A DNA stretch of 62,657 bases, filler included, from Sluysia triapertura (lineage: Eukaryota): assembly GCA_046118255.1 (NCBI GenBank). It is 5 parts of 5 records of this genome, joined end to end, with 100 filler letters (N's around TTAATTAATTAA, not from the genome) between each part and the next. Parts side by side here need not be neighbours in the genome. Positions count along the whole stretch, not along the records: positions 1 to 15,016 come from JBJNIA010241546.1; 4 more parts are not named here. One strand, written 5' to 3'. Numbering within the stretch: the first letter of the stretch is position 1; each line of letters starts with the position of its first letter. The notes beneath the pieces are model-generated. The model ran no database searches and was not told the DNA's origin. It worked only from the letters and a program-made list of their open reading frames with translations. This document shows, piece by piece, positions 1-62,657 of this stretch. The position numbers were made by a program, and so were the translations under genes.

Positions 1-830
1 TACATCATTGTCTTAGTTTTGATTTGATTTTCAAGAAGTTAAATTTGGCATAATAGTTATTAATATTATAAAAGAAGATTACGGTAAAATTATACTTGAT
101 ATACTGACTATTGAAATTATTAAGCTTTAAGCTGATCAAGATAATAATATTGAGTTGTAATAACTAACAGATTTTAAAGACGCAACATTTACACAAAATT
201 ATGGAGGAAATTAATCAAAAATTGGAACAATTTTTTTATTTGGCCATTTTCGCAATTCCGTGAAAACAAGTAATTTGTTTTGAATTTAAGTTTTATATTC
301 TTACCATATAAGGAAGAATAAAACATGCACGTAAATTAATCAAATTATGTACAAGACCTTAATAAGGCTTGTTTAATTTAATTTTTTAAATTTCATATAG
401 TTACTAAGAAAATTCCTTTTCTTAAGTAAATTCGTACATTCAATATTTTTATTATATTATTATTATTAAAGTTTGTATATTTTAACGATTATTTACATGA
501 TAAATCTCCGTATAAGCCCTTCGTTTTTCTATAAATTTACACTAAATTATTAAGGCTAGATTAACGTACGCTAGACCATAACCGGCTAGCTCAATTGATT
601 TAGAAACTAGACCATAATCTGGCTAGTTTAATTTATATAAGTTTTTAAACTAGTGAAATTAATTTTTATTAAGCTTAGTGTAACGCTTCGACTATCGAAT
701 TCACCTAGTCTTCTTTCTAAGTACTTTAAAAACCTAATATACCGCCTTCGTCCAGATATAAGTCGTCCCTGTTAGGAGAACTTTTCTCCAGATAAAAATA
801 TTTTTGCAAAAGTTTTAATATAAAAACACA
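1..830 (+). mobile_element. LTR, family B, copy 1 (5' limit uncertain, may be cut by the window edge)
   Basis: Shares the TCCRTGA..AGTAA block, AGACC-NTAA-GGCT hairpins and the GCCTTCG..TAAG..TTAGGWGAACT..CTCCAGA block with the TSD-bounded solo LTR at 19790-20792; ends ATAAAAACACA. Bases 1-190 also match 57490-57679 in inverted orientation. Confidence 0.65.
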
Positions 831-959
831 GAAGTAGTTTATAAGGCATTCACGAGGCTCTAGATATTTTCACCTTCACCTTTTTCTACTTCTTCATGTT
901 AATTAGTACTATACTAGATTTATTCTTAATACCAATAACAATGATTTTATTTCTCAACA

Positions 960-1480
960 ATTTCAAAGATTTTAAACATTTTATAAGATTACTAAAGGAT
1001 CTTAAATACATAAGGTCTCATATGATCTAAAGATTCTGAAGTTCTAAATGATCTAAATACCTTAATGCTTCTAAAGGTTCTTCAAATCCATCTCAAGCTT
1101 CCACAAGGTCTCGAACTGTTATATAGGTCTTTGGAACTCCAAGGTATTCTTTAACTGTTAACATTATTATAGATGTTTTACTTTCATGATTCTTACTCCA
1201 ACAATGTTTACCATGTTCAATCCGTCACTTTGTATCAGTTTTTTCTTTCATCTAATAATTATATATATTTCTCACTCCACTTCTGATCTATAGTTGGCAA
1301 TCCCAACAATATCCATTTTGTAAACTTAGTTCAAACTTAAATAAATCATCTAGATTCTCATTAATTTTTTAGCATTTGCTATGCCATTAGCTAAATCCAA
1401 TGAAAATTCTTCAACTGTTGACCTACTTCTTTAATTTTTATTTCTGGGATGCATTTTTCATTTTGGTACTAATATTCAAT
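960..1480 (-). pseudogene. Retroelement gag remnant with degenerate CCHC zinc knuckle
   Basis: Minus strand reads ..TVEEFSLDL.. then KHCWSKNHESKT (Cx2Cx4Hx4C spacing, outer Cys lost). About 300 bp is repeated at 57700-58025, which reads YKHC*NKNHERET. Confidence 0.45.
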
Positions 1481-2768
1481 TCTTTTTCTAGTTCTATCTC
1501 TTCATTAGCACTAAAATACATTTCTTATTGCGTACACTTCTTATGCTCGTAATTCTACCTTATCTGTTTCTTTATTGTTAATAACCACTTCAATGTCTAT
1601 TTCTATTTCATAGTATTCACTTGACTTATTTCTTCATTTAATTCTTCAACAACATTACTACTTATTTTAGTTTCTTTATTGCTTATTTCTTCGTTGTTAC
1701 CATTTGATTCAGCTTCTTTGCCATTTATTTCTTCATGGGTATTGCTAAATTCAATATTTGATTCCATTTCTTTATTATTACTTATTTTTTCTGATTCTGA
1801 ATCTTTTTTATCGGTTCTGTTTTCTCCACCTTAACTTCCATTTATATAAATGAATTCTTTTCATTTGGCTTCATTTGTTATTACTTCTTTTATTTCTCTG
1901 ATTTTATTTAAACAAAAATTTTTCTAATAAGTGCAAAAAACAAATTCTTTTTAAAAAGAAAATAAGTAATATTAAACACGCATAAATGCATAAAACTTCT
2001 TAGAAAATAAGTAAATTCATGTTACTGTAAATTGTACAAGATCTTTTAGAAGAAAATTGTTAAATTTAATGTTTAATTTGATTTTTTATATGTAGACATC
2101 ATAAAAAAGTTTTATTAATTTGAATGAAGTTAATCGTTTTGTATCGATTACTAATTATCCCACTTTGATTACAGTTTTAAAGTAGAAATTAATCTTTAGC
2201 GATTTTATTTTGATAATTTAAGCAAGAAAATATAAAATATAATTCATAAGAAAAAAATAAAAACCTAACTTCAACATAGGGTCTCGAAAGTCTTTAAGGT
2301 CGCTATCGGGCTAATAATTAAGTCGACAATCATAATTATGTTGCTTACAAAATTTGAAATCTAATAGTGGAATTAGGTAAAAAAAATAGATTAGATTCAA
2401 TTTTAAAATTCACTTTATTATAATTAAGGTCTGCTGGTGTTATTTAATTTTTTGGAGATTGATAATGCTTGGTTATATGTGAATCAATATGTTACTTAAT
2501 GCTGTTCACTAGATATGATACGATATGTGTTATGATATGTATGTATATGCGGTGTCGGTGATATAATATAATATAATATAATTGTAGGGAAGCATGAATG
2601 CACGACTACATTATTCATCAACTTAATCCACAAGTCGATCAAGTCATCAACACATTCAGCTGGCATCACATTTAAAACTCAATATGATTATTCCACAGAA
2701 CAAATCTTGTTATCTTTACTTTCAATTATATAGGTTATCAGACCACTTAATAATGTATAAAATCTGAC

Positions 2769-3071
2769 TTAATATGTTTGTAAATAATAAAACGTTACGG
2801 TAATTTTATTAATATACAATTTGAATACATCTACAATCGCTTTTATCATACAGAGTAATGTTTTGTTAAAAGGTAGAACCTTACGTGGATAAGATCTTCT
2901 TCCGTGCCAGTAGACTCCGCCACAATGTTTTCTGTACGTCCCACAACAATCCGACCGTAATACCACACGACGAACTACTATTACTACGTCTTTTCCAACA
3001 TCACATAACTCTTTACTCTCACATCTTTTAAAATTATATGTTATAACCACGAAGTTACAATTTATAAACAA
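2769..3071 (-). CDS. Orphan ORF, probably the C-terminal continuation of 3157-3807 separated by a local duplication
   Basis: FKRCESKELCDVGKDVVIVV duplicates FKRYESKESCDVGKDVVIVV of the upstream ORF (about 70-bp direct repeat, 2964-3032 and 3244-3312). Confidence 0.4.
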   Translation of the reverse strand: MFINCNFVVITYNFKRCESKELCDVGKDVVIVVRRVVLRSDCCGTYRKHCGGVYWHGRRSYPRKVLPFNKTLLCMIKAIVDVFKLYINKITVTFYYLQTY

Positions 3072-3156
3072 TATCAGATAATAAGAAACTTTCTCAACCT
3101 AAGCAAAGAAATAGTCTTAGTAAATTTAAATGAATTCATAATGAAATTTTTAAAAG

Positions 3157-3807
3157 CTAATCTACCCACAATAAAATGGTGTCAGGAGTGGGATCTAATA
3201 ATAAAAAGTAAGACAAACAATGATCAAGTGTCGGCAATAATGCAACACGATAAACTACTATTACTACGTCTTTTCCAACATCACATGACTCTTTACTCTC
3301 ATATCTTTTAAAATGATTCGGTTTATCCAGTTTTAAAGTTAAGTTAGCAGCAGTAAACAAACATATGGTAGTGATATTGTTACAGGTTTCCATGTTCTGT
3401 GTACCTACTTTATACAAGCATTGATCTGACGGTTCAAAAGCGGTTTGATAACATACTCGATCGACTCCTTTCTTTTTTTGAAGTGGCATTTCAAATGGAT
3501 AAATTTTTCTTAACTGAGAGCCAGGAAAAGTACAAAATATAAATTCTGGATATTCCAGAGCATCATTCAATTTTGGTGATTGCTTCCAATAGCTTGCATC
3601 TATTCTTTGGATGACATCGTTGTCTGTAGAGCATGATAAGTCTACTTTAATCGTATCATCTTCATGTTCTTTTTGACATTCTAAACAATGCTTATCCACT
3701 TGATTTATTTGCGACAACTTGGAACAGAAATAGCATATAACATAATTAGCATCATCTGCCGCATATTTACCAACTCTATCTTCTAACCACATTATCTTTA
3801 TTGACAT
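3157..3807 (-). CDS. 216-aa orphan protein with N-terminal C2HC (UBZ4/Rad18-like spacing) zinc finger
   Basis: Long open frame in AT-rich DNA; CYFCSKLSQINQVDKHCLEC fits C-x2-C-x11-H-x3-C. Confidence 0.5.
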   Translation of the reverse strand: MSIKIMWLEDRVGKYAADDANYVICYFCSKLSQINQVDKHCLECQKEHEDDTIKVDLSCSTDNDVIQRIDASYWKQSPKLNDALEYPEFIFCTFPGSQLRKIYPFEMPLQKKKGVDRVCYQTAFEPSDQCLYKVGTQNMETCNNITTICLFTAANLTLKLDKPNHFKRYESKESCDVGKDVVIVVYRVALLPTLDHCLSYFLLLDPTPDTILLWVD

Positions 3808-5679
3808 CGTTCTTTATGCCTTTGCAACTTTTAAAATTAATTCTTTGACTTGATTCGAAATTAAATTTTGTGCCAATAATTTCGTCATTAAAACAAAAAT
3901 AATAGTAAATTAACAATAATAATAAAGTAATAAAATTAATAATAATAACAATAATAAAATGATAATAAAAATAATAAAGTAATAATAAAATAATAAAAAA
4001 ATAAAAATAATAAAATAATAATAAAAATTATAATAATGAGTAAACTATAAATATGTAAATTAAAAGTTATATATAAATTTTCTTAAATTGATATTTTTTC
4101 TAAAATGCTTTACCATCGTTCTATTCCTTTCTTTTGAGCTCCCAATAAAGTCTTATTTTCTATTTTTATATTATTCGATGTGTCCCTGCCTTGAAGCTTC
4201 TTTTGTAAATCTTTTTAATTTTTTATAGAATTAATTTTTTGAGATTCATGAATGTGATTTTTAATAATTCAGATTCATCACTACTATTAGGTTGTTGCAC
4301 GCTTCTCCATTTATCGTGGTTTTTTAAATGATGTAATTGTTGAACTCGATCAGAACTGGAAGAACGTTTTTTTATTTTTCTGATCGCTCTATAAATTCAT
4401 CATCAATTGTTGTATCTGTCATATTTCTAGAATAATTAGAACACATTAAATCTATTTGAAAATGAATGAAGTTTCAATTAAGTCAGTAAATTTCGCAAAA
4501 TAGATATTGTGAATAATTATTATCTTTTAAAATTTGATGCGTACAATGTTTTCCGAATGTTCTAATTTGCCATTGTAATTTTTTCGATTCTGTCCGACGA
4601 GTTATTACTTCTCATTCTTTGTCATTATTTTATTATGTCAAAATATTATACTGCAAACTCCATACCTTTAACTATTGTCCGCATAACAGTATTAAATCCT
4701 ACTCACTAAACGAGATATGAACAGCAATGAAAAACATTTTGAAAAAATTAATCCTTTTATCACTCTAAGAATTTAACACAGTGAATGTAGCAACTCCGAA
4801 TAAATTTTGTTAAGTTCTGAAGTGATTGAAAAGTCGCTGCATACTTTTTATGAGGTAGTTTTTTATTAGCAAGAATGTTTATAAATGTTGAGTAAAAACA
4901 ACAAAGAAGTACAAAAATGATTTATGAAGAACACCGGTTGACATGATAAGAATTAAATGACATGCTTTTTTGATTCTTTAAGAAATTTTAAATAAGTAAA
5001 ATTTAAAAAGAATATGTTCTTTTGGATATTAAAAATGTCTTAAAGTATGTAAGGTTGAAATATTATCAAATAATTAAGACGAAATTAAATTAACAAATGT
5101 CTAGTTTAAAATGATCATTAAAACTAAATGATTTTTTAATAGTGATGTTAAAATTTCCAAAGTTTTAGAATTTACAATAATAAAAAGGTAGTGCTTTAGT
5201 GATGATGAGATGGCAACAAGCGTTATGTATAAGAAAATGTTAATAAAAAAAGATTTTATTACGTGTCTGTGATTTGTCGGAGATAAAAGTGTGATACTGC
5301 AAATTTGTGAATGTGATTTATTTTAATATGATTTTTGTTTGTGATGAGGTTTATGTGATTGATGGTTATAGTGAATGAGATTTATGTAGTATAATGAGGC
5401 GTGACACCACACCGATCTACTAAGGGGAAATTTTTAAATTAAAATTTAAAATATGAAAACCATAAAATATTAATTTTGTTTATTTGATTGCACTATTATT
5501 ATTATTTGGTAATAAACAATTGAATTTTTCTTATATTGTTGTGAATTTATTTTTTGACAAGAGATTCAACAAAGAATTAATTGGCAAGTCGTAATAATAT
5601 AAGATTTTGATTTTGAATTTAATTTATATATTTAAATTATTCAAAGCATATTGAGAATTGGATTGATTAAAATTATTAG

Positions 5680-5852
5680 GTAAATTGTTAAGTATAAGAC
5701 CCTCCAAAAATTATAGAAAGTCTAATTATTAAAGCTGTGATTAACGACTCTTAGTTATTTTATATTTACTTAGTTACTGTTACAGGAGATCCATTTTACT
5801 CTAACCGAACTCTGCTCAATTTTATTTTATCGTAAGGAATAAGAAAACCACA
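5680..5852 (+). mobile_element. LTR 3' end, family D
   Basis: Homologous to 29400-29510 (GACCCTC..TTACT.TAACCGRACTCTGCT..AAGAAAACCACA); both end in CA. Confidence 0.5.
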
Positions 5853-6346
5853 TAAATAATAAAAATTCATAAACAATAGGTCAACAACTATAATTTTAAT
5901 AATAACGTTAAATTTTGATTGTAAAATTGTCTATGATTATTAATAGTATGATAGTGGACATATTTGAATTTGTGTTGTGATGTAGTATAACGATTCTTTT
6001 TGTTGTAGGATATATGCGTTATTTGCTGATTTGATACATGTGTTAAATTCATTGAACTTTGTTTAAGATTTTATTTATAATAAATGTGTTGTGTTGTGTT
6101 GATGTTTGTCTATGATCACAGGATTAATATTAATATTTATGAATTTAACAGCCTTATATTGATGAAACGTATTATTATTCCACAAAAATATTTGTTTTGT
6201 AAATAAATTATACAGTGCTGCTTAGAAATTTGCCAATATGTTTCTGTAGCTAACGTTTTAGCATCTATTGTGAATATTGTTCTCATATTTTAATATTAAA
6301 TGTTCAATGTCTAATCACGTTATTAACGATAACGATTACAGATACT

Positions 6347-7180
6347 TTGAAAAAGGATCCGTCAATAGTTATTTTAATAATTTCAGTCACGTTATTCATT
6401 ATCGCAATGTTAATAACTTTGCTAATGATTATGATGTTCATTACGAATAAATGCAATTATACTAATTCTAACTCCAATGATGGTAACACTGATCATTATT
6501 CAATTCCGAGAAATAACAGATTCTATGCTCCTCCTCCAGGACTACCGTTACCACCAATACCATCATCAATATATGAACACGATACAGATATAAGATTACC
6601 AACACATTATAGTGGATTTCTAATATCATCGGTACTACTGTGTATTTGTTTAATAACGACCATAGATTCTCTTGATATAACCAGAAATAAGTTAAATAAG
6701 AAAATATTTTACAATATTATACAAATAACTATTCAAGCTAAAACCGACGTTATAATAGTCGTAGCTAAACAAAGAGAGGAGAAACTAGTTAGTCTATCTA
6801 TAAACTGTTGTTTCAATAAGTTTTGTACTACTTCTTCAACACCAATTAAAGCTTGGTGTTGGGTAGTAGCCTGTGAAGATTTATTCGAATCTCACTTACA
6901 TCAAGTTAAAATAACAATGGAATTAATAAGTAAAGTAATACATACACAATATTATTTGATTGAAACACTACCTTATGTATTTTATGGTGAATTCAGTAAA
7001 CAATGGTTAAACTGTTCAGTAACGGCGCTAGTTAACGAAATTGATTTAATCAAATTAGTTAATCCTTTAGTAAATAACTCAATTATAATAAGATATGGAA
7101 CTGATAAAGAAACTATTGCCGTACTAATTCCACCGAAACATACCACTATATTAAAGTACTATCCTGATTCAATTTTTTAG
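6347..7180 (+). CDS. Accessory ORF X: membrane protein with hydrophobic helices, Pro-rich linker and Cys-rich domain
   Basis: 277-codon open frame; hydrophobic N-terminus, PPPGLPLPPIP, second hydrophobic stretch, CCxxxxC...WxxxCxDL; decayed homolog at 45030-45815 (-). Confidence 0.65.
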   Translation: MKKDPSIVILIISVTLFIIAMLITLLMIMMFITNKCNYTNSNSNDGNTDHYSIPRNNRFYAPPPGLPLPPIPSSIYEHDTDIRLPTHYSGFLISSVLLCICLITTIDSLDITRNKLNKKIFYNIIQITIQAKTDVIIVVAKQREEKLVSLSINCCFNKFCTTSSTPIKAWCWVVACEDLFESHLHQVKITMELISKVIHTQYYLIETLPYVFYGEFSKQWLNCSVTALVNEIDLIKLVNPLVNNSIIIRYGTDKETIAVLIPPKHTTILKYYPDSIF

Positions 7181-7757
7181 CCATATACGCATGGATTCTC
7201 AAAGCTATCGAATCAGTAAAAGCAAACGACTAGTCAATCACAAAACCATATAATTTCATTATACCCATCGTTAAGGAAAATACAACTACTGAAATAGATA
7301 AGAATATATTAAGTCAATACAAGTTAAGGAAACAATAATTAAGAACATAATTAAAATACCAAATAAAATTAATAAAACCAGCTTAATTAATCCTAAAATC
7401 TTCAAACACCATTATGACATTAAAGAATTTAAAATCAACATTCAGCTTTGCATTATCATATTCATACTTTATGCTTCGCTTGCAGTCAATCTTGCGACTG
7501 AAGCCTTAAAAATGTATATAAGGATACTTCGTAGATTGACACATACAATACATATATAGTAAAGTTACGAGTGATCGCTGTCGACGGTTATTTCCTGTCC
7601 AACCGGTCACCTAACTTTGTAAACATTACTGTGTATTGCTTTTCGTAGTTTATAGTACTGTACATATTTAGGTTCATAATCATTTTTACTAATTAATTAA
7701 TTAACTAACTCTAAAATATTATTACTATATTATATTTCATTTTTCTTTTTTTAGAAT

Positions 7758-7890
7758 ATGCATTTTCATCGTTGTCCAATTTGTCAGCACTCTATCCACA
7801 AATCCTTGCTCGCATAAATTCCACTTTAAATGTATTCTTAATCTTTTTCATTTCACTACTACAGATTACATGAACTGACCATTATGCAGA
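7758..7890 (+). pseudogene. RING-H2 finger (E3 ubiquitin ligase-like) remnant
   Basis: MHFHRCPIC, then a frameshift near 7800, then PCSHKFHFKCIL...N*PLCR with TGA at 7876 in place of Cys; preceded by a polypyrimidine-AG acceptor-like site ending at 7754. Confidence 0.7.
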
Positions 7891-7894
7891 ACAC

Positions 7895-8146
7895 TTGCAG
7901 AGGAAATTCATACTTATTATAAAGGCAAAAATACCACATCATCTACATAATCAACATATTGAGGTGCAAGAGGTGGTAATTCATCGTCCAAATCAATTCA
8001 AGAAAAATAATAAACAACATTTAATAACAATACCTCCCTCAAACTATCCTTCTGGTTTGACAAAGTCCCAGAAGCATAACAGGCGCTGTCGTCAAATACG
8101 ACGTCTTTATAAGAGAGCAGGTTATATAAGAAAAACAATTCATTAA
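7895..8146 (+). CDS. Basic/Arg-rich accessory ORF fragment
   Basis: GLTKSQKHNRRCRQIRRLYKR; directly follows the RING remnant and may belong to the same decayed gene. Confidence 0.35.
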   Translation: MQRKFILIIKAKIPHHLHNQHIEVQEVVIHRPNQFKKNNKQHLITIPPSNYPSGLTKSQKHNRRCRQIRRLYKRAGYIRKTIH

Positions 8147-8309
8147 TCCTTTCATCAAGAAGAATCATAATTACAGATATTTTTTTTAAATATATAGGAT
8201 AAAGTAATTAATTAATGTATCATAAATAAAAAATAAACTAACGTTTAAATTATTTTATGTATCAATTTTTTACTTCTTTAAAGTGTACTATTTTGTTTAA
8301 ACTGATCCA

Positions 8310-9009
8310 ATGACTCATCCTCAAGCAAAAATCATAACTAATATCTCATCTTTTTACAATGCAATCGACCGATACTGTGGTCAAAATGACACACTCACTA
8401 CGTTTTTTAATTCTAAAAATACCCCTAATTCTTTGAAATGCGAATTAAATGAAGACTTTATCACACATCTTTTTAAAATAGATAAGTTAGAGGCTCCAAC
8501 GGTATTGAATAATTTACAAGGCTACCCATTAGCCGCCAGGGGTAACCTTAAAATCACACTATTTGTTGATTTTAATCCATTGCAGATTAGAGTTAATAGT
8601 TTTAACTCTTTAACTCAGCGTTTCAGAAAAATGTCGGATTTATGTGGATTCCAACGAACTGCCATCAACTTTCGCCATCCTATTTGCAAAAGAAGAGAAA
8701 TTAAACACCACAAACTATCCTTTGTTATGCGAAACTGACATGGAAAGCCGATATACGTGGGAGGAACGTGTAACTTTTGCACGCACGCCCCACATTTCAA
8801 TAGCAGAGAAAACCGACTTGGTGTTTTTCGCAGTCCAATTGGCACTCGATTTTAAGGACAAACACCAAATCATAAAGGCTTGCATGATGCATTACCACCA
8901 AAAATTCCATTGCACGGAACTTATAAAACCTCGTGTCAGAATTAAAAACTTCCTCCCAATCGATCATCAATTAAGAGGAAAATCTCAAGGAAGCAAAAGA
9001 CATAAGTGA
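8310..9009 (+). pseudogene. Accessory ORF Y (two overlapping frames, probably one frameshifted gene), unknown function
   Basis: ORFs 8310-8738 and 8644-9009 overlap; weak colinear similarity to 44190-44936 (-): [60 protein letters not shown]. Confidence 0.5.
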
Positions 9010-9408
9010 AATAAGAAAATTTTGGGCAGCATCATTTTACAATAAAATTATTGTTTCTTTTTGCCCAAGTTTAATTATCAACACTCTCAAGATTCTATAC
9101 GGTTGGGTGAAAGGTATTGTTAACTTAACCTGCACCAACTTAGTATCATTTAATTCCTTAAATCCGATTAGCAAAACAATAAAAGTTTAACTACTATATT
9201 CGCCACCTCCACGCTCTTTTACATGTGAACAATTGACACGAGATTCTATCTCAATCTTTGACCTACTATCTGCAAAAGAAGTGTCATTTTTACCACCACT
9301 AATACAAAATAAAAATTTGGAAATACTACCTTTTTCTTCTTTGTCTTCTTGTTCTTTTTCTCCCTCTTTTTCAAATACTATCTCTAACATGAACTACACC
9401 AATATTAC

Positions 9409-9678
9409 ATGACCACCTTAAAAAACAAAGACATTAAAAAATCTAAAACCAATTAGGACGACATCAGAACATAAACGAAACAACAGCCCAAACTTCCAAC
9501 AACCGATACAAGTAAAATCAATAGGAAGAGACGCTGTTCCGTCGACTTGGACGATTCTGAAGAAGAATCCCTACAAGCAGATTTTAACCATATTTTCGAC
9601 AACCTCGGCAATTTATTATCAGACAATGAATTCTTCATATACGAGGATGTACAGGACATAATCGATCTAACATTTTGA
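9409..9678 (+). pseudogene. Accessory ORF Z: NLS, acidic region and C-terminal SUMO-interacting motif
   Basis: Single frame from ATG 9409 with two internal stops: ..NRKRRCSVDLDDSEEE..YEDVQDIIDLTF*. Confidence 0.45.
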
Positions 9679-9679
9679 G

Positions 9680-9711
9680 TGGGGACCAATCTTTTGGTGC
9701 CCGGGAGTATT
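9680..9711 (+). promoter_or_regulatory. Candidate polypurine-tract region before a 3' LTR
   Basis: GGGGACC...CGGGAGTA immediately before the TGTGA LTR start. Confidence 0.4.
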
Positions 9712-9714
9712 TGT

Positions 9715-10783
9715 TGTGATTAATCATCAATTTTTTAAATATTATATTGATATTGATTATTTTTAATAGGAAGTTGTGACTAATCATCAATTTTTTATTG
9801 ATTATTTTTAATTTGAATATTGTATTGACAATTTATAAATCATTTGGTTATCATTATTTTGAATTTTAAATTTTATAATTTTCATTATTTTGGATTCTAT
9901 CAAATTTTATATTTTTATTATTGTGGATTTTAGATTTTATTAAATTAATGGATAAAATTTTAATAGTATTTTAATATTTTAATTTTTAATATTTTAATAG
10001 TATTTTAATATTCTAATTTTTTCATTCTAATTTTTGATTTTAATTTTAATTTTAATGTTTTAATTTGCAATATTTTTCAAGGTTAACTCTTAAACTATAT
10101 AAGCAGTCACAATTTTGATTATTTTCACAGACAAAAAAGTTTTTTCAAACAATAAAATTTTACCAAATCTTTAAATTGAAATTCTAACAGTGGTGGAATA
10201 ACTGTGGTGATATTCGACAATTACTTTGTAGAAGATAACAAAATTTTGGCTGTTATAACAGACAATTTTATTTTAACGTTAGATTATTCTTTATAAGGTC
10301 GATATTATACAATATCAGTGAAAAATACACGAAAAATTTATTCATTTAATATTACGATCTTATCATAGATCGATGTAACATTATTTTTAAAATTATCATT
10401 ATATAAAAATAAATTACAAACGTAATTTTTGTAAAATCTTTATGTTTTATTATTTTATATTATTTGATACAATAAAACTTTGTAGAGAGAATACGACTTG
10501 TCTTCTGATATAATCAAAAGGAAAAATAATTTTTTTAACTAAATAATAAAGAATCCTTACAGGATTCCTGCAATATTGTTTTAAGTAAATTAGATAAGTT
10601 AAAAGCAACACTAAATTACTTCCAGAATTTTAGTTAGGGAGTTAAGTAAAGCTTTTATAGCTTTAGTTAAGCATCTTTCCTTTACGTTAAAATCCAACGG
10701 CTGGCCCTCGCTCGTAAGTCCAGTACGTTGGTGAACTCACAAATCTTTATTTTCCTCGCATTACTTTTAATTTTATTCTCACA
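9715..10783 (+). mobile_element. LTR, family A, copy 1
   Basis: Starts TGTGA (start duplicated at 9775), ends TTCTCACA; conserved CCAACGG..GTAAGTCCAGTACGTTGGTGAACTC motif at 10691-10740. Confidence 0.7.
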
Positions 10784-11624
10784 TTTTTAACTTTAGTTTT
10801 AATTATTTATTCAATTTTAGCGTTAAACTAACGTAAAACATCTATTTTTTAAAATCAAAATTAAAAAAAATTTTAACATTCTTTTTAATTAAATTATTTT
10901 AACATTTGTTTTAATCCCATGAAGGTCCGATTGAAAACTATAAAAGTACATAGCATTTTTCAACAAAAAACAGTTTGTTAAACCACAATAACATCTCTTT
11001 ATTATCTGGTTATAACTTTTATAAATTCGTTTCGAAAAAATCATTTGGATCAGGATACACTTCACTATTTTTCACATTCGATATTTTTTATAAAGTTTAC
11101 GTTAGTTTAATTATTATAATGGTGATACCTTAGCGTATCATTGGCAAAATCCCACGTAAATTCATTTTTATTAATTTTTTTATAATAAAATTTTTATTAT
11201 TAATTAACTCCCATAGTTAATTTGGTAAAATTATCTTATTAATATAAATTTATGTATATTTTTAACTTTTTGTATTAAAGAATAAACTATTAATAATTAT
11301 TTATGTTAATATCCTAACTTTTATATTTTTAACTATAAAATTAATCGCTGTATATGTTTTCAAAAGGTTAGAGTTTACTTCTAGCCACGTAAAATGAATT
11401 TAAAGATTCCATATAAAGGAATTTACGTAAAATCATTGAATAAACTTTATCATTAAGAAAAAGAATTTAATTAACATTTTTTAATTAACGTTAATAGATT
11501 TTAACTTTCCTTGAGATTTTCTTATAATTTATCAAATCTAACGGCTGGCCCTAACCGGTAAGCCCAGTACGATGGTGAACTCAAGCTAAACTTTCGATTT
11601 ATTCTATTCTCTACTTTTCTCACA
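10784..11624 (+). mobile_element. LTR, family A, copy 2 (5'-truncated or interrupted)
   Basis: Motif at 11534-11584, ends TTCTCACA; middle aligns with 39200-39700 and with the reverse complement of 23900-24360. Confidence 0.7.
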
Positions 11625-12109
11625 ATATATTATGACATAATATATTATAACCAACAGTAAGTGTATTAAATACGATAATTAAATGACTCAAAACTAAAAA
11701 ATAAAAATTGTACAATAATCAAAATTATTCAAAACTAAAAATAAAAAATTAAACAGTTAATTTATGATTAAAATCCTGGTGGGATCGTTAATTAATTCTC
11801 TTTAATTTTGAGTTGGAACTTTTCCCTCAGTATATTAGGATCCTTACAATAAAATAATATAATTTAGATTTTACATCTATTTTAAAATTCTGATTGTTAA
11901 AATCAAAATTCCATTATAATAAAATAATTTGCATGGAACGATAAGAAAAAAGTCGCTTTGACTGACTTGAAACTCTGAATTTTAAAAATGGCCGAACAAA
12001 GCAATTGAAAAGATAGAAATGACTCGAGTAGAAATGACTAGAAAATTGACCTGCAAATTAACAAATGGTTTCTTTATAATTAACTGTGGGTATTCATAGG
12101 CGAGTGGAA

Positions 12110-12142
12110 TTCTAGAATGTTCTAGAATATTCTAGAAACTTC
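12110..12142. promoter_or_regulatory. Perfect 7-unit heat-shock element (alternating nGAAn array)
   Basis: TTC-TA-GAA-TG-TTC-TA-GAA-TA-TTC-TA-GAA-AC-TTC; related arrays at 26997-27024 and 28964-28996. Confidence 0.55.
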
Positions 12143-12637
12143 TTTTCTATTTTTAGTAAGGAAATAATAAGTCAAATATAAAATTAGTTGAAAACAATAA
12201 CTTTAATGTAAAATTAAACAAGAAACTAACCATCTACCAAATCGTACGAATATTAAAATAAATGCAGAATTATGATCATAAAACTATTTTCTAAATAACA
12301 CTATTCTTAGAAACTATATTCTTATGCTCGCTTTTTATCACTTGCGACCAGTCTTACGGTCCAAGCTTACAAATTTTTTTGTTTATTTTAAATATATTTT
12401 ATTTATTTATTCACACCTCTCTGTAAAAGTATAAGTAATGAACATTTCTATTGTTTAGATATTTGACCACATGTGGTGACTGATCCCTATCCATTTGGAT
12501 CAGATCACAACAATTAAATGTTTGCCTTCTTTACATAGCAATTTTGTTCTAATCATTTTAGTTAAGTTTAATTTCGTATATTTTGTGTAATGTAATGAAT
12601 TTTATTATTAATATTATCGTATTATATTTTTTGGTTA

Positions 12638-12983
12638 TGCAACAGTTTTATACTAAAAATACTTAAATTCTTATACTTACAAAATAACTGAGGGTCGATT
12701 CGCCTAATATACACGGTTTATATCAGTGCTGAAGATTTTTATTAGGATTTTTCAAAAAAACTACGAAGGAATTAAACTTAAGCAAAGCTATGCAGAATTC
12801 GTGGGTTAGTCTTATTATTTTATCTTATTGATTTAATTCTTCACTACTCGTTGAATTATTTAGGTTAAATTTCACTAGTTTCAAAATTATAAATCGCACT
12901 AGCTTTTTTAAGGTCTAGTATTAAAATAGAATGATTTTATAATTCACAAATTAAAAATGTTCTCAAGAACGAACTTATATTAC
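12638..12983 (-). mobile_element. LTR, family B, inverted 3' portion
   Basis: Reverse complement contains CTAGACCTTAAAAAAGCTAG, CCTAATA..CTTCAG..TATTAGGCGAA, and ends ATAAAACTGTTGCA. Confidence 0.55.
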
Positions 12984-13995
12984 TGTGATAATGTACTTAT
13001 TTGGAACTTTGTGTTTTGATTATGACTGAAATTTTTAATTTAACTCTATTTTAACTAAGTATTTCTGATTTTATTTTTAATTTTATTATAATTTTTGATT
13101 TTATTTTAAATTCTTATATCATAAGAAAATAAAAATGTTTCAAATAAATAAAATATTTTATTAAATTAAAATTTAAAAAATTAAATTATAAATTAAATAA
13201 ATAATGTTTTAAGTAGCAAAAAAATATTTTGACATTTGTTTAAATACATTAAAAATATAGTTATTTAAAAAAGAAAATAAACAAATATGGTGACTGAAAA
13301 TTTACTATTTATGTGTTAAATCTTTCGTAAAATTTTCAGAAATCATATCCTAATAAAAAGAAAATTTAATCATCGACAATTATGCAAAATCAATCCATGA
13401 TAAAAGTAAGATTTTTCTGCCTAGGTTTAACTATTCTCACCGTAAACGGGAGAATATAAAATTGACTCAAAATAATTAATCTTTCACTTATACCGCAAAT
13501 GGCTAAGTTAATTTACACTTAAATTAATTACACTAAATCAATATATATAAGTGTTAAATTGCATGTATTCATTATACTTTAAAATTTTGTTTTTGTCATT
13601 TTTATAATCATTTATTAATATGCCTTAAGTTCTTTCGTCTTTGTTTATTAAATAAATAAAATACGTTTTGTTTCCCGCTAGATCGTAATAAGGCTATCTA
13701 AATTTCGTAAAATATAAAATTTAATTAGACCGTAAAGGCTAATTTAAAATACGAATTTAAAGTTAGACCGTAAAAAGGCTAACTCAAATATTGTAAATTA
13801 TTCAATTTTGATAATTGTATTCAGTTGAATACGTAACTAATTAATTAAAATCACGTGGCAAATCATAGTTACTTTTAGTACCACTACGTGACTAACTTTG
13901 AATACATAATAGACCGCCTTCGATAAGACGTTTCTGTTAGGTGGACTCGTCTCCAGAATTACTATTTTGCACTTCGTAGATAAAAACTTATCATA
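12984..13995 (+). mobile_element. LTR, family B, copy 2 (about 1.0 kb)
   Basis: TGTGATAA...TTATCATA termini; hairpins at 13678, 13725 and 13763; CTACGTGACTAA and the 3' motif. No clean TSD. Confidence 0.7.
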
Positions 13996-14739
13996 CTCAA
14001 AAATACTTATGTTGCAACTCTGTACTTATAATAGTAGCAAATTAATCCAAACCTCAATAATTAGTCACTAAATTCAATATAAAATTATCACAAATTTCCT
14101 TATTTCGTTAATGTTATTTCTTCAACCTAAAGATTAAGTTTTTTAATAAAATAAGCAACAATTCAATAATTTAATGATTACAAAAAATCAAATACAAATT
14201 ACATTTATAAACCTTTACTAAACAACAATAAAATGACAGGATTAACAATAACGTTAATAATAGTATTGTAAATTGTACTATAAAGTTTTATAAAGCGTTG
14301 TAAATAATAAAAGTTTTATAAATATTATATAAAAGTTTAATAAATATTTTTACGTAAATATGCAAAATTTGTAAAATAATAAAAAATTATTAAAAATTAT
14401 TTATTTTAAAAATTTTAGATTGATAATTAATTTTATAATTAAAGGAAATTGTCTATTTATTGTTTACATTATTTTTCAATATTTAGGAAGTTATAATCAT
14501 TTATAATTGTTTATTCTTTAATATTTATAAAGGAAGTTATAATTATTTACGTCATTTATTATTAATTATTTATATAAATTTGAAAAACGACTAATATTTA
14601 TCAAATAAATAACTGAATTATTAAAGGAAATAAGCACGAGTATATAAAGTAAGGTATTGAGAAAAAATTTACAATAATTAAAGGAATTTTGGTTAAAAAT
14701 CTAGATTAGTGTATTAAAGATTAGCTTATTGAATTGTTT

Positions 14740-14912
14740 GGATTTCAAGAAAGATATTTGGCTGTTCAAGTGGATTGTCGATTAATTAGATTTCAAAAAG
14801 ATATTTGGTTGTTCAAGTGGATTGTCGATTATTTGGATTTCAAGAGCAAAATATTCTGTTACTCAAGTGAACTATCGATTGATTGGATTTTCCAGAAGAA
14901 TATTTGGTTGCA
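14740..14912. repeat. Tandem repeat, about 47-50 bp x 3.5
   Basis: Unit approximately GGATTTCAAGAAAGATATTTGGCTGTTCAAGTGGATTGTCGATTAATT. Confidence 0.8.
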
Positions 14913-15016
14913 GAATTAACGGATTGCTGGAATAGATTAATTATCAACTTTTGTACTAAGTAAGCTTATTTCCTATAAGTTGCGACCCTAATAAAAGCGG
15001 TCTTAAAATCCACGTA

Positions 15017-15116
15017 NNNNNNNNNNNNNNNNNNNNNNNNNNNNNNNNNNNNNNNNNNNNTTAATTAATTAANNNNNNNNNNNNNNNNNNNNNNNNNNNN
15101 NNNNNNNNNNNNNNNN
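15017..15116. other. Assembly gap with all-frame-stop spacer (also 26791-26890, 38811-38910, 51669-51768)
   Basis: N-run, TTAATTAATTAA, N-run; identical four times. Confidence 0.95.
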
Positions 15117-15507
15117 TAATATACCTTGTAAATTTTAATTTTTATTATTGAATTAAATTTAACTTTTATAGTTATAAATTACAGAAAAATCTCACGACAG
15201 TTAAAAAAACTTTTGCTAGAGTATAGATCTAACCTTGTAATATAATCATTTCGATCCTATTTCACAGCATCAGCGAAAAATCATATTTAAATCTTTAAAT
15301 AATTTTTAATTATTAAATTAATATATAATATTTGAAATAATTAACGCATATCTAAGAAAACCTAATCATTTTTCACTTGACCTCCACTACTTTTTTCTTT
15401 ACGCAAAATCCAACGGCTAGCCCTCGCTGGTAAGTCCAGTACATTGGTGAACTCACAGCTTTAAATTAACCTTTATTCTATTAACGTTTAACTTCAACCT
15501 TCTCACA
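15117..15507 (+). mobile_element. LTR, family A, copy 3; putative 5' LTR of element copy 1
   Basis: Motif at 15406-15457; ends TTCTCACA about 40 bp before the gag ATG. Confidence 0.65.
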
Positions 15508-15546
15508 GTATTGTACGACGACTAAAGAGTAAAATTAAGAAATTAA

Positions 15547-15830
15547 ATGGCATTACCTAACGATTTCAGTTAGTAAAAGATATAAATCCCTTATATACCT
15601 TACCAGAAATGAGATGATTTAACGGAGCAGAGGAAAACATCTGCACTTTTCTTTTCGAATATGAAAGTATCGCAGAAGCAAACGACTGGAATGAAATTGA
15701 GAAAATTCAGAGAATAAAAAACTATTTAATTCAAACTTGTAAGGAAATAAGTAATAATGATAAGCAATCTTGGAATGCATTTGTAAACACTTTTACCGAG
15801 GAGATAGGCTTCGATGTCATGGCAAAATAT
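15547..15830 (+). pseudogene. gag: gag (capsid N-terminal part)
   Basis: FNGAEENICTFLFEYESIAEANDWNEIEKIQRIKNYL..SWNAFVNTF, a typical Ty3/gypsy capsid pattern; stops and a frameshift. Confidence 0.75.
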
Positions 15831-16497
15831 TGCGAGAAAGGTATAGAATAAAATAACGATTAGATTAAAAGCTTGAGTCCACCAACGTACTGGACTTACC
15901 TGCTAGGGCTAGCCGTTGGATTTCTATAAGATAAGTGCAAAAATAAAAGTTTGCTTTCTAGAATTAAATTCTAGGTTTTTGAAAACAATAATCAGTGAAA
16001 TTTTAATAGATTTTACGACTATTTAAGTTAAAAAATAATGATCCAAAAATTCATTTATTGAATATAAAAGTGACAAAATAATAATAGAATAAAATATTAC
16101 TTTAATTAACTGTTATTTGTTAATTATATCTAAATTAAATTTATTGCAGACTTTTCCTTGGATCTTTATAAGATCCAAATTGTAATTATATAAGATCCAA
16201 ATTGTAATTATATAAGATCCAAATTGTAATTATATAAGATCCAAATTGTAATTATATAAGATTTTAAGTGTATTTTACTAATGATATTAGATTATATCGA
16301 AAAACTTATAAATAATTAAACTAACGTTACTAAATCAATTGTTATATAAAACTGTCTTTAATCTTGATCCAAAAAAATGCTTCTGATTTATACCAAACCT
16401 TCAATCGGCTACACGAATCTTGTTTTTGGAATAAGAATTTTAAAAAAATTTGTTGTGATGAATAAAATATCAAGGAATTTATTTATCTGAAAAGACA
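15831..16497 (-). mobile_element. LTR, family A, inverted, between gag and env (right end approximate)
   Basis: Inverted motif at 15870-15923; terminus TGCGAGAAAG; contains a 22-bp x4 tandem repeat (16168-16262). Confidence 0.6.
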
Positions 16498-16899
16498 GTA
16501 TTACAAGCAAAGAAAGGAATAGATACAAAAAAATTAAAATTGGATACATATTTTAATAATAGAATCGATTTAGGACTACTGTCATTAGAAAAAGTCTACC
16601 AAGCAATGATAGCTAGAGACTGTCAATTAAACAAAGAAATACTTAGAACCAAATTAGTGGTAGCAATAACCAACCCAGACATAGTAACACCATTACTTCC
16701 TTTAGAAGAAGGAGTCTTTGATAGATTAATGGGTGAGGTTTTATATACTTATAAATGCAAAAAAGTGGAAGTACAAATCAGGCAAGAAAATGAATGTACT
16801 AATGAATTGCCAGTAATATACGAAAATCAAAACACCGGTAACAAGAATAATTAAGCCAACAAATAAATTAAAGCCAAAAACTTTACACTGTTCTAAAGT
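16498..16899 (+). pseudogene. env: Chuvirus-type glycoprotein (env), segment 1
   Basis: DCQLNKEILRTKLVVAITNPD..GEVLYTYKCKKVEVQIRQENECTNELPVIYEN..PVTRII..CSK matches the C.L.K..L...PD / GEV....KC..VEV.IR....C..ELPV pattern of chuviral G. Confidence 0.8.
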
Positions 16900-17239
16900 C
16901 GTGGTGGTACAGCCTCATAGATCACGTACACTACCCTTACTTTAATCAAGAATCACACAAACTTCAGTACAAAAATCACACTAAAATAAAGTACAGTTGT
17001 AATCTTTACATTATTACACCTTTCATCACTAACAAAACATAGACGTATAATAAACTCTAACATTTTTTAATATTCTGTTTATTGATATAGAAGTAACCAT
17101 TGTCGTCACGTCAACACCACTCCTTTAGTATATCCTTTTTATACAGAATTATAGTAAATGATTTATACATCGTGTAATATTTTATATTCAAGATTTATAC
17201 AGTACTTTTGCAAAGACATTTCAAGCAATTTCTTTCTCA

Positions 17240-17690
17240 AACGATCTTTCCTCGCATGTTTGCGTAGAAAATAAATAGTAATTCCTGTTCGCGGTATCAA
17301 CTGTGACCACTTACAATGTTTTGATGCAAACTTATATTTACAAATGAACGAACGTCGTGCTGTTTGGAAGTGTCCACTTTGTGATAATTCAGCAACGTTG
17401 TCAGAATTGTTTGTTGATGAATTTTTTGTACTAATTCTAAAAAATTGAGTACAACGAGGAAGCGACTGAAGTAAACGCAAATTCTGATTGCAGTTTTATA
17501 CCAGTCATTCAAAAAAATAAAGGTAACAGAAAGAGTGACACGTTTAACCTGTGCTTGATCGTGAAGAAACAATGGCTGAAAAGGTGCAAATAGTAATGAA
17601 TCGAAATTAGAATCTGTTATAAGTTTAGATAGTGACGAAGAATCTGAAGATAATGTCGATACGTCTACAAATCAAGAAGACATAGTTATT
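17240..17690 (+). pseudogene. PIAS: PIAS-type SUMO E3 ligase fragment: SP-RING (zf-MIZ) plus SIM/acidic tract, intronless
   Basis: IPVRGINCDHLQCFDANLYLQMNERRAVWKCPLCD..LFVDEFF..IL, then VISLDSDEESED; contains stops. Confidence 0.85.
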
Positions 17691-18246
17691 AAACAAGATT
17701 CAGTGTTAAATGTTTTTAAAATATGATGATATTTTTAATAGCATGTTCAATGTGTTCATTCAATTCTAATTCTATTTCACTTTCAGTATCCCAATTATAA
17801 AAGAGTAATTTTGTTCTAATTATTAACAATTCAATTACATGTGTCACTGTGCGTTGCACAACTCATTTTTATTTTTTGTAAGTTTATGATCTCCGTCTAG
17901 TTTGCAACTTTTCATTAATTTAACATTTATTTCTAATTAAATCTGATGATTATGGAGCTTCCTCGAATTACATATATGTTTAACTAGTTTTGAATTATTT
18001 CCTTAATTTCATTGTTAATGCGTCAGAGTGGACAGAATTTATTCGGAGTACGTTTTCGAGTTAACTCATTTTTGTGCCGTTATTTCATTAATTACGTATT
18101 TATGTATCCTTTCTTGTTTATTTTTACTGATTTTTTAAATGGACCAAAATAAAACGAAGAATCCATAAAAAATGGTTTAGTTTTAATAATTCGAGATAAT
18201 AACAAAGTTTAACTTCGGAATCTATATATCATAAAATTGTCAATAA

Positions 18247-19030
18247 ATGCTCATTTGTGGAATAATCTATAAAAATATGAATTCTTATTGGTACTTTTTC
18301 TCCTTTTTACGTTTTCATTATAAATTTGCGTCAACTCGAATTAAAAACCTAGATTTTTTAAAAAGACAGGATCCTGACCAAAGAAAAGATATGACCAAGC
18401 AAAAAGTTAAAATTAATGAAACTTTAGTCAGTATGAAAGATTTCAAAATTCCTAACTTTGAGTTACCGCATCAAATGAATAATGCTAGTTTGGAAGTATT
18501 ACGTTGTAATGCGACTCGTTCATTCCAAATAACTATGAGTAATTATAAAATATTCATAATATCACCTAATTCAGATCAATCGAATAAAGAACTATTTTTA
18601 AGTCAATTTCCACAAATTGACTTAAATACATTCGAACCATTATTTTCTATGAAGTGTCTGCATGACCATGTTGTTGATGGGATGCAATCGATTATCAAAA
18701 GTTGTAGATCGAGTTGGTCTATTTATTCAAATGATTATTTGTATATATACAAGATTTGAAGTATGAGCAGTGTGATCCAAAAGGCGTATGGAAATTGCGT
18801 GTAGTTGGATACCTAACTGATTGTTTAAATTCAAAATTGCAAACGAAAATGTTAGAAATTCAACGTCAAGTTTATGTATTCATGCAGAATCGTAATGATG
18901 AGTATTCTATTAGACAGGGAATATAGTTTTGGAGATCAACATGGTTTAAGAGTGGATGGAATCTTAGCGCTGGATAAATACACTGGTTTAAGGTTTGGAA
19001 CTTGTCTTGATGAATTGCTGCAGGCAATGA
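18247..19030 (+). pseudogene. Second cargo ORF, unknown (weak Ulp1/C48-like resemblance)
   Basis: 170-aa open frame continuing in shifted frames; LFSMKCLHDHVVDG and a later IHWF. Confidence 0.3.
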
Positions 19031-19321
19031 CGTGAGACGAACCTACAATAAATTTTTATTACGGAATATTTGTTAAACCTATTTACAATTTTATTTAGTG
19101 TATCAACAATGACTACCATTTTATGTAATAAAATCAATCGGTGTTATTTTTATTTTGTTCACCCTCTAAGACAAATACTAAGTATCTTTAAGTGCCTTAA
19201 GCACAAAATTGTTAATGAAGATTGTCTATACAATCAAGATTTTAAATGCAATGAGAAATTTTATGATCTTTTTAAGAGTTTTTTGAATTTTAATAATAAA
19301 AATATTAAACATTACAAAAAA

Positions 19322-19789
19322 CATGGCTCCAGAATATAAAATCGATGATAATCTTATAGATATCTTTACCACACAGAAGTCATGTTAAAACTCCAGAAAT
19401 TATAGGTTTGGCCGAATTAGAAACAAAGTTAAAATTTTAAGCTACAAAAAATATTCCAAGATCAGGAATTTTTTCTAATGAAGATATACAAGCAACTTGG
19501 CATGAAATATTATTCCCTATTAAGAGATCAAAAGTACTCACAGATATAGTCGATAAGGCAATTACAGAAAAAGATGGTAAGGTCAATTTTGAATTATTAT
19601 TAGGACTTGATCATTTCAAGAAAGCGTCACATAATACTTTAAAACAACTATGGGGAAACTTTTTAGTAATAGGTCAAACTTTTTCAAGATTAATAGTTAT
19701 ATATGTAATAATTAAAGTCACTGCTCTTATAATATCTCAAATATTTTCAGTAGTAGGTATTTATAAAATATCGAGATTTACATGGAAAT
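19322..19789 (+). pseudogene. env: Chuvirus-type glycoprotein (env), segment 2 with C-terminal hydrophobic anchors
   Basis: MAPEYKI..SGIFSNEDIQATWHEILFPIKRSKVLTDIV..LWGNFLVIGQTFSRLIVIYVII..GIYKISRFTWK. Confidence 0.85.
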
Positions 19790-20792
19790 TGTGAGAACAC
19801 TAAATCTTTGACTAAATTTTTTGATTATAATTTTTTATGTGTCTTATTTTATTTATTATTTTATTATTGAATTTTATATTTTATCATTCATTTATTTTAA
19901 ATCTCATATTAATTATTATAAAGATATTTTATAAATTAAATAAATTAAAATTTTATTAAAGTTTTAAAATTATAAATATTTTATTTTAAAAAATTAAATT
20001 CTTAAAGAAATTAAAATTTTAAAATTATAGATATTTTTATTTTATTAAAATTATTAATATTTTTATTTTGTTTAAAATAATCAAATTGAATATATGAATA
20101 TGAAATAAACGAATATGGCGGCTATAAATTTAGTATAGAAATGCTGAATTTTTAGCAGCCATATTAACAAGAAAACATTTTTAATCATCGAAAATTAAAA
20201 TACCAGAAGATATTGCAGTTTATGTTCCATGAAAGTAAGATTGTTTTCTTGTGTTTTTGAAATTCTTACTGTAACTAGGAAAACTTAAAATATTTAAACT
20301 ATAGTTTTGTTTTCCATCTTAGACCTTAATAAGGCTAAGTTAATTTTATCGATAAAATCACAATTCGCTAAATTTCATTTAAGCGGTAAAATCATTATTA
20401 TTATACATTAAATTTTGTTAAGTTATTGTTTAATTGTTATATTAATTTAACTTGTATACTATTGTAGTAAAAATATACCGTACGTTCTTGTTTCATGTAT
20501 TTTATTTTTAAAAATCATTTGTAATTTCACTAGACCATAAAAAGGCTAGCTTAACCTTTAAAATACATAATACTTTTGTTAGACAGTAAAAAGGTTAACT
20601 TAAAATATAATTTTAATTCGAATGTATTTGTCATAAATAAATATTACTTGATCGATCTTAAAAGTCCTACAAACCCCTACGTGACTAAATTTTAAAGCCT
20701 TCGTTCAGATTTAAGTTGTATTTATTAGGTGAACTAACCTCCAGAATCTTTTTGAAAGCACAAGTTAAGCTTTCTTAAATAAAACACTTGCA
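19790..20792 (+). mobile_element. Solo LTR, family B (1003 bp), 4-bp TSD AAAT
   Basis: TGTGAG...CTTGCA; AAAT at 19786-89 and 20793-96; excision restores WKLLIGCFPF, matching uninterrupted [10 protein letters not shown] at 48123-48094 (-). Confidence 0.9.
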
Positions 20793-20940
20793 AAATTATT
20801 AATTGGCTGTTTTCCATTTGTAGCTAAATTTCTATTACATCAGCACGCTCATGTTCAATTAAATTCTTTAAAAAAGAAAAGAAATTGAAGAAATAGCGTT
20901 ACAAACAATTAATATTGAACAAGTTAATGATGAAAAAGAA
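20793..20940 (+). pseudogene. env: env C-terminal tail / linker to protease
   Basis: KLLIGCFPFVAKFLLHQHAHVQLNSLK then EIEEIALQ, homologous to copy 2. Confidence 0.7.
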
Positions 20941-23569
20941 AACTTATATCAACCTCAAAGAAATCTAGTTTATATAATATGTGCGAATAATAATTACAAC
21001 AGTGCAAAAAGACCAATGGTAGATATGAGAGTAAATGGAAAAATATTATCTGCACTAGTAAATACAGGAGCTGTAGCCTCTTTAATAAGTGAATAATTGT
21101 TAACTACTAAACATCTTAAGAATTTAGCCAAACATTTATATGTCAGAGAAGTAACTGCTGATGAAATTAAAATATTTGGAGTATTAAAAATAAAATGTGA
21201 AATTGGACAAAATAAAATTGAAATAAAATATAGAGTTATGAGAAAATATTCAGAAGATATGATATTAGGCATAGATGTATTGTCACAATTAAAAGAGGTC
21301 TCATTAGATTTTAGCAAAGCCATACTGATAGACCAATAGATGACGATGATGTTATATTAGATGGCTACTCAGTAGAACTGAATGTATAATACCAAGTAAA
21401 ACGAATAGTTTAAGAAATGGCCCAATAATGTTCATTTCTTCGAAAAATAACCAAGAGAAATTAAACATAGGAATAGCACACTCAATTTGTAGGATCAGTG
21501 ACGGAAATATACCAATAAGGATAATAAATTATACAGATGAAAATAAATGGTCGTACAAAGGAACAAAACTAGAAGAAATAGTCAATTATAAATTACAAAC
21601 ACAAATAAATATGGATAAACCAAGAAATAAGAATATTAAGTTACAAATGGATATAAATTCGGAAGATGAAGAAGATTATGAAGAAATACAAATAAAGGAT
21701 AAGAATTTAACCGAACAGCAGAAAGAAACATTATATAAAGTCATTTATAGATATTCTTGGGCTGTTGCAAGAAATAAATATGATAGAGGAGATTCCTTAA
21801 TAATAAAACGCGAAATTCCACTAATTGAAGATAAAATGATAAGAAAGAAACCATATTGAATTCCATTGTGTAATCAGCAAGAAATGAAAGATCAAAGAGA
21901 TACAATAAAAAAGGCTGGAGTTATTATACCAAGTTTTTCTCCATTTTCATCGCCAGTATTATTAGTAGAGACAAAAGGATGGAACTATGAGATTTTGCAT
22001 TGATTGTTAAATAAAATAACAAGAAAGATGTATTTTCATTACCAAGAATAGATGAAATGTTGAATAAATTAAAGAATGGTAAATATTTTACAATTTTGGA
22101 TCTTCAAAGTAGATATTGGCAAATAGAGATAGAAGAGAAGGATAAACATAAAACAGCTTTTTCTTGAGGAGATGAATTGTAGGAGTGTGAAAAAATGCCG
22201 TTCGGATTAACAGGAGCACCAGCAACATTTCAAAGATGTATGAACATTGTATTATCTCGATGTAAAAATGTAAGGGTCTATATTGATGATATAATAATAT
22301 TTTCAAAAATTTTTGATACTCATGTAGTAGATATTGATATAACAATGAAAAGATTAGAAGTAGCAAGATTGAAAATTAAACCCACCGAATTTGTACGGGT
22401 AGAAGAACAAGTGTAATATTTAGGTCATATAGTTTCACATGAATGTATAAAGCCAAATCCAAAAAATATAAAAAAAGATGTAAAGTTTCCACCGCCAGAC
22501 AGTGTAAAGAATGTTCAAAACTTTTTAGGACTAGCAAATTATTACAGAAGATATGTAAAAGATTTTGCTAAAATAGTTCGACCTTTAAGAATGTTGACAC
22601 AAAAGAATGTAACATTTAAATGGACTGAAAGTTTTTATCGAATTAGAGAAAAATTTAACAACTGCCCCAATATTATTGTTTTCAGATATGAGCAAACCGT
22701 TCATTTTGACAACGCACGCTAGTAATTTTGCGATAGGAGCAATCCTGGAACAAAGAAATAAAGAAAATTTAGAAGGAGTAATAGCATATGAAGATTAAAT
22801 AAAGCTGAAATGAACTACTCTACAATAGAAAAAGAATGATTAGAAATAGCATATGTATGTAAATTATTCAGACACTATCTATTAGGACAAAAGGTATTTT
22901 TACATACAGATCATAAATCACTGACATATTTATATAACCATAAAGATGAAGTAAGTCGATTGAACAGATGGTTCACAAATCTGGGAGAATTTGACTTATA
23001 AATAATATATAAACCAGGGTCAATTAACAATGGTGCTGATTATATGTCTCGACTAACAAATACAGATGATAAAGCGAATTTCGGGTAAAATAGAAGAACC
23101 ATAGGAAATAATAAAACATCAGAGTGAAGATAAAGAAATGTCTTATGCATTTAAAGTGATAGATAAATGAAGAACAAGCTAAAAAGTTTCAATAACTGAT
23201 GAAATATTACGTTTCAAAGATTCAAAAGATGAATGGTAAACCATCGTACCTAAGTCATTAATAACTCCATTATTAATACAATACCACGATGGACAATTAG
23301 AAGAACACCTGTCAACAAGAAAAACATCACGAATTGAAAATAAATTTTATTGGGATAACACGGAAGAAGATATAAAGATTGGTGTACGTATTGTACTATT
23401 TGTTTGCAGAAGAAAGAATACAGGAACAAAAACAAAAGTACCACTAAAACCAATGATTATGCCTTTATCATCAATGGAATTCACAGCGATGGATATCACG
23501 GGACCACAAAATGACCTGAAGTTTATCCGATACCAAATCAGAAACAAGAAACTGTAGAAAAAATAATAT
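20941..23569 (+). pseudogene. pol: pol: aspartic protease, RT, RNase H, integrase (truncated)
   Basis: ALVNTGA; SPFSSPVLLV; LPRIDEML..LDLQSRYWQ..KHKTAF; MPFGLTGAPATFQR; VYIDDII; ASNFAIGAILEQ; NYSTIEKE; TDHKSL; ADYMSR; CTIC; AMDITGP. Many stops and frameshifts. Confidence 0.95.
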
Positions 23570-24540
23570 TGTGGGTGATTTTAAAAGATAAGACTCTTAT
23601 AGAATAAAATAGAATTTTAACGTGAGTCCAGTTAGGGCTAACCGTTGGATTTATGGAGAAAGGATTTGTTAAGTAAAGGTGGAATAACTTTCTCAAGTGT
23701 AAATTTAATAAGATGCTCTTACTTTAATTTCAGAACTTAAATGCTTATAGCCAAATCTGTTAATTTCTGGAGGTATTTTAATAAATGGGAGTCAGTGCAA
23801 GCTGTAGATAATTTATGAAGTGAAATTTAATATTTTATTAAATGAAAAATATTATTAAGAGTAGTTTACGTAGATCCTATGAAAAGGATCTGTAATAATT
23901 GATTTTGCGATATTAGAATTAAATTCTAATAGGAGAAATCTCTTCTTTAGTTTGAATTTTATATTTGAAACTCTAAAAGGTATCGTCAATCAAAATTAAC
24001 AACTAAGTTTTTTAATAATCTATTAACAAAAATTATAATGTTTACAAAGGATATTATAATATAAGAATAAGTTTAATCGTATTTTACGCAAGAACCGATA
24101 AATGGTTCCCAATTCGTTACAAAAATAAATTTAAATATATTTTACGTATGATACCTTTCAGGTATCCAAGCCTTAACAAAATAAACTAACTCAAAATTAT
24201 TTCGAAAAGAAAAACTGCTGCAATCTGGCCAAGGATAAATATCAAAAATATCTTCTGTCTTGAATGGCGTTAAAAAATAATGTATTGAAAATTGTGTGAC
24301 TTATGCATTTTACGTTGCTTATGTATAATTTATCTGACCTTGGCCAGATTAAAACAAAAATATTTATTATCAAAATAATTTAAAAGATATTTAAATTTAA
24401 TATCAAAGCTTACCTAAATTAGTTTTTTCAAAAAATTTAACAATATTTAATTTAATTACAAAATATTTATTAATTTAATTACAAAATATTAAAATTTACT
24501 TACATTTTATTAATTTAAATCCAAGGAATTATAAACAAAT
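23570..24540 (-). mobile_element. LTR, family A, inverted, truncating integrase (right end approximate)
   Basis: Inverted, internally deleted motif at 23621-23652; CTGACCTTGGCCAGA at 24333 matches 39219 inverted. Confidence 0.65.
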
Positions 24541-26919
24541 AAATATTAGTGAACAAAAATCAATAAGATTATAAACGTACAAAATATCAAAATTATAAAT
24601 GTACATAATATCAAATCATAAATGTATGTTATTAATTTCAGTGGGTCAAATCATAATCAGTGTGCGTATTGACAAATATTTCTAACCGATTTAATTTCAT
24701 AATGATTCATATACAATGAATCTTATACGATGGCTGTATATCTAATTTTCTCTACATTGACGTCAATGTTTGATACACAATGTATTTTATCGATACTAAT
24801 TAAGTGTAATGGATCTCTGTATATTTGTCTATTTTTTCTGACTTCTTTATTATTTAAATGTGTTTAACATTAATTTTTGCACTTTATAAAAATACTTTTA
24901 GGTGTTTAAACCTTTTTCTTAAGTTGCAAATTAAAGATTCGTGGATATTTGGATACTTTTGGACATTAAAAACAAAGTGAATCATAATTTAAAATTGTTT
25001 TCCGTAATTTTATGGGTTTTTATAATAATAATAAAGTTAACAAAATAAATGACCAGCAGCAAATGGAAATCATGGCTATAATACTGAACAAAGGTTACAA
25101 TAAGACATAACTAAATACTCAATAAAAAATAAAACTAAAAAACAATATTACAATAATGATATATAGCATGATTAACGTTGATATTTATACAACAGACGGC
25201 CATAGTAAAACTAATAGGAAATGAGTCATTAGTAATTTGTTAAAGGTAATATCGTTATTCTACAGGAGATTTGGTAATATATTGATATTCGATATTAAAT
25301 AAATTGTTCAAGATATAACAACCGAATTCGTTTTTTTCATTACACAATAAATCTTAATAAACAAAAATAACTGAGATTCTAACTTGTAATCTATTGGTTC
25401 TTCATTGGTGCTTATAAAAATATAAAAATAGATTTTTGTTGTATCCAATGATTAAGTTCAAATTTTGAAATGGCACTTCAAAATGCAGAAATAAAAGAAC
25501 TTTATTATAAGAAAAAGTACAAAATTTTGACACTATCATTGTTATTATAATAATTACTATTATCATTATTTGATTATTATTAATATTAATAATAATAATA
25601 TTATTATTGTTATTATTATTATCTATATTTATGAAAGCTAAGATTTAGACAAAATTTTATTTTATTCATATTTCAATTAATATTTCTATAAACATAGAAA
25701 AAGAGAAATAAAAGTACTTTTAAATGAATAAAAATAATTTGTTATATAAATTGATTATAAAACTCGACAAATGTATTCCTAATGATTTCAAATTTTAATT
25801 TCAAAATAAAATCCAGTTTAATAATGAAATATTTTTTTAACTTTTAATTATTATTTAATTATTTCTATTTTGAATATTTAAATATCATTTAAATATTATT
25901 TTCTTGAAATATTTTTTTAATTTACTTAATTAATAATAATATTTTAATTTGGAAATTAATTAATATAAATATTTAAATTAATTTATTTAATTAAAATAAA
26001 TTTTTAATTAAATAAATTAATTAAAATAAAATAAAATAGATCGTTTTTAATGATTGATAAATAACTGTTTCAATTTTTAAATAAAAATTGATTAAATAAT
26101 AAAATTGGAAAAAATACTAAATATATCTTAAAATAAAAATTACATAAATATTATTTATTAAAAAAAGCATTTAATTTCTAAAAATAAAAAATATAAACAA
26201 AAAATCGATATCTTTTCTTTTTTACATCTGTTTCATTTTATAATTAAATGTAACGGTAAACAATGTACAAAAAATCAATACATTGTTTATTCTTCAATTT
26301 CAAATAAAGTCATTATTAATTTTTTTGCAGGAAAAAATTGATTAAGGACAAATTTTGTTGTTAAATTTTGTTGCCGTTAGTTAAACGTCTGATAAAAATT
26401 TTTAGATAAAAAAAATTAAATCAACATATGTAATATAAATATAAATTATGTTTATATTAAAATGATTATAATTCATATTTTATAAACACTTTATCCAATT
26501 TTATTTATAATTTAAAATTATATAAATTTTATTTATGAAAGTTATATCGTCAGTTCAATTTTTATAATTATTAAGATTTGTAATTAGCCAATAAAAATGT
26601 GTTATTTATGTAAAATTTAAAATATGCATAAATTAAGTTAATTTTATTATTATTAATTGTATTATTAAAAATTTTATTTTGAAGTTAGGTAATAATATTA
26701 ATTAAGTTATGAAATTAGTAAAAATTAAAATTGATGATTGTAAAATTAAAAATATTATCAAACATTAATTTTCTTTTCATATTGTCTTATNNNNNNNNNN
26801 NNNNNNNNNNNNNNNNNNNNNNNNNNNNNNNNNNTTAATTAATTAANNNNNNNNNNNNNNNNNNNNNNNNNNNNNNNNNNNNNNNNNNNNCTGACTTATT
26901 GTAATAAAAACTAAAAATT

Positions 26920-29095
26920 AAATGGCAGAATTAAATGACTAACTAATTAAACTGATGCTAAATTATATACTAGTTATCAGCCAAAGAAAATCGATGGAAT
27001 GTTCTAGAACATTTTAGAAGCTTCAATTCTTTTTATAGAAGAGAATTTTCTTTTTCGAAATTTTATTTTCTTTTTTGAAAAATTAATATTTTTTGGTGTT
27101 TTTTGACACAAAAAATTTTAAAACATTTTGTGAGATTTTATAGGGTGATGATTGATTTTTGTGATAAAGTATTAATGATATTAGTAATAATATTATTATT
27201 AATATTATTATTGATAAAAATATAAAAATGTTTATATCAAAGTAGGCCACAAAATCCAGAACTATTTTGATATGAATGCTAAGGTATTTGTAGGTTATAT
27301 TAACTCATTACTGGCCGTTATTCGAAATTCAGTAGCCGCTGACGTAGTAGTACGTTTTTCACAGAACAACTTTGTTTGTGTTGCCATCAAACAGTCGATT
27401 AAGAATTTTTAGTGACTGGTTATGAGTTAACAAGGTTATCACTGTCATGTTTTTGGTGATCGTGTACATAATTACAGATATAATTCACAAATACTTTTCT
27501 AAAAACCACAGATGGAAAACTTCTCCGAATAAACAAAATGAAGAGTTTCACAAACTGCCTCAAAAGTTATGGAAATTTTAAAAAGTACTATTAAATATAC
27601 TCTAAATCTAAAAACTATAGTTCTACGGAAAAAAATACATTAAATCTGACATGCAAAATGTTAAGTCCATTTTAAGTAAAGAAAATATAGAAAGTTTTGA
27701 GTTTATTTATGAAAATGACATTTTTCATGATATTGGTGTTATAATGAATAATCAAATAGATGCTAAATTATGTGACATTATTATTATTTGAAATTAAGCA
27801 AAAGTGATACAAATAATTCTTTTCCAGTAAAAGTACCGAATATAGGCTTCTCTATGGACTCAAAGAAAATATTAATTATATGATTACAAAATATGGATAT
27901 CAATTAAAGAAAATATCAAATATTCGAAAATTTATTAATAGCTGAACTAAGGACTTTAACAATGGTATATTGTATTCAATTCCATACGGAAGTGTAAAAT
28001 TAGCAATTTTCCAAGTAAGAAGAAGACCTTATGTAACACCTTAAAGAATTACATTGGTTACCAATAAAAGCAAGAGTATACTTCAAAATTATGACAATAA
28101 TTTATAAATTCTTATATTATGGAAGTCCCGAATACCTACCGGAAATAATAAATATTTATAAGCCAAAATGAGTGCGCCATTAAGGTATAACAATTTATAC
28201 GGAATCCACAGTGATAATAAGTTAAGCGATGGTTTATATACCGTTTATATTTCAAAAATGTACAACTAATTACCAGGAAATTTTAAATTACTGAATGATT
28301 ATGAAATATTTAAGAAAAGGCACAGTTCTTTCTATTTCAGAAATATTATGATGAATGATTTATTTTAAGTGCTTTTGAGTACTTATTCTACATTAGGTGT
28401 TAGCACAATATAAATTATATTATTATTGTCAATATTATTATTATTATTAAATCTGTTCTTATCAGATATTACGGAAGAAATTGTTGTATAATGTTGTATT
28501 GTATTACTTTATAATTAATTAATTAATTAACTCAATAAATAAATTAATATTTATATAATAATTAATAAAATCCACAAAAATAATATATTAATTTATATAT
28601 AGCCAAGATTTACTATAAAACAATTATTGAAAAACGCATAGCATAAATCATTCTTCTTAAATATATCATAATCTTACATTGACTTAACATTCTCTGATAA
28701 CAGGTTGCATAATTTTGAAACATAAATCGATATATAATGTAATTTAATTTATAATCATTCTGTATTCTTCATAAACTGTTATATCGTAAAGACATTCATT
28801 ATGGTTTCCTAATTTATTATTATTTTTAGAAATGAAATACGGTAGCAAAACCAACTTATAATATTAATTTAAATTACTTTCTTAAAAAGAAATCCCATTT
28901 TCAAAAAATAAATCTTATTTTCCAAAAAAGAAACTTATTTTCTAAAAAGGAAAAATAGAAATAGAAGTTTCTAGAATGTCCTAGAACATTCTAGAATTTT
29001 ATTCACTTATTATTGGCTGTTGGCTTATATGAATAACTGCAATTAGTCATAAATTAATACAATCATAAATCCAATTTTTAGACGCCATTTTGGAA
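26920..29095. repeat. About 2.2-kb segment bounded by diverged inverted copies of the AAATGGC..CAGCCAA..HSE repeat
   Basis: 26920-27060 matches the reverse complement of 28920-29095; third related copy at 11985-12150. Confidence 0.5.
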
Positions 29096-29399
29096 TTCGT
29101 TTAATCAAATTTTAGTCATCGGATTTTGGACTTTTTAAGCTACGATCTTTCAATTCTACGAAATTAAATCTATGGCTACGGCGCTTTACCTTCGTAGAGG
29201 TAGAAACACCAAACTTCACTTAAATTATGTTTTGTAATTATTTATCTATCGCCGCGATATAATGAGGGAATTTTTATAATTTAAAATCTAAATAATTAAA
29301 TTAAAGATTCGTTAGGATTTTAAATTTAAATTATATTTGTCAGTTTTTATACTAATCTTTTTTGTTGTTTCATTGTTAATAATTATTATTGTTGTTAAT

Positions 29400-29510
29400 T
29401 GTAATCGGAGTAAGTTGACCCTCGTAAGTAAGATTATAGGAACGCCTTACTATAACCGGACTCTGCTTAATTTTTATTTTTCCGTAGATGTAGATTTAAG
29501 AAAAACCACA
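29400..29510 (+). mobile_element. LTR 3' end, family D
   Basis: Matches 5680-5852; AGTAAG/CTTACT stem enclosing ACCCTCGTAAGT; ends ACCACA. Confidence 0.5.
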
Positions 29511-32049
29511 GCATTTGTTAATTTATTATTTTTACCTACTAACGTAAATAAATATAATTAATGGTTATACCTATAATGAAAAGTATTTATACTGAATCTT
29601 TTATCAATTTATATTTCTAGTAATGAAGGTCTAAATCTTAAATTGTAGTCTGAAATCCTTAATTAACATAAGAATAGATAATAGATAATAAGATTAGATA
29701 ATAGTTTCTCCTTTTTAACAATAATCACACTATATTTTAAGTGAAGATCATTCAAGTAAACCAATCTTTTAATTTCCTCGAATTGTTCAGAGTTTCTGTA
29801 TTTTTTAATTGTTTTTATCTTCTTAATATTATTTTCAATTCCAAAGAACTTTTAATATGATTATTATTGCTTATTATTATTGTTTGTTATAATACAATTA
29901 TTACTATTATTAATTATTTTATCTCACAAAATAAAATAAAATAGTGGTGGGTACCCTTGTAAGATTTACACATAATATAACTTAACAAATTTTACAAATT
30001 GTTTTTGTGCCACTTTAAAACTAAAATCTGATATAAATTATTTTAACTTAATACTAATACTAATTAATTGCTAATAACAGCTAGACAGTCACTTTAATTT
30101 TAAAAATAATTTACTTACAAATTAATTGAATTTTCTATATTCAGTCACGATGACATATCTTACTAAATTCAACAAATATAATTTAACTTTTACCTTTGCA
30201 ATGATATAAAAACGCAATTAAAAAATTTCAAATATAAAAACACGATAATACAAACATAGAATCAATAAAATTAAATATAGAAAACAAAGATAAAGCAACT
30301 GATTTTAAAATTATTTTGCTAAAACTTTAAAGTTGCTTAGAAAATATTTGTTTAAATTTAAGTCATTTAAATTTCAATTTAACTCATCTTTTAATGAGGG
30401 AAACTTAACATAAAAACTGAAATTAATCCAAAGAAAATAGAAGAGTTCTAAATAATTACTTTCTCTTTAATTTCTATCAGTAATTCTTAAAAATATTCTG
30501 TTTATCTTTTGTTCAAATAAGAAGTTTTCATTTCTCTGGCTCTTCCAATTTTTGAAAAACATAAACAAAAATTATTCTAATTCAATTCTATTTTTATTTC
30601 TAAATTCTGAAAATTATATTGACTATTTCAGCTATTTATAGATTTCTTTAGCCAATAGTATGATATCGTAAGATATCACACCATATTATTAAAATATTAT
30701 TATTGTTTATTATTATTATTACATAAATTATTATTATTATTTCTTTTTTGGTATTTTTGTTAGAAAGGTGAATTAATCCTTTAAGAATATTTATTTTTAT
30801 TATTCACTACTATTTTATTATTGACTTATTGAACAACCTATCCCAAAACCCAGTGGTTCCAAGAGATATTCAGTACTTTCATAATGCAAGCATTTATAAA
30901 TTATTGATTTTTTTGGTAACCAATGTAATTTCGTACAATTCAATAATAATTTCATTTTTGCAATTTTCTTTATGCAGTGCACTAATACAAAAACCTATAC
31001 TATTAATTATTAATGAATTATTTATTTCCACTATTTGTTATTCTCTTTGACTGATATTTACACTGTTTTGACATTATAGTTAATATTTTATTCTATATAT
31101 GCATTTTCAAATCCAGATAGTATCCTGTATTTCTTCGTTCCGCGTCTAACATACTACTGTGATTCGTTTATTTTAGCATCAGCTGTTTTTATTAGTGATA
31201 TTCTAATATATATTCTAACTTTGCTACACTGTTCTTATATTCTTTTAATAGAATTTACTATATTATTAATTTAAAACTCACTTTATATTTGCATCATATT
31301 TTATCGAATTAAATAAGAAAGATTTTCTTTGGAGATCATAATGTAACCTTTTATGATAGAGTAAAAAACTTAATTAAGAAACTTAAATGGTAGTCAGTCA
31401 TTGAAATATTTATAAGAATTACCATTTAAAAAAGAAAGTTTTTTAAGAAATAGTGAGTTAATAATCTAAAACATAAAGAATCAGTAATTTTATTGTAATA
31501 TTGCTTCATTTGATAATGCAAATATATCTCCATTATTTAAAAACTTGTTTTAATTGATATGATTGTACAATAAATTTTAAATCATTATAAAATACTATAT
31601 AACTAATAAATATGAAGAATGATTGACAATAGTGAAATATGTATTTTAATTGAATGTAATTTCTGAGTTTGGATTAACTGTATTTTAACTGATTGAATTA
31701 TCGGAATGAAATATTTATAACCCTAAAAATCGTTCCATTTATTTTTGTTAAAATATAAATTTATTTAACTAAAGTTGATTTATAAAGATAATGTATCTCA
31801 AAATCGAATAACACATTTTTATGCAAGAAAAGAAATCAACTTCTGATTCCAAGAACAATTAAAATAAATGATACAGTTAATAAAATTAATCCACTAATGG
31901 TAATAAAGTGTTTGCTTTACATACAAAGATTTAGCGGCCTATCTTAGATAATAGGTAGTACAAATAAAAAATTAAAGCAAAAGAATCTGTGAAAATCTAT
32001 TATTACTTAATAATAATAATAAGTAATTTTATCATCCAATTCCACAGAA

Positions 32050-32667
32050 GAAAACAATTCGTAATTTCCATGAAAGCACGTTTTTTTCTATTAGGTTTAA
32101 CGTTATCATTGTAACTAGGAGAAGTTACAATACCCACTTAAAATCTAAATACTAATCTTAAACCTTAAAGACTAAGTTAATTTGTAATTTTTAAAATACG
32201 TACACACTAAAGAAATTTAAGTGTCAAAATCCATATTGTTATTATATTTATCTGTGGTATATTCGTGTTAAATTGTGTCTAACTCATTGTATATTAGATT
32301 TTTAAAATTTTGCATATAATATAGTCCATCGTTTCACTTTGTATTATTGATGTAACACTTAAAATATTTCATCATTTAAAAGACCGTAAAAAATTCATAA
32401 CTTAACATTTAAAATAATTCATTTTTATTAGACCTTAAAAGGCTAACTCAAAATCTAAATTCTTTGATCATTGTTGCTAGCTTAAAATACTAACTCATAC
32501 TTAACTTAGTGAATTAGTTACTTTATATAATTTTTGTGTACAACTTAACAGATATTTTCTAAAATACTACGTGACTAAATTTAAATTAGGACGCCTTCTT
32601 CTTAGATTTAGGTGAACTAAACCTTCAGATTATTTTGTAATCATAGATTTATAATAAAACACTTGCA
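32050..32667 (+). mobile_element. LTR, family B, copy 4 (5' limit uncertain)
   Basis: TTCCATGAAAG, TTAGACCTTAAAAGGCTAA, CTACGTGACTAA, TTAGGTGAACTAA; ends ATAAAACACTTGCA, identical to the end at 20792. Confidence 0.75.
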
Positions 32668-34741
32668 AATTTCTATTGTTGTTTTATGAAATAGTATCTC
32701 AAAATTATCTCCTTGCATGCTAGGCATGAAGAATCCAGGAAAGAATGCAATGAGTAAGTTTTATCATGAATATCATTAATGCTTGCGCAGTTTGGCATTA
32801 AAAAGGTATGGCGGTTTGTATTTTTCAAAATATGTGAGAATCTTAGTCAAAAAGTCAAGATAGAAAGCAAAAGGTCAATATTTGTTTTTGTTGTACTAAA
32901 ATATACTACAATTCAGAGGTGTCACATGAATTCCATCTGAGTCATCAAATATGAATTCTTTATTATCCACACTGATCTGGCTTGACTATTCCTTAATCAA
33001 ACACAGAAATTTTTGCAACAAAAGAAGATTTTCAAATGTTTTCTCTAAATGAACCTGTGATTTCTGATGTAAATTTCTACATAATATTATGTATTAACTC
33101 TAATGGTACCTTTGTATAATAATTTTGTTTTTTTTATAATATTTCGATTTAATTTAATGATTATTATTTGCTAGATGAAATTACATTTAATAATTATTAT
33201 TTATTACATGAAATTACGTATTATACATGGAATTACATTTTTTATTACATGTTGAAATTAAAATTATACACTCACAAAATGTTAAATATTTAAATCAACA
33301 CGATAAATGTACGATAAATGATAAATACTAAACTTAAATTATCATTATGAACAAAAATTTAATTATAAATTATATATTTTCATTATTTATCGAAAATGTT
33401 TATACGATATACACCAGAGTATATGAAATTTATTACTTATTATTGCTGGATGTTTTTCTTAATCTAAAAACCTAACCTGCAGCAAAATAAAGTATTATTC
33501 TGAGTTCGTTTACGACTTACTAATAGCGTACCTGTAAAATTACATGAAAAACAATTATCAAAATTAATCGTACAAAAATATTCTTTGCCTTAACTTAACA
33601 ATAATGGGCAAAATCGCAGTTTATGTCAACTAACAATAAATAACTTAAAAAACTAACTAAGACCAACGAAAGCTTATGGAATATTTAAATTAATATAAAA
33701 ATCAAGTAAATAATGATGGTATAAAGACGTTTCGTCTCTTATATCTTTAAATCTTAATATAATGACCGTAAAAACTTCTTAGTTTTACTTTTAATTCTAT
33801 GAAACGATTTTGGACTTAACGTTCTTACAATGAAAAAATATATTCAAATATAAATTGATCGTAGTGTAAGGTGGTTTTTTAAAATGGATTTAAATTACGA
33901 AGTTGGTATTATGATAATTATAATAAGAACAAAACGTAAAACTTTCTAATACTTTTATTACTCGAAACTAAAATATAAATATAAATTATTGTAAACTTAT
34001 AAAATTCAATAAAAACACAAAAATTTTATAGATAATAAATTTATAACATTTATAGTTAAATTATAATAAAGGCCTAGCGAAAATACTACCTATAATTGAC
34101 CTTAAGGGACAACTAAAGGTTGAAGATTTTAGCATGATTTTATGATTGGCCTTAATGACCAACTGTGAAAAACAGTATTTTAAGTGGATTTTATGGCTCT
34201 GTGGGAGTTTATAAACATATGCAAGTCCAACTTAAGAATTTAATTATTAATATAATTTGATCTCCGGCGATATTGCTTGAAATTGGATTGATTGATCGAG
34301 TTGCTGCTGCTTAGAAAATGCTACTCCTCTAATCCAATACTCGGGGACTGCACAATAAATGTAAGGAATTGAAATAAAAAATTTAATAATGAATTTGTTG
34401 ATGATGAGCTGGATGGTGCTTTGCTTGTCGATGAATTTCAAAATGGAGTAAATTTTTAATGACTTCGTCATTTGTTTCTAGTTGTTTCTTGTTGTGGTTT
34501 ATTATGTTTGACGTTAAACTTAATGTTTGTAAAGACAGAAATTATCTTACCACATTTAAAAAATTTTTAAAGTTTTCATAGAATATTGAAAGTGAAAAAT
34601 TATAAACGATAATTAAAAAGTTATCACGACATAAAATTTTATTTCTATATTCTAATACACAAAATTTTGGATTTATAGTTTTCTTCCTATATGTGCCAAG
34701 GATAATGGTTTATTCCGATATTCACGATGTACATCATATTG

Positions 34742-35710
34742 CTAATACAAATGAGACATATTTACTCGAATCAAATTAATAGCATTAAAAACTTCTTTTA
34801 GATCTATAAGTTCGTAATTATAAGAATAGAACTGATCAACACTATTATACTGTGTTCGATGTTCATGTACAGTTGGATACGTGCACGTTCCGTTATAATG
34901 ATCACATATGAAAGATATTCTAGAAAATATTTTGTTTGTAAATAAAATTTTACTTGTCTTCATTTTACGATTAATAACACTGTCAAAACTGATTGGGTTT
35001 TTGAATATAACTAAAATATCTGCATCTATTAAATTAAGAAGAAATCGTTTCATGCATTTATCAGAAATCATAATACTTAGTATGTTGCTTTTATTTATAT
35101 TATCTGAATCTTCATTATAGTTGTTACTAAGTGTTTTTATTACATTAAGTCTATCTTTCATAAATAAACAATATTGATCATCGTCTAAATTTAATCCATT
35201 GTTTGTGATGATGTCAAACTTCCGTGATGAAGTATATTCGATTGTAACAGAGTTTCGTCCTTTAAATTTACATGCTTGTTGAATACTGTGTCCTTGTAAA
35301 GTTTGATACAAAAAATAACATCACTTCTGCGCTAAAACTTTGACTTTTACATAATTTGTACATATTTGTTTCACTTACAATTTGAACAATGAAATGATTT
35401 TTCATGTTTCCTTTTGTATCAATTTGATGATATGCCTTTTGATAATTTGTTTGGCGTTCAAATGATGCTGTTAGTTTTATAGCTCTGCGTTGTCACCTTT
35501 AATATCTATAGCTGATATCACTTGTAAATTAGCATTTTCGTTAATAAAATCATGATTTGCTGTGTCAAATTCGGCCACAGGAATAACTTGCTTCGAGGAT
35601 TTGTTTGCCATTGTCGAATTTCGATGTAATATTGAATAATTTGCAATTTTATTAGAATTGTAATCCCAGTGTGTAATGTTACTAAAATTGGTAGCTTTTA
35701 TAATTATCAT
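34742..35710 (-). pseudogene. Orphan coding region downstream of a family C-like terminus at 36556
   Basis: 189-aa and 77-aa open frames; weak similarity to 3157-3807 (ADILVIFKNPISF vs ANLTLKLDKPNHF); TGTGGTGGC start at 36556 (-). Confidence 0.4.
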
Positions 35711-36861
35711 ATCGATTTTTTTATGCTTTTACTGCTGTCTATCCCCAAACGTCCAATCAAATTTCAATTATTTGTTCTGGATTGGCTGTCTAACCAGAGA
35801 TATAAAAATACTAAGCAGAACTACTCTGGTTGGACAACCATTAATAAAGCAAATCGTCTTCATGTTGCAAAAAATGAACCACTATCAATGGTGACAGGGA
35901 TTAACAGATAGAAACTAACAATGTTACCATTGATAATGGCAATCGCTGATTAGAAAATCAAATTTAATCACAAAATGATAAAGATAAAATAATAATAATA
36001 ATGAGAATAATAATAATGTTATTATTATTGTTAATGCATAAAATCTTTGCTCTTGAAACTTATACGATCTTTCTTTATACTCTTTACTATTTTGGACATA
36101 TTTGAAACTCATATGTTGGATAATTATTAAAGAATTTTAAACTTAACTATGATTTTTAATGTTGTACAATAATTTGTAGAATGTTTAAAATGAATTTTTA
36201 GGTACTAATTAATGTTTTTAGCTTATAATTTAGTCTATAATTTAAATATTTTGAAATAATATGAATATTTAAAATGGATTATAATGTACATTGATGTTTT
36301 GAATAAAAATAATGTTTAGCTATTTGTAGGTGTGACGTAAAATGCATTGAACTAAAGTGTAGTTTAATGTATGAAAAGGAGATAAATTATGACCTATGAT
36401 TTGGTACATTGTAAGAAGTAATTGTGTCATGTGGGAAAAGGTTTGATTTTAGTTATATTGACGTAGGATTGTGTAAAAAATGTTTTTAAAGAATTTATGA
36501 AAATGTATGTTGTATTTATTGTTAAAATTTGTCAAGGTCATAGATAGGCCACCACATTTCTTTATTTGTGAATGCTTTATATATATATACAAAGACATCT
36601 TTTAACATTTAATTTGTTTCTCGAAATATCTATTTTTTGATTTATAATAATAATAATTTTAATTTTATTATAATTAAAATAATAATTTTTTAAAATAATA
36701 CAATTTTAATAAATTTTTATAATATTTTAATAATTTTATTTCTACATAAAACCATAAAATTAAAAATATAAAATTAAGATTTTTTATACCTTTACAGTAT
36801 TGTTGTGTTACAGTATTTCTGGAATAATAACTAAATTTTTTAAATCTTGTTTTCTGATTAT

Positions 36862-37345
36862 TAACCCCTTAGATACGAGTATATTTCACAATATTGCACT
36901 TGCAGGACGCAAAAAATATCCGTTCATCAAGTAAAACTGTCTATCACTATTTCTTCGTCATTGTCACTGCTAGTATGACTACGATCACTAATCTCTATTT
37001 CATTCAAATATTCTTTTTCATCACTGTCTGATGTGGGAAAATCGCGAGAAGTTGATAGTGTACTCATAATAGAAAAATAAAGTTATAAAAAATAGAGAAA
37101 TCCGAATGAAAGTAATGAAACGACGAGACTAGTGAATTCATATTTTATGATTTCCGTAATTTTAAGTCCGGAGTAGACGTAATACAAACACATTAGATAT
37201 CCTATCATACTGTATACAACTGATATAGCCAAGCGCTAAAATAAATAAACACACATTCAACACATACTCAGCAGTAATGAGCGTTATTCGGCTATTAATG
37301 CTACTGGGCTATCATAGAAGATGTGAATCTCAATTAAAAGGTTTA
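36862..37345 (-). mobile_element. Possible non-autonomous piggyBac-like remnant
   Basis: TTAACCCC terminus; acidic SDSDEKE..SSDNDEE peptide on the minus strand; the other terminus is poorly matched. Confidence 0.3.
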
Positions 37346-38989
37346 TATATTATATGACAAGATATTTAAAAAATTTTAGTTTTGGTTTTTGTTCTTAAAT
37401 ACCTTATGGAAAACATTAAAGTAAAAAAGAATAATCCCAATACTACACACTGTCATATATTGATTATATTGCTCATTTGAAATGTACAATAAAAATAATC
37501 AATAAACACATAACTCTACTATAAACTCAATTATTAGTTTTCAAGTCAGTGAACAAATTTTGAAATTTACAAATTGGAATATTACTGCAAAAAATACAAT
37601 TGTAAAATGCAACAACACCAACAACAACTGCAACCATCATTTTCAGTAAGTTCTTGTTTTAATTTATTCAGAATTTAAACGATGAATCATAAATTTGTTT
37701 TTATAAATTAATGATTTGTTTAAAATTCCAATGTTTGAATTAAAATTGATGAGTCACAGTCATGGTACATATATAAAAAATGGGAGGGATAAATTTCTCT
37801 TGAGTATTGATGCATGCAATAGTTAGTTAAATTTATTGATAATAATAATAATTATTATTATTATTATTATTCTAACGAATTTGACAACTAAAATTGGATT
37901 AAGAAGGATTAATTGTAGATCAAGCAAAGCAGAAAAATAAAAAAGTAAGTTACGAGAAAAGAGAAGATAAATATTGAGATTTTATTTGATAATAAAATTT
38001 CGATTATGTTTATGAAAGTAGATATTTTTCAAATGATTTACTTTATATGACATTCGTTTGACTTACGAGTTTTATATAAACTTAGTATAACTAAACAATT
38101 AAGTCATTGTATTAATATTATTAAATATTATATATTATTGCATTATAATATTTTGTTTAATATATGTATTGTAATATATGTATAAAATATAATCATTTTT
38201 AATGGTTTCGAATTTTTATAAATTAAATTTGAACTAATTATAGTAATTACAAGTCTTATCCAAAGTTTTCTAAACATAACTATATAACCGACTGTAAAAA
38301 TTAAATAAAATTAATACTAAAATAAATTTAATAAAGTGTTACAGTTAAACAAAGAATAATTAGGCAAAAATTTAAAATATAATGTAAAATATAATATTTA
38401 GCAAGTATTTTGTAATTTTATGGATGAAAATAAAATTATATAAATTACAAAATAAAAAGTAATTTTATATTTTAAACAATTCTCTATTTTAATATTGTTT
38501 GTTATTTTATTATTCTTATCTGCAAAATGAATATTTAGTATGCATACGCCTGAAATATAAGGCTTATATTCTTCTCGAGAGACGTACCTACATTATTTTA
38601 AAGTATATTAGTAAGATCTGTATGTTTATCTTATTCTTTAATGACTGCTGTTACGAATTCTTTCTTATTAATCTTTATTTTACTGAAATAATTCATATAT
38701 AATAATCCCTTTGGATTCTTAAATTATTTATGAAACTTCTTTGCTAAAAACAAACCAAAGAATCATTAAATTTATTACTCAAATACAAAACTATTGAAAT
38801 ATACAAAATCNNNNNNNNNNNNNNNNNNNNNNNNNNNNNNNNNNNNNNNNNNNNTTAATTAATTAANNNNNNNNNNNNNNNNNNNNNNNNNNNNNNNNNN
38901 NNNNNNNNNNTATATGGTATTTAAAACCATATGATTCGATTATACTTGAAACATCATTGATATATATTATAAACAATAATGGACCAAAT

Positions 38990-39783
38990 GATAATTTATT
39001 GATTTATATTTGGATTTATATTTATTTTATATTTGGATAATAATAATTATTATTAATTTTGTAATTTACACGGATTTCTAATTAATTACTCTGATTTTTA
39101 TTTTGAAAACAATTAATACTAACGTATGTAATTTTTGTATATTATTAAAAAACTTTAATATTTTTTTAATTGAACTATTTTTGTTTTAATTGTTAAAAAA
39201 TAAATAATTTTGTTTTATTCTGGCCAAGGTCAGTTAAGTAAGTATTTAAACATCGTAAAAAATACACAAGACACACATTTTTTATAGTTTAAATTAAGTT
39301 AATACAAATTTTCAATATTTCATTTGGAAAAATAATTCCGTTGGACATTGAGATATAATTGTTTTTCAGAAAGGACTTGCCAGATTTTTCATACAAAATA
39401 TTTACGTTAGTTTATTATATTTAGTTTGGATACCATAAGTATCCACGTAAAATAAATTTTGAAACTTATAATAGTTTCACGTAAAATACATTGTTAAATT
39501 ATTAACTAAGGTTAATTTTTCGTAACATATTTATTAATATTTATATATCTTTTGTGTCATATTAAGTTTATAATACAAATTACTTGAGATTTTCTTATTA
39601 TTAACAAATAACTTCTACAGCTTTAAATTTATAAAAGTTTTTATCAGAATTTAATTCTGATATCGCAAAATTTAATTTGACTGACAAGCATTTAGGCAAG
39701 CATTGAAATATATTTTTAAACTTTTCAATTTCAAAAAGGTTTTACTTTATTCTATAAGTCTATTAAATAAAAAAATTCTCAAA
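38990..39783 (+). mobile_element. LTR, family A, decayed (3' motif deleted)
   Basis: TTTACGTTAGTTTA..GATACCATAAGTATCCACGTAAA and CTGGCCAAGGTCAG shared with the other A copies. Confidence 0.55.
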
Positions 39784-40518
39784 GATAAAACACGCGCGCA
39801 CATATATATTAAAGTTTTTCTTTTATTTAATAAATATTTCATGCGTTCAGTTTTGTTAAATTAACCACTATTAGAATAGCGTTAGAATGGACTCTCGTTC
39901 TTTTCACTTTCGTATTCCGTGAGAATCCGTTGTAAAGCGGACTCTATAGGCGGACCCATATTGACATTACGTTTATTTTGCTTGCAATTTCAGAATCAAA
40001 TTTTCCTTTATTTTGGAGTTCTATGTTTCTTACTTATCTCCTATTCCACAGTTGGACAATACAAACACTATTACTTCTCATTTCACCCATTCATCGTTAG
40101 TCTGTCTATACTATTTAACATCTGACCACTAAACTATGAACCCTATCTAACAATTTTAGATTATTATAGTCAATTGTACTATCATTATTCTTAAAGGCAC
40201 TTTAAACCTTACCTCAACAATTAGCGTTATTAGCAGCACTTATATTGTGAAAAATATTTTTTCATAAAGTCATTTTAACTATCATTTGAAAATTAATTAT
40301 TTGTATTTTTTGATTTATTGTGGTAACTCATTATATAAAACGACTTCATAAATTGAACATTTTATTTTATTCACGTTGCCATTAATAAAGTTTATAAACA
40401 AATTTCATTTGATACAAAATAATTATATAGACATTTTTATTTCTCCAAAAATATATTCCTATTATTTATTTCAATATTTAGGTGATGTACTTTAGTTTAT
40501 AAGAAAAATGATAATAAC

Positions 40519-41144
40519 CTTTAATGTAACACATTTTCAATTTCTTATTTTTACAACAACTGCGAGGTATATTTATTTTGGCAATACTAGGCCAATCAAG
40601 TGGACCATTTGCTCCGCAACACTGAAATGCAGTTTGTAATCTATCAATTAATAAATGATCTTCAGAATTTATAAATTGTAAATATTCGTTATTTTGAATT
40701 GCTACTGATATTTTACGATCTATCTAAATTATAACATTATTTCAAATGTTATTGTTATTTATGAATTTTTAAAATAAATTCAAATTTTCAAACCATTTTT
40801 TCATTATCATACCGAACGAGTGTCGCTTTAATAAATAATGATAATTCTAAACTCGTAATAACGATAAATGCAAATGCAAGACCAACAATTTGAGACGTTG
40901 AAACTGATGCAATTAAGGATAACCGACACATAATTGATATTACACCAGCCAACACAATTAAGATAATAAATATTGATAGTGGTAAAAAATCTAAGAATAA
41001 ATCATAAGTATAAAATCGTTTGTTTTGTTGAAGGCTGGCGATAATTAATAACAAAACGCCACAAGAAAAAGTAATAGCATTAAACACGTATGAAAATGTT
41101 TGACGGCATGATAATAAAAAACATGAATTTCTTACAGTTTTCAT
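40519..41144 (-). CDS. Tetraspanin (exons 41144-40794 and 40723-40519; last exon not identified)
   Basis: Three TM helices in exon 1; 70-nt GT-AG intron; exon 2 IDRLQTAFQCCGANGPLDW..IPRSCC (CCG and PxSCC motifs). Confidence 0.9.
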
Positions 41145-41760
41145 ATCTAAATCATTGAAATTGGATTAGCGAACGTATAAATATATTAGAAATAAAATTT
41201 ATGATCTGTTAACAGATAAGAGTATATGACTCAATAATATGTGAAGCGTAATTTATGCATGAACTTATTAGTGTAAATGATATGTCATTAATAAATTTTT
41301 CTTTAAGAATAATACTAATTCAAACTTAAATAAATTGAAATATTTTGATGTTATGCATGATTCATTTTTTATCTACAGTTATAAATTAGTGTAGATTCAA
41401 TGACCTAGAACAAAATATTAAATTAAACTTTACTGCATTTTACTAACAATAATGTTTCGAGCAAAAGTATTTTATATTTGTGATAATTTTGTTTATATCA
41501 ATAAAATAATAAAAAGGTTATATAGATTAAAAGTATGTATTTTCTTTAAATAAATACATATATATTAGTTTTTGTTGATCATTTGTTCCATGTTTTATTG
41601 TATTAACCAAAAGTTAAAAGTAAGTGTTTTATGTATTAGGTATCAATTAGATGGTTCTTTTGTTAAATAGAATTAGAAATTTTATTTATTGTGTTAGTAT
41701 ATTATTTACATTCAAAATGTTTTTTGTTAGTTATTTCATATATCACATTAATTTATATAG

Positions 41761-44700
41761 GTTTCGTCTTTTCAAAATATGCAACAACTGGTGATGCATC
41801 TAAAAGGTTATTTTATTATTTTTGCATTATTTTCTGATAGATTCAGGATATATCAAGTCTGATAAAGTTGTTGAAACAATGTTATCAATTGATCGAAAAC
41901 ACTTTATACAAAATAATCCTTATCAAGATTCACCACAATTTATTGGTTTTGGAGTAACTATTAGCGCTCCGCATATGGTTCGTGTTGTATTTATAATTCA
42001 AATTTTGAAAATAACTATAAATATAATTTAATACTTTTGTTTAGCATGCTACAGCCTTGGAACAACTAGCACCAAAACTTGTACCAGGTGCACGTATACT
42101 TGATGTGGGTTCAGGTAGTGGATATTTAACAGCTTGTTTTGCAAAAATGGTTCGTACGTTTTTAAATGTTCTAATGGAAAGTTTTATTATATAATATGAC
42201 CATAAATACTTACTGTATTCTTTAATTAATCAAGAAAGATGTAGTGATTATTTTGTTTAATATTTACTTTTTTTGAATTGTTACATAAAAAATTTAAAAG
42301 TTATCTGACTGTAAATTGTTAAGTGCACTGAAATTTGAATTTAAATATAATCCAATCTATTGCAATAATAAGTCAAATCTAAAACAATAACTTATTTATT
42401 ATAAATACTGTGCTTCTAAATTAACGTTTTGGTCAAATCACAAGAAAAATACTTATTCATTAGTATTCTAGATATTTAACAGCAATAATTGAAAGTAATT
42501 TTCCAAACAAGTGTCATTTAGTATTTTCGTACAACTATGAATTGATTTTTTTAGTAAAAACACTTCCCGTACTTCGTCTTTTGATGATATTAAATAATGT
42601 TTTCGTATTGTTATCTGTGCTTTCTCCATTGTTCTTCCTATTGCGCTTTGAAGTCTTTGCACTATATTATTAGTACTGGACCTATAAGAACACTGAAAAG
42701 TAATTTGTACTCCATATATGTCGCACACTATTTGGAAATTCTTATTTATAAATACCATAACTATTTTTACCCAAATTTCATTGGACGACTATGCTTAGAA
42801 GATTCTAATTAACTTTGACTGGAGACTTTCTTGATTCAAGTTTCCATATGGGCGTGACTTTCGCTGTCACACAACCTATACATTCGAAATAATATCCTTT
42901 GGGTAATTGAAAATACGAATTCCTAAGAGAACTTTAAATTAAAACGCACCCTCAGAAGTCATTAGTGTAAGCTTAACTGTTGATATTGAAAATCCCTATA
43001 GATACGTCGCCCGTAAGAGTGAAAATCGTCCACTATAGTAGACCATAAGATAATGATGTTATTTTGTAAGTCGAATTTCGTAGGATACAATTGCAAATAT
43101 ATGATTTGGAATGAGTAGTTCATCCAAAGCGCGAAGTAAGCACAAAAGTAAACATAAATACAGAGAAAGTTATCGAGATGTTCACGGTGATTATGATAAT
43201 TAGTAATAATTATGATAATTGTGCAATTAGTTACTGATAGGCGATGTAACCAAAATATCCGGTAATAACTGGAGAAATTCGAACTGCAAACGAAATAATA
43301 ATTACGAATTATTTCAAAATCAATCTCAGGAAAATTGAAGTTCCATTAAAAGTGACACCTGGAGAAAGAGCTAATAATGTTTTGTTTTTAAGTATAATGA
43401 AATTTTTTTATATAAATTAATAAACAGTATGCAAATTCTATTCGTTCTCATTTTTAACTTTAAAGTTTTAATACTGGTATCGTATAAGTAATGAAAAATT
43501 GGAATTTTATGCTGCTCTGTGCAGTTTTAAATCTAAAATTCAATGTATTTATGTGATTAATTTTTTAAATACAAAATATCATATTATACATATTTTGTTT
43601 TAGTTCCTTGATAACGAAGTGTTTGAAAGTAGATAATAAAATGTCATAGATTTTATTCATAAAAATCATAAAGATCCCACTCCAAACGGTAACATATTAC
43701 ATTACAAACAGGAGCACGTCAAGGCGGAGCATTGGCAAGCTCGTTCACAAATAAAGATGGGTTGAAAATATGTATAGCCACACCTACATTCAGTTCGCTT
43801 TTGTAATGATTAGGAGTAGATGCCGAATTAGAAAAGAATAAAGGGTACAATATTTATCAATATTAATATAGAAAGAACGGATGTGGTCAAAAATTTTCGC
43901 CTCATTCTATACAAAATAAAAAAAGAAATGAACATAGAATAATAGATTGTAATAATAAATACATTCTTATTAAGTTAATTGATAATAATTTGTTAATGTT
44001 ATTATGTTATTGTTATATTGAAAATATTTAGAAAAGTGTCACTTAACTATTTTTAAAAAAAGGATTTACAGGTTTAGAAAATTTATCCCTCAAAATATTC
44101 TGTTGCCTATAAAATTTCTTGAGTTGATGTCGTCTGCTATTGCGTTTCTCGGATTTTGTAAGACCGAGTGTTATCATTAAATGCGGTTGTTTTACCAAAG
44201 AATTAATATTGCTTTTTCATGATAAAAAGGAAGACTCACTGATACTCCAGATTCCAACTTATTTAATATGTCAGTGGTTTCTAAAGACAATGTATAAGTA
44301 TAGAAACGGCTAATTTTCTTTCTTTTGAATATTTCGCAATCTTTGAGTATAACACATTGGACAAGAAGGGAATTAAACAAGAAGTACAAGTCACGAAAAC
44401 GAAATGGTGTGCACGCGGACACGCAACCGCACGTTATTTTTAAGTGGCTTTAAGCAAATGGAACGAGCCACGACCTGAGTTCTCATTAAAATTGTTTAGA
44501 CTAAAAAATATAAGATAATAAATGCAAAATACCTAAATTATTAATAAATTGCATATTTAATCATAATAAGGACATTGGAAGTGAAGGTAAACCTATACCT
44601 ACACGCATACAAATAAAAACTACAGATAAAAACTACATAACGAAATAGGTTCATTGGCCGGAGGCCTCGACCCGTAATGAATGGGGCTCAACCACTACAC

Positions 44701-47700
44701 ATGGTCAAGTTTCACCTTTTCTATACTGATATAAAAAGATGAGCCTTTTTACGAATGAATAAGTAAAATTCATGAGTCTGCATGATAAGATTAACTACAA
44801 GTGAAACGGAAAGGACAAGAATGAGAATGTAATTATTTAAAATAAAATCATGTAATATTAAAGAAGAATTGTAGTTAACAGATTTACATTGAATTTCACT
44901 TGGTGTTAGTATTAGTAGTTTCGCTGTGGGATCCATTTATATATTACGTGACATTGTATTTTATTGATATCGACATCCTTATCTATTACTGGTACTCTTA
45001 GATCGTATGCTCTAAGTGTTATATTTCGGTTTTACGTAGTATCCATATCTGTATTATCAACATTCTGGTACTTGGCAAATGAACCAAATTGATTTCCTGA
45101 TTAAGGGAAACTAATCCATACTGTAATCCATCATAAATTTCATGCGCAATAATATTAATAGTGTTTTCTAAGAGATTCTTGACCTGCGCTATGGCGATAA
45201 ATAGTCATTGGTAGTTCTACTGTCACTGAGAATTCCTGAAAAGTAAAAGGTTTCGTCCTAATTTTATATTTTTATATTAATACAATTTTGGAAACATCCA
45301 GTAAATTATATTCGACTTCCAACATAAACTTAACGTAAAACAACTGATATTCATAAAGATCATCACAATATGTTATCCAGTATAAAACGTGTCTAGAAGT
45401 TTGAAATTTGTTTTGACACCAGTTGGGAATACAGCATTGCATTATAACATTCAATAAATAGTATCATAAATGTCTCTTTGTTGAGCATCCTTTGGTATTA
45501 ATTCCTTTGCATGAAAATTGAAAGAAACAGAACCTCCACAATACATGTAAAACACGTGCATGCCACGCTCTGGCGAGTATGAGCTCTTTTGAACGCTAAT
45601 GATTGTTATTTTCTTACAGTATAATCATATATTGGCGGAGGAATTAACATTCCTGGAGGTGGTGTATAATTAACGTGATGGGGAATCGTACAATGGTCGT
45701 TATCATAATTAGAAGGTAAACAAGGATATTTGCATTTATTTAAAACGAATAGTACAATAATCATTATTACTGTAATGAATGCAATGATGAATGCAATTGT
45801 AACTGTGATCCTTTGGCACCTCTTAGCGAAAAATGTAAACGTTCCGTTCTCCTAGATGGGAAATGAATTTTAGCTATTATAAATTCTTCATTAGCCAAAA
45901 AATCAGAGCATATTACATATGAGTTCACTAAATTAAGTCTTGCAGGTCGAAGACAGATATCGAATATCTTTATACAGAATATCTTTAACTCGAATATCTT
46001 TATGCTGTAACTGGACTTTTATTTCCGTATTTGGATTATAGAAATCGAAATACTCGGATTTGAAAAATTATTACTATCTGGTCATGCATTTCTTTTTGAT
46101 TGTATATGGGCACTCTAAAGGTTTCTTATGATTTTATCTTTTATTAACGGTATTTCATGTTTGATTATAACAGAATCGCCAATATCATTTATTTTTTGCT
46201 ACTACCAATATATTCTGTCTTGTAGTTTTTTATTTGTAATCTGGATTTCTCCACTCTCCTCATCGTCTATCTCTCGTTTTATAGCATTAATTTTGCTTTT
46301 ACTTAAAACAGTGTTTATTTGTATTTCAAAAGTATAATTTACGATTTCCCAATTTTAAACCTGTATATAACCAATTATCATCATTGGTGTTCTACCTTCA
46401 CATATGTTACATACTGAATCTGCTATGCCAATGTCCATTTTTTTCCTGATTTGATTCCGAAGCTATGAACATTATCCTACTAGTTCGTAGACTAATGTAT
46501 TCATTTCTACATATTGGTTCGTCTAAAAATTAATTGTTACAGTGTATAGTTATTTTGAGTAGCTATACATCAATCTTGCCTTATCAAAATCCAATACTAC
46601 CCCCATAAGTTTTGACAAAATGTCCATTCTCATTATCATATAATCTTGTAGTTTCGTATTGTAATGGCCGGGTTAATTTGGAATTTACATTATAAAAAAC
46701 AATATTACTGATTATGGACTTAAGGTCCGTTCTAAATTTTAAGTATTTGATAACGTGAAAATGATATCTTTCATTACAAATAAATTCTCGAGAATTATAA
46801 TCGATAAAAAACGGCTTAAGGCCTTTCTTATTACTTTTATTTACAAAATTAAAATCATTAAAAATTGGCTTAAGGCCTTTCCTCAAAACAGTACAAAATT
46901 CAAAATAAAAGCAAAAATAAAACTCCACTTCATATTTTAAATCAAATAAAAACAATATAACTTCGTGGATACATAATTGTTCAACATTGAATTCAACCTA
47001 TCATTGAACCTGTTCAAATGTGTCTGCATTGAGAATTCTAGTATAACGTTCGAGGATGCACGAAAAAAATTAATTTGTAACATATCTCCGAGTGATTTAT
47101 TGCAACTACCAAATGTTTTGAAAATTTTTAAAATGTATAAAAATCTTTGAAAACTAATAAATTTTGAAATGTACATAAATTTTATATTAAACGTTATCTG
47201 GTTTTTAATTGGCCAAAAAATATCAGCAAATAATAAATGGATATTTGTACATGCAAGGATAGTTTCTTCTGGTTTCCTATTTGAACTCAAACACTGTTAC
47301 ATGCTTTATGTGTGCTTCGAATTTTAGATATATTGTGAAATATTCAAAGGCTTCCGAAAACACGTCTAAAGCTTCTGATCTTCTAGTGGATCTTGAAATA
47401 ACGTAGGAAAACAAAACCAAAAAATAGAATACCAAGTTTGAGTGTTATCGCAGGTTATGTTAATGCGAATGAGAGAGGCGACATTAGAGAACCAACAGTG
47501 CAATTAATTATCATAGTTTATATATTTATAATTCTATTTTAGATCTTATAGTCTGTATAGAATGTGGAAAGGTTATGATGTCTACGGAATATTTGTAGGT
47601 GAATTTGATGTAAATTTATGAATGTCTATGACACTATACGTATGACTCGTAATTTGATATCAAATTTATTTTGACTGAGTTCACAGTGAACCTTCATTAT

Positions 47701-50695
47701 TCCTATATTTATGTATAGCGTCTCCCATAACTTTTGTGAGGTGAGATAAATGGTAAGCAAGTCCTTTTAAGAGAGGCTTCATATATTAATGAAGCTACGG
47801 CTCCTGTGTCTATCAAAGCCGTAACTTCTCTTCCATTTATTCTTATATCAACCATTGATCTTTTTGCTCCATTGAAATTATTATTAGCTCAAATCACATA
47901 CACTACGTTTTGAGGGGGTGATATCGGAGAAGTAGAATATAATGGTTCCTTGGTTCCATCTTTTCCATCTACTGTGTTTTTGATTTTTCTATTTTTTGTG
48001 ATTTTGTATTTCTATATTCTCCACTTGTTGTCTTTCTTTCCTTAAGGTATTTATTTGCGAATTCGCATGATGATGTAGCAAATATTTTTCTAAAAATGGA
48101 AAACAACCAATTATTAACCTCCAAGTGAATCCTGAAATCTTATAAATCCCAACTACATACTTGGGAAATTATTATGCAGATACTGTTTAAACCTGAAAAA
48201 GCCTGAATAGGAAACTACCCAAAATGTGTCTTAGTGTATTTTATGCAGCCTTCTTAAAGTGATCCGGTCCTAACAATAATATAAAAGTTCCAATTCTGGT
48301 GCCAAATTTGTTAAATGTCTTTTCTTTTTTACTTAAATATGCAAATGTATAATAATGGGTTTCACGGTTTACTCTAGATGCAACGTTTGTCAATAAGAAT
48401 CAAAAGAAAAATATTACTTTCTCATGAGGATCTCTGCTATAATTAATACTTAATCATCAAAGAATTCTTTCAATCTAAATGTATACTCAATTATATTTTT
48501 AATATTCCTCTATAAGTTTATGTAAATTTATTTATTTCAAACTTTGTGGAAATTAAATTATTAACTCAGTAAAATTAATCAACAATTATTCAATCTTTTT
48601 AATTTTATCGGGCAGTTGTTAAAATTCTTTCTTTATTCAGTGCTGAACTATGTACTTTAATATTGAGTCTTCACCTTTCTACTTTCATTTCGCTATAAAT
48701 TTATCGGATTCAAATCTAGCAATAAAATCAACATCATCTATCTCATGATTGCAGCTTATCGCTATTACCTACCTTAGACTCTTCAATTTAATATTACTCT
48801 GATTAATTCCTCAAGCGCAAAATATTTAAAACGGGCTCGCGTACTGTCCACGTCTTATAGCAGGTGTGTTTGTTACCTTAACTCTTGCTTTAATCAAGAG
48901 TCAAAAGTGAAAATACGCAAATACAATAATTAATATTTTTAGAAAAGGTTTATGCATAGAAGTGAATGAAACACAAAAAAGCAAAATACAAATAAAATAA
49001 TTTAAATCAGAGACTTTGAATCTTAATAAATTTTAATAAGTTAAAAAAAGTATCTGTTGAAAATAATCAATAAATACAAGTAATATTAGAAAATTCGAAA
49101 ACTTAGATCACAAAATCCCGCAAAGAAGACTGTCTTTTATAATTAGTTTAATACTTCGTTTTTTGTATAATTTATTTATATTATTTGTTCAACAATATTA
49201 TATTATTTGTCTCTAATTCAATTCCGTTGTTGTCTTTTGACACACTGCCTTTGAAAACTTGTCATAATTATACGGTATTTTTGTACAAATTCACTGAGTA
49301 TTTATAGTCAGTTTATTTACCCAATCATTTTCTGTGAAATATTCTTCTTGAAATCAAAATTATTACACTTTCTTACGACTAATATTTTATATTTACAGCT
49401 TATTATCATTATTAATAATTTATAAATTATTATTTGAAGTTATTATCTCAATCCTAATACTGTATCATCACATTTGTAGGGAATTCATCACACAAAATTC
49501 AATAATGATAATTTAACAAAATGAATAATAATAATTATTAATAACACCAAACTATTTTTTTACTATAAAAGTATCGAGATTAGACATGTACTTTATCATA
49601 AATTCAATATGCAGAATTCAAAAGGAGAACGTCAATTGTTGTACCACTAAGGTTTTTAATAACTTTATTTATACCTTTTCTTTATTATACTTAAAGTTAA
49701 TATAATATTATACTTTGTTTCTGTTGTAAACTCGTTAATTGTTACAGGCATGAAGCCTATTTCTTTAGTAATTTTAAAATTAATACTTAATTCGTTTTTG
49801 ATTGTAAAGTTTTAATTAAATCGTTTAAAATAAATAAAATTGAATTAAGTTTAAGTAATTTTACGCCCTCACACAACATTCATTTATCTTGCCACACCGA
49901 AGGGTACGTCTACATCAATACTTTACGCACTACCAATTCTTCATTCTCAATTTTGATTCAATATCTACAGTAGCTCTTTTGTAATATGTTATCTTTACTT
50001 GGTCAATGTTACATTTATAATGTTCTCAATGTATATGCTAGCTATCTATTTGGTTCTAAAGTTGTTTTCTGGAAAACACTTTTAAAGGCTTTCTCCATAG
50101 GGTAACATTTTTTTCTAATTTGCTCCACACTTGATGAGCTATTCCATTTAAGAACATCGATATCTTATTAGCCAAATTTTTTAAAATTTATTTCTGTGAC
50201 AGTTTTGGCGGCTACCATCATAGATTTTAATAAATTTTAATAAACTTTCATAATGAAAATCAATTATAATTATAATTATAATAACAATAATAATAATAAT
50301 ATTAAATAAATAAAAATGTCTAATACGTTCCAGATTTAATACGATATCCTAGCCAGTCTTATGTGTTATTGTACATTTTATGAGGTAGTAATAGTCACAT
50401 TTAGCAGTCTATATTAATAGTTATTGCTGCACTAATCTCAAATCAATAATTCAAACTCTAAACTATTTTACTTATTTTCTAGGTAGAGCCTAATGGTAAG
50501 GCGGTGGGCATTGATCACATTGATGATTTAGTTTCAAAATCGATATCAAATTGTCAAAAATGTCCTGTTTCTAAGCGTCTTCTTGACAATGAAACGATCA
50601 AATTAGTTACTGGTGATGGACGTAAAGGTTTTGCTGAGATGAGTCCATATGATGGTATACATGTTGGTGCTGGAGCTGAAACTGTTCCATTAGAA
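41761..50695 (+). CDS. PCMT1: Protein-L-isoaspartate O-methyltransferase; exons 41761-41806, 41841-41977, 42045-42149, 50483-50695 (first and last exons not located)
   Basis: [21 protein letters not shown]|[23 protein letters not shown]|[21 protein letters not shown]; in-frame GT-AG junctions. Confidence 0.95.
44190..44936 (-). pseudogene. Homolog of accessory ORF Y
   Basis: Same relative position after the ORF X homolog; short colinear matches to 8310-9009. Confidence 0.35.
45030..45815 (-). pseudogene. Homolog of accessory ORF X
   Basis: [29 protein letters not shown]; LNKETF; [26 protein letters not shown]; EINLVHL..RYG, all colinear with 6347-7180. Confidence 0.8.
46660..47638 (-). mobile_element. 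Family C solo element/LTR (979 bp), 5-bp TSD CGTAT, inserted in the protease of copy 2
   Basis: TGTAATG...CACTATA termini; CGTAT at 46655-59 and 47639-43; removal restores LRVIRNY; internal GGCCTTAAGCC hairpins. Confidence 0.8.
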
Positions 50696-51874
50696 GTATA
50701 ATTAAATTTATTAAATATTTAATGTAGCAAATTTGTATTTATATTCTTCGAAAATATGATATAATTGTTGATCACGCTGAAAATTTAGTAGATGTGACAA
50801 CTTGAAACCATGCATTTTCGTATATCAATTGTTGAATTATAATTCCTTCGTAAAATATGGTTGCTTTTTTCCGGCGCAATATGGCATATTTCGATATGAT
50901 TCTAACAATTAATTCATAAATACGTTTGCGGTTAAAGTGATGAAAGATTACTGAAGTTTATTTATTTTGGAATACTCATTAATGAGTCATTTACTTTTGT
51001 CTGAACTAAATGTCCATTTACTTCAAATTTATACATAAAATTATACATAAACGTTAATGAATAATGATTTAATCGAAGTACCTTTCCTTAGTCTAAAGCA
51101 AAATATTAATGACATCTTATGAATGACATAAATTAGTGTTGAAATTATGATTTTTAAAAGAAGCTTAGATAGTGTTTGTTTACAAATATCGCAAGAATAT
51201 GTTTTGCCTTATATTAACTGTTAGTATTTTAGAGTGAATATGTTGGATTTTTTAATTATATCTTAATACATAAATTATCAATTTTAATAAAATGAAATTT
51301 TGAGCAACGCATGGGATGAAATTTTTTTAAATAAATATATCCTATGTTCATAATATTTTGACACTTTGCTAAAAATGCACTTAATTTAATAAGTAGATAA
51401 AAGAAAATAAAATTAGAAGGTAAGGAATGTAGGGTGTGTAACTCACCATATTCAATGAGCAAATAAATAAGATTATGGATTGAACTGGATGACTGTTGAA
51501 TGACAAAAATATGATTTTATTAAAATAGAATTGAAAAAATAGATATTAACACAAACAAAACAGTATAAACCCATTTATAATTGTAAGTATGGCCGGTGTT
51601 TATAGTAAAAATTTAAATTAAAATTATTAGAATTATTCATTAACTTAACATAAAACTTTAATATTTCGNNNNNNNNNNNNNNNNNNNNNNNNNNNNNNNN
51701 NNNNNNNNNNNNTTAATTAATTAANNNNNNNNNNNNNNNNNNNNNNNNNNNNNNNNNNNNNNNNNNNNTATAAGTGGAATCAAACACGAATTAAGACTAA
51801 ATACAAATGTAAAAGTACGAATAATTACAAGTGTTAAACCCAGTAAGAAAGTAAGAGTTTATATAATTAAATAC

Positions 51875-54247
51875 TAGAGCTGAAAAAATTAAAGATTATT
51901 TAATCGATTAATCTTTAATTTTTAATGATTAAAAGACTTTTTAAATTTTAAACATTTTAGATTATGAAACTAAAATATAAATAAATTTCAAATAGACAAA
52001 ATAAAAAGTATGGACAAATAAAAACATAATGGTTGCAAATATAAATTAATATCTGGTCGTCTGCATAATCATTTTGTATTTAAACTATTCAATGGTGGAT
52101 AAAGTTTATTGTGTTAAATCCGTTTCATGCCATTATTCAAATACCTCTTTAATTTATATTCAAAAACACCCATAATTATACCAAAGTTTTCAGAAGAGTA
52201 GTTCAACTACAAATAAAGCAGATATATCATCGTTTACTGCTAGGCAAACTGATATAACAGAATTCTGTCATACGTCTAACTGTGAAATAAATGCTAATTT
52301 GACAAATGATTTTAAGAACTCGTTGGCTAAATGGATAGCAAGTAGCGGAATGTCAATATCAAGAGTTGAAGATAAAGGACTTGAAAAAGTATTTCAAAGA
52401 GCTCTTCAAGATTCAGAATATTCACTATCTTCAAGACGCACTATTGATACAATATTAACAAATATGTAAAAACAAATTCAAGAAAAATAAAAGTTGAACT
52501 TAAAATCTCAGATATAATTGCTCTAACATCAGATTTCTGAAAATCTTTGAGAAATGAAAGCTACTATGGTATTAAAGGTCATTGGATTTCAAATGATTGG
52601 ATATTACAGAGTATTGTTCTTGAATGTGTAAATGTTGCGGAATGACACTTCGGATACTTCGAAAATATATTTAAATTTAACGAAAGAATGAGATATAACA
52701 GAAAAAATACACGCTATTGTAACGGACAATGAAAGAAATATTGTTTTGGGAGTTAAGAAAACAAGATATACTCGCATACCAAGTATATCCCTCACACTGC
52801 AACTTAGTATTTTGAATGGATTAGAAGCTTCAGATTGTAATGAATTATTTGCTAAATGCCTAAGTATTGTTGGACATTTTAAACATAATTCATTAAATAC
52901 TACAAATTACAAAGTTTGGGAGATATGGAGATGACATTACAAGATATTTCTACAAAATGGAACAGTACCTTTATTATGTTACAAAGTATTTTAGCAAACA
53001 AAGAATACTTTGTATGTATATTTAAAAAAAGAAAATAAATACAATGATCCTTTATTATCGGAAAATGAATGGAAAAAAATATCAAAATATATCGAAGTTC
53101 TGGATTTATTTTGCCAAGCTACCACATTACTTGGCGGAGAAGAATGTGTCTTGTAGTTGTGTTTTGCCATTATTAGAATTACTGACGAAATATCAGTCAT
53201 TGGGTGATGATCCAGGGTATATAATTAGATTTAAGACGATTTCAATTAAAGATTTCAAAGAATGTTTAATGGAAATGTCAGAAATTGAACTTTTACAAAT
53301 AGCAGCAGCACTTGATCTTCGATATAAAAGTTTAAAATGTGCATAAGATGATCAAAGAAAACAAGTATGTTTAGTTATAAAACAAAAGCTATTATGTAAG
53401 GCAAACATCGATGTCCCACTATCGAACTTATAAAACTCAATCGATCACATCAGTAAATCAAATCAAACTCATTGATTCCAATCTGAAGTAGATGTAAAAA
53501 AATTCATACGACGAAAATGATCGTTATATCTTAGAGAAAAAGGTACCAGAATCCACTAATCCATTAAAGAACATAGGTTTCCCAAATTATCCGGACTTGT
53601 TGAAACTGTTTTATGCATATATGATAGCTATGTAGTTAACAAGAACCGTTCTCCACTTGAGCTGCAGAACGTTAAAATACTTGTTTGTTTGAAAAATTGG
53701 ATATCAATGAAAGTAACAATTTATTACAACATATATAATAAATTAATATATGTTTTTAAGCCACATTGTTCATTGTTAATATACCGAAGATGACGGACTA
53801 TTTTAAAATAAACATAAAATCAAAAAAACAAATAAAAGGAATATTAGCTATAATTTAAATTTTACGGTGTTTAGAATTGTAAAATAACTTTATTGAAAAT
53901 TGTTTATATGAGTAATATGGAATGGATGTTTAAATTAGTTTTTTTATTTATTAATTTATTTGAATAAAATAATTTTATTAAAATTAATTGTCTTTATACC
54001 AAAAGCTCCTTTACATCGAATGTAAAATTTTTTTAAAGTTAAAGTTAATACAAATAACTGTCTCGTGTTTTAAAATATAGAAATTGAGATGTTTTAATAT
54101 ATTGTGTTAAAATTAAATATAAGTAAAAAGAACATGAACTATTTATTTTTCGAATTCTAACTGTGAATTAACTAAATTTAAAGATTAATTAATCTTGAAT
54201 TTTTTTAAAATCAACTTTATTGAAATTTTTAATCGTTTCCAACCTTA
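51875..54247 (+). mobile_element. hAT (Ac/ZBED1-like) DNA transposon with pseudogenised transposase (about 52030-53710)
   Basis: LAKWIA..VEDKGL..SRRTI; IALTSDF*; GHWIS.DW; AIVTDNERN; TLQLSI; IVGHFKHN; DISTKWNSTFIML; AAALDLRYK. Imperfect TIRs TAGAGCTGAAA / TTTCCAACCTTA; partial 8-bp TSD TTAAATAC/TTAAAAAT. Confidence 0.9.
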
Positions 54248-55784
54248 TTAAAAATAAACACAAAAGTATAAGATTAAATGTTGGAGACAAGCTAAGGAGA
54301 GAGAGATAACGTTGCGTATAAAAGAAAGATCAGATAGGTCAGTAGCGTTAAAATCGAAATAAACAAGTTAATTGCTTTAACCCAAATGCATAAAGAATAA
54401 CCACCTTCAGTCGGCTATTCCTGCCTGGAAGTCTAGCAAAATCCCTCTAATTCACAAAATAAAACATGATTTCCTAAAATGGTACTTTTACGTACAATCT
54501 ATACTTCAATTGTTCAATATATAATCGATAATATTTTTAAATGTTAACATAATTTACTTCGCATTTGAATATTTCGATCCATTATCTTTTTCCTGTACAC
54601 AGTTGAATTATAAATTAATTTTTAAAAAATTATTTTATGAAATAACCGATACTTCAAATACTTTTTGAGTATAAAAAATCTTGTCCATAAAGCTAAATCC
54701 GTTTTAGATAACACAATAATGAAATAATGCAAGATACAAATTTACCTTCTAAATTTGAAGTTTAGATTCAGATTAATAATTTAGATTCCTTAATTCCTGT
54801 AGTAAATCACATTAATATGTTAAGTCAAAATTTAAGCTATCTTAAAATATAAGTAAATATAACTGAAATTCTGATATAAATCATGGATCTGTATCAGAAC
54901 AAATTAAAATAGAAATTAATTTATTGACTCTTAATTTATCAATACATTCGTAAATGTATTTGTAAGCTTGTTGTATTTAAAATATCAATTTATTAATATT
55001 TTAATAAATTAATCAATTAATAAACAATTTCGAAAATTATGGTGTTACGAATCAAAATCGTAAACAAATTAAAGGGTTAAATGGTCTTTCGTCTTTGAAT
55101 TCATCAACGTATTACGTATTTTGTACAAGTATAATTATCTTTTCGCAAACAAGTCTTGTATTTTCTAATTTGTCGTAATTATTATAATAGTCGTAATTCA
55201 TTTTGTTATTTTCTATAGTAAATGGATTTCTTTGAGCAGGTTACTTTAAAATTATTTAATTTTATTATTATATTTGTTGAATTATTATTTTTTCATATTA
55301 AATTGCATAAGCAGGTGATTTTCTTTATTATTATTGTAATATATATAACTTTATTTTAAACATAATTACTTTTCACTTTTTGGTTTAACTTTGCTAAGTT
55401 GCACAAAATTATTTATTCTAGACTTCTTTAATTATAACATTGTTACTTTTTATCCATTTTATTACGATTATATGAATTATTGTAAATATTATGAACATTT
55501 ATCCTTTAAAATATATTAGGTAATTTGTATTTTGTTTACTTCCATCAATTTGTCATCAATTTATAATCACTCTCAAATAACTCAAATAACTTCAAAATAA
55601 ATTCAAACAATTTTTAATATAAAAATCTAAAATTTAATTTAAATATTTTTGAAAATTTATAATTTTAACTCAGGTATAATACTTGAGTGTAAAGTTTTTT
55701 ATGATTTTAAGTCTGATATTAACACAATTATATTAATGTGCAAAAAACTTAATATAAATAGCTTACTAATTTTCTACAATGATT

Positions 55785-55908
55785 AAATTGATCCTCTCTG
55801 AAAAAAAATGAATTTGATCGTTTCCAATAAAAATGAATCCAATAGTAAATCTATCCTTTTCAACAAAAATGAATTCTAATAGAAAATTGATCCTTTCCAA
55901 CAAAAAAT
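55785..55908. repeat. Degenerate tandem repeat, about 25-36 bp
   Basis: AAATTGATCCTTTCCAACAAAAATG-like units, four copies. Confidence 0.55.
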
Positions 55909-57699
55909 GTTTATTTCTATTTCGAATTGTTCGATGTAATGTCTAAGAGAATTGATAATATTTTATACACTAGGTGTTTTCCAAAAATGAACGACAATAG
56001 TTTTCCTCGTTAAAAAATTTAAAAATATACTTTTAACAATTGTGTTGTTATTAAAAATGTTCGGCTATTTATATTGGTAAATGATATACGTGTCATACAG
56101 ATTAAATTAAATGATTTAAATTTTTAAACGTGTTATAAATGCAGATAATTATAAGTTAAAAGATTTTTTAATGTTTTCATGTACCAAAATAAATTTTGTT
56201 TTTAAAATTTTTAATTTCAAAGTTTACAGACAAAAATTTTTTTGATATTTATAAAATATGTACTTGTTTTTTGATAATAATTATAGATAATATTTGTTAA
56301 TAAATGTACTTTTTGAAATAATTATAGATTATATTTGTTAATTAATATATTATAGATTATATTCGTTAATTAATATACTTTTCAAATTATCTACATCTTT
56401 AAAATGTTAAGAAATTAAAATCATGGTTGATATTAAAAATAAATTTGATACATTAATAATTGGCATTAAAAAGTTGAAGTAGAAATCAGAGTTGAATCAG
56501 AAATAGAAGTTGAATCAGAAATCTAGAACCCGTGAGTACATTATAAAGTATCTATAAACTTTATAACCATAGAAAAACCTTTAGACATAAAATAAAATTA
56601 AGTTAAAATAAATAAATAATTAATTAAAATCATAATTAGCTTAATTAAGAAAAATTACTTTTGTGTGAATAACTTTTGAATGCGGAATACTATGTTAAAA
56701 TTGTAACATTGTATGCTTGTGTTGTAAAGAGATCTTGTGATGAAAATAAGGCTTGACCGAGTTCATTCGAGGAAAGCCTTCATATTGAGCAAAATCGAAT
56801 TTTAATTAATTGTTAATTAAAAAATGTTGAATTTTTCATATTTAGAATGAGGAAAAGATAATGAATTGAATATGAAATGATTGCTATGAAAGAAAAGAAT
56901 CCGAAAATTAGGTTGAAATGTTTGTGAATTGGTTTGTTTGGGAATGCGAACCTTAAACATTTTCCATTAGAAAATTGAGAGTGATGAATTAAGAATTCAT
57001 TGAATTAATAAAGTTAAATTCATCATTAAAGTTGATAATAATAATTACTATTTTAATGTAAGAAGTAATTTATGAAAAAATTGATAGAATAGAGTAGAAG
57101 AAAAATAATGGTTGATTGTTAATCGAATTTTTATGTTCTTTTTAACAAGTCGTACCATGTAATTGTCAAAATTATTATGGTCGGTATAATCTTCAAGAGG
57201 TCTTGATGATTTATGAAAGAATAATTTCTGATTGTGAATTTTGGAATGATTGGATGACACAAAAATACAATCCCAACAGGTCTTTTGCTTGCAAATATAA
57301 ATCGCTCCAGGTAATTTGCAAGTATAAGTAATATTCTTTTAGCAATAAAAACACTTGTCCTTACAAAAACTTTTAACACAACATTTTAGATCGATCTGGA
57401 ATACAACACTTTAATTTTTAAATTTCATTGTTATCAAGTAAAAACAACAATTTACTAGCATTCTATAATACATCATATTTACTGTACTAGTGTTGTGTCT
57501 TTAAAATTTTTAATTATTAAAACTCTATTATTATTTTGATCAGTTTAAACCTTAATAATTTCAAATAGTTAGTATATCAAGTATAATTTTACCGTAATCT
57601 TCTTTTATAACTATATCAATACTATTATACTAAATTTAAATTTCTTGACAATCGAATCAGAACTAAAACAATAATGTACTATTAAATAAAAACAGAATT

Positions 57700-58025
57700 T
57701 ATGCTTATCAAGGTTTCAAGAATACTTAAAGGTTACTAAGGTCTTTAATGATTTAAAAGTTCTATGGTGTTCAAAGATACCTTAATGCTTCTAAAGATTT
57801 TTCAAGTCCATCTCAAGCTTCCATAAGATCTCAAACCCTTATATAGGTCTCTGGAACCTTAAGATATTCTTTAACTGTTAAGATTATTATAAATGTTTCT
57901 CTTTCATGATTCTTATTTCAACAATGTTTATAATACTTCATTTATTGCTTCTCATAAATTTTTCCTTCATTTGTAATCCTGTCTTTTACTCGTCTCCTAA
58001 TCCAAAGTTGGACAATCCCAACACT
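57700..58025 (-). pseudogene. Second copy of the gag zinc-knuckle remnant
   Basis: Direct repeat of about 960-1310. Confidence 0.5.
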
Positions 58026-58359
58026 AGTACGGTGTGAGACTAAAGCAAGTAAAATTTTGGTGTAAATCGGAGCTTGCATAATTCTTGCACCAATAAAATT
58101 AGTCCAATAATCAATTTGTTTCCATGATTAAGCGCACAAGGATTAATATATTACATAATTTTGCGATAGACGGCAATTTTAAAAGGAAATTAATAGATTC
58201 AATTTGCACTAAAAACAGTTTTCTATTAATGGGATGCGAAACAATATTTAAGTTGCTTACGGATTTTTATTCAAGAGATTTTTACGTTTTCTTCAGTTCA
58301 TCACATTCCTAATTAATAATATATTAAGTAGTAGAAATTGTTGATTATTTTTCAAAAAA

Positions 58360-59006
58360 AATATAATTAGAAATATAATTCAATAAAGTTTTAAAATAAT
58401 TGTAAATAAATTTTTTGAATAAAATAAATTCTACGAAAATGGGAAAATACTTTCAAAAATCTAAGTTTCGATTTATATTCCACGGACTTTATTATTTAAT
58501 TTCGATTATTTATTTCGGTTATTTATTATTAATTTATGACACTTATATTAAAAAATAAAAGATCTGAACTAATTTTGTTAATTTGAGATAATGAAACAAT
58601 ATCAACTAAAATTGTTTCTAGATAAATAATTTCTATGATACTTTATAAACAAAAGAATCTTTTAGTTTTCGTAATTCTTTAAACAATTCAATAGCAAATT
58701 TGAAACTAGAATTATCGTCTGATGTATTCGAATTAGTTCTTGAGAATGCTTTATGAACGTTTTCTGGAAATTTATACATTGTTGTTAAATCTGTTAATGA
58801 TGGTATATCCAATGTAACATTAAACTGAAAATAGAAAAAAAATCAATAAAATACAAAGTTACTTGATATGAAAACAAATAATCAAGTACATAATTGTAAA
58901 TTAGAAATATAATTAGAAATATAATTCAATAAAGTGTTAAAATAATTGTAAATAATTTTTTTGAATAAAATAAATTCTCCGAAAATGGGAAAATATTTTC
59001 AAAAAT
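58360..59006. repeat. About 100-bp direct repeats (58360-58460 and 58907-59006) flanking an exon-like segment
   Basis: Near-identical ATATAATTAGAAATATAATTCAATAAAG...GGGAAAATAYTTTCAAAAAT. Confidence 0.8.
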
Positions 59007-62000
59007 AACCATAAAGACAAGGAAAGTAATAAAAAACGAAGCACACTAGATTTAACCAGGAAAGGAGCTACAGATTGAACAAAAATACAATGAACATTAA
59101 TAAACAAATATTAACATTGGTTATAACATGGAGTGAAATTGCCCCTTATATAGAAGAAATCGACCATATAATTACAAAACCTACAGTTTTGTATAAAAAA
59201 CAAAAATAATCAAACAATCAAAATTATATAAAACAAATTATTTACCACCTTAAACTATCTACCACATTATTCACAATATTCACAACTTTTCAATATAAAC
59301 CTTAAATATTTTACAATTCATTTAATAACCTGCTGAACTTCACACAATTTCGGTTAAAATGAACAAGAACAACCTTTGAACATCTAAATACATCAGTCTT
59401 AATTAACGTAAATCAAAGCAAATACACGTCATAACACATATGCATTAGAAGAACATAATTTCTATAAACAAACCAATAGTGCTTTTAAAATCAACTCAAC
59501 TATGCAATTCACAATTTTTAATATATTTTGAAAAGTAACCTGAAATATTAAAAGTATGACAGAATAAAGGAAAAAATTCTTAGTTTCATTTCATTATTCT
59601 AAAAATAAATTAATACATAGTTAATATATTCACTTAACTATGTTTTCTTAAATTATTATTTTAGAAAGAATTTAAAAAGAATCACAGTGTTTTGATTTAT
59701 TGAGTTAATATGTTGATTGCACTTATAGTGAGTTATAATTGTGCGATATTGATTGCTTGTAACACTTCATTTATGTGCGATCAAATATGTATTTTGATTA
59801 CGCTTGTGTGATGCTAAAGATGTGTTGTTAGTTGTTAGATATAGCTCGAGTGAGACTTTATGATCGGCCTGTTTTGAGTGGCATTAAAAGAATAATCGTG
59901 ATTAGGATGGTAAGTATCAGGAGATGAAGGTTTCGAAAGTAAAGTAATTAGAACGCAAATAATCAATGCGTTTCGTAAATGTTATGTTATGAAGGAATTG
60001 TAAAACAATTTTAATGTTATAAATATAGCCAATAAAGTATAAAAGTATAAAAGCAATTTTAATCAATATTGTTTTAAATAATATTTAGCGAAAACTTAAC
60101 ATTTATTGAAGCTAGTTTTATTGCCATCGAATATTATAATAATTTCTTTTTAATTTTATTTCACTAATTTTTTTCTCATTTATTAAGCAAAGGCACATTG
60201 TGAAATAATGATTACAGGGTGAACTTCCCAAAACAATAAATACAAAAGATTTGTAAAATTTCACAATAACATGCACGCCAAAACTTATAATTAAAATTTG
60301 GCATTGTCTCCACATAAGAATGAAGGATCGTTTATTTTAGAATAAGTTCTGGACTTGCTCAATGGTTCCATGATCAAGTGTTTCTGGAATTATTTTCGTT
60401 TTGTATGTAGTTCCCATTATTTCTAACAGCAAAATCTACGTAACTGAAAATATTGTCTCCATTTCGTCGTTCTTTAGAATCATTACATTTAGCTGATTTA
60501 TATATTTTAAAAACGTGTAGTAACTGACAGAGTAGCTCTTTCGCTTCATTTTTTTCATTTGACTTAGACGTTTTAATGTCTTTTATAATCTTGTCTGTTT
60601 ATTTCTCTGATGACGTTTCTCTTTTGATTCATATCCTTGATACAATTTATATTGATTGCAATAGTTTAACACTTCGTGATCATTTCTTTGATCTGGTTAG
60701 TACTTTTCGTAATCATTGAAGATCTCTCGATTCTGCTTTTCACTTCATTAATGTGTTCTAATTTGAGCTATCTATTATGAATTATATTTACTTATATTTC
60801 TTATATTTAATTATATCTCTTACCTCATTTATTTGATTTATTTCTTTGTAATCGTTAACATTTCTTTGTAATCTTTTACTTCATTTATTGTATTTATTTC
60901 ATGTTTCTTGCAGTAGTGTCTTACGACACTTTACATAGTTTAATAAAAATTTCGCGTAAACATTTTAAAAAACATATATTAATTTATTAATAAAAGTATT
61001 AATTTCTGGTTTATATATACATAAATATAAATATCATAAATATAAAAATTAAATATCATTACAGAACGTCATAAATTTAGAAATTAAATATCATAATAAA
61101 AATCATAACATTATAATAGCATTCATTATACGCTGATAAAGAATTTTGACGGATACAAGAGTAACAAACCCTATTGCAAAGACTATACAGGAACAACAAG
61201 ATTTTATACTATTAATCAAAATTAATCCATCAAAAAGGACTTACAATATTAATGGAAAAACTGCCCATTAAAATAAAATTACCCATTTCTGGTTTGTAAT
61301 GTAGTTTCAAAAATAAAATTAGTTTTATAATTAGATCAATAAAATTGAAAATTGTGTAAGAGTGATTATATTTAAAAATTAACATATAGCTAATTTATAA
61401 CCATTTTTATTTTTTATGTATGTAAATAATTACATTTAATTTATATAATATAAATAAAAGTTTCCGATTTGTCTTTCTTTCATTTGTAAAGTTTTAAAAG
61501 GGGATTGAAAATAAAGCTTGTGAGGACAAAAAACTACAAGATGACATTGGTGGAAAGAAAAGTTTTAAAAAGAAAATGCTAAAGAATGATACATAAATAA
61601 AATCTAAAGGATAGGGAGTGACTAGAATTTGAGAAAATGAAATTTTTTAAAAACAAGATTTGGATATATAAAGATAGAGTTAAACCAATGAAATCTTAAC
61701 CGATATTTTAATTCTGCACTTCGTCTCGAACAAGTGAGATGAGTATAAGACTCAAGTTATTATTCATAATTACTCGATAGACAGATACATTATCATTAAG
61801 CAAAATACTTTGAGAGTTTGATATCGAGGAAATAAATTAAGGAATAATAGAGATCAAGAATAATACTGTACAATACTAACTAGAAATCTTCGTAGCGAAA
61901 AACTGTTAGAAAATAACTAACATTTAACAAAAGCATATATTTTAAAATAAGAGACTTATATTAAAGACTATAATTAAAGAACTCAACAAAATAATTAGAT

Positions 62001-62657
62001 TTTATTTTAAAGAAGCAACTCTAAACTAACACTTCAGGCAGCATAATAAATACTGTTTCAGTAAAGACAACTTAAAGCTACACATCACAGATAATATTTA
62101 GTATAAAATTTTACATAAGTAATTTGTGTGTATTATTATATGGTAAAATTTTAAAATTTATTTTAAGATGTATCTCACGTTATTTTGAATAAATCAAAAA
62201 ATTCGAATAATTTGTTAATATGTCTGTCTTAGAGACCATGTTTATTGAAAGTATCAGCTGCCGCGGCCATTAATTTTGCATTACCTTAATATTTTCATAG
62301 AAATTTTATTTCAGATAATTAAAGAATTTATAATGAGAATATTTTTAAGAGTTTTAAAGTTTTAGTTTTAAATTTTATATATATTATTAATTAATAATTA
62401 CAATACGAATTAAATAATTAAATAACAATAGTCAATTAAATCTTCAAAAACTATATACGCAAATTACTACAATTCGTACAATGAGGGTACTTATTCAGTT
62501 AAATGATGATCGCTTTAACTTCAAAGTTCCAACTACATGTGTATGTGTAATCAAGGTATGTCTATAGTCAACTACTTAATTCCGAGCAATACTTATATTT
62601 TTGTTATATAGCTAATTTCTAATTACCTTTAAATGGTCCTTTAATTAATTAAATGAA

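Follow-up and report, generated by a model that had tools for sequence, protein, structure and literature searches.

A decayed accessory cassette in Sluysia triapertura is probably the 3' end of a Burro-like Ty3/gypsy element with a gB-type envelope gene

A row of accessory ORFs in the Sluysia triapertura assembly GCA_046118255.1 likely comprises three genes and is, in our judgement, probably what decay has left of the 3' region of a Burro-like Ty3/gypsy element in which a gB-type env stands between gag and the protease. The host of the element is probably a flatworm. The window, by which we mean the whole stretch of 62,657 nucleotides analysed, consists of five contigs joined by N linkers, so that copy 1 of the cassette, a long env-pol remnant and copy 2 of the cassette are three unlinked loci (Table 1). 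The first-pass annotation had assigned the cassette to the 3' region of a gag-env-pol family, which is most likely so, and accessory genes are present. It had also described the genome as complex-retrovirus-like; this holds for the accessory genes but not for the affiliation, because a gypsy RT and a PF24664 env ahead of PR mark the element as Ty3/gypsy (Metaviridae) and not as a retrovirus proper.

The cassette is real, with collinear remnants in two contigs, in one of them directly behind a truncated pol, and all copies of it in the window are decayed. As first annotated, ORFs X, Arg-rich, Y and Z of copy 1 share one strand, on which a last short ORF also lies, and homologs of X and Y are indeed found behind the truncated pol of copy 2. 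When copy 1 was cut into pieces, 5 of 14 matched copy 2 with their order kept: the X N-terminus (z 20.4), the X ectodomain (z 10.9), the Arg tail (z 10.0), W (score reached by 3/300 shuffles) and Y (1/300). The other nine had no match in copy 2, namely three pieces of RING (of which one had been taken in a wrong frame), the X signal, the second part of X, the linker, Z (absent from copy 2), Z3 and the acidic piece. Codon-position identity was 0.57/0.67/0.44 over 189 codons, a pattern reached in 5 of 500 position-blind simulations. Gaps between the cassette genes (164-199 nt) resemble those of relatives (174-550 nt). Probably these are three genes broken into pieces rather than five orphans; the earlier description of several orphan accessory genes stands as to accessory genes, but Z is a homolog of DEDD exonucleases and X resembles a post-integrase membrane unit. 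Many different contigs of run X1 fall on X (30-33 at two positions), so X is repetitive; the contigs of this run are too short to bridge cassette genes. Their summed depth over X/W and 7381-7790 far exceeded that over Y/Z; this quantity is unfit for ranking genes.

Table 1. Features of the three loci, with positions counted along the window
Feature	Position	Strand	Basis or remark
Copy 1: ORF X	6254..7180	+	hydropathy, motifs, similarity to P0002 post-IN region, weak FN3/Ig-like fold
X hydrophobic helix	about 6386-6442	+	hydropathy
X Tyr/Pro-rich stretch with Y-x-PPP	6524-6538	+	motif
X signal-peptide-like helix	about 6617-6673	+	hydropathy
X predicted beta-sandwich ectodomain	about 6707-6967	+	model
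ORF W	7302..7559	+	hydrophobic helix and basic tail; copy-2 homolog 44921-44739
Polypyrimidine tract and AG	7737..7754	+	3 nt upstream of RING start codon; splice-acceptor-like
RING-H2 domain and Arg-rich tail	7758..8146	+	zf-RING_2 match; tail homolog in copy 2
Arg-rich ORF	7874-8146	+
ORF Y	8301-8738 (as a part, 8310..8738)	+	homolog in copy 2
ORF taken as Z	8614-9009	+
ORF Z and following frame	8737..9409	+	DEDDh-exonuclease-like domain
Basic-then-acidic piece	9409..9678	+	two in-frame stops
Last ORF	9475-9678	+
PPT-like tract, then TGTTG	9677..9712	+	candidate 3' LTR start
Copy 2: gB/chuvirus-type env, C-terminal part	48019..48330	-	E 8e-12 to P0121 env
Aspartic protease remnant	47638..47972	-	directly after env
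PR-RT linker and RT start, cut off	46067..46646	-	E 3e-16 to contig-B pol
X and W homologs	44739..45851	-	several stops and frameshifts
Acceptor-like site, degenerate RING remnant (by eye), Arg-rich tail homolog	44088..44515	-	acceptor at 44500
Acceptor-like site directly before Y N-terminus homolog	43764..43925	-	acceptor at 43906; cassette ends there
Third locus, unlinked (contig B)	16462..23571	+	env pieces, then PR, RT, RNase H, part of IN
Third-locus env pieces	16462-16854, 19360-19794, 20793-20882	+	split by insertions

The affiliation of the element comes from its pol and env. The contig-B pol (20946-23571) has the order PR-RT-RNase H-IN with a gypsy-type RT, and the RT of the window family falls in a 13-row clade with SH-aLRT 99, in a quick tree of 47 rows that leaves out Burro itself and gives the window family a long end branch. 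This clade holds all seven pol proteins that had been marked for a long extension after IN, as well as both proteins with a PF24664 env fused to pol, P0121 and P0015. P0121 is an intact gag-env-PR-RT-RH-IN-membrane polyprotein of 3735 aa; in both proteins env is in frame within one polyprotein, whereas the window copies are broken. In the window the gB-type env matched PF24664 with E 1e-19 and 4e-15, its C-terminus lying directly upstream of PR in two contigs. The gag of P0121 had no match in the window, and a gag-like remnant before the copy-2 env was seen by eye only. The closest RTs, at 52-59% identity to the window family, belong to L001, L002, P0002-P0007, P0012 and P0121, relatives that share a post-IN signal peptide, ectodomain, TM and Pro-rich tail and DEDD-like ORFs behind pol, L002 also having a similar 3' end. 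After IN they carry a single membrane unit with a single TM, compared with two in tandem here (P0005 has a second membrane unit, before PR), and no RING ORF was seen in them, unlike here. A search of viral contigs with an alignment of the pol relatives gave no match.

The contig of copy 1 is without pol, and no cassette follows the third-locus pol on contig B. A single pol-to-cassette junction, in copy 2, is available in this short-contig assembly, and the link of the cassette to pol rests on this junction together with homology. Between the copy-2 RT and the cassette lies a short tandem duplication; no LTR- or PBS-like motif was found at this junction, and pol does not resume on the same contig. 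An integrase-like fragment at 42627-42752 was considered as resumed pol and not accepted, since it matched only P0112, which lies outside the clade.

ORF X likely spans two membrane proteins, holding the last part of one and the first part of the next, and ORF W is likely the anchor of the second protein, parted from X by breaks in copy 1; we infer this joining of W to X. With moderate confidence, X and W together resemble the membrane protein appended to integrase in the relatives, although two unit-level tests failed, and X is more likely the end of a polyprotein than a free-standing ORF. X matched P0002 with BLASTP E 8e-4 and z 8.4, none of 1000 shuffles scoring as well. When a profile was built from the post-IN regions of relatives only, X tiles ranked first and second among 1254 window tiles (E 0.004 and 0.025; best reversed decoy 0.4). 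A Y-x-PPP motif after the TM is common to X, its copy-2 counterpart X', P0003 and P0121. The strong match was to one of seven post-IN targets; the N-terminal unit of P0005 matched weakly (7/1000) and five targets gave none. An HMM of the unit only gave a decoy-like E of 0.4 on X, and single-unit tests were not significant for X (23/300 shuffles) or X' (225/300). Unit-only tests upstream of the first TM likewise lacked significance, so that a further FN3-like unit there is a by-eye impression only. Structure prediction, proposed earlier as a check, produced a weak all-beta model (mean pLDDT 52, domain 57-72) whose top rows were FN3/Ig-like (Foldseek E at least 0.03, best Z 6.6) and which was steered by alignment with the relatives; the single-sequence fold was unusable (pLDDT 42). 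X had no Pfam match for FN3, no homolog by word search or by phmmer against 1.84 billion representatives, none in viral or metagenome contigs, and, for residues 120-308, no match in Atlas.

By sequence comparison, Z is a homolog of the DEDDh exonuclease ORFs that lie behind pol in the two closest loci. Against the L001/L002 ORFs it gave hhalign E 7e-5 (probability 63%) and BLASTP E 2e-6 over DEDD motifs I-II, and against the relatives' exonuclease ORFs z 7.7 and an HMM score of 17.1 bits, compared with 8.5 for the best of 3000 shuffles; the comparison with the L002 exonuclease was not significant (150/1000). One of the target ORFs is itself an RNase_T in Pfam (E 1.5e-11). DEDD-like ORFs occur in 2 of 80 loci only, which are the two best RT matches, on the same strand and behind pol, and they are DEDDh-type, with His in motif III. 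The Z region is broken by a frameshift near 8974 and an in-frame stop near 9188. Z alone had no Pfam or PDB match; a version with the breaks read as X had no Pfam match and one irrelevant PDB match, and a DEDD-profile tile search of the separate pieces reached E 1-2 only. The best match of Z is a catalytically degenerate relative ORF, and at the aligned positions the catalytic D-x-E of motif I and the D of motif II are missing in both the window copy and L001 7268-8743; the Z product was thus likely pseudo-nuclease-like and inactive. Y is likely the N-terminal domain of the exonuclease-like gene, and the basic/acidic piece likely its tail or a small separate ORF; Y and the acidic piece are probably the ends of the Z gene. 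The joining of Y to Z is inferred from their overlap and a weak alignment extension. Y had no database match and, taken alone, no similarity to the relatives' ORFs; comparison of the acidic piece with similar tails of the relatives' exonuclease ORFs was not significant (z 0.2 and 1.1).

The RING-H2 domain and the Arg-rich ORF, annotated separately at first, are likely one gene, joined by us across frameshifts and an in-frame stop near 7876 in copy 1. RING-like Pfam families matched with E 3e-4 to 8e-4, but below their curated cut-offs, zf-RING_2, used as a test of the C3H2C3 ligand pattern, giving E 8e-4 and 20 bits against a cut-off of 27.3 on this broken copy. The predicted product is likely a ubiquitin ligase. 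No RING-H2 pattern was present in the 80 loci, and a RING remnant in copy 2 was visible by eye only and not significant in tests. Acceptor-like sites precede RING in both copies, the copy-1 site scoring 14 of 15, a value reached by 0.1% of the 2033 ATGs in the window. Three of the nine start sites tested scored at least 12; before Y of copy 1 and before the first accessory ORF of L001, no YAG acceptor was present within 30 nt.

The cassette had been said to end at a PPT and a family A LTR. The PPT-like tract (9677-9710) is there, in the same layout as at the 3' end of L002, but nhmmer found no second copy of 9680-10550 in the window, so a family A LTR could not be confirmed there. A separate family of short dispersed repeats accounts for the copies at 10689 and 11533. 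No PBS tied to the cassette element was found in the window, and a sequence scan found no tRNA gene and no meaningful Rfam match.

We weighed three other explanations. The cassette may belong to the same clade and now spread in trans, mainly as a non-autonomous derivative with membrane genes and with or without RING and Y/Z, not being the regular 3' end of pol-bearing copies. The missing upstream pol of copy 1 and the heavy deletion of copy 2 would suit this, yet gene order and spacing match those of intact autonomous relatives and copy 2 keeps pieces of env, PR and RT in front, and we regard it as unlikely. Less likely again is an unrelated mobile or gene-capturing unit, placed behind the copy-2 pol by a nested insertion or by chimeric assembly. 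Nested insertions abound in the region, among them a MIZ finger fragment inside env and a weak Josephin-like fragment inside the copy-2 pol, there is one junction, and the similarity of X to relatives failed two tests. Against this, both X and Z resemble the post-pol content of the closest relatives in the same order, the junction shows no terminal repeat and no resumed pol, and a weak inverted match around copy 1 (4978-5198 with 9836-10063, 18% GC) was of low complexity and not recovered by nhmmer. Ordinary host genes or pseudogenes lying among repeats are very improbable and already largely refuted: host genes often carry RING-H2 and DEDD domains and the acceptor-like sites may be ordinary intron ends, but no host homolog appeared among 5.8 billion or 1.84 billion proteins, both copies are broken with many contigs on X, and the best matches are retroelement ORFs.

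If the cassette is the 3' end of the Ty3/gypsy element, a long polyprotein would run past integrase into two tandem type-I membrane proteins (a TM with a Tyr/Pro tail, then an internal signal peptide, FN3-like ectodomain, TM and basic tail). Signal peptidase would release these, which may act alongside the gB-type fusogen in attachment or in targeting to membranes. The genes further downstream would be expressed from separately spliced RNAs (cis or spliced-leader) via the acceptor sites, yielding a RING-H2 protein whose tail is basic and a DEDDh protein that is catalytically dead and has a basic/acidic tail; the two could counter host silencing, the former as a ubiquitin ligase and the latter by binding RNA. 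Copy 2 would be a derivative with an internal deletion that joined the start of RT to the membrane region.

Several known systems resemble the element in part. Burro/GYPSM1 are giant gypsy-like elements of planarians, with decayed fragments reported in Dugesia japonica. By description they share an env, placed between gag and protease, that resembles mononegavirus-type fusion proteins, as well as extra domains, accessory ORFs and ubiquitin-related functions; the review section on them names no post-integrase membrane protein, DEDD (pseudo-)exonuclease or free-standing RING-H2 3' of pol (PMC6431247). Burro sensu stricto is defined by more than 30 kb, long LTRs, MATH/BIR/BCL2/ankyrin and identity to Burro-1 to -4; the contigs here measure 11-15 kb, and MATH, BIR, BCL2 and ankyrin domains were not found in the window. 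GAG-ENV-POL errantiviruses with HSV/gB-type env, described from Platyhelminthes, Nematoda and Bryozoa, share gene order and env type, with PF24664 before PR; the main text on them lacks the words accessory, RING, exonuclease and fibronectin, ORFs 3' of pol being outside its subject (PMC13524379). The bdelloid rotifer LTR retrotransposons Juno and Vesta likewise captured DEDD-family exonuclease ORFs and small TM proteins 3' of pol, as a DEDDy exonuclease or TM-type ORF3, usually a single ORF, and their catalytic residues are reported to be intact (PMC5408684). The relatives here are instead DEDDh-type, the catalytic acids are missing from one paralog with an intact ORF and from the window copy, and the exonuclease ORFs stand in a multi-gene row of an element that has, in addition, a gB-type env. 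Complex retroviruses and foamy-like fish ERVs (compare PMC6431247) are alike in placing several accessory genes after pol and before the 3' LTR, which here too were probably expressed from spliced RNAs. They differ in that our RT is Ty3/gypsy and the env is class III-like and upstream of pol, and no homology to retroviral accessory proteins was found. The consulted parts of PMC8532177 and PMC13238120 hold nothing on gene content, and the pseudo-exonuclease and RING of the cassette were not found in the literature searched.

A wider and rather doubtful proposal is that a complex-virus genome arose independently in a lineage of gypsy-type flatworm viruses. It would combine the gB-type fusogen with two FN3-like attachment proteins, separate from it and cut off the end of the pol polyprotein, and with a polycistronic block of 3' counter-defence genes (a RING ligase and a dead DEDDh nuclease with a SUMO-binding-like tail). 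Host spliced-leader trans-splicing would resolve the block, the terminal AUG of the leader acting as start codon where the acceptor runs straight into coding sequence (Y, copy 2).

Accounts of Ty3/gypsy elements with an envelope usually give them three genes. The window copies are dead and have value as evidence only; intact natural relatives exist (L001, L002 and P0121), so each protein is testable. If our reading is true, the flatworm gag-env-pol clade would have a variable row of accessory genes behind pol, with surface proteins, active and dead exonucleases and a RING ligase or ubiquitin-like ORF among its members, and these would be candidates for the cell-to-cell movement of very abundant elements and for resisting piRNA or dsRNA defences in planarian stem cells.

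The window (GC content about 25%) is made up of five contigs concatenated through N44-12-base-N44 linkers. Neighbourhood across the linkers is therefore uninformative, and the linkers make cassette copy 1, the env-pol remnant and cassette copy 2 three unlinked loci. An ORF scan of copy 1 recovered, on the plus strand, the cassette ORFs listed in the first-pass annotation. Fourteen segments of copy 1 were each compared, with shuffle controls, against the three minus-strand frames of 46100-43600; five had counterparts in copy 2 in identical order, which bears out the proposed X and Y homologs there. No match in this interval was obtained for the remaining nine, among them Z, the acidic piece and every RING piece, and the copy 2 cassette terminates within Y. 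Identity between the copies by codon position was 0.57, 0.67 and 0.44 (189 aligned codons), a contrast equalled in 5 of 500 position-blind simulations, suggesting that both cassette lineages diverged while coding and broke later. Two positions of X are covered by 30-33 different contigs of run X1, so X is repetitive; none of these contigs bridges the genes.

Cassette pieces matched between the copies, and other features of the window
Feature	Position (strand)	Observation
X N-terminus	in 6254-7180 (+)	copy 1 vs copy 2, z 20.4
X ectodomain	in 6254-7180 (+)	copy 1 vs copy 2, z 10.9
W, small TM ORF absent from the first-pass list	7302-7559 (+)	copy 1 vs copy 2, 3/300 shuffles
Arg-rich tail	in 7758-8146 (+)	copy 1 vs copy 2, z 10.0
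Y N-terminus	in 8310-8738 (+)	copy 1 vs copy 2, 1/300 shuffles
Linkers	15017-15116, 26791-26890, 38811-38910, 51669-51768
Copy 1 contig	1-15016
Env-pol remnant contig	15117-26790
Copy 2 contig	38911-51668 (-)
PPT-like tract	9677-9712	same layout as L002 3' end
Short dispersed repeats, separate family	10689, 11533, 15405, 15923, ~23600 (both)	GC-rich core
Dispersed family, ~500-600 nt	13331-13960, 20160-20800, 32010-32680, 720-830	60-65% alike; look like solo LTRs; one copy breaks up env C-terminus
Repeat pair, 160-170 nt	5241-5410, 16901-17072 (opposite)	one interrupts env at 16854
MIZ/SP-RING zinc finger fragment, PIAS-type	17260-17445 (+)	PF02891 E 7e-14; between two env pieces; acidic stretch behind; captured host fragment or element cargo
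170-codon ORF	18247-18759 (+)	in env-splitting insertion; no Pfam match
192-codon ORF	34745-35320 (-)	no Pfam match
218-codon Cys-rich ORF	3160-3813 (-)	no Pfam match
PBS-like motif	3177-3194 (+)	presumably tRNA-Leu-type; overlaps 218-codon ORF
92-nt duplication	2958/3238	overlaps 218-codon ORF
Nested inverted repeats	26997-29010	foldback-like (26997-27081 / 28898-28991; 28143-28316 / 28654-28825)
Tetraspanin gene pieces	40478-41165 (-)	PF00335; probably host gene
Integrase-core-like fragment	42471-42788 (-)	other family; E 3e-4 to P0112, a protein outside the clade of the window RT
Weak Josephin (deubiquitinase) match	46587-46997 (-)	E 0.006; in ~1 kb foreign sequence between PR and RT of copy 2
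Broken ORFs, hAT-type transposase-like by eye	52176-53500 (+)	no Pfam match for three pieces

The boundary between RT and X' (the ORF X homolog) in copy 2 shows a short tandem duplication but lacks a terminal repeat, and this pol does not resume on that contig. At this single junction an internal deletion therefore fits better than a nested insertion. At the 3' end of copy 1, the 'family A LTR' behind the PPT-like tract is unconfirmed because the 870 bases after the tract have no second copy within the window. The short dispersed repeats were not detected by ARAGORN or, in the first contig, by Rfam.

The env pieces matched the Monjiviricetes fusion glycoprotein family PF24664 (E 1e-19 and 4e-15), and in two contigs the env C-terminus directly precedes the protease. 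We took relatives from 120 listed hits, of 978, of an RT search; six of these 120 extend >150 residues beyond an integrase-end motif, and the cluster member P0121 carries the same post-integrase extension on an intact gag-env-PR-RT-RH-IN polyprotein of 3735 aa. A quick RT tree was built from 47 rows, comprising the window RT, L002 and the top 45 of 121 proteins. The window RT fell, on a long branch, in a 13-row clade (support 99) to which both env-fused proteins and the full set of seven extended ones belong. The family layout is already known: env lies in frame between gag and pol in Burro (extract of PMC6431247), which the window family resembles in described layout, and the GAG-ENV-POL order with a gB-type env is reported for flatworms, nematodes and bryozoans (extract of PMC13524379).

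Behind the integrase, five of six extended relatives have, in order, a hydrophobic signal-like stretch, a beta-rich ectodomain, a stalk, a TM and a Pro-rich tail; the ectodomain of P0004 is shorter and of a different kind. X has a TM, a Tyr/Pro-rich stretch, a second hydrophobic stretch and a beta-rich region, W contributes a TM and a basic tail, and Y-x-PPP behind the TM is common to X, X' and the relatives P0003 and P0121. X matched the relative P0002 (BLASTP E 8e-4; z 8.4, 0/1000 shuffles), and with a profile from five relatives only, X tiles ranked 1 and 2 of 1254 window tiles (E 0.004 and 0.025, against E 0.4 for the best reversed decoy). The match was strong in one of seven post-integrase targets, a profile of 11 trimmed units placed X at a decoy-like E 0.4, and single-unit tests of X were not significant. 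On these comparisons X is probably homologous to the post-integrase membrane region of the relatives; it would continue the polyprotein and form one gene with W. A model of the X ectodomain from a five-row alignment was all-beta (mean pLDDT 52), with a weak, partly alignment-steered likeness to FN3/Ig-like folds as best matches (Foldseek E 0.03 or weaker, Z <= 6.6). Residues 1-270 of another relative, P0005, form a second signal-ectodomain-TM unit ahead of the protease that resembles the post-integrase units, so such a unit can change its place in the polyprotein.

Among the best 80 of 555 metagenome loci, L002 and L001 gave the best RT matches to the window RT, and both carry same-strand ORFs behind pol. 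L001 9043-10374 is a Pfam RNase_T (E 1.5e-11), L002 5011-6528 aligns to it with catalytic motifs present, and a third ORF, L001 7268-8743, can be aligned with both and lacks these motifs; a DEDD-like ORF was absent from the remaining loci of the 80, many of them short. Read with the placeholder residue X at its breaks, Z matched L001 7268-8743 (BLASTP E 2e-6, z 7.7) and L001 9043-10374 (4/1000 shuffles); its similarity to the L002 exonuclease ORF was not significant (150/1000 shuffles), and two control ORFs did not match at all. A profile of the three L001 and L002 ORFs scored Z at 17.1 bits (best of 3000 shuffles, 8.5), and hhalign gave E 7e-5 (probability 63%). Z is a DEDD homolog at the sequence level, and the motif I and II acids are missing from it at the aligned positions. 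Decay alone could produce such a loss; because the catalytic acids are likewise missing from the best match of Z, whose reading frame is intact, a pseudo-nuclease appears more likely. Y alone matched neither databases nor the relatives' ORFs. Since Y overlaps Z and the relatives' exonuclease ORFs measure 443-505 aa, Y, Z and the acidic piece may be a single gene, 8310-9678. The acidic piece ends with IIDL, which we take to be a SUMO-interaction-type motif, and has a basic-Cys motif in common with the L001 tail; its overall similarity to the relatives' tails was not significant. In the intact relative L001 (3-11517), pol extends past the integrase into additional protease-like domains, ankyrin repeats and a set of three ectodomain units; behind it lie a dead DEDDh ORF, a predicted active-type one and an ORF weakly matching ubiquitin/SUMO-like sequences. 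Unlike Z, the DEDD exonuclease ORFs found 3' of pol in bdelloid rotifers have intact catalytic residues, according to an extract of PMC5408684, which also describes Maelstrom and EXD1 as inactive DEDD derivatives of the piRNA pathway.

The putative RING-H2 segment 7758-7950, read with the placeholder residue X at its breaks, matched zf-RING_2 along the full model (E 8e-4, below the curated cut-off). In copy 2 its basic tail is kept and the corresponding place holds a RING remnant visible by eye only; the RING-H2 pattern occurred in none of the best 80 of 555 metagenome loci. A RING may already be known for the clade, as the original Burro paper reportedly has a RING ligase domain in one Burro family. 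In copy 1 the RING start is preceded by a polypyrimidine tract with AG (score 14, 0.1% of 2033 ATGs), and acceptor-like sites scoring 12 precede both the RING start (1.6% of ATGs) and Y of copy 2, where such a site passes directly into Y-homologous codons. Nine starts were scored in all; the remaining six, Y of copy 1 among them, reached <=10 or had no site; one L001 ORF has AG immediately 5' of its ATG. Because flatworm spliced leaders have a terminal AUG and resolve polycistrons (extract of PMC12582326, on parasitic flatworms), trans-splicing is by analogy a possible expression route; cis-splicing fits equally well.

No description of this 3' block emerged from our literature search; material beyond its scope that may bear on the point comprises subscription papers, Repbase reports and the original Burro supplement. 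We infer, with moderate support, that X/W are post-integrase membrane proteins, that the cassette comprises three genes and that it is the 3' end of the env-pol family. Speculatively, signal peptidase would release the membrane proteins, which might serve attachment beside the gB-type fusogen, the downstream genes would be expressed from spliced RNAs, and the RING and pseudo-nuclease may counter silencing.

Follow-up and report, generated by a model that had tools for sequence, protein, structure and literature searches.

The locus at 15.1–23.6 kb is best read, with a probability of about 0.85, as a dead copy, with two interruptions, of a multi-copy Ty3/gypsy element in which a chuvirus/gB-type env stands directly before PR-RT-RNase H-IN and likely behind gag, and which likely belongs to the planarian Burro / flatworm GAG-ENV-POL errantivirus group. 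The element is probably of flatworm origin. The window, meaning the whole 62,657-nucleotide stretch from the Sluysia triapertura assembly that we analysed, consists of five pieces with N-spacers between them; the locus lies on the piece at 15117–26790, and a second, diverged copy lies on a different piece, 38911–51668. Along the locus, a weak gag fragment is followed by the C-terminal half of env, a protease (PR), a Ty3-type RT, RNase H and the start of an integrase (IN), arranged as follows.

15117–15509, plus strand: LTR-like repeat, 3' part, ending in CA and cut by the start of the piece; four further copies align with it, three of them with the same terminal CA.
15609–15806, plus strand: decayed gag capsid fragment (20.7 bits against a Gag profile built from relatives; P0003 34–81, iE 4e-4).
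15831–16460 (right limit approximate), minus strand: inverted LTR-like piece with a 22-bp tandem array, standing where the missing remainder of gag and the env N-terminal half would be.
16462–16896, plus strand: middle part of env, class III, chuvirus/gB-type (PF24664 293–408, E 1.4e-19).
16897–19322, no strand assigned: secondary insertion with a zf-MIZ fragment (17275–17445, Pfam zf-MIZ E 1e-18) and orphan frames; joint present in other contigs.
19323–19789, plus strand: C-terminal part of env (PF24664 471–584, E 4e-15) with a membrane anchor (hydrophobic stretch, about 19660–19713).
19790–20792, plus strand: solo LTR of 1,003 bp, TG..CA, with AAAT target duplication; joint across it in other contigs.
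20793–20880, plus strand: env cytoplasmic tail (P0006 433–461; match to the second copy).
20990–21336, plus strand: decayed aspartic protease (RVP E 1.2e-4; tblastn; PR placed at 20872–21336 in the Pfam scan).
21350–22014, plus strand: PR-RT spacer and RT N-terminus (tblastn to P0004, P0008, P0010 and P0011).
22015–23061, plus strand: RT (YIDD) and RNase H, broken by stops and frame changes (Pfam RT 22015–22413, RNase H 22613–22998).
23093–23571, plus strand: integrase zinc finger (23240) and start of the core, halting at another inverted LTR-like end, 23570.
46120–48340, minus strand: second copy, diverged, with env C-terminus, split PR and RT start, within a PCMT gene intron.

The LTR-like repeat at 15117–15509 may have come in as a solo insertion or may be the 5' LTR of the element itself; no TGG primer site lies directly behind it, and no tRNA genes were found within the window. 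No LTR pair belonging to the element was recognised, the piece starting at 15117 and the 3' end being truncated. As a separate observation, an orphan ORF family occurs at 6254–7180 and at 45.8–45.2 kb, the latter directly behind the shortened pol of the second copy.

Both interruptions of the first copy are secondary, since in contigs of a single run, X1, position 16896 is followed directly by 19323 and position 19788 by 20800; these contigs represent other copies that lack both. The shorter flank of the first joint measures only 20 letters, that of another joint close to it 51. The solo LTR has AAAT on both sides, env homology resumes immediately behind it, and its relatives occur elsewhere in the window at 13.1–13.8 kb and 32.1–32.7 kb. 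The preliminary description, made from the DNA alone, had postulated precisely this ~2.4-kb insertion and an AAAT-flanked solo LTR, and the X1 joints bear it out. Summed contig depth is high over env and pol and low over the insertions; such depth is no copy number and gives only a hint of many copies.

The envelope was identified from two open reading frames, 16462–16851 and 19441–19791, which match successive parts of the 653-position Pfam profile Monjiviricetes_fusion and are colinear with single relatives, such as residues 847–973 and 1008–1151 of P0003. The expectation of one continuous glycoprotein C-terminal half after excision therefore holds for the colinearity of the two parts but not for the reading frame, which shifts near 16.84 kb and again near 19.35 kb and meets a stop at 19438. 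Four queries for the N-terminal half found no convincing match in the window. The env fragment shares 48–58% identity with the nearest env-pol polyproteins. For a close relative, P0007, which is 53% identical to the window env fragment, the predicted model (pLDDT 81) has the chuvirus G of Tacheng tick virus 4 as its best fold match (E 3e-44) and, among solved structures, matches herpes gB (E 4e-13), so that a gB-like class III fold is predicted for this envelope. When P0003 was searched by sequence against solved structures, no real match came up, and gB was reached by fold comparison only. The profile matches in the window, together with the P0007 fold, place the window env in the HSV-gB/chuvirus class III type that characterises GAG-ENV-POL gB-type errantiviruses, as had been proposed for its C-terminal half. 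A free-standing chuvirus insertion was rejected as an explanation of the locus.

With four LTR-like pieces and the 2.4-kb insertion packed into 8.5 kb, the region abounds in nested repeats, and the 3' env of a gag-pol-env element could in principle have come to lie beside the pol of another. We consider such a nesting accident highly improbable, and reject it for the env-PR junction, which recurs elsewhere. In the second copy, the env C-terminus at 48.3–48.0 kb runs directly into PR at 47.9 kb, the 1-kb insertion of that copy (46642–47650) lying inside the protease, and the copy stopping at the RT start. A separate X1 contig carries the same junction with 22–23 differences per piece. The distance from the env tail to the protease site is just 253 nt in the first copy and 295 nt in the second, which leaves no room for a gag between env and PR, an arrangement that would have spoken against the proposed order. 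Furthermore, in 14 of the 153 stored proteins that match the window env fragment, the env frame continues into a protease, and in seven of these on to RT; the 14 form 11 distinct 90% clusters and include 10 of the 11 best scorers. One distant protein, P0144, is labelled as having RT before env. As the preliminary description had held, the position of env directly upstream of pol, a hallmark of GAG-ENV-POL gB-type errantiviruses, is thus the layout of the element family and not a product of nesting.

The position of gag is less directly visible. Its fragment exceeds the five reversed or shuffled control sequences, which score at most 12.2 bits, and is cut by the inverted LTR-like end at 15831, so that the gag-env stretch is interrupted in this copy. 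No gag-env joint is among the X1 joints listed, beyond which there are 358 more. The claim of a gag upstream of env in the first copy accordingly stands as a weak fragment on the same strand and on the expected side, without a continuous connection. For the second copy, described as gag-env-PR, the env-PR part is confirmed, whereas neither the profile nor Pfam detected gag at 48.8–48.5 kb. The inverted piece and the deletion between gag and env, the modest gag score, and the fact that P0001, P0002, P0004, P0008 and P0154 start at cargo or env with no recognisable Gag would fit a genuine env-pol element whose apparent gag comes from a different element, or whose gag sits in a separate upstream frame. 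We regard this as improbable, because the fragment resembles the Gag of P0003, which is among the closest env relatives and reads Gag-CCHC-env-PR in one frame, and because Gag zinc knuckles (CCHC) precede env, in its frame, in five of 12 relatives inspected. The same 12 relatives show a hydrophobic stretch just ahead of the env start in eight cases and near the env end in nine. Judged from these sequences, gag likely lies upstream of env in intact family members.

The pol order PR-RT-RH-IN and the Ty3-type RT identify the element as Ty3/gypsy (Metaviridae), in agreement with the original assignment. The best solved-structure match of the window RT is Ty3 RT (E 4e-40), and all 120 matches listed in the RT search are RT/pol proteins with gypsy-type Pfam domains. 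Membership in BEL/Pao, as in the mosquito element Anakin, was rejected on these grounds; Anakin (PMC7642597, PMC12440569) is described as sharing the glycoprotein family but has a BEL/Pao polymerase. The PR-RT spacer gave no Pfam match; Burro has a dUTPase-like motif at this place.

In a quick env tree of 67 rows, with partial proteins left out, the 20-row group around the window takes in every one of the 14 polyproteins and is separated from 47 rows of free-standing length at an SH-aLRT of 96; five further members of the group are free-standing proteins, namely P0007 and four long branches. In a quick RT tree of 55 of 125 rows, the window RT, itself a long branch, falls in a 17-row group with all seven env-pol proteins, at an SH-aLRT of 90, which is below the program's starred level. 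A metagenome scan with P0003 yielded 204 pattern matches, none confirmed, and no locus. Post-integrase tails of six relatives had no convincing match in the window, their sole matches being extra protease copies.

The arrangement taken for a rearranged genome in the preliminary description, env between gag and pol, is not new, having already been published for planarian Burro and for worm errantiviruses. Burro / GYPSM1 are described as giant gypsy-like elements of Schmidtea and Dugesia, >30 kb long and with many cargo domains (Arkhipova & Yushenova 2019, PMC6431247). The same account reports env in frame between gag and pol, env matches to arthropod and fish mononegavirus fusion glycoproteins, cargo including Bcl-2-like and ankyrin domains, and decaying copies in Dugesia japonica. 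The window locus shares with Burro an env upstream of pol, and its nearest relatives share cargo: a Bcl-2-like domain precedes env in P0007 (E 1e-3) and, more weakly, in P0001 (E 0.2), and P0004 carries ankyrin. An env in frame with gag and pol is seen in relatives, while the window copy is too decayed to read. Unlike Burro as described, the window copy spans ~8.5 kb including its two insertions; taking Bcl-2-like, Ubi/SUMO, MATH, BIR and ankyrin domains plus giant size as the mark of Burro, Pfam and four queries found no cargo match in it, and we therefore call it Burro-like rather than Burro. Cargo may have been lost by deletion, or the family may be compact like P0003. It is conceivable, though doubtful, that the locus represents a compact, cargo-free, highly amplified sister family of Burro, with the orphan ORF family as its own 3' accessory membrane-protein gene and with its polymerase packaged via the envelope cytoplasmic tail.

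GAG-ENV-POL errantiviruses of HSV/gB type are reported from Platyhelminthes, Nematoda and Bryozoa (Chary & Hayashi, eLife 2026, PMC13524379), with nine flatworm elements listed, six of them from S. mediterranea. They resemble the window element in their Ty3/gypsy pol, in their gB-type env similar to Chuviridae G and probably in their order gag-env-pol, and differ in being intact with open frames where the window copy is decayed. These GAG-ENV-POL elements are stated not to be monophyletic, our searches returned no named Burro sequence and our trees contain no named reference, and a host search with the PCMT exon found nothing, which leaves some weight, if little, for a separate lineage from a nematode, a bryozoan or another phylum. 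Against such a lineage, the Domain I–II rows of Schmidtea errantiviruses 1–6 in the supplement resemble P0001, P0004 and P0010 by eye and end in the motif that opens the window env, which the nematode rows shown there do not, and the near relatives carry Bcl-2-like and ankyrin cargo. Non-canonical nematode ERVs (Sacco et al. 2022, J Gen Virol, as cited in PMC13524379) are likewise metaviruses with env and pol in flipped order and have an RNA-virus-type glycoprotein, whereas the nematode env rows in that supplement differ by eye from the window's relatives.

In intact members of the Burro-like family, a single long Gag-Env-Pol polyprotein may be made. Through a hydrophobic signal after Gag, the envelope would enter the ER lumen and be released from Gag there by signal peptidase, and the C-terminal anchor would bring the chain back to the cytosol. 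Pol would then stay on the envelope tail until cut by the element's protease, an attachment that could be the route of Pol into budding particles. Such particles would fuse with neighbouring cells via a gB-like trimer, followed by reverse transcription and integration as in any gypsy element. The present copy lacks half of env and the greater part of both gag and integrase and cannot run this cycle.

A gag-env-pol element with a gB-type env is already known, and the window copy adds a dead member to this published kind. For the question of how one Gag-Env-Pol polyprotein passes through the membrane, and of how Pol is packaged, the published intact elements offer better material than a broken copy. 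As one decayed example, the locus adds to the picture of the gag-env-pol layout with a gB-type fusogen as an old, amplified worm retroelement design.

The preliminary description reported a Ty3/gypsy element with a chuvirus-type glycoprotein between gag and pol, and the element is real and was for the most part well observed: in the copy under study (copy 1, 15117..23569, on piece 15117-26790), the envelope (env) is followed, in order, by protease, RT, RNase H and integrase zinc finger, and relatives agree. Ty3 is the best solved match of its RT (E 4e-40). The env of copy 1 is laid out as follows.

16462-16851: env, first part; open frame matching Pfam PF24664 (Monjiviricetes fusion glycoprotein) positions 293-408, E 1.4e-19
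16897-19322: insertion between the env parts, 2.4 kb; holds a PIAS-like zf-MIZ fragment and orphan frames (18247-19035)
19441-19791: env, second part; open frame matching PF24664 positions 471-584, E 4e-15
After the second env part: solo LTR, 1,003 bp; TG..CA, with AAAT on both sides

Both env parts are colinear with single relatives, which upholds the continuous C-terminal half described previously, but not as a single open frame; the N-terminal half is missing from copy 1, as searched in the window. The env tail picks up again behind the solo LTR, and contigs from other copies, in the one sequencing run that matched the window, join across both this LTR and the insertion, indicating that both are secondary. 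As the window may itself derive from this run, these contigs document further copies within one dataset and do not amount to an independent sample. The insertion, whose left end is similar to 5241-5372 on the opposite strand, could be a mobile element that captures genes. The solo LTR has two other relatives, both diverged, at 13.1-14.0 kb and 32.1-32.7 kb. An LTR-like 3′ end occurs five times (10689, 11533 and 15405, plus strand; 15923 and 23652, minus strand), with a common motif ~60 nt ahead of the terminal CA; ATAT follows three of the five, suggesting a target preference.

A gag-like fragment (15609-15806) scores 20.7 bits against a profile of relatives' Gag (five controls, ≤12.2), and since an inverted LTR-like end at 15831 severs it from env, any gag-env link is interrupted within copy 1. 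The integrase is cut short by an inverted LTR-like end at 23570. In the second copy (46120..48340, minus strand), said to read gag-env-PR, the env tail is followed by protease as in copy 1 (gap of 295 nt, against 253 nt), and likewise in another contig of the run, but profile and Pfam searches did not detect the claimed gag.

The window comprises five separate pieces joined by N-spacers, with G+C of ~25% and spliceosomal introns in its genes. The second copy lies on piece 38911-51668 within a long intron of one of these, PCMT (41843-50698, plus strand; tetraspanin-like neighbour at 40478-41165, minus strand); this intron, roughly 8 kb, is full of retroelement debris. An orphan 308-aa ORF (6254-7180, plus strand), with hydrophobic stretches, a proline-rich motif and no Pfam match, has homologues in decayed frames that immediately follow the truncated RT of the second copy (45809-45227, minus strand; iE 3e-10 and 1e-5). 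This family, which showed no match to the tails of six relatives, could represent a retroelement's 3′ accessory gene for a membrane protein.

The env-pol order is settled by relatives. A search of representatives with env returned 246 proteins at E ≤0.001, with 150 of them listed. Among 153 stored proteins matching the env fragment, 14 have protease after env in the same frame, seven of them reaching RT; 52 have the length of a free-standing protein, another 86 count as partial or other, and one, a distant protein, is labelled RT-before-env. The 14 represent 11 clusters, and 10 of the 11 top-scoring proteins are among them. One relative, P0003, reads Gag-knuckle-env-protease in one frame, and env-PR-RT-RH-IN order is found in P0008, P0010, P0022, P0029, P0004 and P0154. 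Polyproteins P0001, P0004, P0008, P0009 and P0154 hold two to four aspartic-protease domains each, some behind integrase. P0010, a gag-env-pol polyprotein filed in NCBI under a Flavobacteriaceae metagenome bin, most likely comes from a mis-binned animal contig.

In a quick env tree (67 rows), the window falls in a 20-row group with env-pol polyproteins (SH-aLRT 96) that also includes five free-standing proteins; a quick RT tree (55 of 125 rows) likewise groups it, as a long branch, with env-pol polyproteins (SH-aLRT 90). The predicted structure of a close relative, P0007 (pLDDT 81), retrieved chuvirus glycoproteins first (E 3e-44) and, among solved structures, herpes gB (E 4e-13, TM about 0.33-0.40), which together with the PF24664 matches supports the chuviral/gB type.

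Among 12 relatives inspected, a hydrophobic stretch lies just ahead of the env start in eight and near the env end in nine, with CCHC knuckles further upstream of env in five. The element's polyprotein might be threaded through the membrane, as flavivirus and alphavirus polyproteins are: Gag would lie in the cytosol, followed by an internal signal, the env ectodomain in the lumen and an anchor, with Pol back in the cytosol, freed by the element's protease. Pol packaging could run via attachment to the envelope tail. Copy 1 itself is dead.

The gag-env-pol layout is not novel, as GAG-ENV-POL elements of Nematoda, Bryozoa and Platyhelminthes, with gB-type env only, are already published (Chary & Hayashi 2026, PMC13524379, citing Sacco et al. 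2022 for nematodes). Nine flatworm elements appear in its supplement; by eye, six Schmidtea env rows there resemble the window's nearest relatives, a likeness that the displayed nematode rows lack. This likeness to Schmidtea indicates that the host is probably a flatworm; a host-gene search with a PCMT exon returned nothing. Burro, giant gypsy-like elements of planarians, likewise have an in-frame env between gag and pol, and carry Bcl-2-like, Ubi/SUMO, ankyrin and dUTPase-like extras (Arkhipova & Yushenova 2019, PMC6431247). Such Bcl-2-like and ankyrin domains are present in near relatives of copy 1, but no cargo domains were found in copy 1 itself, which is therefore termed Burro-like rather than Burro. 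Copy 1 is a decayed, newly found example of an already described element type.
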